NCBI GenBank assembly: GCA_964276515.1
Contig: OZ193909.1
Span: forward strand, 6,510,001-6,574,000
From: Gordius albopunctatus
Lineage: Eukaryota
Length of the DNA: 64,000 nt
Reading direction: 5' to 3'
How positions within the stretch are numbered: position 1 is the stretch's first letter; each line of letters begins with the position of its first letter. This document shows, in pieces, positions 1 to 64,000 of the stretch. A model generated the notes under the pieces. That model searched no databases. It had not been told where the DNA came from and saw only the letters and a list, made by a program, of their open reading frames with translations. Position numbers and translations under genes: made by a program.

Positions 1-151
1 CCAGGCTTTTATAAGTGTCTCAAAATCTTTTATGCAACTAAACTAAAATATTTTAACCCATTTAATCTCATTATTAATCAAAAAAAAATTTTCAAATTTT
101 GGTCAAGAGGGTTGAAAAGTCCCGCTTTCCGTCCCTCTGGCTGCGCGCCTG
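1..151 (+). mobile_element. 3' end of a non-autonomous hAT element, same family as 8089-9486
   Basis: 1-151 closely matches 9337-9486 and ends in the TIR ctggctgcgcgcctg. Confidence 0.85.
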
Positions 152-592
152 TGTGACTTGCATTTGTAAATCTCTATATAAGTTACGCGGTCAAATAAAT
201 AGACCCAGGCTCTAACCATTTTAAACCTTCTTATATATTAAATTCGTAACAATTTGGATTAGAATTGTAATACTTTTACGACCAAATTGTAATAAAAACA
301 CGTTACTCATTCAGGGTAACCAAAAAACAGCGCATTTGCGCATTTTTTAACGAGTTTTTAGTTTTAAATTAAAGCATAACACCCCCTCGGTTGCTAAAAA
401 TTAAAAAAAATTTTAGTAAAAGCTGGGTCGTTTTTTGGTTTTACTCGACTAAATAAAACAAAAAAATTTCCAAGCTTAATAACGGTAGCCTGTAACTTCG
501 AATATCCTTTATTTTAAGAAGCCAGTTATAAACCAATAAATATTTTCACCTTTAAATAAATCACTTTTAAAAACAATCTTAATTATAATTAC

Positions 593-2672
593 CGCTCGTA
601 TTGTTTCCAGTTAAACCTAGCAGGTTATATTCGTTTGACAGGTCAACTTGATCATTAAGGAATTCATCCACAGAATTTTGAGCCAGGGGGTCGCCATTAA
701 TAGAAGTGTGGTCGGTTGTATCGAAATCAAAGTTGCAAGTATTTGGGGAAGCGCTAAAAGTGCGCGCTGAAAACCGGCGCTCGTCCCTGCGCAAGAGCGC
801 CAAATCTAAGTAGTCGGCACTATAAGTGGCGTCGCGATGCTCCTTCATTTTCTTTGAACAGAGCGTCCGCTTATCAGTCCGGAGCCGAGAAGCGGAGAAA
901 TCTAAAAAAATATTATTCGCAATGTGATAATTTATAAGAGGTAATAAATAACATTGTAAAACCATTGCTACAATCATGGGCCTAGCCAGGATTGGAACGA
1001 GAGGAGGGGCAATTATGATTTAGGGAAGGGAGGGGGGGGGGGCAAAATGACAAGTTTTACAAAATTAAGCCACAATTATATGAAATTTTCAAGATGGGTT
1101 TAGAGGGGGTGGCAACGCCCGTGGCTTTAAGTTTATGCCATGGGCGCCCACTAAAATTTGTCGATAGTGATTATATATATAGCTTGAGATAGAGGTATAC
1201 CGTGAACGGAAATTTCGTTGGTATGACCGTTGCTGTTGGTGGGGCGAGAATTCGCCCAAGCCCGACCCGAATAATGAGCAGGACAAGGGAGTTGTGGTTC
1301 TCTGACCACGACGGATCGAGGTTTACACAATTTGCAACGAACGTTTATAGTAACGGGACTCACCGGTCTCCAGTTTATTAATTCCTCGGGGTCAATACTT
1401 ACTTTCAAGGCAGCGACGCAACCTGTTAGATTGAGGGGGGAAGGGGTAGAAGGACTATCCAGGCCCGAATCCTCAGAATCCAGGGCAGAATTGCTAGCCA
1501 TCGGGCTCACCAGCTTTCTCACCTAAGGCAATGGAGTGAATCTATTATATAACACCTTGGGCCCCGACTCAATATTGGTTTAAAAAATTTTAAAGCGGCA
1601 AATTTTTTTGTATAATAACACAAACGTCCGCGACAGATTTTAACTCTACCCAACCATATAGAAATTTTGTTTTTTCCCCATACTAGAAACTTATTAATAA
1701 ACCCGAGCCCACTTATGCTTTATTCTTGAAACCCACCCGATACAAACTTTTTAATTCATACTTGTCAAAACCATACTAAATGATTTCGCAGAACTCTTAT
1801 AGATGAAATTATTAAAATGCTAAAATGAAATAGGGCAGAACTAATATATGTTAAATTAATCGACCATAGGTGTGTGTGTACTTTTTAAAATTTTTATTAG
1901 TATAGTAAAAAAAAGCTTGGGGTTTTTAAACTGCTTAACTGCTCGTAAAAAAAGTAGCCTTCAAAGAGCCATTCAATTGTTTTTCACGAAAAATGCTTCT
2001 AAAATATTATGGAACTAAATATACCTTTTTATATTGTCTAAAAAACTTCCTATATCATAACCATGGAGGTATCAGTTGAACCTAAAAAAATTACCCAATG
2101 CAAAATTGCATCCACCTACTTTATTAACTTTGAAATTCGATTCAAAAAGGCATATTTCGTCTGTGCTATTTAAAGTAATATTGATTGGATTATGTATTCA
2201 ACTTAAACTATTCTTCTGTCATCATAGGGATGGATAGCCGGATTTGATTGATAAAGAGGCAAAAAGTTTAGCAGCGATTTTGGGATAGCCAAAACGATGG
2301 CATTCAAAAACCTTTTAAATATCGTTAAAGATAAAAGAATTTTGCGTTTAAGATCAACAAAACTATTCTCCCTTAAATTACCCATTTGAAGGAGCAATGA
2401 ACGACGCTCGCGGGGCAACGTGGTAGGTGGGAAGGTATTTTGCGCCTAGCCAGAACTTTTTCACAGCCGTAATGCCGATTCAGACATGGTACAAGGGCTT
2501 CGGAACAAGTGAATTCTTCGTGTTCGGCAGATTTGCAAGCGTGAAACGAGGCCGGGCAGCCAGGTTTATAAGGGCAATCCACAATCGGACAGGCGAGTTG
2601 CAATTTGCTTTTACATCGGCCCGGCTTAATGCACGTTAAGCAATGGGCGTGATCGCCTTCCGCGGTAGACAT
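593..2672 (-). CDS. FBXO30/FBXO40-like F-box protein, 5' exons only (gene continues left of the window)
   Basis: Exon 2672-2382 encodes a TRAF-type Zn finger (HAHCLTC..CP..GC..FHACK..EHE...C..VPCLN..YGC..HLPRCPASVVHC) and ends at a GT donor. Exon 901-593 has LDLALLRRDER, resembling the LDxALALxDQ motif of this family. Candidate middle exon 1522-1201 has AG/GT ends and compatible phases (0 and 1). Further exons may be missed. Confidence 0.75.
976..1150. mobile_element. degenerate CATGGGCGTAGCC-family MITE in the F-box gene intron
   Basis: Starts catgggcctagccagg with the G-run internal sequence of other family members; right TIR is decayed. Confidence 0.6.
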
Positions 2673-3400
2673 TGGGGTGTTTGGAAGAATGGGAGAAGTG
2701 GGGTATTATAGGACCCCAGAGCAATCCTTCGCGTCGTTAGGCATTGTACGGGTTATTTTACATTTGAAGGTTGAAACTTGAATTTGTTTGCGGTCGGGCA
2801 GAACGAGCTATGAGTTTGGAAGAATTATTATGAGTTATTCAAATTAATTATGGCGAAAAATAATAACAAGCACGCTGATAAAATAAGTTTGAAATGAACG
2901 TGTGAAGCGAAAAAAAGCGAAACGAATTTTGTTTAGGGAAAATGTAAAAAATTATAATTTTTTGATTGGCAAAATTATCTAATACATAGATTTCTCAAGA
3001 TGTTACTTTTTCTAATATTTTATCAAACCCGACAATAGTAATTGTGAAGAAAGTTTAAGTGCAGTTAGCTTATTTAATTAATTTACTTCAAAAAATAATG
3101 GCGCTGATAAGTGGGTCAGATGAAACTCACTCGATCCAGAATAATTCTAAAAATTAAATGCTAAAGGAGAGTAAAATTGGGGATATATTTATGATTTATA
3201 ACGAAGGGCTGCCGTGTAGTAGGGTACAAGGGCGCACACACACTATTTATCATTTTTCAGCGTCGCTTGGTGACACAGTAGTGACATGTTACTACATGTT
3301 ACTGCGTGTTATAAGAAGAACTAATGTTAATGAAACATCCAGCTGTGCTCAAGGCGTCACATCTTACCCATAAATGACTCCTTAACGATGACCCTTAGAG

Positions 3401-3573
3401 CATGGGCGTAGCCAAGGGAGGGGGGCAGAGAGGGGCGGCTGCCCCCTTCTAAATCCAGAATTTCGTTGAAATTTATTAAGATAATGGCTAAAGGTTTCAA
3501 AAAATGATCATTTTGGCCCTCCCTAAATCATTATTGCCCCCCCCCTTTAATTGAAATGCTGGCTACGCCCATG
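3401..3573. mobile_element. hAT-type MITE (CATGGGCGTAGCC TIR family)
   Basis: TIRs catgggcgtagcca / tggctacgcccatg; cttagag flanks both sides. Confidence 0.9.
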
Positions 3574-5713
3574 CTTAGAGAGAATTATTTTTTGGATATC
3601 AAAACACAGGTGTAGGCAATTAGTCGCTGGCCGTCAAATTAATTGATAACTTAGTCGCGATGGGGTGCTAAAAGGGAAACGTCAACGATAGTCCCCCAGA
3701 GGAATAATAAAAATAGCATAAAACTGCTTAATTTTAAAGAGATAACACAAGAGTAAAAGACTAAATAGAGCATAATTAATGGAGTTGCTCTAAGTATGAG
3801 AAGAGAATACTTTTAAGTCATGAGATCTTGCTGGAAGCGGGGCGACCTTGTCTCTTTAGAGGCTTGCTCGGTGATTCCTCCTAGCTTACAGCAGCTAATG
3901 TTTTAATGCGGGGAAGATAATTCAAATCGAACCAATGTTTAAAAATGAATAACCCCTTTTTAAGATGCCACCGCTTGATATTATAATAGCTTAAAATGCC
4001 TAGAATTAATTATGGTTATTGAATTAAATATTTTTTGAAGCAATCGTTTAATACAATTAATTTTCGCTATAAGAACATCCCATCCATTATTAATTAAAAA
4101 ATAAATTTAATTTTATGGAAACAGTTATTTATCCGTAAACCACTGTTTATAATAAATTTAAATAGGTAAATTTAGTAGCACGGAAATTTACATCAAACTA
4201 GGTCGGGAAAAAATTTAATCTGTAAAACATGTCTATAAGGGGCACGAACACGGGATGTAAAGACAGCTATGTGGGTCTCTCTCTATGATAAATACCGTCC
4301 AAAATGGAGCGCAATGACCCTTTGCCAACCCCTAAGCCAAATAAGTATTATTGATTTTTAACTTATTCTATTCCATTATATTTTGCAGTATTAATATTAC
4401 CCATAAGATCGACAATTATAAAAAAGTATATATGGGTGTTGATTAAAATGAATTAATTATTATTAGACCTTATAAGCTCTTCACAGACGTTTTAAATTTT
4501 TATAGAGCGACGCGACGACTCTAAATGGAAGCGGAATATCTCATCAGTATTTCATGTTCAACGTTGATTTGTTAAGCTTACCTCATTATAATTATTTAAA
4601 GTTATCTAATTCATCAATTTAGAAAACAGAACGGGGTATTACTTTAAAAAATTCACAAATTTAAAATTTGACCAATTTATCGTCTGCTCTAGTATATAGT
4701 CTGCGGAATAATGTTTCATTAATTTTATCAATCACATTCCTAAACAGCATGTTTAGTCTTGTAACTTGTAAGTATTATTATAACATAATCTTGATTTTAT
4801 GATATTTAATGCGCCAAGTGGCCAAAATTTTAATCTTGTCATCTCAAAGTTGAGACAACTTCACATATGTTTATGTTTTATAGAGCAAGTGTAGTGAGCT
4901 ACAGTATTAAAATATATATGTGTAGTTTTATTCGTCATTTATGTTAAAACTTTGAGAGTTGCAGCAAGTGCTTTTATCGCTGAGCGGATATCGGACGAGT
5001 ATGGGAAAAGAAAGATAGGGGGAAATATGGTAGTAAAAGCAAATGTCATTAGTTTAGAGATACCGTCAACGATATTACATTAGTGATAAATAAATTATCA
5101 ATAATTTCGCTATATGGAAATATGGAGGGTTGTTGATGACCCGATAATTTCAAGGGCAATCTAAGAGCAATTTGGTTATTAAATCAATTTGGGAAAGATA
5201 GAGGCGCGTGTGCGCACCCCAAAAATCGGGTGCCAAAATTATGAGGTGTAGAAGAAGGGTAGAGAGGCCTTGAAAATAAGTTAGTTATTTCATCGAAATT
5301 GGAGGAGAAAATGAAGTGAGAATGCTAAAATCGAAGTTCAATGCCAATTTATGACAAATGTCACATTTCTCTGATATATCCTGGATAAAACCTTATTTTA
5401 TTAATAATATCGACACTTTTATTAAGTTAAATATGATAAGTTTTTTCGGCTGTTATATATATGTTCTAATATGAATTTATGATCATAAAAATATTAAATT
5501 TTAAAAATGAACATGATAAAAATATAATAGTAACCGAAGTTTATTAAGAAACAACTAAAATTCAGTTTGACTTTTGGTTTTAGATAAAAAAAATTCAAAA
5601 ATTTGTATTATAAATTTCAGTAGAACATAATAAATTAATTGTTTAAATAAATTTTGGCATAAACATATTTAATAAAGGTGCAATTGCCAATGCAGCAATT
5701 AGGAAATATAATT

Positions 5714-5791
5714 AAAGCTCTTTCAACAAATGTAACAAGAAAGCTTTTTCAACAAATGTAACAAGAAAGCTCTCTCAACAAATGTAACAAG
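5714..5791. repeat. 26-bp minisatellite, 3 copies
   Basis: aaagctctttcaacaaatgtaacaag three times with single substitutions and no spacers. Confidence 0.9.
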
Positions 5792-6648
5792 TATATTAAA
5801 AGTAGAAAACTTTTGTGTTTAAATGCTTACAATAATAAGTATATTAATTAAATATAAAATCAAAATTAATTACCTTTTTAATTACACATATAATAATTAG
5901 TTAAATGAAATGGGAATATCTTTAATTTTAATAAAAAAATATTTCATTTCAAGTCTTGAATTTAGGTCAAATGTTTACAAAAAATACAAATATACTTCTT
6001 TAAATAATTATTTGTCCTTGACGATTCTCATATTGTCAGAATTATGAAACACTGTTACTTCTTAAATTCATCTTATTGAACCATTAATATTAAAACATTG
6101 ATGACAAATTAAGAAATCTCAGCCAAAACCAAAAAGCTATTTAAAAAAATAAAGCCTATATAAAAATAATAATTTCGATATTTTAAAATTTTTAGAAGCA
6201 ATTAAATATTATATTAGAACTCACCTTAATTTGAAATTAGGGCAAATTGTTGTTCCATATGATGGATTGATGGTAAAATGCAGCTGTTGTTTTAAAAACA
6301 TAGTGCCCTATCAACTCGCCGAAAACAATCATGCAGAATTCACCCTGGGACATTAACGAACATCTCCCCATTATCATAAATAAGGCCCTAAATTGAGTAC
6401 CTTTTATAATAATTCTTATTTTTATTACAAAAAATATACCTAAATTTAAACTTTAATCCGAAATTGAATGATTAATATGCTTATTTGTTGGGGGACATTT
6501 TCAACATTGGGACATTCAATTAGGCAGGGCCACCGAAAATATCAAGTCCTAAATTTTTCCATTGCAAATTTCCCGCCAAAATTTGTAAGCAGAAATTTAT
6601 AAATATGTATAATTTAATCTATATAAACTAAACCCTAGACGTAGAGAG

Positions 6649-6809
6649 CATGGGCGTAGCCAGGATTGAATTTAAAGGAAGGCTGGTTTAGGGAAAGGAA
6701 AATGGATAATTTTTAGTATTTTTGTCAAAATTATATTAAAATTTGGAGAATTTTATGATTTAGAGGAAGGCAGACTCCTCTCCCTGCCACCTCTTGACTA
6801 CCCCTGTGC
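6649..6809. mobile_element. CATGGGCGTAGCC-family MITE, diverged
   Basis: catgggcgtagccagg ... ttgactacccctgtg (degenerate right TIR). Confidence 0.7.
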
Positions 6810-8088
6810 TAGACCGTAAATTCTTGTTCATTCTACCTAAATTAATCTATATCCTTTCCTCTATATCCACCTTAAAAGTAATGTATGAGGCCAATTGTGG
6901 ATGAGCTGGATGATATTAAAGAACACTACATTCTTAAGAGCTTGCTAAAGGTCGTTCCATTTAAGAGTTATTTTATGAATATATTTTAATTTCAAAAAAA
7001 ATCAATTCATAATATACGCTTGCGAAAAGTAATTAGTTTAAGGTTCATACCTAGAAAAATTATTAAGGTCAGTGTTAAAGATTGATAATGTAAAGGAGAC
7101 CATGCATTTTAATGCAAATTAAGCTAGGTATTTGTCTGTTTCCCCATATGAATGTGTTTGTATATTAATGTCCTATTACACTTTACTTATATTCCCTCGC
7201 AAGATAGACTTTTCTTTCCTCTTCTCAACAATCAGGTTTAGATTTTAATTAAATAACTATATAAATTTCTTTTCGAAGTTTGTTTCAATTTATAGCTGAT
7301 AGTATGATTTTTGAAAAAAATATATTTACTAGACATAAAGAACATCTTAATACTTAGTAAAATTAGACATGATTTTGTTTTTTTAATAAGTAAGCTGTGA
7401 CCGACTAGCTTAAGTGTATTATAGCTTTTTAATTATATTCACATGGGTTATAAATGGATTTGGTGAGATCGGAATATTAGTTGATTGTTTATTAAGTGAT
7501 ATAAAATCGGGAGGGTTGTGGTGTAAAGCTTTATTTATATTTAATAATTTTAGATAAAAGAAATCTAGTTTGATGCTACGAATGACAAAAATTATGTTAG
7601 TTAATGATAGCCGATGCAAATGTCATATTTACCAGGATAATGATTAAAATGAGATAATGGCCAAATTACAATACTTAGAGTTACTAATGAAGAGATATTT
7701 TTTACGGATAAAAATATGAATGTTCTAGATCAGGGGTAGGCAACGCGGCGCCCCCGATCGATTTTTAATGCGCCATCGCTGGACTAATGTAAATGTATCA
7801 TATGAGCGTATCTAATAACACGCACGTATTTTTTGTTAGTGTGTGATCGTATTTCGAATAGACCACGCGTAGACCGTGCATTAAAAACTAAAGAGTAATC
7901 CGAAATAATTCTTTTATTTCAAAACCCTTCATGGATAAATGTAAAAGAAAAAGAACATATTATTTTAACGATGAATGGGAACATCTATATTGTTTCGTTG
8001 ATTACAAAGGGAAGTGTATTCGTTTGTTGTGTAATAATAGTGTTGCGATTCCCAAGAAAAGTAATATCGAACGACATTTTAAGACCGT

Positions 8089-9486
8089 CAGGCGCGTAGC
8101 CAGGATTTTCTCAAGGGGCCAGAAAAATTCAAAAAAATTTTCGACACTTTTATTTTTAATATAACAAAAATAAACTTCGCGTACAATATATGCGAAACTT
8201 CAAGGCGTTATATAACCAGCTTTGGAAAAATCTTTTCTTCATTAATCAGAGCATTTACTATCGCTTTTATACCTTAAAAATGACATCGACCTTATGCATT
8301 TATTCAACTGGCAGAAAATATTATCATTTAGGTTAAATTAAAAAATGGCTTAAACCAAAGCAAAATTATACATTCACTCAATCTGTTTACTTGACATTTT
8401 TTGGATTACAGCTAAATAGACGGTGTTTAGAAAAAAAAACAAGTTTTAGCTAATTTCCAAATACTCTTTATACAAAATTCAATTTTATCTGAAACAGAAA
8501 GGAATTCCCTAGCCCAATTTTATTCAAATGAATCAATTCAAACTGAAGGTACATCGCGATGTCCATGTTATGGGTCTATAAAATGATGTTTATTTTTCTT
8601 TTACCCTGCGATATTTTATCAAGAATCTCATCTGAAATGGGAGCTAATTCCCGATAAATTGTTAACAAAGCTAATCCATTTAATTGATTTGTGGCCATAA
8701 TATTTCTTAAATACGTTTTCAACCTTCTGAGCGTCGAACAACTTCGCTCGTTAGGGCATATAGTTATAGGGAGACAAGCCAGTATGTATAAAAGTGTGTT
8801 AACGTTTGGTAATGAATTTAATATAGTCTTAAATGTAGAGAGTGCGTTCAGGGCATTTTTGGGATGAGATGCCTCTGGGATTTGGGACATTAACTCTAAA
8901 AATAAACTAAAAAAGATAAAATTTTACATATACATATACCAGTTGACTTTAGAATAGTTGAGGCATTTTCATCAATATTATTGTTTAAAACAATAGGTGT
9001 GAGTGTTTCAATTGAATCTTCATCATTGGACAAATTTAAATCCTCTAGAAATTTTTAAAATTGGCAATGTAATCACAATATTTATAACAATTAATATATA
9101 TAAGAAATCAATACTATATAGACATAAAATAAAAGCCTAAGTCACTTACTGGAAATACCAGGGTTTGGTATTTTAAAGAAGAAAATTTTTTGTATAGAAT
9201 TCTTTATAATTTACAACTCTTCGCGGCAATCATACGTACATACATACATACAATTTACAATCAATGGTGGAAAATTATAATGTTGGGGTGCAAGTCGAAA
9301 ATTAAATTCTAAAAATTGAATGTATATATTATGTTTCCAGACTTTTATAAGTGTCTCAAAATCTTTTATGCAACTAAACTGTAATATTTTAACCCATTTA
9401 ATCTAATTAATTAAACAAAAAAATTGTCAAATTTTGGTCAAGGGGCCAGAAACGTCCCACTTTCTGGCCCCTTGGCTACGCGCCTG
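8089..9486 (-). mobile_element. non-autonomous hAT element nested in the transposase
   Basis: TIRs caggcgcgtagcca / tggctacgcgcctg; perfect TSD aagaccgt (8081-8088, 9487-9494); minus ORF 8576-8890 is a hAT C-terminal dimerization remnant (LPIT..NERSCSTLRRLKTYLRN..LNGLALL). Confidence 0.92.
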
Positions 9487-10713
9487 AAGACCGTTCATAC
9501 AAATTTCGATAGTGACTATCCAATTAACTCTGAAATTAGAATAAAAAAATATTTCTTTAAAATCTTCAAGAACTAACCAGCAAAGTTTTTTTTACTAAAC
9601 CACTGCAACAACATAAAGCAGCAACGATCGCGTCATATAAAATAATATTGCATTTGCTAGCTAAGAATAAAAAACCATTTACAGATGGAGAATTAGTGAA
9701 AGAAGCCATGTTAGAAGCTGCTGATTCACTTTTTGAAGAATTTAAAAATAAAATGGAAATAGTTTCAGCTATAAACACGTTGCAATTATCAGCACGAACT
9801 GTTACTAGAAGAATTAAAGTAATTGGGGAGAATTCGGAGGCAGAATTAGCAAATGATATGGAAAATTGTATTTTATTTTCGCTACAGATGGATGAATCGA
9901 CAGACGTAACAAATATATCACAATTAGTAATTTGCGTGGAGATGGTATTTTCTGATTTTACGACAAAAGAAGAATTCCTTAAAGTTCTGCCATTAAAGGG
10001 AAGCACCAGAGGAGAAGATATCTTTTCTACCTTTAAAAAGTATATAACAGAAGTAAAATTACCTGTACAAAAGTTATCGTCAATTTCAACAGACGGGGCA
10101 CCAGCGATGACTGGTAAGAAAAAAGGATTAATTGCCTTATGTAGACAGGATTCCTTATTCCCGAAATTTATTTCTTATCATTGCCTCATACATCAGGATA
10201 TGTTATGCGCAAAAACAATCGGGTTTCAACACGTATTTACGATAGTAACAAAAATTATTAATTCCATAAGATCGGGAGCTATGCAACACAGATTGTTTAA
10301 ATTACTTTTAGAAGATGAGGACGTTCAGTTAACAGATCTTCTTTTACATACTGAAGTGAGGTGGCTGAGCAGAGGTAAAATACATGAGCGGTTTATCATG
10401 CTTTTGTCACAAATACAAAGAATTTATTGCATCAAGAGGCGAATTTTACGAGCAATTAGAAAATAAGGATTGGCCAATCGACCTCGGATTTTTGACAGAT
10501 ATAACGGCAAAGTTGAATGAATTAAAATTAAAAATACAAGGGAAAAATCAGCATATCGCTGACATGATTATTTCAGTAAATGCATTCAAATGCAAGTTAG
10601 TGTTGAAATCCCATCTATTGAAAAATCATTATCACATTTCCCAAATATAAAATATACTGTTGAGACTTTAAATTTGAATAATGAAAATTTTACTGCTACA
10701 TCATATTTAGAAA

Positions 10714-12045
10714 ATATATCACGAAAATAACAATTGTAAATAGAGTGTTCATAGTGAAACCGCAGACGATTATTTTCGCCCGCGGCAAAAAGCGAACGAA
10801 AATAAGAAACTTGGGCCTTCGGCCCTCGTGGGAAGGGGAAGGGGAAGGGGAGGAGGGGAAGGGAAGTAGGGAGAGAGGGGCAGGAGGGAAGGGGGAACGA
10901 CTCATCTATATTCCGTATAAATGTAGCATATTTGCTATGCAATTTATGGGCGAGATTGCTTATGGGGTGGGGGGTAGTAAATGCAAAATAATTAGTTAAT
11001 TATTAATACAAATTTTACATTGAATTTAAAAAAATTGGCCTCCCCGGGTATCGAACCCACTTTCAAGCGGTTTTAGTGCTAAACACGACGAAAAGCGTGA
11101 CAATACATTCGGTGCGTGACAAGACATCGGAAAATGGAAAGTGAGCCCATAATTTGCATAGCAATTAATAATATCAGAATTAAACATAATATTTTCGGAA
11201 ATTAATTATAATTTTTATAGGTCCTTAGAAGGTTTCATGGGCGTAGCCAGCATTTGAATAAAAGTCATATTATCAATGGTATTAACAAGGACAATATATT
11301 AATTAAAAAAAAAATTTGGCCTCTCCGGGTATCGAACCAGCAATTAAAAGGGATTCGAACCCAGATCAGTAGAAAAGAGGCATACTTTTTTGTAGGAGGG
11401 GGGGGCACAGGGCCCCATATCAGTAGAGGCATAGGCCCTTCTAGGGGAGGGCATAGGGTAATTATCAATGTTAGTCAAAAAAAATGGAAAAAAAATACTC
11501 GCTTCACACTTTGGCCAATGGTCATTTTTTCCCATTGGTCAGCAGCCAGCGGACGGCCAAAAAGTCATATTATCAATGGTATTAACAAGAACAAAATTCT
11601 AATTAAAAAAAATAAAAATCTTGCCCTCTCCGGGTATCGAACCAGCAATTCACAACGTTCGCCGGGATTCGAACCCACTTTAATAGAGGCATAATCCTTT
11701 GTAGGGGCACAGACCACAGGGACCTATATCAGTAGAGACATAGGCCCTTGTAGTGGAGGGCATAGGGTAATTATCAATGTTAACCAATTCAAAAACGAAA
11801 AAAAAAATTCGAATCACAATTTGGCCAATGGTCATTTTTTTCATTGGTCAGTAGCCAGCGGAAGGTCAAAAAGTCATATTATCCATGGTATTAAGAACAA
11901 AATATAAATTTAATTTTAAAAAAAATAAAAAAAATTTTGTCCTCTCCGGGGATTGAACTCAACCCTACAAGTCAGAAAACCAGTGTAAATACATTGGAGG
12001 GTAACGGACAACAAAAAACGAGCCCATAAATTGCATAGCAATTAA
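10714..12045 (-). mobile_element. Helentron/DINE-1-like non-autonomous element (HINE) with internal repeats
   Basis: On minus it starts TTAATTGCTATGCAATTTATGGGCTC; inverted subterminal copy near 10931-10950; 3' hairpin gggccttcggccc near 10813; inserted at an AA/TT site, and the transposase frame (SYLE..IDKLIEEFYSRFEDF) resumes across it. Confidence 0.75.
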
Positions 12046-15000
12046 TAGATAAGCTAATAGAAGAGTTTTATTCTAGATTTGAAGATTTTGCAGTATTAGA
12101 ACCCGTTCCAAGATTTTTCATAAATCAATCCAATGTTACTGAAGATGATGTCCTTGAAATAGTTTCAGTGTATTTCGAGCTTCATAATATCGAAGACCTA
12201 AAATTAGAAATAATAAACTTGCAAAGTGATATTATTTTAAAAACGCATAGTAATGATAAAACGTTTTGGAACTTAGTCGATGAAAATAAGTATCTTATTT
12301 TAAGGAAATGTGCATTAAAAATTTATTCATATTTTGCAACAACATACAATTGCGCGTCTTTGTTCTCAAATATAAAATATTTGAAATCAAAATACTGAAC
12401 AAAGCTTACTGACTCACATTTAGATAATTGTTTAAGGACCGGGGACTCTAAATATATCCCCAATTAGAAGAAATTAGCTGAAAATATGGACACCCAAGTT
12501 TCAGACTGAATTATATGTATAATTATGTATGACACCAACAAAATGAAGTTATGAAAAATCTATTTTTTAATGCCTATCTATTTATTCCTGTTGATTATCT
12601 GTAAAATATGTGCCCTCGGTGATTTTCAAATTTAGTATTGCGCCCTTAAGGACAAACAGGTTGCCGACCCGAGTTTTAGATCCTTAGAAAATTCAAAGGC
12701 TCGGTCATCTATTTAATAACAGCAATGAAATTTATCATGCAAAATTTTTTATTTATTTAATGGGCTGGGAACGGGTCGATATAGGCAGGGGGCTGGGTCT
12801 GAGGTGCATGAGAAAATATACGGACAGGCTCGGGCGGTTTTTTTAGTTTTAAGTTGGTACAGGCTGGTCTATAATGCTTAAAAAACTTTGAACGGGCTTG
12901 GGCGGGCCTTAAAGCTTTATAAACGGGTAAAGGTGGGTCGCCCTCCAAAAAATGTCCTGTTGTAGATTCAGATTTCGGCTGCTGAGGAGTATGTGAAATT
13001 AAAGACATTCCTGCCTAATTAAAATTTGTTTAAGGTGTAATGGCTGGCTTCCGTATCTAATTTGTTTGCTGGTTTTACGCCGCATATGTGATGGCAGTTG
13101 AGTAAGTTGGATTGTTGATTGGGGTGTTTCTATGGTGGATTATACCGGTACTATAAATTAAGTGCGACGGACTGAAGCATCTGATTAAAATTACAATCGT
13201 TTACCGGGTAAAAAGGTCAATGATGACAAATAAATAACTTTCCAGTTAATGGTGGTGGAGGCCAAACAAGGCCCAAATGTATATGACCAAACTTTTAATC
13301 TGTTTTAGCAAACGTCCCATGAATCTATATGACGTGTTTGTTCATCTTTCCTTGTCTTAACAAAATCGCGCATGTGGATCATGAATTGATTTGCCATGAA
13401 CGAGAGTGATGATAGCCAGTTAAAGTTTTGATGGTTTTGGCAACAGGTAGTTTAAAGCTTTTCTGGCAAAGTTTTGAAAAGGTTGCTGGGCAACTTTGAT
13501 ACTACGGAATCTTTTGTCGGAATTTCCTACATTTGTAGACGAATATAACAGGTACCCTTAACACTGCCTCAAAATTAATTTAAATACTTGAGGCATAACA
13601 AAGCCATCTTAATCCAAGCAAAAAGACAAAAATCCTCTCAATTTATGAGCCCTCGAGGAAGAAAGGATGCGCTCTGACGGCTCCTCTCTAGTCTCTTGGC
13701 AAAATGGCTTGTTCCTTAAATTGAATTTTACAGGTATCGCCCTTTTTTTGTTCCTTCTTCTTTTAACCACAATACTATCGCCATGGCAGTTGAGTGTAAA
13801 GGACTAGATATTATGCACTTTTATTTTGGCAATTAATATTTTTATACCCGTCGTTGCCTCATGCTCTGGTACCTACCGTATACATAGACTAGATAGACTG
13901 CTCATCAACGCATAAAATTTGTACCGTTTTTTCCACCATTTTGATGTCAACAGGATAAAGAATGATTATATCGATATTGGTAGTTTTTGTAAATAAGATA
14001 TTTTTAAAGAGGTAAATAAAAAAATAATTAACTGGTTAGAGCTAATTTAATGTAATAAAATTATTAGAGATGGCCCAAATTAATATAACTATTAAAGAAT
14101 AAAGTTTCAATCCTATAGATAATACCCTTGATATTGATTTCCATCCCAATGGATATTTTTACGTATAGCCATTTCATCCTTATAAATAGCTTTATAAAGG
14201 CAATAATTAGAGTTGTCATGCAATTTTAATCGGTAAATATTTATATAAAGTGGTAGATAATAATGAATTTATACCATTAATATTTGTAAAATTAATACCC
14301 GACTTTATTTTAAATCCTTGCTATGTCTTTCTAAAATTTATTTATTACTTAACATAAAAATAATATCAATAGTTAATTTGTTAGTTGTAAATTACATGTT
14401 CATATAAGAACAAATAATAAAATATTTAGGGTTGTAAATAATAATCTTAGTAAAAACAATCAATAAAAGTTTATTAAATAATTCGGCTTACAAATGCTGG
14501 AAATTTAAAAATTGTTGAAATGACGTCTACTATCAATTGACGATCTTTTGTTGAAGTTGGATAGAAATTTCTGGATTAAAATGATAAGAGCACACTCTAG
14601 AATATTTTTTAATGCAAAGTCCCTTTTAATCCTATGAATCCATGTATTGAGTAGTTGTGCATGACATTGTATGGTGTACATCGGTTGTTATGTTCAAAAT
14701 GAAGAAAAAACTGGCACACTATTTACCATAGAGACTATGAACGCATATAAGTCATGGATATTTTTAGAGAAATCGGATAAAGTTTCCCGAAATTTTAGTA
14801 TTCCACGTCCTTTTAAATCAGACAACAACCTGGAATTTTTATATGCGATTTAACTTGAAAGCATTAACCCATTCATGACGAGTTTTAGAGTATTAAGATT
14901 TAGATCGTTGTATTCAACTAACATGTCTTTTTTCTATATGTGACTTTGTTGTCGTATAAATAAAATTTTAAAGACAGACAAGCTTCAACCCCATGACACA

Positions 15001-16034
15001 AAGCTTTATTTATAAATACGGTGTCACGTTTTATGTACGGGTGTTTAAGATTTCCGGATTATATCAAATTATTGTTGCGGTGCCTTAACCTCCTTTGGGC
15101 AACTATAATTTTATCGCCCCCCCCCCATCTCTTGTAACGATGATCGTGCGTTAGTATTTTATGGATTGTTTAACCATGTGGCATACTAAAACAAGCGCAC
15201 TTTAAGTGTTATAAGAATGTAATTATTTTCGCTTACACATATTTTATTGTCCAGAAGAATCCCTTTATTCCCCAGAAATACTTAAGAGCACTTGAACTTT
15301 TATAATGCGCGCAAACAATTGTTTCCCACATTGTGCCAATATACTTGATTCCTGTTGCTGATAAAATATACATTATGATACATGAATTTTTTTCTTGAGA
15401 TGAAATTCTTAAATTCGTGTAATAAAAATAAGCGAAAATAATTGTATTACAATTGATTTTAGAATAGCGTTTAATCCAATTTTCATTTTCTAATGATTAG
15501 TGATTCTTATATTGGAATTTCTGTAATTACATAATTGAAATTAAACTTATTTTAAAATGAGACGAAATGGTTCTATTTGGCGCTCCTGCTCATCTCGATT
15601 AAAACGCAGCTCAACTAATCGTATTATAATTGGCAATTTAAAACATATATAAATGCATTTAGTACATATATAGATATATTTAATATCTATATATGTTATA
15701 TAATATATGTTATATAAAGATATATATATATATATATATATATAATGAAATAATATTAGCACATTTAGTTAATAAAAAAATGCCTATTATTATATGATTT
15801 AAATAATTTCACCCATAACTTACTTTATTATAATTAAGAAATATTTCATAGTATCTATTTCTTATAACCTCATTATATAATGTATTTAAATATCTAAGAT
15901 TGGTGTTTTAGGTGGGCTGAGTTTTAATTGAGTTGAGTAGGATTTCTATTTGGTTATAATAACCGGTCATTGTGCCAGTTGACGGCATATCATCTGTTCT
16001 ACCTGAACAGGTGTTTTGAAGGATTTTAAAAGTT

Positions 16035-16554
16035 ATGGCTCTTGAAAAAACAAACTATTATGATCTTTTAAATTGCCACAAAAATTCTACAGTATTTTTT
16101 ATTATGAATCGTTTTTATTCCTCATAGACGCAGCAAATTTTGACAGAATATAAAATCAAAGCTTTGGAACATCACCCAGATAAATCTTTAAGTGAAAGTA
16201 ATAAAAAGTTAAAATATAAAAATTTTGGTTAATAAATAGAGGGAAAATTTGAGCTCTTGACAAAGGCAAAAAATGTTTTAACAAATCCTGTAATTAAAGT
16301 GCTATATGATACATGGTTGGAATCAGATCTAGCCCTGTCATTTGAAAATTTTTTAGAGATGACAAAACATGGGGTAAATGTAACTTTTGATTGCTTATTA
16401 ATAATTACAGGCCACACATTGGACATGCAATGATCCTACAAGAATGATAGAGGGTGAGGAAGTAAATCATGCATTCAAAGACAATATATTTAGCCTTTCA
16501 AATGATCCCCATTTAGAGTACACTAAGGCACTATTTCGTAGCTATAAAATTTAA
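16035..16554 (+). CDS. DNAJC12: DnaJ homolog subfamily C member 12 / JDP-like J-domain protein, 4 exons, ~134 aa
   Basis: Exons 16035-16091, 16128-16197, 16240-16373, 16411-16554 with GT-AG introns of 36, 42 and 37 nt (an alternative in-phase donor at 16192 is possible). Translation MALEKTNYYDLLNC..QILTEYKIKALEHHPDK..KFELLTKAKNVL..YDTWLES..HW..FRSYKI* has the HPD motif and the FRxYxI C-terminus typical of DNAJC12. Confidence 0.88.
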
Positions 16555-17900
16555 TTTTTTGCATTTAATCAAATTCTTATTTAAAATGTAAAAAATACTT
16601 ATATCAATGCTAAAACTCAATAATTGCAAATATTTTTAGATCTATTTATTTAATTTATATCTATAAAATTAATATTTTAATCTTATACAAACCCACTGAT
16701 ATTATTTTATTGTATATCTGCTGATAGTCATATAGAACTGTTTTTAAATTGTTTATTTTATTTTGCTTTTTTATGCCTTTAATCTATATATATAAAATTG
16801 GCTCTCCATTATTACTATAAATTGATTTGATGAGGGAGAACCAATGATAAATTAAAAAAGTTATTTGAACAAAATTTTGGGTTAAAACTTACCCTACCCA
16901 CTCTGGTTTTTTTCTCATGAGTGAAAATCTCTAAATTTTATAACATTATGCAATGCAAAACTGATAATCTTGATAACACACAAGTTCAAAATAATCCATC
17001 ATCTTTAGTCAAGGTTTTGCTCATACAAAATTTAATTGATGCCATATAATCTTAATTTTCGCCGAGATCTTTAAATGCAGTACCTTTTTTTATTTTGTCC
17101 TTTAATTCAAAACATTTTAAATTTGTTTTTTAAGTGCCTACAAATTTTTAATGAGGAAACAGGTAGCAAGCGAAGTCATTAATAAATTGAATAAGAATTA
17201 AAGTTGTATACCAAATGCTATCTATAAGCTGAAAGAGTGTCAATATATTTATAAGTGTATTGCTATGTCTAATAAACTAACTCTCCTCGCTTTCCTATCC
17301 CCTGCCTCCTCAACTCAGGCTATTTTATCTCAATTTTTGAAATAAACATGTATAGTTCATATCTATAATAGTGTCTTATTTCTATTATTATAGAGATTTA
17401 ATTTACAGTTATGTTTTTTGAGTGAAAAAATATAAGATTAAATAAGAGGACCTTCAGGAAAATCTAATAAAAAGCACCTAAGTCGCTTCGCCTAACCTTG
17501 AGGTTTAAACCATGCATAAGCATATCATATTGCATATTTATCCACCTATTAACTTTGACCTCTAGCCTGCGTTAGCCCTCTATATCCGCCTAAAGGTTTT
17601 AGGTGGATTAGAACTTAATGCCTATGTTGATAGACTTGTTTTGAAGAACTTAAAGCAGGGTTGAGAAGGGAGAGTCCCTAGCGGGATATCCCCCTAACTC
17701 TTGTTTTATTTATTATTTTTATTATCCTCATGTAAAAATTATAAACGTCGCGTATGCATATATAGAAAAGAATCCGCGAGAAATTAACCACACCAACGAG
17801 TGTCAAGGGTTTATTAAGACGCGAGGGGGGAAACGATGTAGAGTAAAAGATAGGCCATGAATTATAGGAAAATTCTTAGACTCTTTTACGGTATGGCGTT

Positions 17901-19916
17901 TTAGCAAACCGTGTGCTGTTCTGTGTGTGTGGTTGAGTTCGAGCGGGTCCAATGAATGATTCGTCCCAGCTGGAAGTCGTCGAAGAATGGTTCACGAGAA
18001 GGTCCATCGGCCGGGTTTTTGTCGGTGGAGACCCACTCCAGGTTTTGCTTAATCTTGATCATGTTGTCGAGGCCCATGACGTCGCATATTTTGGTAAAAG
18101 CGTATTCGAGGTGTGGAGCGTGCGCACTACCTTTTTTAACGATGTAGTAAGCCGTTCGGGAGTCGGTGATGATCTTTGGGCAGCAGTGGGGGGAGTCAAT
18201 TGCCGCCTTGATGTATGCCAATGGGATGGCCACCAGCTCGAGTAGGTTGATAGTAGGAATGAGATCGTGGACACCGAAGATCGCGAGTGCATCACCCTTG
18301 GCTATTGATAGGACGGAGCCCCTGAAAAATAAGCCTATGTGTGATAACGAAGCATCTCCAGCGGTGAATCCATTGGTCTCATACCGCATATGGAATGGGG
18401 TGGAAAGGTGTTTCTGAATCAATAAAATCTTCCGGACTAGCCAGTCGACACGGAATTCAATAGGGTTGACCGACAGTAGTAAGTTGTAAGCCGGTGATAC
18501 AAACTTAGTCCATCCAGTGAGCATGTACACGTAGTGGGTGAGAATGCCCAGGCAAGTTTGTGTTACCAATGGGTGAGGAATCTTGTTTTCCACCAGGAAA
18601 TGATTGAGTATCTGTGTGGCTGCGTCGATTTTTCGTACGAATTTGTTGTTGACCCTTAGTGTCTTTTGGTCCAAGTTCACATTAATACCCAAATAGTCCA
18701 GTACCGTCCTGGGCGTAAGGGAAGACTTGCAGCGGTTAATGGTTAGGTTCCAGCATTTGCCTAGATAGAGGAACCTTCTGGTATCCGCCAGAACCATAGT
18801 AGCGGATGGGCCGTATATTAGAATGTCATCCAAGTATACGTTATACTTGGATTTAGTGATAGATTTTTTGCAAAGATCCAGCATGATCTGCTGGAGAACA
18901 TATGGCGAGAAGCTAGCCCCCATGGGCAAAACTTTATAGGCGTATTTGCGTCGTCTGTAGCGAAACCCAAAGAACTTTGAAGATTCCGGGGCGAAAGGAA
19001 TGGAGAAGAATGCCGCCTTCATGTCGATTTTTGTCATGTAACAAGCATCAGATAGAGAGGAAGCGATTAAGGGTATCGATTTGAGAGAGAATGGGTACTT
19101 TACGAAGTTTTTGGATATTTGGGAGAGGTCAGCTATAAGGCGTGGGGATCCATCACTTTTGGGTATAAAGTACATTGGGGATGGTATAGCACCTGGGTTT
19201 TCTCGGACCACATTGGAGAGGATTATTTCGTCAACGAGCGTTTTATGGGCTATGGGGATTGCCTTGACATACCTTGGTACATGGTAGCGACCTTGGTTTT
19301 GAACAATAGCCACCCGTGATAGCCGTGGTTTAAACCCAAACTTGGCAACCCTTTTCGTAAAATTGCTTTGAAGCCGATGAGGTTTGAGGATCGTCGTTCG
19401 AATGGATAGGGGATGATCAAACCTTATGATTGAGGATAACGGATGAGAGGGGAATGATGGGATGTTGGATGGTTCGCTGATGATAGGTGGGCCTTCGCTA
19501 TCCAAACCCACCTCCACCCATTGAGACGAGAGAAGTGCCGGCACTTGTGAATGTTCAGGTAGCGGCGTGTTGAAGGGGTGTGGCAACTCCTCCAACTCCG
19601 GGCCATCATCGGGAGAAATGGAATTGATAGCGATACTCCTGGCAATGGCTGAGTAATTAGTTAGCCATGTTGGAATATTTCCATTCCTCGTCGATCCCGG
19701 CGGGTTATCACCGCTGCCGAGGGTCGCCGCTACCGTCCTAACATGATTACGTTCTCTCCGCCCTAGACGGAGGCGGCCCTTTTGGCTGAGGGCCTTTCTT
19801 CCTTGTACCATGTCTCGCATCAGGCTGACGAAAAAGCTGGACGGGCTCGGTGTATTGCCCCATACCCATCTTCTCCGCCCAGTCTTTAGATTTACCAGTA
19901 ACGGCTTGCCAGCCAT
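17901..19916 (-). CDS. reverse transcriptase-RNase H (pol), left arm, 671 aa from the first ATG
   Basis: RT motifs YFIPKSDGSPRLIADLSQ, KIDMKAAFFSIP, LPMGASFSP, VYLDDILI, YLGI; RNase H motifs GDAS, INLLELVAI, ITDS, WVSTDKNPADGPSR. Its 5' part overlaps the gag-like ORF in another frame. Confidence 0.93.
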   Translation of the reverse strand: MAGKPLLVNLKTGRRRWVWGNTPSPSSFFVSLMRDMVQGRKALSQKGRLRLGRRERNHVRTVAATLGSGDNPPGSTRNGNIPTWLTNYSAIARSIAINSISPDDGPELEELPHPFNTPLPEHSQVPALLSSQWVEVGLDSEGPPIISEPSNIPSFPSHPLSSIIRFDHPLSIRTTILKPHRLQSNFTKRVAKFGFKPRLSRVAIVQNQGRYHVPRYVKAIPIAHKTLVDEIILSNVVRENPGAIPSPMYFIPKSDGSPRLIADLSQISKNFVKYPFSLKSIPLIASSLSDACYMTKIDMKAAFFSIPFAPESSKFFGFRYRRRKYAYKVLPMGASFSPYVLQQIMLDLCKKSITKSKYNVYLDDILIYGPSATMVLADTRRFLYLGKCWNLTINRCKSSLTPRTVLDYLGINVNLDQKTLRVNNKFVRKIDAATQILNHFLVENKIPHPLVTQTCLGILTHYVYMLTGWTKFVSPAYNLLLSVNPIEFRVDWLVRKILLIQKHLSTPFHMRYETNGFTAGDASLSHIGLFFRGSVLSIAKGDALAIFGVHDLIPTINLLELVAIPLAYIKAAIDSPHCCPKIITDSRTAYYIVKKGSAHAPHLEYAFTKICDVMGLDNMIKIKQNLEWVSTDKNPADGPSREPFFDDFQLGRIIHWTRSNSTTHTEQHTVC

Positions 19917-20277
19917 AATAGGATGCCATTGCTAGAGTTCTCACTCGATCAGAGAACTTGTCGATTGTTTTGTCGAAGAGTTCGATGGAGTCTCCCAGAC
20001 TCAACAAGAACTCGGCCTCGTGTTTCTGGTAGGCTGGCATTGTATAGTTAGATTCTACCGCCTCCCGCAACCCCTTGAGGCGAAGTTTGAGTGTCTCGAT
20101 ATTTGATGATGGCAGGTTGTTGCCACGCCCTCTCTCCCTTGCTAGGAGGGCGTCTAACTCCGTACGTGTCATTGTGACCGTTTCCGGAAGTTGCGAGGGG
20201 GCCCAATGCGGTGGGTTGTTATGGCTGATCGTTTCCTCACTCCTTCCCAGGAGGCTCCTCTCAATTTTGGCGTCCAT
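19747..20277 (-). CDS. gag/core-like ORF1, 176 aa from ATG (MDAKIERS...PPPSRAERT)
   Basis: Intact ORF upstream of and overlapping pol; helical-looking core; RVRTLAMASYYGWQAV recalls the R..L.A...GW motif of DIRS-group gag; basic C-terminal tail RHGTRKKGPQPK. Confidence 0.7.
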   Translation of the reverse strand: MDAKIERSLLGRSEETISHNNPPHWAPSQLPETVTMTRTELDALLARERGRGNNLPSSNIETLKLRLKGLREAVESNYTMPAYQKHEAEFLLSLGDSIELFDKTIDKFSDRVRTLAMASYYGWQAVTGKSKDWAEKMGMGQYTEPVQLFRQPDARHGTRKKGPQPKGPPPSRAERT

Positions 20278-20391
20278 CGCCGCTAGCCGATCCAAAATCA
20301 CCTTAATGGCCGATTCTGACCCTGATGCGTCACGGTTAATGGTAGCGGCGACCCTCGGCAGCGGTGATAACCCGCCGAGATCGACGAGGAA

Positions 20392-20591
20392 NNNNNNNNN
20401 NNNNNNNNNNNNNNNNNNNNNNNNNNNNNNNNNNNNNNNNNNNNNNNNNNNNNNNNNNNNNNNNNNNNNNNNNNNNNNNNNNNNNNNNNNNNNNNNNNNN
20501 NNNNNNNNNNNNNNNNNNNNNNNNNNNNNNNNNNNNNNNNNNNNNNNNNNNNNNNNNNNNNNNNNNNNNNNNNNNNNNNNNNNNNNNNNNN
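20392..20591. other. assembly gap (200 N) with duplicated contig ends
   Basis: 20592-21127 directly repeats ~19856-20391, as expected from unmerged overlapping contig ends. Confidence 0.85.
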
Positions 20592-21074
20592 TGCCCCATA
20601 CCCATCTTCTCCGCCCAGTCTTTAGATTTACCAGTAACGGCTTGCCAGCCATAATAGGATGCCATTGCTAGAGTTCTCACTCGATCAGAGAACTTGTCGA
20701 TTGTTTTGTCGAAGAGTTCGATGGAGTCTCCCAGACTCAACAAGAACTCGGCCTCGTGTTTCTGGTAGGCTGGCATTGTATAGTTAGATTCTACCGCCTC
20801 CCGCAACCCCTTGAGGCGAAGTTTGAGTGTCTCGATATTTGATGATGGCAGGTTGTTGCCACGCCCTCTCTCCCTTGCTAGGAGGGCGTCTAACTCCGTA
20901 CGTGTCATTGTGACCGTTTCCGGAAGTTGCGAGGGGGCCCAATGCGGTGGGTTGTTATGGCTGATCGTTTCCTCACTCCTTCCCAGGAGGCTCCTCTCAA
21001 TTTTGGCGTCCATCGCCGCTAGCCGATCCAAAATCACCTTAATGGCCGATTCTGACCCTGATGCGTCACGGTTA

Positions 21075-22910
21075 ATGGTAGCGGCGACCCTCGGCAGCGG
21101 TGATAACCCGCCGAGATCGACGAGGAATGGAAATATTCCAACATGGCTAACTAATTACTCAGCCATTGCCAGGAGTATCGCTATCAATTCCATTTCTCCC
21201 GATGATGGCCCGGAGTTGGAGGAGTTGCCACACCCCATCAACACGCCGCTACCTGAACATTCACAAGTGCCGGCACTTCTCTCGTCTCAATGGGTGGAGG
21301 TGGGTTTGGATAGCGAAGGCCCACCTATCATCAGCGAACCATCCAACATCCCATCATTCCCCTCTCATCCGTTATCCTCAATCATAAGGTTTGATCATCC
21401 CCTATCCATTCGAACGACGATCCTCAAACCTCATCGGCTTCAAAGCAATTTTACGAAAAGGGTTGCCAAGTTTGGGTTTAAACCACGGCTATCACGGGTG
21501 GCTATTGTTCAAAACCAAGGTCGCTACCATGTACCAAGGTATGTCAAGGCAATCCCCATAGCCCATAAAACGCTCGTTGACGAAATAATCCTCTCCAATG
21601 TGATCCGAGAAAACCCAGGTGCTATACCATCCCCAATGTACTTTATACCCAAAAGTGATGGATCCCCACGCCTTATAGCTGACCTCTCCCAAATATCCAA
21701 AAACTTCGTAAAGTACCCATTCTCTCTCAAATCGATACCCTTAATCGCTTCCTCTCTATCTGATGCTTGTTACATGACAAAAATCGACATGAAGGCGGCA
21801 TTCTTCTCCATTCCTTTCGCCCCGGAATCTTCAAAGTTCTTTGGGTTTCGCTACAGACGACGCAAATACGCCTATAAAGTTTTGCCCATGGGGGCTAGCT
21901 TCTCGCCATATGTTCTCCAGCAGATCATGCTGGATCTTTGCAAAAAATCTATCACTAAATCCAAGTATAACGTATACTTGGATGACATTCTAATATACGG
22001 CCCATCCGCTACTATGGTTCTGGCGGATACCAGAAGGTTCCTCTATCTAGCCAAATGCTGGAACCTAACCATTAACCGCTGCAAGTCTTCCCTTACGCCC
22101 AGGACGGTACTGGACTATTTGGGTATTAATGTGAACTTGGACCAAAAGACACTAAGGGTCAACAACAAATTCGTACGAAAAATCGACGCAGCCACACAGA
22201 TACTCAATCATTTCCTGGTGGAAAACAAGATTCCTCACCCATTGGTAACACAAACTTGCCTGGGCATTCTCACCCACTACGTGTACATGCTCACTGGATG
22301 GACTAAGTTTGTATCACCGGCTTACAACTTACTACTGTCGGTCAACCCTATTGAATTCCGTGTCGACTGGCTAGTCCGGAAGATTTTATTGATTCAGAAA
22401 CACCTTTCCACCCCATTCCATATGCGGTATGAGACCAATGGATTCACCGCTGGAGATGCTTCGTTATCACACATAGGCTTATTTTTCAGGGGCTCCGTCC
22501 TATCAATAGCCAAGGGTGATGCACTCGCGATCTTCGGTGTCCACGATCTCATTCCTACTATCAACCTACTCGAGCTGGTGGCCATCCCATTGGCATACAT
22601 CAAGGCGGCAATTGACTCCCCCCACTGCTGCCCAAAGATCATCACCGACTCCCGAACGGCTTACTACATCGTTAAAAAAGGTAGTGCGCACGCTCCACAC
22701 CTCGAATACGCTTTTACCAAAATATGCGACGTCATGGGCCTCGACAACATGATCAAGATTAAGCAAAACCTGGAGTGGGTCTCCACCGACAAAAACCCGG
22801 CCGATGGACCTTCTCGTGAACCATTCTTCGACGACTTCCAGCTGGGACGAATCATTCATTGGACCCGCTCGAACTCAACCACACACACAGAACAGCACAC
22901 GGTTTGCTAA
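21075..22910 (+). CDS. reverse transcriptase-RNase H (pol), right arm; 611 aa from the ATG at the arm boundary (frame open from at least 20811)
   Basis: Same protein as the left arm apart from four visible amino-acid changes (left/right: G/R, F/I, V/I, G/A); no stops. Confidence 0.9.
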   Translation: MVAATLGSGDNPPRSTRNGNIPTWLTNYSAIARSIAINSISPDDGPELEELPHPINTPLPEHSQVPALLSSQWVEVGLDSEGPPIISEPSNIPSFPSHPLSSIIRFDHPLSIRTTILKPHRLQSNFTKRVAKFGFKPRLSRVAIVQNQGRYHVPRYVKAIPIAHKTLVDEIILSNVIRENPGAIPSPMYFIPKSDGSPRLIADLSQISKNFVKYPFSLKSIPLIASSLSDACYMTKIDMKAAFFSIPFAPESSKFFGFRYRRRKYAYKVLPMGASFSPYVLQQIMLDLCKKSITKSKYNVYLDDILIYGPSATMVLADTRRFLYLAKCWNLTINRCKSSLTPRTVLDYLGINVNLDQKTLRVNNKFVRKIDAATQILNHFLVENKIPHPLVTQTCLGILTHYVYMLTGWTKFVSPAYNLLLSVNPIEFRVDWLVRKILLIQKHLSTPFHMRYETNGFTAGDASLSHIGLFFRGSVLSIAKGDALAIFGVHDLIPTINLLELVAIPLAYIKAAIDSPHCCPKIITDSRTAYYIVKKGSAHAPHLEYAFTKICDVMGLDNMIKIKQNLEWVSTDKNPADGPSREPFFDDFQLGRIIHWTRSNSTTHTEQHTVC

Positions 22911-23145
22911 AACGCCATACCGTAAAAGAGTCTAAGAATTTTCCTATAATTCATGGCCTATCTTTTACTCTACATCGTTTCCCCCCTCGCGTCTTAATAA
23001 ACCCTTGACACTCGTTGGTGTGGTTAATTTCTCGCGGATTCTTTTCTATATATGCATACGCGACGTTTATAATTTTTACATGAGGATAATAAAAATAATA
23101 AATAAAACAAGAGTTAGGGGGATATCCCGCTAGGGACTCTCCCTT

Positions 23146-26100
23146 GGCAATACAATAACATTTAAAGAGATATACAAGATAGCTGAAGCCATGGAGTTGG
23201 CCAAGAAAGAAGTCATAACTTACAAAATTGATGCTATAAATCCAAGGTATAATCCAAAAACTAAACAACAACATTATGTGAAACAACAACATCACAATTG
23301 TTCTAGGTGTGGCAAACATCATGAACCAAAGAAATGACCTGCGTTTTACAATGTTTTATCTGTCAGAAAAGGGTCATTTTTCAAAATTCTGTCACACAAG
23401 AAATGTAAATATGGTGAACACAGTTAAAAATTTAAAGCCTTATATTAAGGTAAATATAAATAAAATAACTTGCAACATGTTATTTGATACAGGGGCTGCA
23501 GTGTCTATAATTCACCAGGCAATTTACAATTTGATTCTGACACCTAGCCTGGAACAATGCCCAAAGTTAAAATCTTTTTGAGATCACCCCATACCAGTAT
23601 TAGGTAAAACTACTGTATATGTACAACTGGGGGTGAAGGTGTTAAAATTACCAGTATTTGTGACAACTGCTAATGAAGGTCCAATATTTGGTCTTGATTG
23701 GATTAAAGCCTTCCAACTTGATCTTCCAGAAGTGGTAAAAATAAATAAAATTCAAGATGACTTTGTTACTAAATTACTTAAACAATATGAGGCTGTATTC
23801 AGTGATGGCCCAGGTAAAACAAAAAATTATAAAGTCAAAATTTTTCTAAATGAAGGGGCCCAACCTATTGCATTACAAACCAGAAGGGTACCATTTCCTT
23901 TAAGACAGAAAGTAGAAATGGAATTAAAAAGATTGCTAAATGAAGACATTATTAAACGTGTTGACCCTTCTATGAATGAAATAAAATGGATTACACCCAC
24001 AGTTAATGTAATAAAGAGTAAAGGAGCCATACGCATTTGCGGTGATTTTAGGGTAACATTGAACGCATACTTGAATACAAACAACCATATGTTATCACCG
24101 TTTGACGACCTTATCACAAAAATAGCTGGTGGGGAAAGGTATACAATAATTGATCTGCGTGATGCCTATTTGCAAATGGTGGTAGACGAAGATTGCAGAC
24201 ATATGCTTACAATCGCTACGCACATATTTTCAATATAAAAGACTACCTTTTGGATTAGCGACTGCTCCCAACTTATTTCAAAGATATATGGAAGAGTTGT
24301 TAAATGGAATTCCGCACACTGGGGTACTGTTAGATGATATTATAGTCACTGGGTTAAATCAAGATGACCATTTGAAAAATCTAAACGAGGTCCTAACAAG
24401 AATACAAAATGCTGGGCTGAAAGCAAAAAAGGAAAAAGTCAAATTTTTCCAAAACTCAGTTACCTATCTAGGACATAAAATTGATTCGACAGGTATCCAC
24501 CCTACGGAAGAACGCATTGAGGCAATTAAAAATTTCAAGATACCAGAAAATAAAAAGGAGCTACGCTCATTTTTAGGTCTTGTGAATTATCAGGAACGTT
24601 TTATTCCGCGATTACATGAAAAATGTGCTCCACTACATACCTTAACTGGTTCTACCATAATGTGGAGATAAACAATTCAGGAACAGAAAATTTTTTGATG
24701 AAGTTAAGTTGATGCTTTCATCTTCTGACACCTTAGTACCGTATAGTACAACGTTACCGGTTAATCTTGCAGTTGATGCGTCCGAGACATCTGTAGGCGC
24801 CGTGATATCTCATGTTTTTCCCGACAAACCTGAAAGACCCATAGCTAATCCTTCTAGAACGTTGAGCCAATCAGAAAAACAATAATCGACGATTGACCGT
24901 GAAGCTAGAGCCATAATTTTTGGAATTGAAAAATTTAATCAGTATCTCAGAGGACGAAACCACAAACCGTTAGAAAGAATTTTCGGTTGTAAAAGGGATC
25001 TACCCAAAATGGTTAATAACAGGCTGGTACGTTGGGCTTTACTATTAAATTCATATCAATATGAAATTAAATATCGTATGGGTAAAGACAACAAATCTGC
25101 AGATGCTATGTCTAGATTTACTACTGACGTAGATGGTGACGATGCCAAAATAAACAATGTCGGGTTATTAATGATAGAGGACTTAACACTGAATAGAGAA
25201 ATGATTAAAAATGCAATAAAGACAGATCGTAGTTGTCTAGAATTAATTCGTGCTATTGAGCGCAATTGGCGCATAGACATGTCCAAATTTCAGTTAGACG
25301 TAAAAGGATATTTAAATAAACGTGAAGAGATTTCGTACGAGAGTGGACTATTAATTTTAGGAAATAGGTTAATCATTCCAAAATCTTTACAGAATTTGGT
25401 TCTTAGGATTTTACATCAAGGACATCCAGGAATTACGGGGATGCGAAATGTTTGTCGCTATTATGTTTATTGGCCGAGAATGGATGAAGACATTGACAGA
25501 CATGTAAAATCATGCGAAGGATGCCAAGAAGTGCGACCTTCAGAAAAACAGGTACCGCTCTATCCTTGGAATTTACCTGATCGTGTGTGGGACCGTTTGC
25601 ACATTGATATAGCGGGTCGAATAGAAGGAAAATGGTGGTTGGTACTAATAGACTCATTCTCGAAATGGGTTGAGTTAGCAATGGTAACTTCGACAACAAC
25701 ATCGGTCGTAATCAATCTTCTACGGAATTGGTTCTGTAGATTTGGAATCCCGACGCAGATTGTGTCAGACAATGGGCCACAATTTTCTGGACAATAATTT
25801 TCCAAATTCTGTGTTTCAAGTAATATTACTCACATAAAATCGACTCCATTTCATCCTAAAACCAATGGGCAGGCCTAAAGGATGATAAGGACGTTAAAAA
25901 TAAGATATTATGCGGCGAGAAAACAGACTTGGAACAAAGAATTTTGTCTCCAACAGGTCTTGATAAGTTACAGAAACTCTCCTCAAGCGACGACGGGAAA
26001 AACCCCATCCAAATTACTTTTAGGAAGGAGATTACAAACCGCACTGGATTTAATAAAGCCGAATTTAAGAAACGTAATAAGGGAGAAGATATGGAAACAG

Positions 26101-26290
26101 AAAACATATCATTATCAGAATGTACGTTATAGGGAATTTGAGGTTGGAGACCCAGTATGGATTCGCAACGAAATTAAGCCGGGATGTTACAAAGGTATTA
26201 TTGGAGAACGGAAGGGCCACTATTCCTATAATGTCCGGACAGATGGTGGAATCAAAATAAAACATGCTGATCAAATGAAGCTTAGGCTGC
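23146..26290 (+). pseudogene. decayed Ty3/Gypsy gag-pol, truncated at both ends
   Basis: gag tail ITFKEIYKIAEAMELA and CCHC knuckles (~23155-23395); protease LFDTGAAVSII; RT IRICGDFR, IDLRDAYLQ, LLDDIIV; RNase H VDAS; integrase H..HPG..C..C, RLHIDIAG, IVSDNGPQF. Many stops and frameshifts; no LTR identified. Confidence 0.93.
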
Positions 26291-27421
26291 GATCACAGTT
26301 TTTTTGTCTTTTTAGCACCACATGCATCAATGTGCTAAGTTTTTCCATACTCATTAGATTAGAAACGTATTAAAAATAGCTTGGCAGAACATCAATTGAT
26401 TGAATTGGGATTATTTGTGAGTCATTGGAAATGCTGCCACCTCAGGTGAACTTTGAGATAGACAATCGTAAGGCAAAAGAAAAATCAAACGGCTTTTTAT
26501 TTCTACATTCAGTACGCGGAATTATTACCTTTAATATTGATAGCATTTGTCTACATTTTTCTGCCAAAAACTATCACGGTCTGGTAACTTAATTGCCTCC
26601 CAGGGTCCGCACATACGATTCTAAGAGTCCGTTCGGCCATGCTAAAATCAATAGAGATGTCTAAACTGCAGGGCCGAAAATGACGAATTTAAATTTTAAG
26701 AATTAATTAATTGCTATATTTTCGAAAATTTTTGATTCAATTCTCTGATAAAAAATAGTAAACTATATATAAAATATGATTAAGCCCGCACTGCCCAACT
26801 TCGTTATAATACCCACCTGGGCGGGCCTACTTGAAAATCTTAATTTATTACGGTTGCCTGCTCCGCCCCAGCCGAAGGGCCCGACTTATTGGTTGTTCGC
26901 TATTTTTACTCAGAATTAATAATATTTAAAGAAAATTCGACATCTTTCTCCCACCCCCTCCTTGAAAAAATCCCTACTACGCGCCTGCCTTAAAGATATG
27001 TGAACCAGGGGTCAGATTTGTTAGATTTTTTCTGCCCTAATACGACCCGGCCCGATTTTATAATTTATCTGCCCGTCCGAACCCTTTATATGTGTCCGCC
27101 TGGCCATGCCTGAGTTATAAAAGCTGCCCGGCCTGAAATGGTGTTTTTTAAAATTTTTAGCACTAATACTGTTATATTTTTTAAAAAACTTCATCTTAAT
27201 TTTTGATTGAGCCCATTAATTGCTATGCAATTTATGGGTTCACTTTCCATTTGTTTTCTGTACCAACACGTCATGTCCTCTCACTTTTTTATGTTTTTTT
27301 ATCCCGTTGTTTGCTTTTGCCCCTCTTCGCTGAGTTGGAGCAAGTGTGTTGCCTCGTTGACGACTGAAAAATTCTGTTTCCTGTTCGTTTTGTTGATCCA
27401 TTTTGTTTTTTTATTTAATAA

Positions 27422-27755
27422 CTAGATAAACCCGGCAAACGTTGTTTTGCCATTTACCCGGGTGTATTAAATTATGTTGGAATTTTAGGGCATATATGAT
27501 GATAAAGCGGTTATTGAAGTAAAAATAAAGTTTGATGTCTATATGTTCTACTTCTATTGTTCTATTTGCGTATACAGTGCAACGCGTACGAATACTCGAA
27601 AACTACTGGACCGATTTGGCTCGAACAAATCTTAAAACATTCTCCGGAGTATCAGGAATAAACTGAAATTTTGAGCCAAATCGGTCTGGTAGTTTTCCAA
27701 AATTGGTGGCGGAATATATATATACACACACATAGTTTCATTTTTATATATAAGA
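27422..27755 (-). mobile_element. short non-autonomous Helitron
   Basis: Minus strand begins TCTTATATATAAAAATG and ends GGCAAAACAACGTTTGCCGGGTTTATCTAG (hairpin plus CTAG), followed by T. Confidence 0.8.
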
Positions 27756-28370
27756 CTAGATGAACCCGGCAAACGTTGTTTTGCCATTTACCCGGGTGTA
27801 TTAAATTATGTGTTCTACTTCTATTGTTCTATTTCCGTATAATAGATTAAGAATATATCAAATATAATTGGTAAGTGTTTATTATGCAAAAATTTTTAAT
27901 AAATAGTTAAAGAGGGTCCCAGGCCCACCCAAGAGAGAAAACCTAGCCCCATGCCCCCCCCCAAGGGAAAAATCTTTGGCCCTTCAAGCAATTTTTTTAA
28001 TTTTTTGTAATTAAGAAACAATATCATAACTATAATTATTTGTTTCTGAATAAAACTTTTAACTCTGAACTTAATAATGTCCGAAGAACTGAGATATATC
28101 AACATTTATTGGCACTTTGTTAAAAGTATTTTCATTTTTCTCATTACTTAATGCGCAAAAAATGATAAATGAGATTTTTAATTTATTTAGCCACGCAGGA
28201 GGGAACACGACCGTCCTATAATAATAATTGACGTGAAAAATAAGCAAAATAATGACTTTTATTTAATGTTTCAAATCGTAAAAAGTTTCCATTTTCCGCA
28301 GCACATGCCTACATTTATCACACTACACTACCTACACGCATGACGGTCTAGAAAATACTATAAGTGATAC
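27756..28370 (-). mobile_element. second Helitron 3' end plus internal Helitron sequence, cut by the HINE at 28375
   Basis: ctagatgaacccggcaaacgttgttttgcc repeats the 27422 terminus; ~28078-28365 is the reverse complement of ~33685-33972. Confidence 0.7.
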
Positions 28371-28374
28371 GCTT

Positions 28375-30075
28375 TTAATTGCTATGCAATTTATGGGCTC
28401 ACTTTCCATTTTCCGATGTCACATGACGCACCGAATGTCTTGTCACGCTTTTCGTCGTGTTTACCACTGATACCGATTGGAAGTCGGTTCGAATCCCAGA
28501 GAGGCCAATTTTTTTTAAATTAATATATTGTTCTTGTTACTACCATTTATAATATGACTTTTTGGCCGTCCGCTAGCTGCTGACCAATGAAAAAATTACC
28601 ATTGGCAAAATTGTGAAACAAAATTTTTTTTCGTTTTTTTTAAATTGGAAAAAAATGACCATTGGCCAAAGTGTGAATCGAAATTTTTTTTTGGCTAACA
28701 TCGATAATTACCCTGTTCCACCCCCCTACAAGAGCCTATGCCTCTACTGATATGGGTCCCTGTGCCTCCCCCCTCACCGATGTCACGTCACGCACCGAAT
28801 GTCTTGTCACGCTTTTCGTCGTGTTTGCCACTGATACCGATTGGAAGTGGGTTCGAGTCCCAAAGAGGCCAAATTTTTATTTTATTTTTTTGGATTAATA
28901 TATTGCTCTTGTTACTACCATTGATAATATGACTTTTTGGCCGTCCGCTGGCTGCTGACCATTGGCCAAAGTGTGAATCGAAATTTTTTTTGTTTTATTT
29001 TGGCTAACATTGATAATTACCCTATGCCCTCCCTAGAAGGGCCTATGCCTCTACTGATATGGATCCCTGTGCCCCCCCCACAAAGGCTTATGCCTCTCCT
29101 GATGTGGCGTTCGAATCCCGGAGAGGCCAAATTTTTTTTTTAATTAATATATTGTTCTTGTTAATAACATTAATAATATTAAACGTCTGCTGGCTACTGA
29201 CTATTGAGAAAAATTACCATTGGCCAAAGTGCGAATGGAATTTTTTTTTATTTGGCCCTTATGTATTTATAATTATAGGCTATTTAGCCGTCTGCTGGCC
29301 GATGGAAAAAAATAACCACTGGTCTAAGTGTGAATTAAAATATTTTCCTTTCTATATTTTGTCCTTATATAAATAAAGGCTATTTAGCCGTCTGCTGACC
29401 AATAAAAAAATTACCACTGGCCAAAGTGTAAATCGAAATTATTTATATTTTTTTATATTTGATTCTTATGTATTTATACGCTTTTTGCCCGTTGACTGCT
29501 GACCAATGTGCGGTCAATACATGCTGCAACGACTATCATTCACATATAAGCTATTTATAGCTTAGACCCTACATTTTTTTAAACCAACGCGAACCCGACC
29601 CGAAAGCATTTTTATATTTTCGGCCCAATAGCAAATCATTCTCAAAGTGTTCTTGTTAATAACATTAATAATTGGCTGTCTACTCGTTACAGAGTAATAA
29701 AAAATTCCTATTGGCCAAAGTGTAACTAGAATAAAAATTTCTCTATAAACGGATCGCCCAGGGTGGGGTTAGGGGCGAAGTAGCTAACAATTGATTTAGT
29801 TTAGCAACTGTCCCTGCATTCCGGACTGCACTCAAGTCGGCATGAATATACCTCACGTTCAATCCTAAGCTTTTTCCAACATTAAAGTCTCCACGATGCT
29901 CCTCACGATTTGATCATATAAATTGCATAGCAAATGTGCTTTGTTTATACGTAGTATAAAAGTGCAATAACCGTAGTGTATGATAACTTAAACCAGAGAT
30001 ATGTGAGGCAGGCACTGTGTTTAGCTAAGCGGGGGTGCCCCCAGCTAGGCCCGAAGGGCCTAGTATATTCATATA
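28375..30075 (+). mobile_element. complete Helentron/DINE-1-like non-autonomous element
   Basis: 5' TTAATTGCTATGCAATTTATGGGCTC; internal ~120-bp-based tandem repeats; inverted subTIR ataaattgcatagcaa near 29918; terminal hairpin ctaggcccgaagggcctag (30045-30063). Confidence 0.8.
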
Positions 30076-31662
30076 ACGATATTTAGTTCAAAGTTTTTTT
30101 GAAAATGCTGCTGGATTTAACAAATTACTCAGTGTAGAATTTGTTTAAAGCTTAGTATTTGATTTGTTCAGGAAGGGTGAAGTTCTAAGTTAAGCTTTAT
30201 TTTAAGGTCAGGTCGGGCTCTCTAAATAAAAATTGAAAAAAAATGTAAAAAATCGACTTTGTAAAATTCTGAGTTGCTCTCTTCCCTTAAATAATAAGGG
30301 TAAAATTGCAAAATATTATCATACCCCTTCTCCATACATTACCAATCTTTTTGCCACTAGTCTAATTAGTTATGCGTTCGCCAATGGAATGCACTTAAAC
30401 TATACTTACTTAAATGTTGAAACGTATTAAAACTAGGTCCGCGGCTCCTGGACCTCATTCTCCTTCGGACCTCGCTAGAACCACCGGGTTTGTATTTTTG
30501 TTGAGCTTAACCTAGGAATTATAACACTTCGTAAAAAACAGTCTAATTACTATGGCGCGACAGCTTATCTCTATGTTACCCGCTGCATTAACTTATTACT
30601 CAGTATACCCGCTAAAAGTCGTTTCAATGAAGATTTATTGACAAAATTTGGTTTGCGGTCAATGGTTTGTTTGAATTTCGATCCCTGCTATAAACAAATT
30701 TTTTAAATAGACACATCTACGCAATTTTTTAAGTTAAAAAAAGGGGGGGGGGGTTTGGAAAAGGATGCGGCATTCCTATTTTAATAAATGTTACATAAAT
30801 TAACCATTTAATGGTTTTACAGTTTCGACCGCTCTCTAACTAACGAGGTTTATCATACTTAACTTTTTGATATACATGTTTTAAAAATACAAAAGCACAG
30901 AATAATAATATTGGCTTTGGGGAGACTGAGTATAATGTCATTTAAAAATTTTCTTCTCCTTTATCTTCTCAGTTCTTATAAATGTATGACCAATACTGTT
31001 AAAAGACGTTATTAAAAAGAAATATAAAATTTATTTTATCACTTTATGGGATAGATACGCTTATTTATTCATAAAGCGTCACCATAATTAGGAAGGAATA
31101 ACAAATTTATTATCACATCATGGATGAAACACGATTATTTTTTCATTAAACATCACCAAACAAAATTATGGAGCCTAAAATGAATGCTCAAATAATGTTG
31201 TTCCAACAAACACGTGACATTAAGAAATTCGACAATTTTTACAAAGTTGATTTGTTGATTATCGATACTTTAGCTCCATAATACAAATCTCTAGGTTGAG
31301 AGGTGCGAGATTTTTATGTTTAATACTGAAAAACGCATAAAAATCGTGTGAAATGAGGGGCTGGAAAAAATTTTGTATGAAACATTCAGAAAAGGCTGCT
31401 CTTGTACATGATTTTTGCTTTTTCTCACAACTTTTTCTGCAATAATAACATTGCATTTGATTAAATGGTAAACGGGATCTTGGCTATATTGAAAAAGAGA
31501 TTCGCAAAATTTTGAGCGATGACTACAAACAATACTGGAAATATAACACTTATTTGTACAAAAGACGTCAACTAAAATCCATTATCACATCTATTTGGTA
31601 AACGCTAATACTTTTAAGTCCTGAAGTCGATTTTGGTCTCTTTGTTGTATTAGTTATTGTTA

Positions 31663-34600
31663 TTAGCAGTCCAGATGGTCTCTAGTAAGCATATCTTCAC
31701 ATTTGATCATCAACAAATTTTGTGTAACTTCGATTTTTCCACCATCCTTAATCAAAGGTTTTAAAGGCAAAGGGCTACGTAAAACAAAATTCCAATTCAT
31801 AAACAATCTTTGGCACAGAGAAATTTTTTTGACATTTAGCTCTTTAACAGGTTCCATGATCTTGTTACTATTTCTGTGAATAGAGCCTAAATTAGATATG
31901 TGAGTTGTATTGCTATCCCGCCTATTTTTCCATTTCTTGAATTGAGACACCATCGCCTCTTGTACCTTATAATAATAATTTGAACAAATGTCGTAAATTT
32001 AATTAAAATAATATATAAATGGAATTATGTAAAATAGTAAATAAAGAAATGAAGAGAAAATATAAATAATAATATTACTTCGTCGTTGAGGAAACAAAAG
32101 TAGAGAGAAACTAAGAAGCCCTAAGAAAGTATAGAATTATATGTGTTTGGTTTTGGTTATAAAATTTTACTTGAAATGATATGAATGTTGGGGCAATGAT
32201 GGTTTTAAGTACAGGGTCCTCTCTAGTGGTCAAAAAATGCGTCACGCCTAATAGTATGGCCAAGAAAAATAATCCTTTGTACGATTTCCTATTAAACAGC
32301 ATCATTGCAATGTTTTATTCGTTCAAACATATTTCAAAAACACCTATAAAGTATATTCAAACGATTATTTTATATATTATTGTTTGAAAGTCTCAAATTT
32401 AACTCCATTTTTTTCTCAATATTTCGAACAATCGTTGTTAGAAGAGGTATAGCAAAATAATCTTTCTTTTGGGAATTACTGATTTATCGAAAATAAAATT
32501 TTAAATAAAAATATATAATTAAAACAAATTGAACATAATTATTATACGATCTTGTGGTGATATGGTTCGACATCGTCTTTTTCCAAACGAAGATCACTAT
32601 TATGCCAAATATTATGGCGTTTACCTGTAAAAGATTAATAACAATACAAATTGCCGTATAAACATTTAACAATAATGGTATGACGGCTTTTTGTATTTAT
32701 TTTACCGCTCCTTCCAGCAAATAATATCATTTAGCCTGTCTCTCCTCACCCATCTAGCCCGTTAAAATTTATACGCAAAACATCGCTTATATTTGACATA
32801 AAAAAATAAAAACTATAAAATTTAGGAAGAAAACACAATCTTATGCCAGTTGTTACAGAAAGTATATAGAAATTAACATGCAAATATTAGATTTTGCAAG
32901 TACTTACGCAAATAATTATTATATAAACGTAGCCCAAAATATCTTGGCTTAGATCTTGCCCATTGTTTACCCACATGCATCTAAAGAAATATTTATTTTT
33001 AGTTTAATTACAAAGTTACAGGGAAAAAAGAATTTTCCATAAAATATAATTGTTACTCACATGTATCCTATATATTTGTATCTAACAGTGGTAAAAGTAA
33101 TAACAATAGCCAAGGGGGCACCTGATAAATAGTAAAAACCACACATAAAATATATTCTTCTCATTAAAGATTATTAACCTAAAGAATATAATTTCAAATG
33201 TTTATTAGTTTTAAATTGTATTGACCCTCGAGAGTGCAGTCCTCATTGAAATATCCCGTAAAAAGATACTGTCTTTAATTTGAATCCCTAATTTAAATCT
33301 TCCGTAGTCTAAATCGCATTAAATGTTTTAACTTTATCAGATTTCAAATAATAATCATCTCAAATCGCTAATATAAACATTTTTAAACGTTGGGTTATTA
33401 GCTTAGCCAATTTGTATAAAATATCTATATATATATATAATTCTCGTGTCACGGTGTTTGGTCCTCAACTCCTCCGAAACGGGTGGACCGAATTAGATGG
33501 AAATTTCTGCGAATATTTAGTAGGTCTGAGCCTAGGTTTTTAACTATATTCCAAATCTCTAAATCATAAGACGGTCAAGTTATTTAGTTTTATACGTTTT
33601 GTCACTTAATAAAATCTCAATCAAACGCAACCTCATGACGTAATGCGTATCTATCGAGTTCTTTAGTAAAAGTGTATCACTTCACTTATAGTATTTTCTA
33701 GGCCGTCATGCGTGTAGATAGTGTAGTCTGATAAATGTAAGCATGGTGCTGCGGAAAATGGAAACTTTTTACGATTTGAAATATTAAATCAAAGTCATTT
33801 TTTGCTTATTTTTCACGTCAATTATTATTATAGAACGGTCGTATCCCCTCCTGCGTGGCTAAATAAATTAAAAAATCTAATTTTTTCATTTTTTGCGCGT
33901 TAAATAAGGAGAAAAATGAAAATACTTTTAACAAAGTGCCAATAAATGTTGATATATTTCAGTTCTTCGGACCTCTAAGAAGGGCTCCGCCCCTAACTCC
34001 TAACAAGGTTATTTCTCGGTTCTTTGGTTTTAGGTAGCGCCCCCGAGCCCCGTGTTGTTTTTTGTTGAGCCTTTAACCTAAACTATTCTACAATTCGTTG
34101 AAAAACATTTCATTTGCTGTGAAATTTAAGCAGGGGAGGAAAACGGACCTAATGTTTGGGGTCTTCGCTACGTCCATGCTTATACCGGTTGCTTTAAGTT
34201 TTTATGAATGATCTGAGTACACTGATAGCTTATTAACCAAAGTAAGGTTTGTGGGCAATGCTTTTTGACGACCCCTCATAATATCTCAGTTTTTAATGCT
34301 GTATATCTAGGCATATTTTAAACAAAAAAGAGAGTTAGGGGATATTCGCATGTTTCGGAAATAACCGAGATTAATGATGTTGCTCCGGTCGCCTCAGGCC
34401 GGACTCATATAAATTAACGTAAGAGAGGGGTCATTTTATGGAGCATTTTAAACCTGGACTGTGGATTATTAAAATAATTAAATAAAGATAGAATACATGT
34501 GAACAACAAATTGAGTTTAAAATACCTTATTTTTTGTCGAACTTGACATTATGATAATAAATTAATCAAGGAATTAAAAATTGATTAATAAGCATCGGCA

Positions 34601-37600
34601 TTAAACACCAGGGAATAATACTTATAAAAGTCAGAGAGATGAGAATTCTACGGTGGAGCTTGGGGTTAACTAAGCTCGACCATATGACGAATGACTTTCT
34701 CATGACAAAAATGAATATTCAACATATGGCGGATATGATTGACGAAAATTGGTTAAGGTGATATGAACATATACTAAGGGGGACACGAATGACGACAGAG
34801 AGGAAGAGGACGACCCCGTGTCACATGGAGCGGGCAAGGCGATAAAGTTATGAAAACTAAAGAGTAGTCAAGACATGGCACTCACCCGGTCAAGATGCAA
34901 GAAACTTATCAAAACAAACACCACGACCGTGGGATCAAATAACTGATAAAGAAGAAAAAGATTCAAACAAAGGACTTCACCCCTGTACCCCGGCTCGGAC
35001 TGCCCCTCTAAACCTTACTCAAGGGGCTCCGCTCCTTAAACCCCTGTCTACTTGCTGTCTTTGTGTGGCCTTATTAGGCTCTTCTTCGTATAGGAGCATT
35101 GATTTCCTATACAATTTAAGCAATAGTAAAAATTAACGGAGGGCAAATTGAGGGTAGAGGATCGGGCTACGTCTATAATGGTACCTGTTGACTTAAACTA
35201 CACAATATATCAGTAAAACATGATAACAATGAGCCCCTATTGCAATAAAGCTCGGTTGGCGGCCAATGATATACCTAAAGTTTCTAAGCTGATGTAAGCA
35301 GAATTGTAGTTTTCCCAAATAAGTGAAAAGCTGGAAGCGCTAAAATATGTTCAGGCGCAAAAATAAAACAGATTTTCAGGGCGGGTTGGGGTTTTGATTG
35401 AAGTCCGAAAACGGCCATTTGCCAGAATCGTGATTTTGCGGTAGGACCAAAAAAAGTTTTTAGCACCTTTACTAAAAAAAACAAACCTGTGGCAATTTAC
35501 AAATTAAATGATTCTTTAGGCATGTATTAATTTATTTGACAGTATATTTATATAGGCAAAATGTGTAAAGTAAAGCAATAAAAAAATAGATGATAAGTAC
35601 TTTGTTTTATGTGTTTAGATTTTGTATTTAGCGTGTTAATTCTTCCTACATTAAGTTCGTGAATTATTTCCCATAGGTCAATTATATTTTATTCGCTCAT
35701 TATATGATCGAGGCATAAGGATGAGCATGCACACCACCTATAGTATTTTCTAGAAATAATATAGCAAAACAACGTTTGCCGGGTCAGCTAGTACTTATAT
35801 AACCCCCTTAAATGACAAAAAGAATTTTAATACAAAAACTCTTAAAATCAAAAGAATTTATGTTTTGCCCCACCCCCCCCCCCAATCCAAAACCTGGCTA
35901 CGACATGTCCACTCGAGGGTTAAGTAAATATAAAATTTTGGCTTATTTTAAAATTATTTACCCCAACCAAGAAGTAGAAAGTATCTTATAGGGGACACCA
36001 TGTTACCAAAACCACGAAAGATCAATTGGTAAAGGAATACCCCTTCGGCTAACATCCAAAAGTATGTTGATGTGTAAGTCATGTTGTAAACAAAACTTAT
36101 CAATCCACAAACGTGCTAAAAATAATTTAAGAATATTTATCAATCATACGTAATATTATAGAGGTTTTTATAAAATTGATCTAATAATAATTAAAAAAAT
36201 ACTCTTTTAAACGATGAATTTATATTTTGTTACAAACTTTACTTTTTTGTATGCTTACTAGAAAATGTAAATCAAGAGCGATACAAAGTTTATAAATATG
36301 ACGTCTGTAATTCCCATGTAACGAGATAAAATTTGTGGGGAGGGGGTATAATTTTTCAATTGGCTTTAGTGCAATTAAAATAAACATTTATGAAATATGG
36401 AATATATATGAGAAGCAAAAAGATTATCAGTGCTAAAACTGGGCTCTAATTTTGAATGTATAAAAAAGTATCTAATTCAATAATAACTATCAATGTTTTA
36501 CGATTTTTGTGGAGAAGAAAGGCGTCCCCTTTTCGAAGGGCTGCATTTTAAGGGAATAGTATAAAAATACCCAACTTAAAATTGAGCCAATAAAGGAGGC
36601 TATAAGATTGCAATGAATGGTGTTGCGGGTGCATCTGAGTGACCTAATAGATTTAATTTATAGGATACATTATTTAGCATGTTTAAAAATATGAATCATA
36701 AGATATTACGGTTTAAAATAGTCCAAATTTATAGTGTGGTATGGGCTTGACTACTACGCCCATCTACTCTGGCTTAAATGTAATAGTAGTACTTGATTAA
36801 ATTTAAATTAGCCTAAATTTGTCAAGGGCCCAATATAATATATCCTGACTTGGGGTTCGATTAATGTTTTCAGGATTTTTAATTTAAGAATATCTTAGAA
36901 AGGACTAGCTTATGAAATAATAGTTTTGAACTTAAATTATAGAGCTCAATAAATCTTAACCCACTATCTAATCTACTTAGAATTTATATGTTTCTAAAGT
37001 TCGGCCTTCTATACACAAGGTAAATTAATAATAATAATAACGCCATAATTAATGCGAAATGTTGATTTTCGTTTTAAAGTCTATTTAGGAATGCTGATTT
37101 TGGGTGAACTCAAGATTATAAATAATTAAAACTTAATAAACTATTTTGTAAGCCTTAACTAATCAAAACATATTTTATCATAAATTCGATGTTGCCGAAA
37201 GCTAATCTCCACTCAATGGGGTGGTACACCTTAAATTTGCATAAAAACAATGAAACAAGCACTTTTTACATACATTACGGGGTCATGTGGATCATAGTAT
37301 AGTTTAGATTTAGAGTATCGATTAACAATTAAGTTTGGTATAGTTTGACTTAAAATTTTACCTAATTGATGTGAGTATTATCAGGGCTATCATCAAGGAG
37401 GCGAGCGAGATGGCGTAGCCGGTGTAATAAACATTGAGGGCAGTAGAGGTTTTGGACTAAGCGCAGAAATGAAGATTCGTAAAATTGTGAAGCAAAAATA
37501 ATTTTGCAAAAATAATAAATCAAACTATAGGAATTTAATGAAATAAATAAGAATTACCTCATAGGCTTTTGTAGATAAGACGGTGTTCCAATTAACTTTG

Positions 37601-38398
37601 CGTGACCACGTACCATTAGGGTAACACAACCTCGTTAAATTACCTAAATTTTGTTCATTAATTTCACATAAATATACTTGGATCATTCAGAGAGCATGGT
37701 AAAATCAAGCAGAGGCTATCACCCATATTTACAATATTCGTTTAATTAATTACAATTATTTTTATAATTTAAAAAGCTCATCAGCCGCTTGTCCCTAATT
37801 CTAGACCTACTCTTAAATAAAACCCGGCTAAGCCGAAGAGATCAATTTTAAATAAAATATTTTTAGTATCGACAACAAGATTTGTGGTAAAAGCGTACAT
37901 TTTTAAAATAGTTTCTGAAACCATGTTCACAGTTGACTAAATAGAAAAAATATTCTTATGCATAGCTAAAAATCACAAAAATAATCGCAAGTTTTATAAA
38001 TTAAAGTTTACTAAGCATTTGTACCAATTATGCGCTAAATATAATAATTTTTTCATTTAAAGTTAATTATTATTTTTTAGATATTTTCGTTAACATAAAT
38101 ATTTTCAAGCATAAAATTTTAATTTATTCAAATACCCAAAACTAGTGGTTGATAGCCTGCTCGAGAACCTATCGCATCGATTGAAGCATTGAAATTTGTG
38201 GTTAAATGAGGAGGGCATGGAATGACTGATAGCTTTCCTGAAGGAGTTATAGGCCATTGAATATTTTTGTATAAATTGCCCATGCAAAAGGGCGATCCAC
38301 CAGGACTGCCCGTTAAATTCATCGACATATTTCAATTTTTACCAGACGTGGAGTACTTACCAAATTTGACGAGATAAAACTTGTTTATCATCATATAC
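31663..38398 (-). CDS. class B1 (secretin/calcitonin/CRF/PDF-receptor family) peptide GPCR; 5'-most exon(s) unresolved (~38440-38610)
   Basis: Phase-consistent GT-AG exons: 38398-38361, 38305-38136 (C..WP.T..G..CP), 37643-37558 (LCYPNGTW), 37456-37362 (TM1 GYAISLASL), 36643-36502 (RSLRCTRNTIHCNL), 36115-35962 (YFWMLAEGVFL..GWG), 33121-33061, 32980-32908, 32624-32548, 32288-32171 (ILLG..SFQ), 32120-32079 (GFLVSLYFCFLNDE), 31965-31663 (VQ...stop). Confidence 0.92.
33424..35791 (+). mobile_element. non-autonomous Helitron (possibly composite) in the GPCR intron
   Basis: A|TCTATATATATATATAATTCTCGTGTCACGG start; GCAAAACAACGTTTGC hairpin and GTCAGCTAG|T end; A/T insertion site, no TSD. Confidence 0.75.
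34634..34960 (+). mobile_element. 3' fragment of an RTE-clade non-LTR retrotransposon
   Basis: Decayed EMRILRWSLGLTKLD, LR*YEHI and RGRGRPRVTW motifs, then an aagaagaaaag tail. Confidence 0.75.
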
Positions 38399-38799
38399 CT
38401 ATTTTTCGCAAATAATAGTATGCACAAACTATACTACAAATACCTCGCTAAAAGTTTGAATCTCCAAATTATAGGTTTTAAATAGCAACAACTTGTTTAT
38501 GATTTAAATGTACATAGCTAAATTATGAGTACCTTACCACTTTATAGACCGGTTGGCAAAGTTAATTGTTAAAAGAAGCAAACAAACTCTTAAATTAAAT
38601 TTTTCTTTAATATTGTTTTGAGCCACCTACTAGTAAAATTATTATCGAAACCGGCTTATTTTATGGAGTTAATGTTTAAAATTAAAGTCTTATGCAGCAC
38701 ACATTTTATAAATTAATTTAAATTTTCTTTAAAGTCAGGGGCATAGCTAATTTTATATTTTCATATTAATTTTAATTTATAAATAAAAAATTTATCAGA

Positions 38800-39593
38800 T
38801 CCGAAAGTAAAAAAAATACTCGGGCCTTCGGCCCTCGTGGGAAGGGGGAAGGGGAGGAGGGGAGGGAAGGGGGAACTCATCTACACTCCGTATAAATGTA
38901 TCATATTTGCTATGCAATTTATGGGCGAGAAAGGTGGGAAGGGGTGAGAATGCCTATAGGCGGGGGGGGGGGGTATTAAATGTAAAATAATTAGTTAATT
39001 ATTAATACAAATTTTCGATTTAATTAAAAAAAATTGCCTTCTCCGGCATTCGAACTCACATTCGTAGAGCCAGCCTTATGGTTATTTTATTCCATTGGTC
39101 AGCAGCCAGCGGACGGCCAAAAAGTCATAATAGCAATGGTAGGAACAGGAACAATCATAATAGTCAAAAAAACGAAAAAATAAACTCGGATACACATTTT
39201 GGCCAATGGTCATTTTTTTCATTGGTCAGCAGCCAGCGGACGGCCAAAAAGTCTTATTATCAATGATAGTAACAAGAACAATCATAAGAGTCAAAAAAAC
39301 TCTGGGATTCTAACCCAAAAACTAGATGAATTGCATAGCAATTATTAAAAAGTATAGGGTAATTATCAATGTTAACCTATTCAAAAACGAACAAAAAATT
39401 TCGATTTATTTTGCCAATGGTAATTTTTTTCAATGGTCAGTAGCCTGCGGACGGTCAAAAAGTCATATTATCAATGGTGTTAAAACAATATATTAATTTA
39501 ATTTAAAAAAAGCTGGCGCCAATAACTTGGTGGATGGACGACGGACGGACGACGGACAACCAAAAACGAGCCCATAAATTGCATAGCAATTAA
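38800..39593 (-). mobile_element. Helentron/DINE-1-like element
   Basis: gggccttcggccc hairpin, ttgctatgcaatttatgggc subTIR, (gacg)n microsatellite, terminal gagcccataaattgcatagcaattaa. Confidence 0.8.
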
Positions 39594-41234
39594 TTATTGA
39601 TTTAAAATTGATTTCGATAGTTTTAAATGGCAACAAAATGTTATCTCCAAAAAACATCTTAAAATATTTTTGCTAGAAGTGAAAGCATTAGGAAAAATGC
39701 ATTAATTAAAAGTTTTTTTTTATTATATTTCATCCAAAGTATCTCTCTTAACAAGCCATTCATTATCTTCAGTAAGCACCATAAAAAAATAAAAAGCAGA
39801 TATTCTTAAACGTTTGCTAAATTAAAATGAGTCCGTCTGTTTTATCAAGTAATCTAGATTTTAAGGCTAATAATGGTTGTGGCCATATTGTGCGGAAATT
39901 AAAGAAGAAAATTGGATCATTTTTTTAAAACTCTAATTTTTTTAAATTATATGTGTAAAAGAATGTTTTTTATACATTTTTATCATTCGTTTAAAAATAA
40001 TCATGGCAATTATACTTTATTCTAGTTTGGGCAATAAAACAAGGTGGGATATTAATATGTAAAAAAGAAAAATAGGGGTTCAGAAAATGGTTAAAAAGTT
40101 TTGTGATATCAATTATGTGTTTATTATATTTTATGACATAAATCAGGATATTTACCTTTCTTGACTTTAAAATTGCGCAAATCCAAATAAGAGATGTAAA
40201 TTACAAAGAAATTGGTCAGTTTATGTTTAGGCGACTAAGACCAAAGGTCGACAAACAGAACCCAGGCGTTTTTACAACACTACACAAAACTATTCATCTC
40301 ATATTGTCCAAAATATAGCCGAGAATTGGAAAAAACCAAATGATTGACTTATTTCTCAAAGTGATTTCCTTTTTAACAAAGTAGAAATATTGAATATTAT
40401 AATGTAGACAACATTATTTTAAATCAACCAACTTAGATCCTAAATTTAGGATTAACTTCTCGGCGTATGGTATAACTGATGAGATTGTCTACAGGGATTA
40501 ATAATAAATTATTATCAATACACACTAATTATATCATTAACGACGTCGCAATTGTTCTATGATGCTCCCTATATGGACACATATAAAATGCGCTTATAAA
40601 TCTTGTCCATTAAATTACGGTTTAATTGTAAAATCAATATTTTTGACTTTCTGCCCACAGCCACGACCCTAAAAGGCGTAAAATTATCTAAGCTGTCCTC
40701 TGGTTTTATAATTATTCAATTACAAATTAATTCTGTAAAATGATCATAAAAATTGCCCATTATAATTTAGAAGTTAAAAAACAGTAATTGATAATTTATA
40801 ATTACTCATTTTGTTCAAAATATATTTAAGGGGAACCACCCATACTAATGCTCTGTTCAACAAATTGATACTTTTTATAGCTCCAAAATAATTTTAAATT
40901 TACAAAGGTATGGCAACCGCCTGTAGTAAACAACGTTTATTTACTTGAATAATGTGATTAGTATTTATATAAGAAACGAACTTGACCTATGAGGTGTGTT
41001 AACAATATCTTTATAATTTGTGATTGCAAATATTTTCTAAAATTGTGAACAAACTAAAAGTAATCATTGTTTAGGCAAGAATATTGTAATAAAATATTAA
41101 ATCGACAAATACGCCGGTTGGACATATTTAACGTTAGATTAGGCCAGGAATCTTGTGTGAATAAAACTTTATCTCTTTTCAAGTAAAAGGGCAGATGGCA
41201 TGCAAAAATTAAGGGGATTTTAATTAAACAAAAT

Positions 41235-43385
41235 CAATTGGTATAAATAAACTCGGGCCTTCGGCCCTCGTGGGAAGGGGGAAGGGGAGGAGGGGAAGGA
41301 AGGGGGAACTCATCTACACTCCGTATAAATGTATCATATTTGCTATGCAATTTATGGAAATACTTACGTGAATATTGCAAAACGAAGGTTGGAAGCACTA
41401 AATAAGTGTATATGCCAAATATCATAAAGGGGGAGAGAGGGAGCGAAGGGGAAGCTTTATGGTTAGTTAAATTCTACGGGAGTTGTATTACCAAAAAGTC
41501 ATAATAGCAATGGTAGGAACAGGAACAATCATAATAGTCAAAAAAAACGAAAAAAAAATTTTCGAATCACATTTTGGCCAAAGGTCATTTTTTTCCATTG
41601 GTCAGCAGCCAGGACACGGTAAAAGTGGATATAAATTCATAACAGTCAAAAAAAAACGAAAAAAAATTTTCGAATCACATTTTGGCCAATGGTCATTTTA
41701 TTCCATTGGTCAGCAGCCAGCGGACGGCCAAAAAGTCATAATAGCAATGGTAGGAACAGGAACAATCATAATATTCAAAAAAAACGAAAAAATAAACTCG
41801 GATACACATTTTGGCCAATGGTCATTTTTTTCCATTGGTCAGCAGCCAGGACACGGTAAAAGTGGATATAAATTCATAACAGTAAAAAAAAAACGAAAAA
41901 AAAGTTTTCGAATCACATTTTGGCCAATGGTCATTTTATTCCATTGGTCAGCAGCCAGCGGACGGCCAAAAAGTCATAATAGCAATGGTAGGAACAGGAA
42001 CAATCATAATAGTCAAAAAAAACGGAAAAAATAATTTCGATTCACATTTTGGCCAATGGTCATTTTTTTCCATTGGTCAGCAGCCAGGACACGGTAAAAG
42101 TGGATATAAATTCATAACAGTCAAAAAAAACGAAAAAAAAATTTTCGAATCACATTTTGGCCAATGGTCATTTTATTCCATTGGTCAGCAGCCAGCGGAC
42201 GGCCAAAAAGTCATAATAGCAATGGTAGGAACAGGAACAATCATAATATTCAAAAAAACGAAAAAATAAACTCGGATACACATTTTGGCCAATGGTCATT
42301 TTTTTCATTGGTCAGCAGCCAGCGGACGGCCAAAAAGTCTTATTATCATTGATAGTAACAAGAACAATCATAAGAGTCAAAAAAAACTCCGGGATTCTAA
42401 CCCAAAAACTAGATAAATTGCATAGCAATTATTAAAAAGTATAGGGTAATTATCAATGTTAACCTATTCAAAAACGAACAAAAAATTTTTATTTATTTGG
42501 CCAATGGTAATTTTTTTCAATTATCAATGTTAACTTATTCAAAAAGGAAAAACGAAAAATTAGGATTTATTTGGCCAATGTTCATTTTTTCATTGGTCAG
42601 TAGCCAGCGGACGGTCAAAAAGTCATATTATCAATGGTATTAACAAGAACAAAATATTAAATTAATTAAAAAAATAAAAATTTTGCCCTCTCCGGGATTC
42701 GAACCCACATTAAATAGAGGCATAAGCCTTTGGAGGGGAACAGGGAACCATATAAATAGAGCCATAGGCCCTTGTAGGGGAGGGCATAGGGTAATTATCA
42801 ATGTTAAACTATTCAAAAACGAAAAATTAAAAATTTCGATTTATCTGGCAAGTGGTCATTTTTTCATTGGTCAGTAGCCTGCGGACGGTCAAAAATTCAT
42901 ATTATCAATGGTATTAACAAGAAAAAAATATTAATTTAATTTAAAAAAAAATAAAAATTTTTGTCCTCTCCGGGTCTCGAACCATCAATTTAGAACGTTC
43001 GCCGGGATTCAAACCCACATTAAATAGAGGCATAAGCCTTTGGAGGGGAACAGGGAACCATATAAATAGAGCCATAGGCCCTTGTAGGGGACGGCATAGG
43101 GTAATTATCAATGTTAAACTATTCAAAAACGAAAAATTAAAAATTTCGATTTATCTGGCCAGTGGTCATTTTTTCATTGGTCAGTAGCCTGCGGACGGTC
43201 AAAAATTCATATTATCAATGGTATTAACAAGAAAAAAATATTAATTTAATTTAAAAAAAAAAAAAAAATTTTGTCCTCTCCGGGTCTCGAACCCGCAACC
43301 TCCAGGTCGGGAAGCTGGTGTAAATAACTTGGTAGACGGACGGACGGACAACCAAAAACGAGCCCATAAATTGCATAGCAATTAA
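41235..43385 (-). mobile_element. Helentron/DINE-1-like element with an expanded internal tandem array
   Basis: Same termini as 38800-39593; ~237-238-bp units start at 41491, 41728, 41966 and 42203, followed by ~300-bp units at ~42600-43270. Confidence 0.82.
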
Positions 43386-43998
43386 AAAATAGAATTGGCA
43401 ACAAAATAACTTTGCTGATTGGGTTATCAACACAATTTATAAATAAGGCAAGCTTGGAAATAATGGTAGTAGGCACTAGCAGCAGGAACGTCTAGTCTAG
43501 CTAGTAGGTATATCGGACGGAGTTTGATTAGGTGTAGGCGAATGATAAAGTTATGGAATCCATTTTAACGATGTTACAATTAAAAAGCCACCATACTTAT
43601 GCAAAATCACTTTATAGTGCCAAGAATAACATATAGCAAGCTGTTTCAGTTGGTTAACGCGATAATTTGTATATTTAAACAGCTAAGTATTATTATTTAA
43701 AGATTAGTATATAATAGCATTGTTAACACATGTAATAATAAAATTTAACATTAGAGTTCAATATTTTTTAACGCATAAATTTAAATGCCTACTTTTTCCT
43801 ATGAATCACCCAATATTGCCCTTCGAAATTGCAAAATGTAATATTTAGGGGAAATAACAATAATTAATTCCTATGCAATTTATGGGCTCACTTTCCATTT
43901 TCCGAGTCCCCACCGAACGTGTCCCCACCGAACATGTCACGCTGCCGAACGTCCGCGTCCGCATACACTGTCACGCTGCCAAACGTCCGCGTCCGCAT

Positions 43999-45374
43999 TA
44001 GAGGTCTGCAGGGGCCGGGCCGGACCTGAAAATGAGCACTAAAAAAAGTGCGGGCCGGGCTTGGGCTTTGATAAGTGAAAAAATTTAAATATATTAAACT
44101 CTATACTATCATTATAGTATTGACACAAAAAAATGCATTTATTATCTTGATGATAAAAAATTTATTTTTTATAACAAAAATTTGCTATTTGAACAGTATT
44201 ATTTTGAGGGAAAATTTAATATTATATTTTTCGTTAATTAAGTAAATTAATTGAATGGATAGAAGGTAGTGTTTGTTTTTAACTTCATTGTTTATTTTTT
44301 CCCTCGCTTTTCAAATTCTTAGATTGCCTAATATTTGTTCCAAGATCTCATTGACGTTGTTTTAAGCTTTAAGGTAATTCATTAAAAAATTTTATTTTAT
44401 AATTAATTAGTTTTAGCTACACTTCTCCTTCTTATTACAAACTTATAATATCAACATTGCTATTCTTGTTAAAACCATGGTAACACAAACTTTAAATAAA
44501 TTAATGCAAGAAGATCCTAGCTCTTCATGCATCAGTCGTCCATCTATGAGCAATTCAGCTCAGGTATGTAGGCAATTAGCTATTGGTGAAGTCGATATGG
44601 ATATCTCCGTTTGGGAGGACGATGAAAGAGAGCAGATTGAGGAGAGCAATGAATTTGATACTTATTTTAAATTAAATCTTAAACCGATAGATGATGAGCT
44701 TGATATTATTTCATGGTGGAAAGAACACGGCCTTATCCTACCTAATTTGAAAAAGTTAGCTGTACAGTTTTTGGCAATTCCAGCCACAAGCGCTACAAGT
44801 GAACGCACGTTTAGTAACATGGGCGTAGCCAGCTTTCGGATCAGGGGGGGGGGCGAGCAAAAAAAAATCGCCGAGACTAAGTGAGAGCAAAAAAAAAAAG
44901 GTCGCCGAGACCTTTTTTTGGTATAAAATTTTCTACATAAAACTTAATTTCAATCAGGGGGGGGGGGCGAAACACTAATTTTTTCCAATTTTTACATAAA
45001 CTTACATTAAAAAATAGAAAAATTCTCATTCAGGGGGGGGGGGGGCGGCCGCCCCCCCCCCCTGCCTACGCCCATGTTTAGTAAGATACTACTACCTGAT
45101 AGAATAGACAGTTTATTATTTCTAAATGACAATATTGAATTATAATTTTTTTTATTAATATCGTTTTTATATGCTATAACAATTTTTTCATACATGCAAA
45201 ATTGTTTCTATATAAATAAATTTTTTTGAAAACATTGAAGCTTTTTTCTCGTGCGGGCCTGATGCGGCGCATTTTTTGTTGTCATTTTGCGGGGCGGGTA
45301 TGGGTAAAAAAATATATATTTGTGCGGGTATGGGCCGGGCCTGACCCTGAAATTTCGGCCCATGCAGACCTCTA
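43999..45374 (+). mobile_element. non-autonomous hAT element with a C-terminal transposase remnant
   Basis: TIRs tagaggtctgca / tgcagacctcta; perfect TSD gtccgcat; ORF 44477 has the hAT dimerization motif WWK..LPNL..LA..FLAIPATSATSERTFS. Confidence 0.92.
44818..45076. mobile_element. CATGGGCGTAGCC-family MITE nested in the hAT remnant
   Basis: TIRs catgggcgtag / ctacgcccatg; perfect TSD tttagtaa. Confidence 0.93.
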
Positions 45375-46078
45375 GTCCGCATACACACACGCTTAACGCT
45401 TATTATGCCTCTCCAGATCTGGGGTTCGAATCCCGGAGAGGCCAAAAATTTTTTAATTGTTTTTTTATTTTTTAAATTAATATATTGTTATTGTTACCAC
45501 CATTGATAATATGACTTTTTGGCCTTCCGCTGGCTCCTGACCAATGGAAAAAATGACCATTGGCCAAAGTGTGAAGCGAAATTTTTTGTTTCTATTTTTT
45601 TTGACTAGCATTGATAATTACCTTATGCCCTCTCCTAGAAGGGCCTATGCCTCTACTGATATGGGTCCCTGTGCCCCCCCCCCTTACAAAGGTTTATGCC
45701 TCTCCAGATCTGGGGTTCAAAACCCGGGAGAGGCCAAAAAATTTTTAATTGTTTTTTTATTTTTTAAATTAAATTAATATATTGTTATTGTTACTACCAT
45801 CGATAATATGACTTTTTGGCCGTCCGCTCCCTGTGCCCCCCCCCCCTACAAAGTTTCATGTCTCTCCAGATCTGGGGTTCGAATCCCAGAGAGGCCAAAA
45901 AATTAAAAAAAACTTTTATTTTTTAAATTAAATTAATATATTGTTATTGTTACTACCATTGATAATATGACCTTTTAGCCGTCCGCTGGCTACTGACCAA
46001 TGGAAAAAAATGACCATTGACCAAAGTGTGCATCAAAAATTTTTTTTCGTTTTTTTTGACTCTTATGATTGTTCCTAG

Positions 46079-48402
46079 TACGCCTCTGGGAAATATTCGA
46101 GATTCGATTCGAATTCGGATTCGATTCGAAGAATTCGAATCCTTATGTGTAAATTTCGAATCGAATATTTAATTGCTAAGATTCGAAAATCCGAATCGAA
46201 TCCTGAAAAAATCATAAATTTGATTTTTTTGAATTTAAATTTAAATACAGAAGCGGACGCAACTATTCAGCTGTTTTTTCGTACCGCATTTTAGTTATTT
46301 TCCTGCTTGATGCGCTAAATTTAAATATTTTAAACTTTAAACTTTAATATATTTAGAGATGTCTTCTAATTCTAATTTTGGTAAGTTTATAATAAAAAAT
46401 ATATTTATATTTAAAAAGATTTTTGTAACAATATACTGCTATAAAACATTTATGAATACTTTATTTATTTAGGTTAATTATTAACATGAAAATAGTGTAA
46501 AAACAAGGTTAGGATCCTCATTTTCTATATTGTAATTGGGCAATAGTATTAATTTGCATTTAATTAATAAATTAATCCTTATACTATAAATGTATATAAT
46601 ATATATTAGAACTCTTGATACTTATTTTTATTTGTTTCAATCAATAATTATTTTAATATTGGTAGAAAAATCTAAATTATTCATTCCCAAATATACATTT
46701 AAACATCTCACTATTAGAATTAGAATTTTGGCCATTGATTCTTTTGGCCAAAAGTGAAATATTTATGAGGGCATGTATGATCTCGGTAAAGATATAGCTT
46801 TAGTCTCCCCTACTTTTCTATAATATTTTAACATATTTTTTAATTCCTATTTATATTGTTAGTTACATTTAGATAATTTTGATGTTGAAGAGATAAAAAG
46901 AAAAAAATCTATAATATGGGACCATTTCACCCATGACAAATCACTTAATAAAGCAACTTGCAACCATTGCTTTAAAGTCTTCGTATACAACAAATCAGGA
47001 ACGACTTCAGCTTTAAATAAGCACTATAAAAGTTTCCATACAAAGCCCCTTAAAGATGAAAATGAAAATATTCAAAAATATTTAAATCCTAAATATGATG
47101 ATAAGCATTATTTGTTAAAATGGATGGTAGAATGTAATATATCATTCAAAGCCTTAAACAGCTTAAATTTCAAAAAATTTCAATTGGCTAGAAGTACAAC
47201 TATGCAGATTTATACATCAGATATAATGAAAAAATATTTAGACGAAGTCTATATAGAAACATCAAAACAAATTAAATTAAAATTATCACAAGTTTGTTCA
47301 CAATTGAATTACACCATTGAATGGTCATCTCCCATTGGGGTCCCATTCCTAGCATTAACATGTCATTTTATTAATGATAAATGGGAGCTAGAAAATATTT
47401 TAGTAGATTGCCATCCATTTATTGATAAACATTCAGGAGAAAACATATGTGATGTTTTTCTAACAATATTAAACAATAATGGCATCAGCTTGAACGATTG
47501 TTCAATTACCTTAGATAATGACAGGAATAATGTTTCATTTATTGAGGTCCTCTCAAGTAAATACCCCTCGTTAAATATTGTGGGTGTTCGCTCTATGGGA
47601 CACATCATAAACCTAGCAGCTAAACAGGTTATGGAGAATGTAGATCGTAATTTAATTAAATTAAGGACCTTGATAAAAATAGCCAGACAGCCCAAAAATA
47701 TATCACGACTAAATGCTATTTGCAAAGAATTTGACCCGCCTATCAATTACATAAAGGTGAAACTCTACATGGCAGTCAGGTGGAATAGCACCTACATAAT
47801 GATTGAAAAGGCTATTTTAATGAGGCAGGCATTGGACGATTTAGCCTTTAAATTCTACAAAGAGGAATTATTATCCAACGTCGAATGGGAAGAAATTGAA
47901 AGGCGTAAATTCCTACTTTTTCCCTTTTACAGTGCCACTAATTTAATATCCGGGGAGCAATATCCCACGATGAATTTAGTATTACCCGTATATTACCAAC
48001 TTATAGAAACTTTGGCCACCGTAGAAGATCATGCTGTTAAAATGGCTAAGCATAAAATTGAAAAATATATGGCATTTAATAAGAAAATAGCCTTATTAGC
48101 GAGTGTCGTCGATCCAAGACTCAAAATTCAATATTTTGAGTGTTTATCACCAATACACGACATATCTTATAGCGAAATTAAAGATGACTTGGAAGCTGCT
48201 ATAGGAAGTCAGCTTGATTTTGTCCCAACTAGCGAGGTATCAGCCCTCGATCGTCTATTTAAAAGTGATATGAACGCGAAGTCTCCATTGGAGACATATT
48301 TAAACGAACCACGGGTGGCCTCCAATGTTGAGCCTTTACAATGGTGGAAATCGAAACAACGTCGTTTTCCAGATTCGATTCGATTCGAAATCCAGAGGCG
48401 TA
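46079..48402 (+). mobile_element. Ac-like hAT transposon with a spliced, 3'-deleted transposase
   Basis: TIRs tacgcctctgg / ccagaggcgta; TSD gttcctag/gttcttag; subterminal (gattc)n repeats. Confidence 0.92.
46359..48360 (+). pseudogene. BED-finger hAT transposase, truncated before the catalytic Glu
   Basis: Putative exon 46359-46380 spliced to 46873; BED finger SIIWDHF..ATCNHC..GTTSALNKH; TLDN, GHIINL, RWNSTY, DPRLK, PLQWWK; then runs into the terminal repeats. First-Asp motif and CxxH are degenerate. Confidence 0.85.
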
Positions 48403-48951
48403 GTTCTTAGTACTACCATTGTTAATATGACTTTTTGGCCGTCCACTGGCTGCTGACCAATGGAAAAATGACCATTGGTTAAAGTGTGCATCAAAATTTT
48501 TTTTCCGTTTATTTTGGCTAACATAGACTTATAGAGTATCTGTTGGTACTGACCAATGGAAAAAAATGACCATTGGCCAAAGTGAGAATAGAAATTTTTT
48601 CCCGTTTTTTTTGACTCTTATGATTGTTCCTGTTACTATCATTGATAATATGACTTTTTGGCATCCGCTGGCTACTGACCAATGGAAAAAAATGACCATT
48701 GAACAAATTGTGCATCAAAAAATTTTTCGTTTTTTAAAACTCTTATGATTGTTCCTAATACTACCATTGATAATATAACTTTTTGGCCGTCCGCTGGCTG
48801 CTGACCAATGGAAAAAAATGACCATTGATTAAAGTGTGCATCAAATTTTTTTTTCGTTTTTTTTGGCTAACATTGACTTATAGAGTATCTGTTGGTACTA
48901 ACCAATGGAAAAAAATGACCATTGGCCAAAGTGTACATCGAAATTATTATA

Positions 48952-48989
<38 letters not shown>

Positions 48990-49023
48990 TCTCGATCAGC
49001 ATGGTATAGGCTATATTTAAACC

Positions 49024-49299
49024 CATGGGCGTACCCAGGGCCCCCTAATTTAAAAAAAAGATCAAATTTCAATACAAAAACCCTTAAAAATTAAAAAAAT
49101 TATGTTTTGCCCTCCCCCCTATTTCAACTTAACTCAAATACAGTAGGTTAAATAAAAAAATTAAATTTAAATTACGGTCGCAGGAAAATTTTTGGAAAGT
49201 CGAGACCTTTTTTTTGCTCGCTGGAATAATTTAGGATAGTCAAGCAAAATTTTTTTAATAATCTGCCCCCCCCTAATTCAAAACCTGGGTACGCCCATG
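49024..49299. mobile_element. CATGGGCGTACCC MITE
   Basis: TIRs catgggcgtacccagg / cctgggtacgcccatg; perfect TSD tttaaacc; inverted relative of 59107-59344. Confidence 0.93.
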
Positions 49300-49415
49300 T
49301 TTAAACCTTTCACTGTAATAACAATAAATCAATAATAGATTTTTCGATAATTTATAATACTGATTACCCCAACCTTATGTACAAATAATTGCTGTTATAG
49401 AATCAGAGTATACGC

Positions 49416-49878
49416 TAGAGCCCTGCACGGGCCGCCCGAAGCCCGACCCGGCCCTATATTTTGACCTAAATTGCAAATCTTATTCTGGTATTCAAATATA
49501 TTCGTAGCCGTTACATTATAATTAAAATAAGGAAATATTTTAAAAAGTGTTTTATTTGGAACTGTTAGGTAAGATATATTTTAAATAGTTAGATATCCTG
49601 AATAAATTGTAGCGAGTGAAAATTAAAATTTTATTTTAAACTTATCATAGTTGTAAATTACGAGTAATAACAATTTAATGAATTATGTATTTTTTATATG
49701 GTGAAATAATTTTCAAAAATTTTAAAATAATTTTTTTAAATTTCCTATTTGAAAAATCGGGTCGGGTTTGGGCTCGGGTCGGGCCCAAAACTAAAAAGGC
49801 GTTCGGGCTCGGGCAAAATAATAACTGAGATGTCGGGCCGGGCTCAGGCAGAAAAAATTTGCATTTTGCAGGGCTCTA
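49416..49878. mobile_element. hAT-type MITE (TAGAGCCCTGCA TIR)
   Basis: TIRs tagagccctgca / tgcagggctcta; subterminal cgggc/gcccg repeats; near-TSD agtata(c)gc. Confidence 0.88.
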
Positions 49879-51182
49879 AGTATAGCTTAGAATTAAACTT
49901 AAAGGATGAGAGTAAAATAATACGAATTCCAAGTCGTAAGAAGAGATATTATATAATTGCCGTTTTAAAAGGTATCTTTAACTAGAACTTAATGGTAATC
50001 CATTAGTCTATGCTATGATTGTGGCACTCCTTGCAATAATATTAAGGCTAATGCTTAATTAGTAGGATGCACGTTATAAATATCATATTTTTTGCGTTTT
50101 TAGAGGTTTAAATTTTGAAAACGATCCTAATAAAGTAAATATTTATAAGCGATTTTAAATTAACCGATTGAACGTGAAGGAATTTTCAATGAGACAACGT
50201 GAAAGAAGGAAAAATAAACAGGCGATCATTTGCAGTTTACACATTACTATAAATATAATAAGTAAATTCTAAGTTAATAGCAATAGCAAAATTATTCTTC
50301 TATGCTCACTTAAATATTTGCCCAGATTTCGGAATTATCGTAGTAGGATCCTATTGTAAAACGCATATTTTTATAATAAAGTGACACCACCGTATATTTA
50401 AAAAGGTGGTGAAGGAGTAATACAACAGCAAAAAAGAAACGATCATTTAATAAAATTTGAAGAGGAATCATTCAACAAAAATGGCAAAACAAATAATGAA
50501 ACACACATTGAATTCTGCGACGTTTGCACGATTTCCCCAAATTAACTCTAAAAATCAGCGTCTTTTGAGGACTGCGCAAAAATGCTATATGAAAAAGAGA
50601 GTGGCGTCCTCCTAACACCCTTTTAGGAATTTCTCGATGGTTCAAAACACAATTAGGATCGATGATTGATGTAATTCAATTCCGAACCGGATATTTGACG
50701 ATGGATTCTATATTTACAAATAAAAAGCTTCTACGGGGATTTTTATTTGAGGATATTACTTCCTTTTATTTTATAAAACAATGACATGATTCCACAAGTG
50801 TCAAAAATTCCGTCAATATTAGAGGGAGCACTTTAAAACTTAATTAAGCTCTATTGGCCCAATCTGATGGATATAAAGACAAGATCAATTGCTCAATTTC
50901 TTAAAAATTTATAGTTTATGAAAATTAAAATTTTTGAAAATCTTAGCACAAGAGAAATTAAAGTCTTAGTAATAGCGTTGGGTTTAAATTGGATCTTTAG
51001 TGAATTCGTAAAATTAATTATTTAGCACTTTTGAGAAGCGATGGGCAGTCCAAGATGAATATTAATTCTCACAATTTTTAATAGGTCTTCCCTAAATTTT
51101 TTTATCATATTACATCAAAAATATTAGTATAATTTATCAAATCATTGCGTGCGAAAATTAATCAATTAATTTTAGTTATAGG

Positions 51183-51790
51183 TAGAGCCCTGCACGGGCA
51201 GCCCGAAGCCCGGCCCGGGTCGATCGGGTTTCGGGCAAAATTTTATAATATAATCGGGCTCGGGTCGGGCCTGATGTGGCGGCCCGAATTTAACTAAAAC
51301 AAATTGATCTCTTATAAAATAGGATTTAAATAAAATTCGATATTAAATAATTATTTTTCGCACAGCGTACATTATATAGCTTCCAAACTTTAGCCTTTTC
51401 CCTTGTCTATTATTATATAACTGACCTAAATTGCAAATCTTATTCTAATATATAAATAGATTTATAGTAGCTGTTACAACTTTAGAAATAAGATAAGTAA
51501 ATATTTCAAAAGGTTTTTTTTGTTTGAACTATTAAAAATATATATTATAAAGTTAAATTTTTAGCTTTAAATGATTAACCAAATAAATTATAAAGAGTGA
51601 AAATTTTTTTATTTCAAACTTATCCTAGTTGTAAATACGTGTGATGACAATCGAATGCATTTTATATTAAGATGGTGAAATAATTTTCAAAAATATATTT
51701 CTCAAAAATTTTATTTAAAAAATCGGGTCGGGCTCAGGTCGAGCCAAAAATAAAAAAATCTTTCGGGCTCGGGCCGGGCTCGGGCAAACT
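51183..51790. mobile_element. truncated sibling of the TAGAGCCCTGCA MITE
   Basis: Same left TIR and internal similarity to 49416-49878; right TIR missing. Confidence 0.8.
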
Positions 51791-51959
51791 TATACCTTGT
51801 TGAAATATTTTTATTAATTCTTACGTACGGCTACCCAAACCAATATCGATAAACTTTTCTCTCTCGGACCCTTTCCCTGCTGCAACCTCTGGTGTATTTT
51901 ATAGTTGCCTTATGTTATGTGATTCGGCGGAGGATCCCAGAGATGGCTAAAAACTGAGC

Positions 51960-52360
51960 GATTTAATATCACTAAGCCTCTACATCTTCGAAAATCTTCA
52001 TTTTAATTGGGCGTCCGCTGATGGTTGCCAATGGTTGGAGGCCCTTCCAATTCAAAACCTCGTTTCCCGCATGTCGGGTGAAAAAGTGCGGATAACCTTA
52101 GAACTGGCTCTCGGTTTGACATAGTGTCTCCCTTCATTTATGACCTCTGTCCTCAACCGGTCCTTCACTGCAAATACAGCAAGGGACGGCATCTCCATAA
52201 TTCAAGAATCATTAAAATCATCGGGCCTACAATAAAGAAAGCCGGTTATCTAACTCATTTGAACCCTTCGACCTAAGCTCTAAGGAAGGACGGTACCCAC
52301 GGCGTTATATCATACCATCGGTCCGCTGGCAAAAGGCATGCTGAGACTGCATAACGGCGA
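51960..52360 (+). mobile_element. decayed 3' fragment of a CRE-like (RLE-endonuclease) non-LTR element
   Basis: Frameshifted motifs QWLEALPIQNL..VRITLELALG, LHCKYSKGRH and KAGY resemble the WLxALP..R.A..LRLG / C..GR..RH / AG..EP C-terminal series of these elements. Confidence 0.5.
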
Positions 52361-52557
52361 GCTTATTTTCTAAATTAAACAGTTCCCCTTATCTTATCCC
52401 CCCCACCCCATTGAGAGAGGAAAAGAACTTTAAAGATTGTCGACAATTTCTATTTCATGACCTTTTTATTTTGTCATCTATAAAATATTTTTTAATATTA
52501 CTCTTTAATTGAAAAAGTAATTAATATTGTTAAAATTATGTTATCTTACAGAGAATC

Positions 52558-52728
52558 CATAGGCGCAACCAATGCGGGGCAGGGAGGGGCGGCTGTCCCC
52601 CTCTAAATACAAAAATTTGTTGAAATTTATTAAAATTAGGGCTAAAATATTTAAAAAATATCATTTTGTCCCTGCCTAAATTGTTATTGCCCCCCCCCTC
52701 TAATCCCAATGCTGCTTACGCGCCCGTG
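52558..52728. mobile_element. diverged CATGGGCGTAGCC-family MITE
   Basis: Internal sequence matches 3401-3573; degenerate TIRs. Confidence 0.75.
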
Positions 52729-52895
52729 ATGAAAGAATCTATTAATACAGCAGCTGTATTTAGTGCAGCGAAAATAGGCAAAATTTTGGCCTTTAAAGCA
52801 AAAATCTCCGTAATTTCTTTCTCGAAAAATATAATTTTTATTTGTTTGATAGAAATAAATGTGTGGGGTGCGAGAATAATTATATCACTTGTTCT

Positions 52896-53230
52896 CGTGG
52901 GCGTAGCCAGGTTTTGGATTAGGGGGAGGGGGTCAAAACGTTTAAAAGTTCTATTAGGGAGGGGCAAAGCATCGAAATTTTTTGTATTTTTTAAGGGTTT
53001 TTGCATTGAAATGCCCATTAGATTTGTTAAATTGCTAACTTTCTTCAACTCCAGCTACCATCTGCTCGAGTTTCTGCTCGGTCTTCGAGCATTTTTATAT
53101 GCTAATGTTCTACCTAGTGCACCGAACAGAGAGCACATATTGTGCTAACGCCTATATTAAGCAACCCAGTGTGCGTGCTCGCGTCTGGAGTTTGAAGAAA
53201 GTTAGCAATTTAACAACTCTAATGCCCATG
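52896..53230. mobile_element. MITE with a second MITE (53019-53221) inserted into its right end
   Basis: Outer TSD cttgttct; inner TIRs tagatttgttaaattgctaactttcttcaa / ttgaagaaagttagcaatttaacaactcta with TSD atgcccat. Confidence 0.88.
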
Positions 53231-56200
53231 CTTGTTCTTAAATTCTGGGTATCAACATAATAAAAATCAAACGTCGATGGCCCTGAAACGATTCCCAAAT
53301 ATTTCATACAATCCAAAACACTCAACTTTATTAAAAATAAAATTTTATTAATTTTTTAGCCATTGAACGAAATTGTCATTGCAAAATTTTGTGGCAAACA
53401 GTAACTTTAAAGCTCAAAACTAATATACAAAGGTTGTAAAACATTTTTTAATCGTGAATTAATCTAAATAATTGATGATATCAATTTTTGGCAAACTAGC
53501 ATCATAGTATAAGGTTTCCACAATAATGGTGATACTGACCTTTATAAATAAAAAGAATGTTAACAAAATATAGAGAACGCGATTTTTTAATTAAACTTAA
53601 AAGCTTTTTCTAGCTTAAGGTAAAGAGTAAAGCAAAGTCGAGGTAAAAAGAAGCCATTACATTACTTAGCGTTCGCCGAAAAATCTTAAAAGGAACACTT
53701 ACTTTAAAACTGAATTTCGCAATCTTGAGACAAGATTTAAGAGTTTTAAATATATATTAGAAAAGGTGGATAAATTTAAATCAAAGAAAAAGGTGAGATG
53801 TGCTTTATTTTAACTTTGATTATTCCAAAAATTATAGTAAATTACCTTGTCTCCATACAAAGCATTTTGATGCCAACTTTGGTTATTTTAATTAGCTTCA
53901 AACTTACTAAGACAACATTTACCGCACGATAATACTCAAGGGGAACGGCTTTGAAAGTTTGCTATATCTCACCAAATTGGTGTTCATAATTAATTTGAGG
54001 TGAATGCTAAAGCACTTACAGTCTCGAATCAACCATGAATTTTTACAACTTTTGGAAAGTGAATGACAAATTAAGCTTTATATCTTGAAAGGCTTAGAGG
54101 GGAAACATAGCTATAAACTAAAATTGCCAACCTTTTAAAATATATTATTAATTACCATCATTTTCAATAGAGGATATTTTACTATTATAAAATTCCTCTG
54201 TTTCATTAATAATTTATTCAATTCAATTCAATTAAGGTTGATATTTATGATGTAAAGTCATTAAAAAAACACTTTAATGGAAAATCTTTTTTTGTCTAGC
54301 ACGTTTAACTTTGGATATAATGGTGTCCAAGCATAGGTGTAGCCAGTGCGAGACGGGGGGGGGGCTGCCCCCCTCTAAATCGAAAATAATCTTTAAAATT
54401 TAATTTAATTATGGGTAAAATTTTAAAAAATGATCATTTTGCCCCTCCCCCATGATGGAGTCTATGCTACGATGAGATACTAAATATTAGGCTTTTCGCC
54501 AAACTATATTTCAATCGTTGAAACCTGTTTTAAAACAATAACCCTTCTTTCAAAAGTTATTGGCATCTTTGGATGAAAGAACTATATATTAATACCTTAT
54601 GGTTCCAGCCTTACTAAAATTTAACTTAAATTCCTGAGTGGTATTAGTTAATGATTATTATTATATCTCGATTGATTCTATATCATCAAGGGATCGTTCT
54701 TTGTACATGAAAAGTAAATAGGATTTTGAAAGCAAAGCGTGGTTAATAAAATTAATACCAACTACAATTTTATCACAATGATTGAACATTATTACCTAAC
54801 TCAAATAAAACGTATTCAATTCCAATTTTGCATCAAAATATTAGCCATTTTAGTTTATATATATAACATCATTTTATGTATTAATTAGCTTCAATATAAA
54901 CTATTTTAATTAAATCCATAACTTTAAAACGATTAAAAAATTTTGGATTGGAGATTTGTTTGTAAGCCCAAGAAAAAGGTTCATCAAGATATTCCAAAGA
55001 AGATCAAAAAGCTTCATTCTATTTAACTCTTAGTGGTGTGGTAATTTAAATGAGATCAGTGGCATAATATTTAGATCAGTCCCGATGGTACATTCAATTG
55101 CAATTTATTAAAATATAATTTATATTGCATTATTTTCGAATTGCATGAATACATGCTTTTTCAAAACACCCAATTTATCCCTAATAATGTACTACGCCTA
55201 TATTTTCCAAAATCGCTCTTTAAAACTTCTCGTTGATCAAGCAAGGTATTAACTAACAAAATTAATTCCCAGCGGGTTAAATTATATCCAATCCAAGTCT
55301 ATGACATAAGACAGACATGTATTGACTTAAGATTCAAGTAGAGTTATTCCAGATAATATCGGATTCGGATCCTTCAAATTAAAGAAAATTTTACATTATT
55401 ACGAGTAAACTAGATAAAATTTTCATTTTTTAAATTTTCTTAGATTCCAACACAGATATAGCACAAAAACAACCTATAGCAACTCGTAAATTGTAGCAAT
55501 TAAGGCCAAATCCAATGACAGAGGGTTAAGAGATTTTTATAAGTGATGGCTGATTGGGCATCGAGACTAAGTGTTAGACGATGGATAAGGTGTTAAATCA
55601 AAGCTTGATCTTTTCAATATGCTGCCAAAGCGAAATATAAAGTAATGTGTCAACAAGGTGTCGGGCAATAATATTTGATCCGATTAAATACCCATTAGCC
55701 CGATTTGATGATTCATCTTCTAAAATAGATAGATAAAGTGCAATCTTGATCCAAAAAGCTTACCATTTTTAGGAATTTTTTTTGGAGGTAAATATTTTGA
55801 AGAAAGTGGTTAGAATCAAATTTTATTGAAGCATCAGGTGCACTAACAAATCAAAATCAATAAATATCCTTAAATAATTGGGTTATCGTCGTCGCGGTAA
55901 ACCTATTTATCTTTTAATTTACTAAAGAGGAAAGGGTGTTACCACAGTTTTATATAGTATTATAATTGAGAAAGCAAGAACACGTCGTAGGGAAAACCTT
56001 TAATCTACTTAAATCCAAAATTATTTTCAACTTTTAGTTTAACACATAAAAATGGACAGAATCTATTATATAAAAACATCAACAAAAAGACTTATAAACC
56101 ACAATCATGACATCGTATGACGACGGCCTTTATTAGTTTGATATATTATCGCGGTGATTGGGACGTAGACTTTGCCAAAACAAAAATCCAAATTTTTTGG

Positions 56201-56993
56201 GTAATAAATACATCTATTTTGTCTTTTTTCACTTAATTATTTATTATTTTTCCGCTCCCTACAGCATTATAAATCGCAATAAATGAAAAACAAGTGGACA
56301 AAGCTTAATAATCTTTATAAATATATATGCTCACAATTTAGGTGCGGTTTTATTGATAAGATAAATTTAGTTATAATTTGTGAGCTAAGCTCTAATGCCT
56401 ATCTAAAGCTATTATTTAATAGCTGTGCCAAGCGTGCGAAAAGTATCAAAAGAAGATATTTAAAAATTCTAAAAAAGTACAATTAAACTTTGCCTCCATT
56501 TCTAATTGCAATCAATAGAGAAAGTATTGTACCTACACCTATTTGATTTATTGATATGTTTACAACTGATGCGTCAGTCAAAATTAAATGTTTTTTTTAT
56601 TGGCACATATTAGAAGCGATGATAATATGATTTTAATTAAAAAAGATAGTTTAAAAAAAATTGCAGCCCTGAGCTATTTTAGAAAGTGTAAACTAAAGTC
56701 GTTATTTATACTTTAGAGGCCTGCGTGCGCGGCCCAAAGCCCATCACACCCCAAGCCCCAAGATTTCCGGGCAGGCCTCTGGCCTTAAATATCAGAAGTT
56801 TTAAAATTAGGCCCAACCGTAGTCTTTTATTCTTTTAAAAAAGATATATCATCATCACATTATGAAATTAATTAAATGAAACTTAATAATTTTGTTTAAC
56901 TTCTATTCATATGTTCCGCGTCATTTATCTACTACCTCCAATCATGTGTTAAATAATCGATCCACAAATAAACCCATTTGTTGTAGCTAAAAG

Positions 56994-57770
56994 TGGCGTT
57001 GTAAAAAGGGTTGGGGGGTTTTGCTTGGCCGGCCTTTGCTTTTAGTCGACACTAAAGATTAAAAAACCAAAGATTTGTTGCTCCCTTTGTCTTAGAGCGT
57101 GTCTTAATATCGCATTTTTCTGCGCAGCAAAAATCGACGTGCGGGTTATAACCCTTCCATTTTAAAAAGTGTACCACCCCATTTTGGCAGCCATTTTGAT
57201 GAGTGAAACGTGAATTTTGACCAATTTATATGGTTTGATAAATTTTTAAAATCGCTATAATGATTAAAATGGGTTGTTTCGTGTTATAAGATCAATGATT
57301 AGGGTCCAATGCAATCCATCGCTATTCAAACTCACTTCACTTATTAAAATGGCGGTCGTTTTAGGCAACACTTTTGATGCGTGAATATATAAGAGATGAA
57401 GCAGTCTATTAGTCTATGGTTATAACATAGCCGTGTATTAACTTCGAATTCACAGCAGATTTAAATTTCAGACGCATAACATAACAGCGATCAATCGCAA
57501 GAGTTGAAATAAACAAAAAAACGTGTTTAACTTTCAAAAAACAAAATAATATTAATAATTACAACCGAGTTTGACACGTGAAATTTAATAGGATATTTGA
57601 TAAAGATAAATTCGCGCCATTTGAATCTGAATCCGATATTAAGACGAGCCCTTAGTCGCATAAGTAGACTAAAGATTAGACCAAAAAACCTTTGGAGGCT
57701 TAGTTAGGTTTAGTCTACTAAAACCCAAGGGAAGGCCAAGCAAAACCCCCCAGCCCCTTTTACAACACTA
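56994..57770. mobile_element. TIR element (probably hAT MITE) containing a Harbinger-like insertion
   Basis: gttgtaaaaagggttggggggttttgcttggcc is inverted relative to ggccaagcaaaaccccccagccccttttacaac. Confidence 0.8.
57095..57651. mobile_element. PIF/Harbinger-like MITE
   Basis: TIRs gagcgtgtcttaatatcg / cgatattaagacgagccc; TTA on both sides. Confidence 0.7.
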
Positions 57771-59106
57771 GTCTAAAGGAAAAAGAAATTACACGCAAAT
57801 TAGGCTGGTAAAAATAGAAGCCAGACTATGCATTTGTGTGCTGGAAGATGGAATGGCCCCCTTATTCAAGACTGGAACCTTATTTTAAAATACAATGACA
57901 TCAACAAATTTAATGTTGGGAGTTTAACACCTTTTTAAAAATTTTATTTTAATTTTGTAATTAATGCGTTATTCTTACATTTCTATAATTTTATTTTTCC
58001 GGGCCCAGCCTGACATCAGGGCCCGGGACACTCCCTGTATTACTTAGGTCAAAATTCTAAGCCCGGGCCGAGCCTTAGAAAAATTGATTTTGCGTGTCTT
58101 TACTCAGTCTTTGTTTTATGAACTCAATATCATTGAATAATTCCTAACAGCCCATAACTTTGCCATTTCCCCTAATTCTATAATAAAGTAACAAGCAGTG
58201 TAAAATATTTTTTAAATATTACATAAATTCAGCTCGGACCATTTTATTAGCTGTAATTTGACCCTACTCTGACTATTCCCTATTAATAATAATTACTTTT
58301 AAATTAAAGCAACGAGACAAAGAGTTAATGTTAAACACGATAACATAGGCTTAGCCAGGTATTGGATCGGGGGGGGGGGGGCAAAACGTTTAAAAGTTCA
58401 ATTGGAGGGGGGCAAAACATAAATTTTTTTAATTTTTCAAGGTTTTTGCATTGAAAATTTAATATACCATTTACGTATTATGACAGATAATTTCGCAAAA
58501 GTATTTTTTAAGGGGCAATGCAAATAAATATTATAGTCATAATTAATAATTAAAGTTTATAATAAAAATGCTAAGGGTCTTTATAATCCCTATTATATAA
58601 ATATATAAGTTAAGAATTCAGTTAGAAGTCAGTAGAGTAGCTCAAATTTGTATTTTACTATCCAAATAAAAAAACATCAAAACAAAAAAATAGAGTTGTC
58701 CAAACTTCAGGAAGTTTTGACTTTTTATTTTTTGAGACAGAAAGGTTTCTATTGTTATTGTTTAACTTAGTTGTATATTTTTACAATAGAAATAAATCTT
58801 GGAGGTTTAGATTTGAGAATATTAAATTAATCTTCATGTAATATCTTAAAACAGACATTATATAGGGCTGTGAAAACAATCAATTTTGCATAAAAATGGC
58901 ACTTCCTGTTCATACACATATATCAAATTTAATTTGTTTTAAATAAGTATATAAATATGATATTCCCAGGCTACAATAATATTAACTATAAATTATAAAC
59001 TCCTCAATTTGATGTTTATTTATTTGTGACCACTTGATAAAATGTTATATATTAATATTTATATACCATTTTCATACAAAAAATATCATATATATAGCAC
59101 TTTTAA

Positions 59107-59344
59107 CATGGGCGTACCCAGGTTTTGAATTAGGGGGGGGGGGGCAGGCAGGAAGGTACTATCCAAAAATTTTCCTGCGCCTGTAATTTAAATGTCATTT
59201 TACCTACTGTATTAATTTGAGTTAAGTTGAAATAGGGGGGGGGGGGCAAAACATAATTTTTTTAAATTTTTAAGGGTTTTTGTATTGAAATTTGACATTT
59301 TTTTTAAATTATTGGGGTTGGCCCCCCCCCTGGGTACGGCTATG
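59107..59344. mobile_element. CATGGGCGTACCC MITE
   Basis: TIRs catgggcgtacccagg / cctgggtacggctatg; perfect TSD acttttaa. Confidence 0.9.
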
Positions 59345-59430
59345 ACTTTTAATGTTAGACATGTTGAAATATCAGTGCACAGGAAAATTTATAAAAGGAA
59401 ATTTTTATAAAAAATTTCTTTACCTATAGG

Positions 59431-60772
59431 TAGAGCTGTTGGAACTAGTTCCTTTTTTTCTCACCTTTTAAGTTCCTTTTGCCAATTTCAATTTGAATTA
59501 AAAATTTTTAAATTAATTTATAATTTAAATATTATTTAGTATTTTATTCACGGTAGTGTTTGTTAAATAAACTTTTCGCCTTATGGTAATTTATATAAAG
59601 TTCATTTCCTTTAATTGATTTTTATGAAAAAAATATGGTCATTGGTAGTGCACAAATGCCAGCAGTTGTGGAACTTGCAAGTTAGATCAACTGATGCTGC
59701 TAACTTGATTCAAAAACAACTTGCTTCTTATTTTATATGTCCTGTAATTACAAGATGGAATTCCTGATATAATATTTCTATGAGGCACTTAGTTTCCATT
59801 ATAAAGGGACAATTTGGTGGGTTACAAAGTGTATGTGAAGTTCACATCACATGAATGTGATTTTATTGCAGAATGTTGCGATGCGAAATTTTATTTTAAT
59901 TTAAACATTAGCATTATTTTAAAATGGTTTTCAAGGGGCGTGGAACCAATTGCAAAGGCAATTGAGTTTTTGGAAGGGCAAAACTATATGTATCTAGCAT
60001 ATTATACCCCGACAATCACTCAAATATTGATGAAAATTGAATCTATGGGCTCCTTGAAATGGTGTAAGCCATTAAAAGATGCTATTACTCAAGGCATTAA
60101 TAACAAGTTCAATATTATTTATAACGTCTAGTGTAGCTAATTAATAGATTTTTGGATCTTTTTAGCAAAGAAAATCTCTCGGCGACTATTCTCCATCCTG
60201 CTTTTAAAACAGATTGGAATCGTATTCGCAAAGAATGCGCTGCGAACAGGAAAGCAAATATTTTAGAGGATATCAATTTGTTTGCCCCTAAATCTCAACA
60301 GGCTGGACCTACTTTATGAGAAATGGATTTTTTTGAATTAAAAAATGATGAAAAGAATGAATCAATTGAACGTTTTTTGCTTTCTAATAACCGAGATTTA
60401 AGTCTTCTAGACAGTTTTCCCCATTTAAAAAAACTATTTATTAAATATAATACGCCATTACCATCAAGTGCCGCCCCTGTGGAAAGATTATTTAGCTTGG
60501 GCAAAATTTTATTTGGAGACAAGCGAACATGTCTTTTAGATGACAACTTTGAAAATAATATTTTGTTAAAATAAAATAAAAATTTATTACCTGAGGATTT
60601 TTATAAATTGTAATATATAATATATTGGTTTTATGAATTAATTAAAGATGTTTGTACATTTTTAAAAAAAATTTAAAAAAGGAACTTCAAAAGGAACTGG
60701 AACTAGTTCTATTTTAGGCAAAGGAACGGGAACTTGACAAGTTCCTTTTTAAAAGAACTTTTAACAGCTCTA
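59431..60772 (+). mobile_element. internally deleted hAT transposon
   Basis: TIRs tagagctgtt / aacagctcta; perfect TSD cctatagg; transposase remnants TRWNS, EPIAKAIEFLEG, ILHPAFK and [20 protein letters not shown] (60323-60574). Confidence 0.92.
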
Positions 60773-62158
60773 CCTATAGGTTAAGAATAATGGTTTTTGT
60801 TAATAAATTCTAACAAAAAAAATTGGATTTTTTTTTCCATATTGTGGAACGTGGGGTCCTGGAAGACCCCGGGCATATGAAACACTCTCTACCTTAAAAA
60901 CTATTTGATAAAAACAAGCCAAATTTTGCAGAGATATTCTAGAGTAAATTTTATTAAGCTACTGAAAAAATGAAATTATAAAAATCACTAACTTCATTTG
61001 TACTCAGATGAGAATTTAATAAAGAAAATTAGGGACTGAATCGGGTTATGGCTTCTAGGGACTACTAAAAATTGTAGATTACATGAATTATAAACTGCTT
61101 TACACAAATGATGATAATTTCAGTGTTTCTGAATAGTGGAAATATCAAGATAAGTTTGCTGCTGCAATGCAATACAACCTTGCACATTGTTTTTGGTCTG
61201 CTTTCTCCTCCACATGCGAAATATCATTTTCAAGGGCACAACAAATTTCAGAAGAGAGAATATCAACCTTAAACATAATATTTTAGGAGAATGATTTATA
61301 CACGTTCATCATATATAAGATAAGTCGTATTAATTACAAAGTCAAACTAAATTATTTGAGCAATGTTGTTGGGTGGGTTAATTGGCTAATTCAGAAGCAG
61401 GTACAGTTTCGGGTAAGAGATTTGGCCCAATTTGAGTGGTAAAACCAAGAAAGAATTTTTTAATTTATATGTAATTAATTTTGAACTGAAATGGTCAAAA
61501 AATATTTTAAAATTGACAAAATATACACACTGATTGGTTTTCCAAATGGATAATCTATGCTCGACAAGGAGCGGGTCCTTAGAAAGATGTGCATATAATT
61601 TAAAAATAGAAAACGGTTGTTAAATAAATATTTTTTTCCAAATTGATTTTGTTTGAAAATTTTGTCATTGAAATTTAGATAGGCCATGGGCGACAAAAGC
61701 AGTGTCTCCCCCTGCCTTTCCCCCCAGTCTATAGTTATAGTGCAATAACTATTAAATAAAATTGCACTTTGTGGTGGTAATTTTTAAGGTTGACAGTGGT
61801 ATAAATATTTTTCAAATCTTTTTTTCACTATAATTCATGGGCGTAGCCAGCAGCATTAGGATCAGAAGGGGGGCAGTAATGATTTAGGGAGGGGCAAAAT
61901 GATCATTTTTTGAAATTTTAGCCATAATTTTGCATAAATTTCAACAAAGTTTTGCATTTTTAGATTTAATCTCGAAGATCTCGTTGAAAATGGCTATCTG
62001 ATTTTTCTTAAATCTTTTTAAGGAAGTATATGTTGAAAAAAGCATTAACACTCGTTAAGAACATTGGTAAATATAGATTACGAAATATTAGAGCCAAATA
62101 TAAGAAAGTATGTACGATCTAAAATGTATATTAATATTTAATTTGAAGGGTGTCTCAC

Positions 62159-62443
62159 AGTTTCCACAGTTGGGATATTGTTGTCCGAAATGGATGGGTG
62201 GTCGGTGGTGAGAGATAGCAAGTCTTGTGTTTCCATTTAATTGCCAGGTATGTCCTAATTGTCCTGAATAAGTTCCTTGGTGGCGTGATGATTCCACTTG
62301 TTGAACGGCATAGTTGTGTGAATAGGGATTTTAACGAATAATTTGTGACGATTTATGGCAATTAAATGGAAACACAAGACTTGCTATCTCTCACCACCGA
62401 CCACCCATCCATTTCGGACAACAATATCCCAACTGTGGAAACT
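62159..62443. repeat. perfect 88-bp inverted repeat (109-bp loop) in a probable I/Nimb-like LINE 3' fragment
   Basis: 62159-62246 equals the reverse complement of 62356-62443; minus ORF has LGHT..TRL..CGNCETP, resembling the C-terminal zinc finger of these LINEs. Confidence 0.8.
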
Positions 62444-63489
62444 ATGTAAAATATTTTTATAAATTTTTATAAATAGGTTTCTTGCTAAATAAAAAGGTAA
62501 ATACAGTCATTCTAGATCAGGTAATACTAAAATTCAAGATTCATCGATAATAACACTGGTCAACAATTAATGAACTTATTAAATCAACCGGCAAACTGTT
62601 TGCAGATTCTGGCAGAGTTTTTTAACGTGAACACAAATATATTTTTATTTTTTCCCTTTTTTACGTCATGAAATATTTGATGTAAACGTTGCTAGAAAGG
62701 GCCATTTTGGAGTTTTTTAAACGTCTTAATCGGTAAATTTTAATTTTAATTTTTTTATTTATAAATAGAGGGGAGAGGAGTCCATTAAAAAATTTCCCCT
62801 AGCTCTATTAATTTTTGATTTATATTCAAAATTAACTTATCTCTATCTTTTCTTTTTACATTGACAAATTGCCCCAGACTTAATGTCACCCTCCCTTCCC
62901 TTTAACACTAGGAATTAAGTCGTGTTGTTGTTTATCTACTACTAATAAAGACCTGCTCAGCCCGGTCGCGGGTCGGGCTTCTGCTTTAAATTAAAACAAC
63001 GGGCCGGGCCGGAATATAACCTAACGACCTCAGGCCGGGTCTAGATATAAGTAAGGCCCGCTAAAAGCCCGTCCTAAATGCATATTCGTTTACAGAATAT
63101 TTTACTCGCACACCTATTACTTTAAGCCTTATTTCTCTCACATATTTGCATAAGCGTAAAGGCATCTACAACAGTTTAGATTTTTATTTGTGTATTATAA
63201 AGTACAAACAAACAAAAGCTTGTTTTTATAATGTTCCATAATTAAATTTGATGTTTATTCCTATTTGTTTATCAATCAATCAAATTTATTAAATTAGAAA
63301 TTTACCGATTAATTTACAAGATATTGATGTTTAAAAACCCCAAAATCCCTATTTTAGCAACCCCAACAGCAAATATTTTAAAGTATAAGGAAAATTATAA
63401 AAAAAAATTCTTGTTCAGAAAAACCTATCAAAATCTGCAGTTTGCCTGTTTTATTCTTCTTGTTGAACCGTGTAATTAGTGATGATCAA

Positions 63490-64000
63490 ACCCTAGGTCA
63501 GGTTTTCCCGAGGTCCAACCTCAGGTCGGTTTTAGGTTCGGGCGTTCTAAAACCTTACCAGGTTTTTGAACACCCGAACCTTAACCTGAGGTTGATCCCG
63601 AAAATCAACCTGAAAAACCTTCAGGTCAATTTTATCCCCAACCTGAAACCCAGGTTGACCTCAGGTTAACCTGATAAAAATCTCTTGTTATTTATAAACA
63701 TATAGATGGCGTCATCGATTAATATACATGTTTAACAATTAATTAAATTTTTATATAAAAAAAATCTTATTTTTTTTAAAATAATAACCAAAAACTATTT
63801 TTTCTTCATTTAAAATTGTAAATATTTAAAAATTTTGATGCATTTTGAAAAAGGAAAATAGTTAAAGTAAAATAAAAATTTATTCTTAAATTTATCGCAT
63901 AAAACAAGAGCTTTTTATCAGGTTAACCTGAGGTCAACCTGGGTTTCAGGTTGGGGTAAAATTGACCTGAAGGTTTTTCAGGTTGATTTTCGCGATCAGC
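63490..64000. mobile_element. foldback/MITE-like element with long aacct/aggtt-rich TIRs, running off the window
   Basis: ~63591-63680 is inverted relative to ~63912-64000 around an AT-rich spacer. Confidence 0.7.

What the first reader, a model, noticed from the sequence alone, without database searches (positions are those of the whole stretch)
17666..23145. Giant palindromic retroelement: two intact RT-RNase H arms diverging from a gag-containing loop, with no integration enzyme
Seen: 2069-bp arms (17666-19734 and 21077-23145) in inverted orientation, both with uninterrupted pol frames, enclose a 606-bp loop (19735-20340) holding ORF1. Both arms stop at exactly the same nucleotide, which suggests a defined terminus. 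No integrase, tyrosine recombinase, protease, LTRs or TSD are visible. Known: LTR elements need integrase and DIRS/Ngaro elements carry a YR with short terminal repeats, not repeats that contain the whole pol. Inference: this may be a retroelement or endogenised reverse-transcribing virus that replicates through a fold-back intermediate, with the RT itself forming the terminal inverted repeat. Intact frames and near-identical arms point to a recent origin.
Basis: partly seen in the sequence, partly recalled or inferred. Interest (0 to 1): 0.9.

Follow-up and report, generated by a model that had tools for sequence, protein, structure and literature searches.

The report
Mirror-image copy of integrase-less retroelement
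Two nearly identical, intact reverse-transcriptase genes face away from each other in this genome, likely because the DNA copy of a small multi-copy jumping element with no integration enzyme folded back and copied itself, which would be a rare snapshot of how a poorly understood, probably hepatitis-B-related group of elements replicates.

Summary
The arms are real: 2069 nt each, 4 mismatches, open RT-RNase H frames, no integrase, recombinase, protease or target-site duplication. Contig depths in one public run (flank about 600-700, arms about 1200-1300, loop about 600-760) support two arms and one loop. The element belongs to a diverged multi-copy family that shares the outer end. Most visible relatives do not show the mirror junction, so the palindrome looks like a derivative, not the family norm. 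The pol's only close relatives are in the hairworm Gordionus. It groups, with moderate support only, with methyltransferase-less RT-RNase H proteins carrying hepadnavirus-type RNase H (HEART-like); DIRS affinity is not rejected (p=0.08). The inner arm edge falls exactly on a built-in 10-bp inverted repeat. Best reading (0.45): a snap-back cDNA of a roughly 2.7-kb unit, inserted by host repair. The head-to-head layout is known from Penelope elements; I found no description of it for this RT class.

The parts
17666..19734 (-). left arm (pol from its N-terminal linker to the 3' end of the unit)
   Evidence: exact-match arm contigs at about twice flank depth in run X1
17901..19931 (-). pol, left copy: disordered linker, RT (YLDD), RNase H with the four acidic positions; in-frame ATGs at 19916, 19820, 19811 overlap ORF1
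   Evidence: conserved D238, D303, D304, D461, E500, D525, D577 in alignment A2 numbering of the right copy
17661..17900 (-). 3' untranslated region with AATAAA motifs and a predicted terminal hairpin; probable family 3' end at 17661-17662
   Evidence: (loose ends)
19558..19567 (+). one arm of a perfect 10-bp internal inverted repeat
19725..19734 (-). other arm of the 10-bp inverted repeat; its end is the inner edge of the long arms
19735..20340 (-). loop, 606 nt, single copy by depth
19747..20340 (-). ORF1 (197 codons open from the junction; first ATG 20277), predicted helical, gag-like by position only
   Evidence: no homologue
20341..20391 (+). first 51 nt of the right arm at the end of the left contig: the mirror junction is present in both contigs
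20392..20591 (.). 200-N scaffold gap, really a contig overlap
   Evidence: loop depth 1x
20592..21076 (-). redundant second assembly of part of the loop (start of the right contig)
   Evidence: 100% identical to 19856-20340
21077..23145 (+). right arm
21075..22910 (+). pol, right copy, 611 aa; its ATG is formed across the mirror junction
23146..26373 (+). decayed Ty3/gypsy element (gag end, protease, RT, RNase H, integrase), cut inside gag by the right arm; its 5' part was not found on the left

Best explanation
This is a palindrome of two nearly identical, intact pol copies around one ORF1-bearing loop, most likely made when the first-strand cDNA of a roughly 2.7-kb ORF1-pol retroelement with no integration enzyme folded back and was copied to its own start, then likely inserted by host break repair. 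Shown: arms, frames, missing enzymes, one loop by depth, a multi-copy family sharing the outer end. Inferred steps: (1) RT copies the RNA from its 3' end (about 17661) to near its 5' end (about 20340); (2) the cDNA end primes on, or is joined to a second strand starting at, position 19734, the end of a built-in 10-bp inverted repeat; (3) copying back to the cDNA start gives a hairpin with a 606-nt loop and identical arms that both end at the family 3' end; (4) the opened hairpin is patched into a chromosome break with loss of target DNA, hence no target duplication and a gypsy neighbour missing its 5' part. It would be an occasional product of the family, not its standard form. The family is probably HEART-like (hepadnavirus-related RT-RNase H without terminal protein, methyltransferase or recombinase).
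For: Depth 1:2:1 for flank:arm:loop among exact-match contigs of X1 (596-696; 1174 and 1315; 757 and 606). Both runs carry the right-arm letter at 19208 and 19697, so the arms may be identical. No flank DNA is duplicated, and both outer ends lie within about 5 nt of where other copies end (4 contigs in each run with unlike flanks, agreement 0.61 and 0.58). Family depth falls from 10-15k at 20994-21032 to 982 at 21046-21071 (X1), as if the family's 5' boundary lay near the loop end. The inner edge equals the end of one of only two separated inverted repeats of 10 bp or more in the 2680-nt unit (about 0.3% for a random break, post hoc). No TSD; gypsy 5' part absent on the left. Self-priming is the published reading of head-to-head Penelope junctions (PMC3846280, passages). 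Tree and profile placement.
Against: In X2 the arms are not at twice the flank depth (92.6, 73.3, 49.5 against 59.1) and no exact loop contig is listed. Both runs are one study and one may be the source sample. The family 5' boundary is inferred from summed depth, which the tool says is no copy number; 40 of 52 loose ends and 229 of 241 were not shown. A diverged contig in each run seems to run 7 letters into the arm (from_end values), so the junction may recur. X2 joints 17894-17665, 17903-17661 and 19929-17789 hint at direct or tandem 3' repeats in other copies. Tree support stays under the 95 mark (93/85, 93/92, 91/81), the AU test does not reject grouping with methyltransferase-bearing DIRS (p 0.081), the pol itself does not hit PF00336, and fold searches do not single out hepadnaviruses.
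Confidence: 0.45

Rival explanations
1. Host rearrangement: two young copies sat in opposite orientation near each other (one inside the gypsy element) and a deletion, or a fold-back repair event finished on a second copy, fused them head to head; gene conversion may keep the arms alike. The locus could then act like Mu killer, as a hairpin-RNA source against the family.
For: Explains directly why the flanks do not match, why there is no TSD and why the gypsy 5' part is gone. Fold-back inversions primed at short inverted repeats and finished on repeats are known (PMC10622511, abstract). Mu killer precedent (PMC3440606, abstract start in listing).
Against: Needs two identical copies side by side, although arm depth of 2x in X1 leaves no room for further identical copies and other copies are diverged. 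Does not explain a break at the apparent family 5' boundary.
Confidence: 0.27
2. Arm-loop-arm is the normal integrated form of this family or a sub-family: it replicates as a clothespin (hairpin) DNA by programmed self-priming at the internal inverted repeat.
For: Junction sits on a built-in repeat in the region of highest family depth. A diverged contig (982 in X1, 285 in X2 by subtraction) appears to continue into the arm letters. The junction supplies an in-frame ATG for the right pol. Such loci break assemblies, so they would be under-reported (noted for Penelope).
Against: 13 and 11 contigs reach the arm start from the ORF1-pol side against 1 and 2 across the loop side; X2 record 16 aligns only to 21079 and then has 116 unaligned letters. 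The one opposite-strand joint (19877-20341) is best read as a mapping tie.
Confidence: 0.18
3. Artefact: a single pol duplicated by assembly, scaffolding or amplification chimera.
For: The centre lies on a scaffold gap; X2 does not show 2x arms; library types are not on record.
Against: Both contigs carry the same mirror junction; the outer ends join two different flanks; X1 depth is 1:2:1. Contigs that stop just inside the second arm and depth falling towards the centre in X2 are what a real hairpin that resists sequencing would give (inference; related bias in 10.64898/2026.07.13.738322, abstract only).
Confidence: 0.08
4. On identity only (compatible with any origin of the palindrome): the family is a tyrosine-recombinase retrotransposon (VIPER/TATE- or DIRS-like) whose recombinase lies upstream of ORF1 or in a partner element and is missing from this copy.
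For: Most of the 150 best profile hits are DIRS-like (81 of 141 full-length rows carry my methyltransferase motif label); AU p 0.081; top Atlas clusters are from Euglenozoa, where VIPER/TATE occur (PMC6681497 passages); possible direct 3' repeats in X2.
Against: No recombinase in any frame scanned; no methyltransferase after RNase H; no room downstream; ORF1 overlaps pol directly, whereas VIPER lists gag-like, YR and RT/RH ORFs; profile score 255 bits for the HEART-like set against 171-187 for five DIRS sets.
Confidence: 0.25

Closest known systems
HEART (hepadnavirus-like retroelements, Gong and Han 2018; paper not held; known here only from passages of PMC12440569, PMC12691608, PMC11551314)
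   Same: RT-RNase H in an invertebrate-type genome; groups with proteins that carry hepadnavirus-type RNase H and no terminal protein; no integration enzyme seen. PMC12440569 calls HEART's mobilisation mechanism unresolved.
   Different: No named HEART sequence was in my tree, so membership is untested; I could not see what termini or ORFs the original paper describes; no palindromic form in the passages read.
Unnamed Gordionus RT-RNase H elements (XP_065317776.1, XP_065315196.1, XP_065315139.1 and fragments)
   Same: 37-42% identity over RT-RNase H, one clade at 100/100, no methyltransferase tail.
   Different: Their DNA context could not be fetched; layout unknown.
Penelope-like elements with head-to-head inverted pLTRs (Adineta vaga, PMC3846280, passages)
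   Same: Head-to-head inverted junction read as self-priming; hard to assemble.
   Different: Different RT class; their inverted parts are about 200-bp pLTRs, they have a GIY-YIG endonuclease and often a TSD; here the whole pol is duplicated and there is an RNase H.
DIRS, PAT, Ngaro, VIPER/TATE tyrosine-recombinase retrotransposons (PMC6681497, passages)
   Same: ORF1 overlapping an RT-RNase H ORF, no protease or DDE integrase; VIPER RNase H groups with hepadnaviruses.
   Different: No recombinase, no methyltransferase, no short ITR/ICR or split direct repeats in this copy.
pFOXC clothespin retroplasmids of Fusarium (PMC3035579, passages)
   Same: Reverse-transcribed linear DNA with a hairpin at one end: what the inferred intermediate would work like.
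   Different: Mitochondrial plasmids with an unrelated RT class, protein priming and telomere-like repeats; not integrated.
Hepadnaviruses, nackednaviruses, proto-nackednaviruses (PMC12691608, first third of text)
   Same: Similar unit size and RNase H neighbourhood; Atlas hit to protein P at 0.93, rank 19 of 30.
   Different: No terminal protein (N-terminal 110 residues predicted disordered), no core homologue, no DR1/DR2 or epsilon shown.

Membership tests
DIRS-like YR retrotransposons | tyrosine recombinase ORF | tested here: not met
   No Pfam recombinase hit in pol, ORF1, alternative frames or flanking ORFs of 75 aa or more; longest alternative frame in the arm 102 aa. Upstream of 20340 in other copies unseen.
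DIRS-like YR retrotransposons | short ITRs with ICR, or split direct repeats | tested here: not met
   Terminal 245 nt has no internal match longer than 10 nt exact in 17000-20391. Other copies may differ (X2 joints).
DIRS-like YR retrotransposons | methyltransferase after RNase H (some members only) | tested here: not met
   No Dam hit; pol ends about 30 residues after the RNase H motif.
DIRS-like YR retrotransposons | RT-RH phylogeny | tested here: inconclusive
   Best tree places it outside methyltransferase-bearing rows; AU p 0.081.
VIPER/TATE | gag-like, YR and RT/RH ORFs with split direct repeats | tested here: not met
   Only ORF1 and pol; no named VIPER sequence was compared.
HEART | RT clusters with named HEART1/HEART2 next to Blubervirales | not testable with these tools
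   No named HEART or hepadnavirus sequence could be fetched as a row; proxy clade of unnamed proteins only.
HEART | hepadnavirus-type RNase H | tested here: inconclusive
   Query and 5 Gordionus proteins do not hit PF00336 at E 10; 3 of 15 clade neighbours pass its cut-off and 7 more hit weakly, but weak hits also occur outside the clade.
Blubervirales (hepadna-, nackedna-, proto-nackednaviruses) | terminal protein domain in P | tested here: not met
   No PF00242 hit; residues 1-111 mostly pLDDT under 50.
Blubervirales | core (capsid) protein | tested here: inconclusive
   ORF1 model is low confidence (pLDDT 51.5) with no match at E 0.001 in BFVD.
LTR retrotransposons / Ortervirales (incl. Troyka, Kuafuorterviruses) | LTRs, protease, DDE integrase, TSD | tested here: not met
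   gypsy profile scores 106 bits against 255.
Penelope-like elements | PLE-type RT, no RNase H, pLTRs | tested here: not met
   RNase H present; nearest solved RTs are Ty3, foamy virus and caulimovirus.

The most novel reading that the evidence does not exclude
A lineage of hepadnavirus-related retroelements, so far seen here and in hairworms, has neither integrase, recombinase nor terminal protein and replicates through a programmed snap-back at a built-in inverted repeat, giving clothespin DNA that integrates as whole-pol palindromes. This would supply the missing mobilisation mechanism for HEART-like elements and a candidate pre-terminal-protein state of hepadnavirus replication.
Probability: 0.18. 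Interest if true: 0.88.

Novelty: new variant of a known kind. Interest (0 to 1): 0.6.

Why it matters
How HEART-like elements, the proposed ancestors of hepadnaviruses, move without integrase is called unresolved in print (PMC12440569). An intact, young, multi-copy family with a defined 3' end and a captured fold-back product makes the question testable: where second-strand synthesis starts, whether hairpin DNA exists, how copies enter the chromosome. If the palindrome is a one-off, it is still an undescribed RT lineage and a possible hairpin-RNA silencer of its own family. It also shows that such loci hide at assembly gaps.

Tried and rejected
No whole genome is held, so copies could not be collected. 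No related loci in viral contigs or metagenome contigs. No RNA holder listed, which says nothing on expression. ORF1: no homologue among 556 candidates, no Atlas hit, no fold match, none among fetched proteins; a PAT-like gag motif recalled from memory matched none of them. No Rfam match in 16500-20391. The bacterial promoter scan is not meaningful for this genome. The NPADxPSR motif is not diagnostic, gypsy proteins have it too. Gordionus CAK9296137.1/CAK9296138.1 are identical over the shared part, so isoforms rather than adjacent copies. The 19877-20341 opposite-strand joint was considered as a second palindrome and set aside, because depth at 20311-20317 shows no contig of its depth; it stays ambiguous. 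'Skips' with unknown letters between may be diverged stretches, so I do not count them as deletions. RNA structure at the pol start is weak: z -2.47 in the chosen window, at best -1.86 in unselected windows, and 84 of 200 simulated units have such a repeat. Kuafuorterviruses/Troyka have LTRs and were rejected. Pol fold searches confirm RT-RNase H but do not classify it (HBV P rank 6 in BFVD). Earlier-findings look-ups by sequence, place and words gave nothing. Paper search returned mostly unrelated papers.
Full report
OBSERVATION. The two arms are at the stated coordinates, 2069 nt each with 4 mismatches (18760, 19208, 19574, 19697). Both carry an open pol frame with an RT domain and an RNase H whose acidic residues are conserved across an 80-row alignment; the model is confident from about residue 112 on and disordered before it. 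The element is GC-rich (arm 0.47, loop 0.53) in a 0.34 window. The left contig holds left arm, loop and 51 nt of the right arm; the right contig holds 485 nt of loop and the right arm. Both show the same mirror junction. No direct repeat of 4 nt or more flanks the ends. The right end abuts a decayed Ty3/gypsy element inside its gag; its 5' part is not on the left.

IS IT REAL? Two public runs, of one study and of unrecorded kind, hold the stretch; one may be the source sample. In X1, long contigs that match with 0-1 differences have depth 596, 696, 625 on the left flank, 1174 and 1315 on the arm, and 757 and 606 on the loop. That is two arms and one loop, so the gap is a contig overlap and the element is 4744 nt. 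In X2 the flank is 59 and arm contigs are 92.6, 73.3 and 49.5 towards the centre, with no exact loop contig among those listed (16 of 1032 pieces shown, 16 of 179). This fails to show 2x, but would fit loss of hairpin-forming molecules (inference). Both runs show the right-arm letter at 19208 and 19697, so some left-arm differences are probably assembly errors. I put artefact at 0.08.

THE FAMILY. 644 and 362 contigs were laid on 16000-20391, most under 95% alike; up to 23 contigs differ at one site near the ORF1-pol border and 16 at a site in RNase H. The left flank is single copy. Four contigs in each run leave the alignment at 17661-17662 with unlike flanks, so the family shares this end, about 240 nt after the pol stop; there is no room for a downstream recombinase. 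At the other side, 13 and 11 contigs reach the arm start from sequence resembling the ordinary ORF1-pol side, only 1 and 2 lie across 21046-21071, and one of these (X2 record 16) aligns to 21079 and then has 116 unaligned letters. The other seems, from its distance-to-end values, to run 7 letters into the arm, so a sub-family may share the junction or a natural copy of the motif. Summed depth drops from 10-15k to 982 over the last 45 nt of the loop, which may mark the family's 5' boundary; most loose ends were not shown, so this is inference. Three X2-only joints (17894-17665, 17903-17661, 19929-17789) hint at direct or tandem 3' repeats elsewhere.

WHAT KIND OF RT. Of 7990 candidates scored, the only close relatives are two Gordionus (hairworm) proteins at 39% and 37%. 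A profile over 1.84 billion representatives adds further Gordionus proteins at the top. Of 238 fetched proteins with an RT, 141 also had an RNase H end; in a FastTree of these the query and Gordionus rows fell in a 21-row clade without my methyltransferase motif (0.95). I call the unnamed members HEART-like: the label is mine and was set after seeing that tree. Three of 15 pass the Pfam cut-off for hepadnaviral RNase H, none of those scanned hits terminal protein, and those I read have acidic or proline-rich N-termini like the query's. A 40-row mixture-model tree (38 of the 141 rows plus 2 added) keeps the placement at 93/85, 93/92 and 91/81, none starred; a quick 58-row tree gave 97. Profiles score the query 255 bits (HEART-like), 171-187 (five draws of 15 methyltransferase rows) and 106 (gypsy). 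The Atlas lists Euglenozoa clusters first and hepadnaviral P at 0.93. Against: the query does not hit PF00336, the AU test does not reject a clade with DIRS rows (p 0.081), and fold searches are not specific. ORF1 has no detectable relative. The host group was not determined.

MECHANISM. The + strand from 17666 to 20340 is what a first-strand cDNA would read. Joining its end to a copy that starts at 19734 and runs back to the start gives exactly arm-loop-arm, with identical arms, both outer ends at the family 3' end and no flank duplicated. Position 19734 is the last base of a perfect 10-bp inverted repeat with 19558-19567 that closes a predicted folded domain at the start of pol, in the region of highest family depth. 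The repeat itself is not rare (84 of 200 simulated units have one) and the fold is weak; the coincidence with the break is about 0.3%, post hoc. Insertion by break repair with target loss is inferred from the missing TSD and the cut gypsy. The main rival, fusion of two neighbouring inverted copies by deletion, explains the flanks better but needs two identical copies side by side. The programmed, family-wide reading is not excluded but is not what most visible relatives show.

KNOWN COMPARISONS. It works like the head-to-head self-primed junctions of Penelope elements (PMC3846280, passages; found through two unchecked earlier findings) and the clothespin pFOXC retroplasmids (PMC3035579, passages), but belongs to neither. 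It fails the defining tests for DIRS, VIPER, LTR elements and Blubervirales in this copy. HEART is the likeliest home; its mobilisation is called unresolved (PMC12440569, passages), and the original paper was not held, so its description of termini is unseen and may already cover part of this. Other papers seen: PMC12691608 and PMC11673190 (first third of text, plus passages of the former), PMC6681497, PMC11551314, PMC6282271, PMC12241316, 10.1101/829473, 10.1101/2023.06.26.546503 (passages), PMC10622511 and 10.64898/2026.07.13.738322 (abstracts), PMC3440606 (listing). No supplements were read; those of PMC12691608 may hold HEART data. Searches, judged from listings, showed no whole-pol palindrome in an RT-RNase H element.

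VERDICT. A real, young palindrome (about 0.9) in an undescribed integrase-less RT-RNase H family, most likely a snap-back product (0.45), less likely a host fusion (0.27) or the family's normal form (0.18). New variant of a known kind; interest 0.6.

Noticed in passing
window 62140-62449: A small arm-loop-arm insert: 91-nt arms (62156-62246, 62356-62446, 1 mismatch), 109-nt loop, GC 0.43 in 0.30-0.33 flanks, with a possible 7-nt AT-rich target duplication. Same geometry as the main finding in miniature; origin not identified.
   Followed up: partly
window 23146-26373: Decayed Ty3/gypsy element with stops and frameshifts, cut inside gag by the right arm.
   Followed up: partly
window 9561-10463, 12039-12395, 44417-44881, 46863-48407: hAT-type transposase remnants; 46863-48407 is a 515-aa open frame with BED finger, RNase H fold and dimerisation region.
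   Followed up: no
window 11000-11960, 28375-29460, 39030-39510, 41300-43300, 45375-46060, 48370-48960: A dispersed AT-rich repeat family with 100-310-nt sub-repeats in both orientations.
   Followed up: no
window 19381-19821: Highest family depth lies on the ORF1-pol border and pol linker, not on the RT core: either short non-autonomous derivatives or a conserved cis element.
   Followed up: partly
window 16000-17684, run X2: The flank contig has about half the depth (59) of many other family contigs (92-190), so the locus may be on one haplotype only in that sample.
   Followed up: no
proteins P0107, P0108, P0113, P0117, P0119, P0124, P0133, P0135, P0147, P0160, P0235, P0236: Unnamed RT-RNase H proteins without methyltransferase or terminal protein on 2.0-3.6-kb contigs from Logan, ENA and JGI, several with hepadnavirus-type RNase H: a wider, little-described group.
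   Followed up: partly
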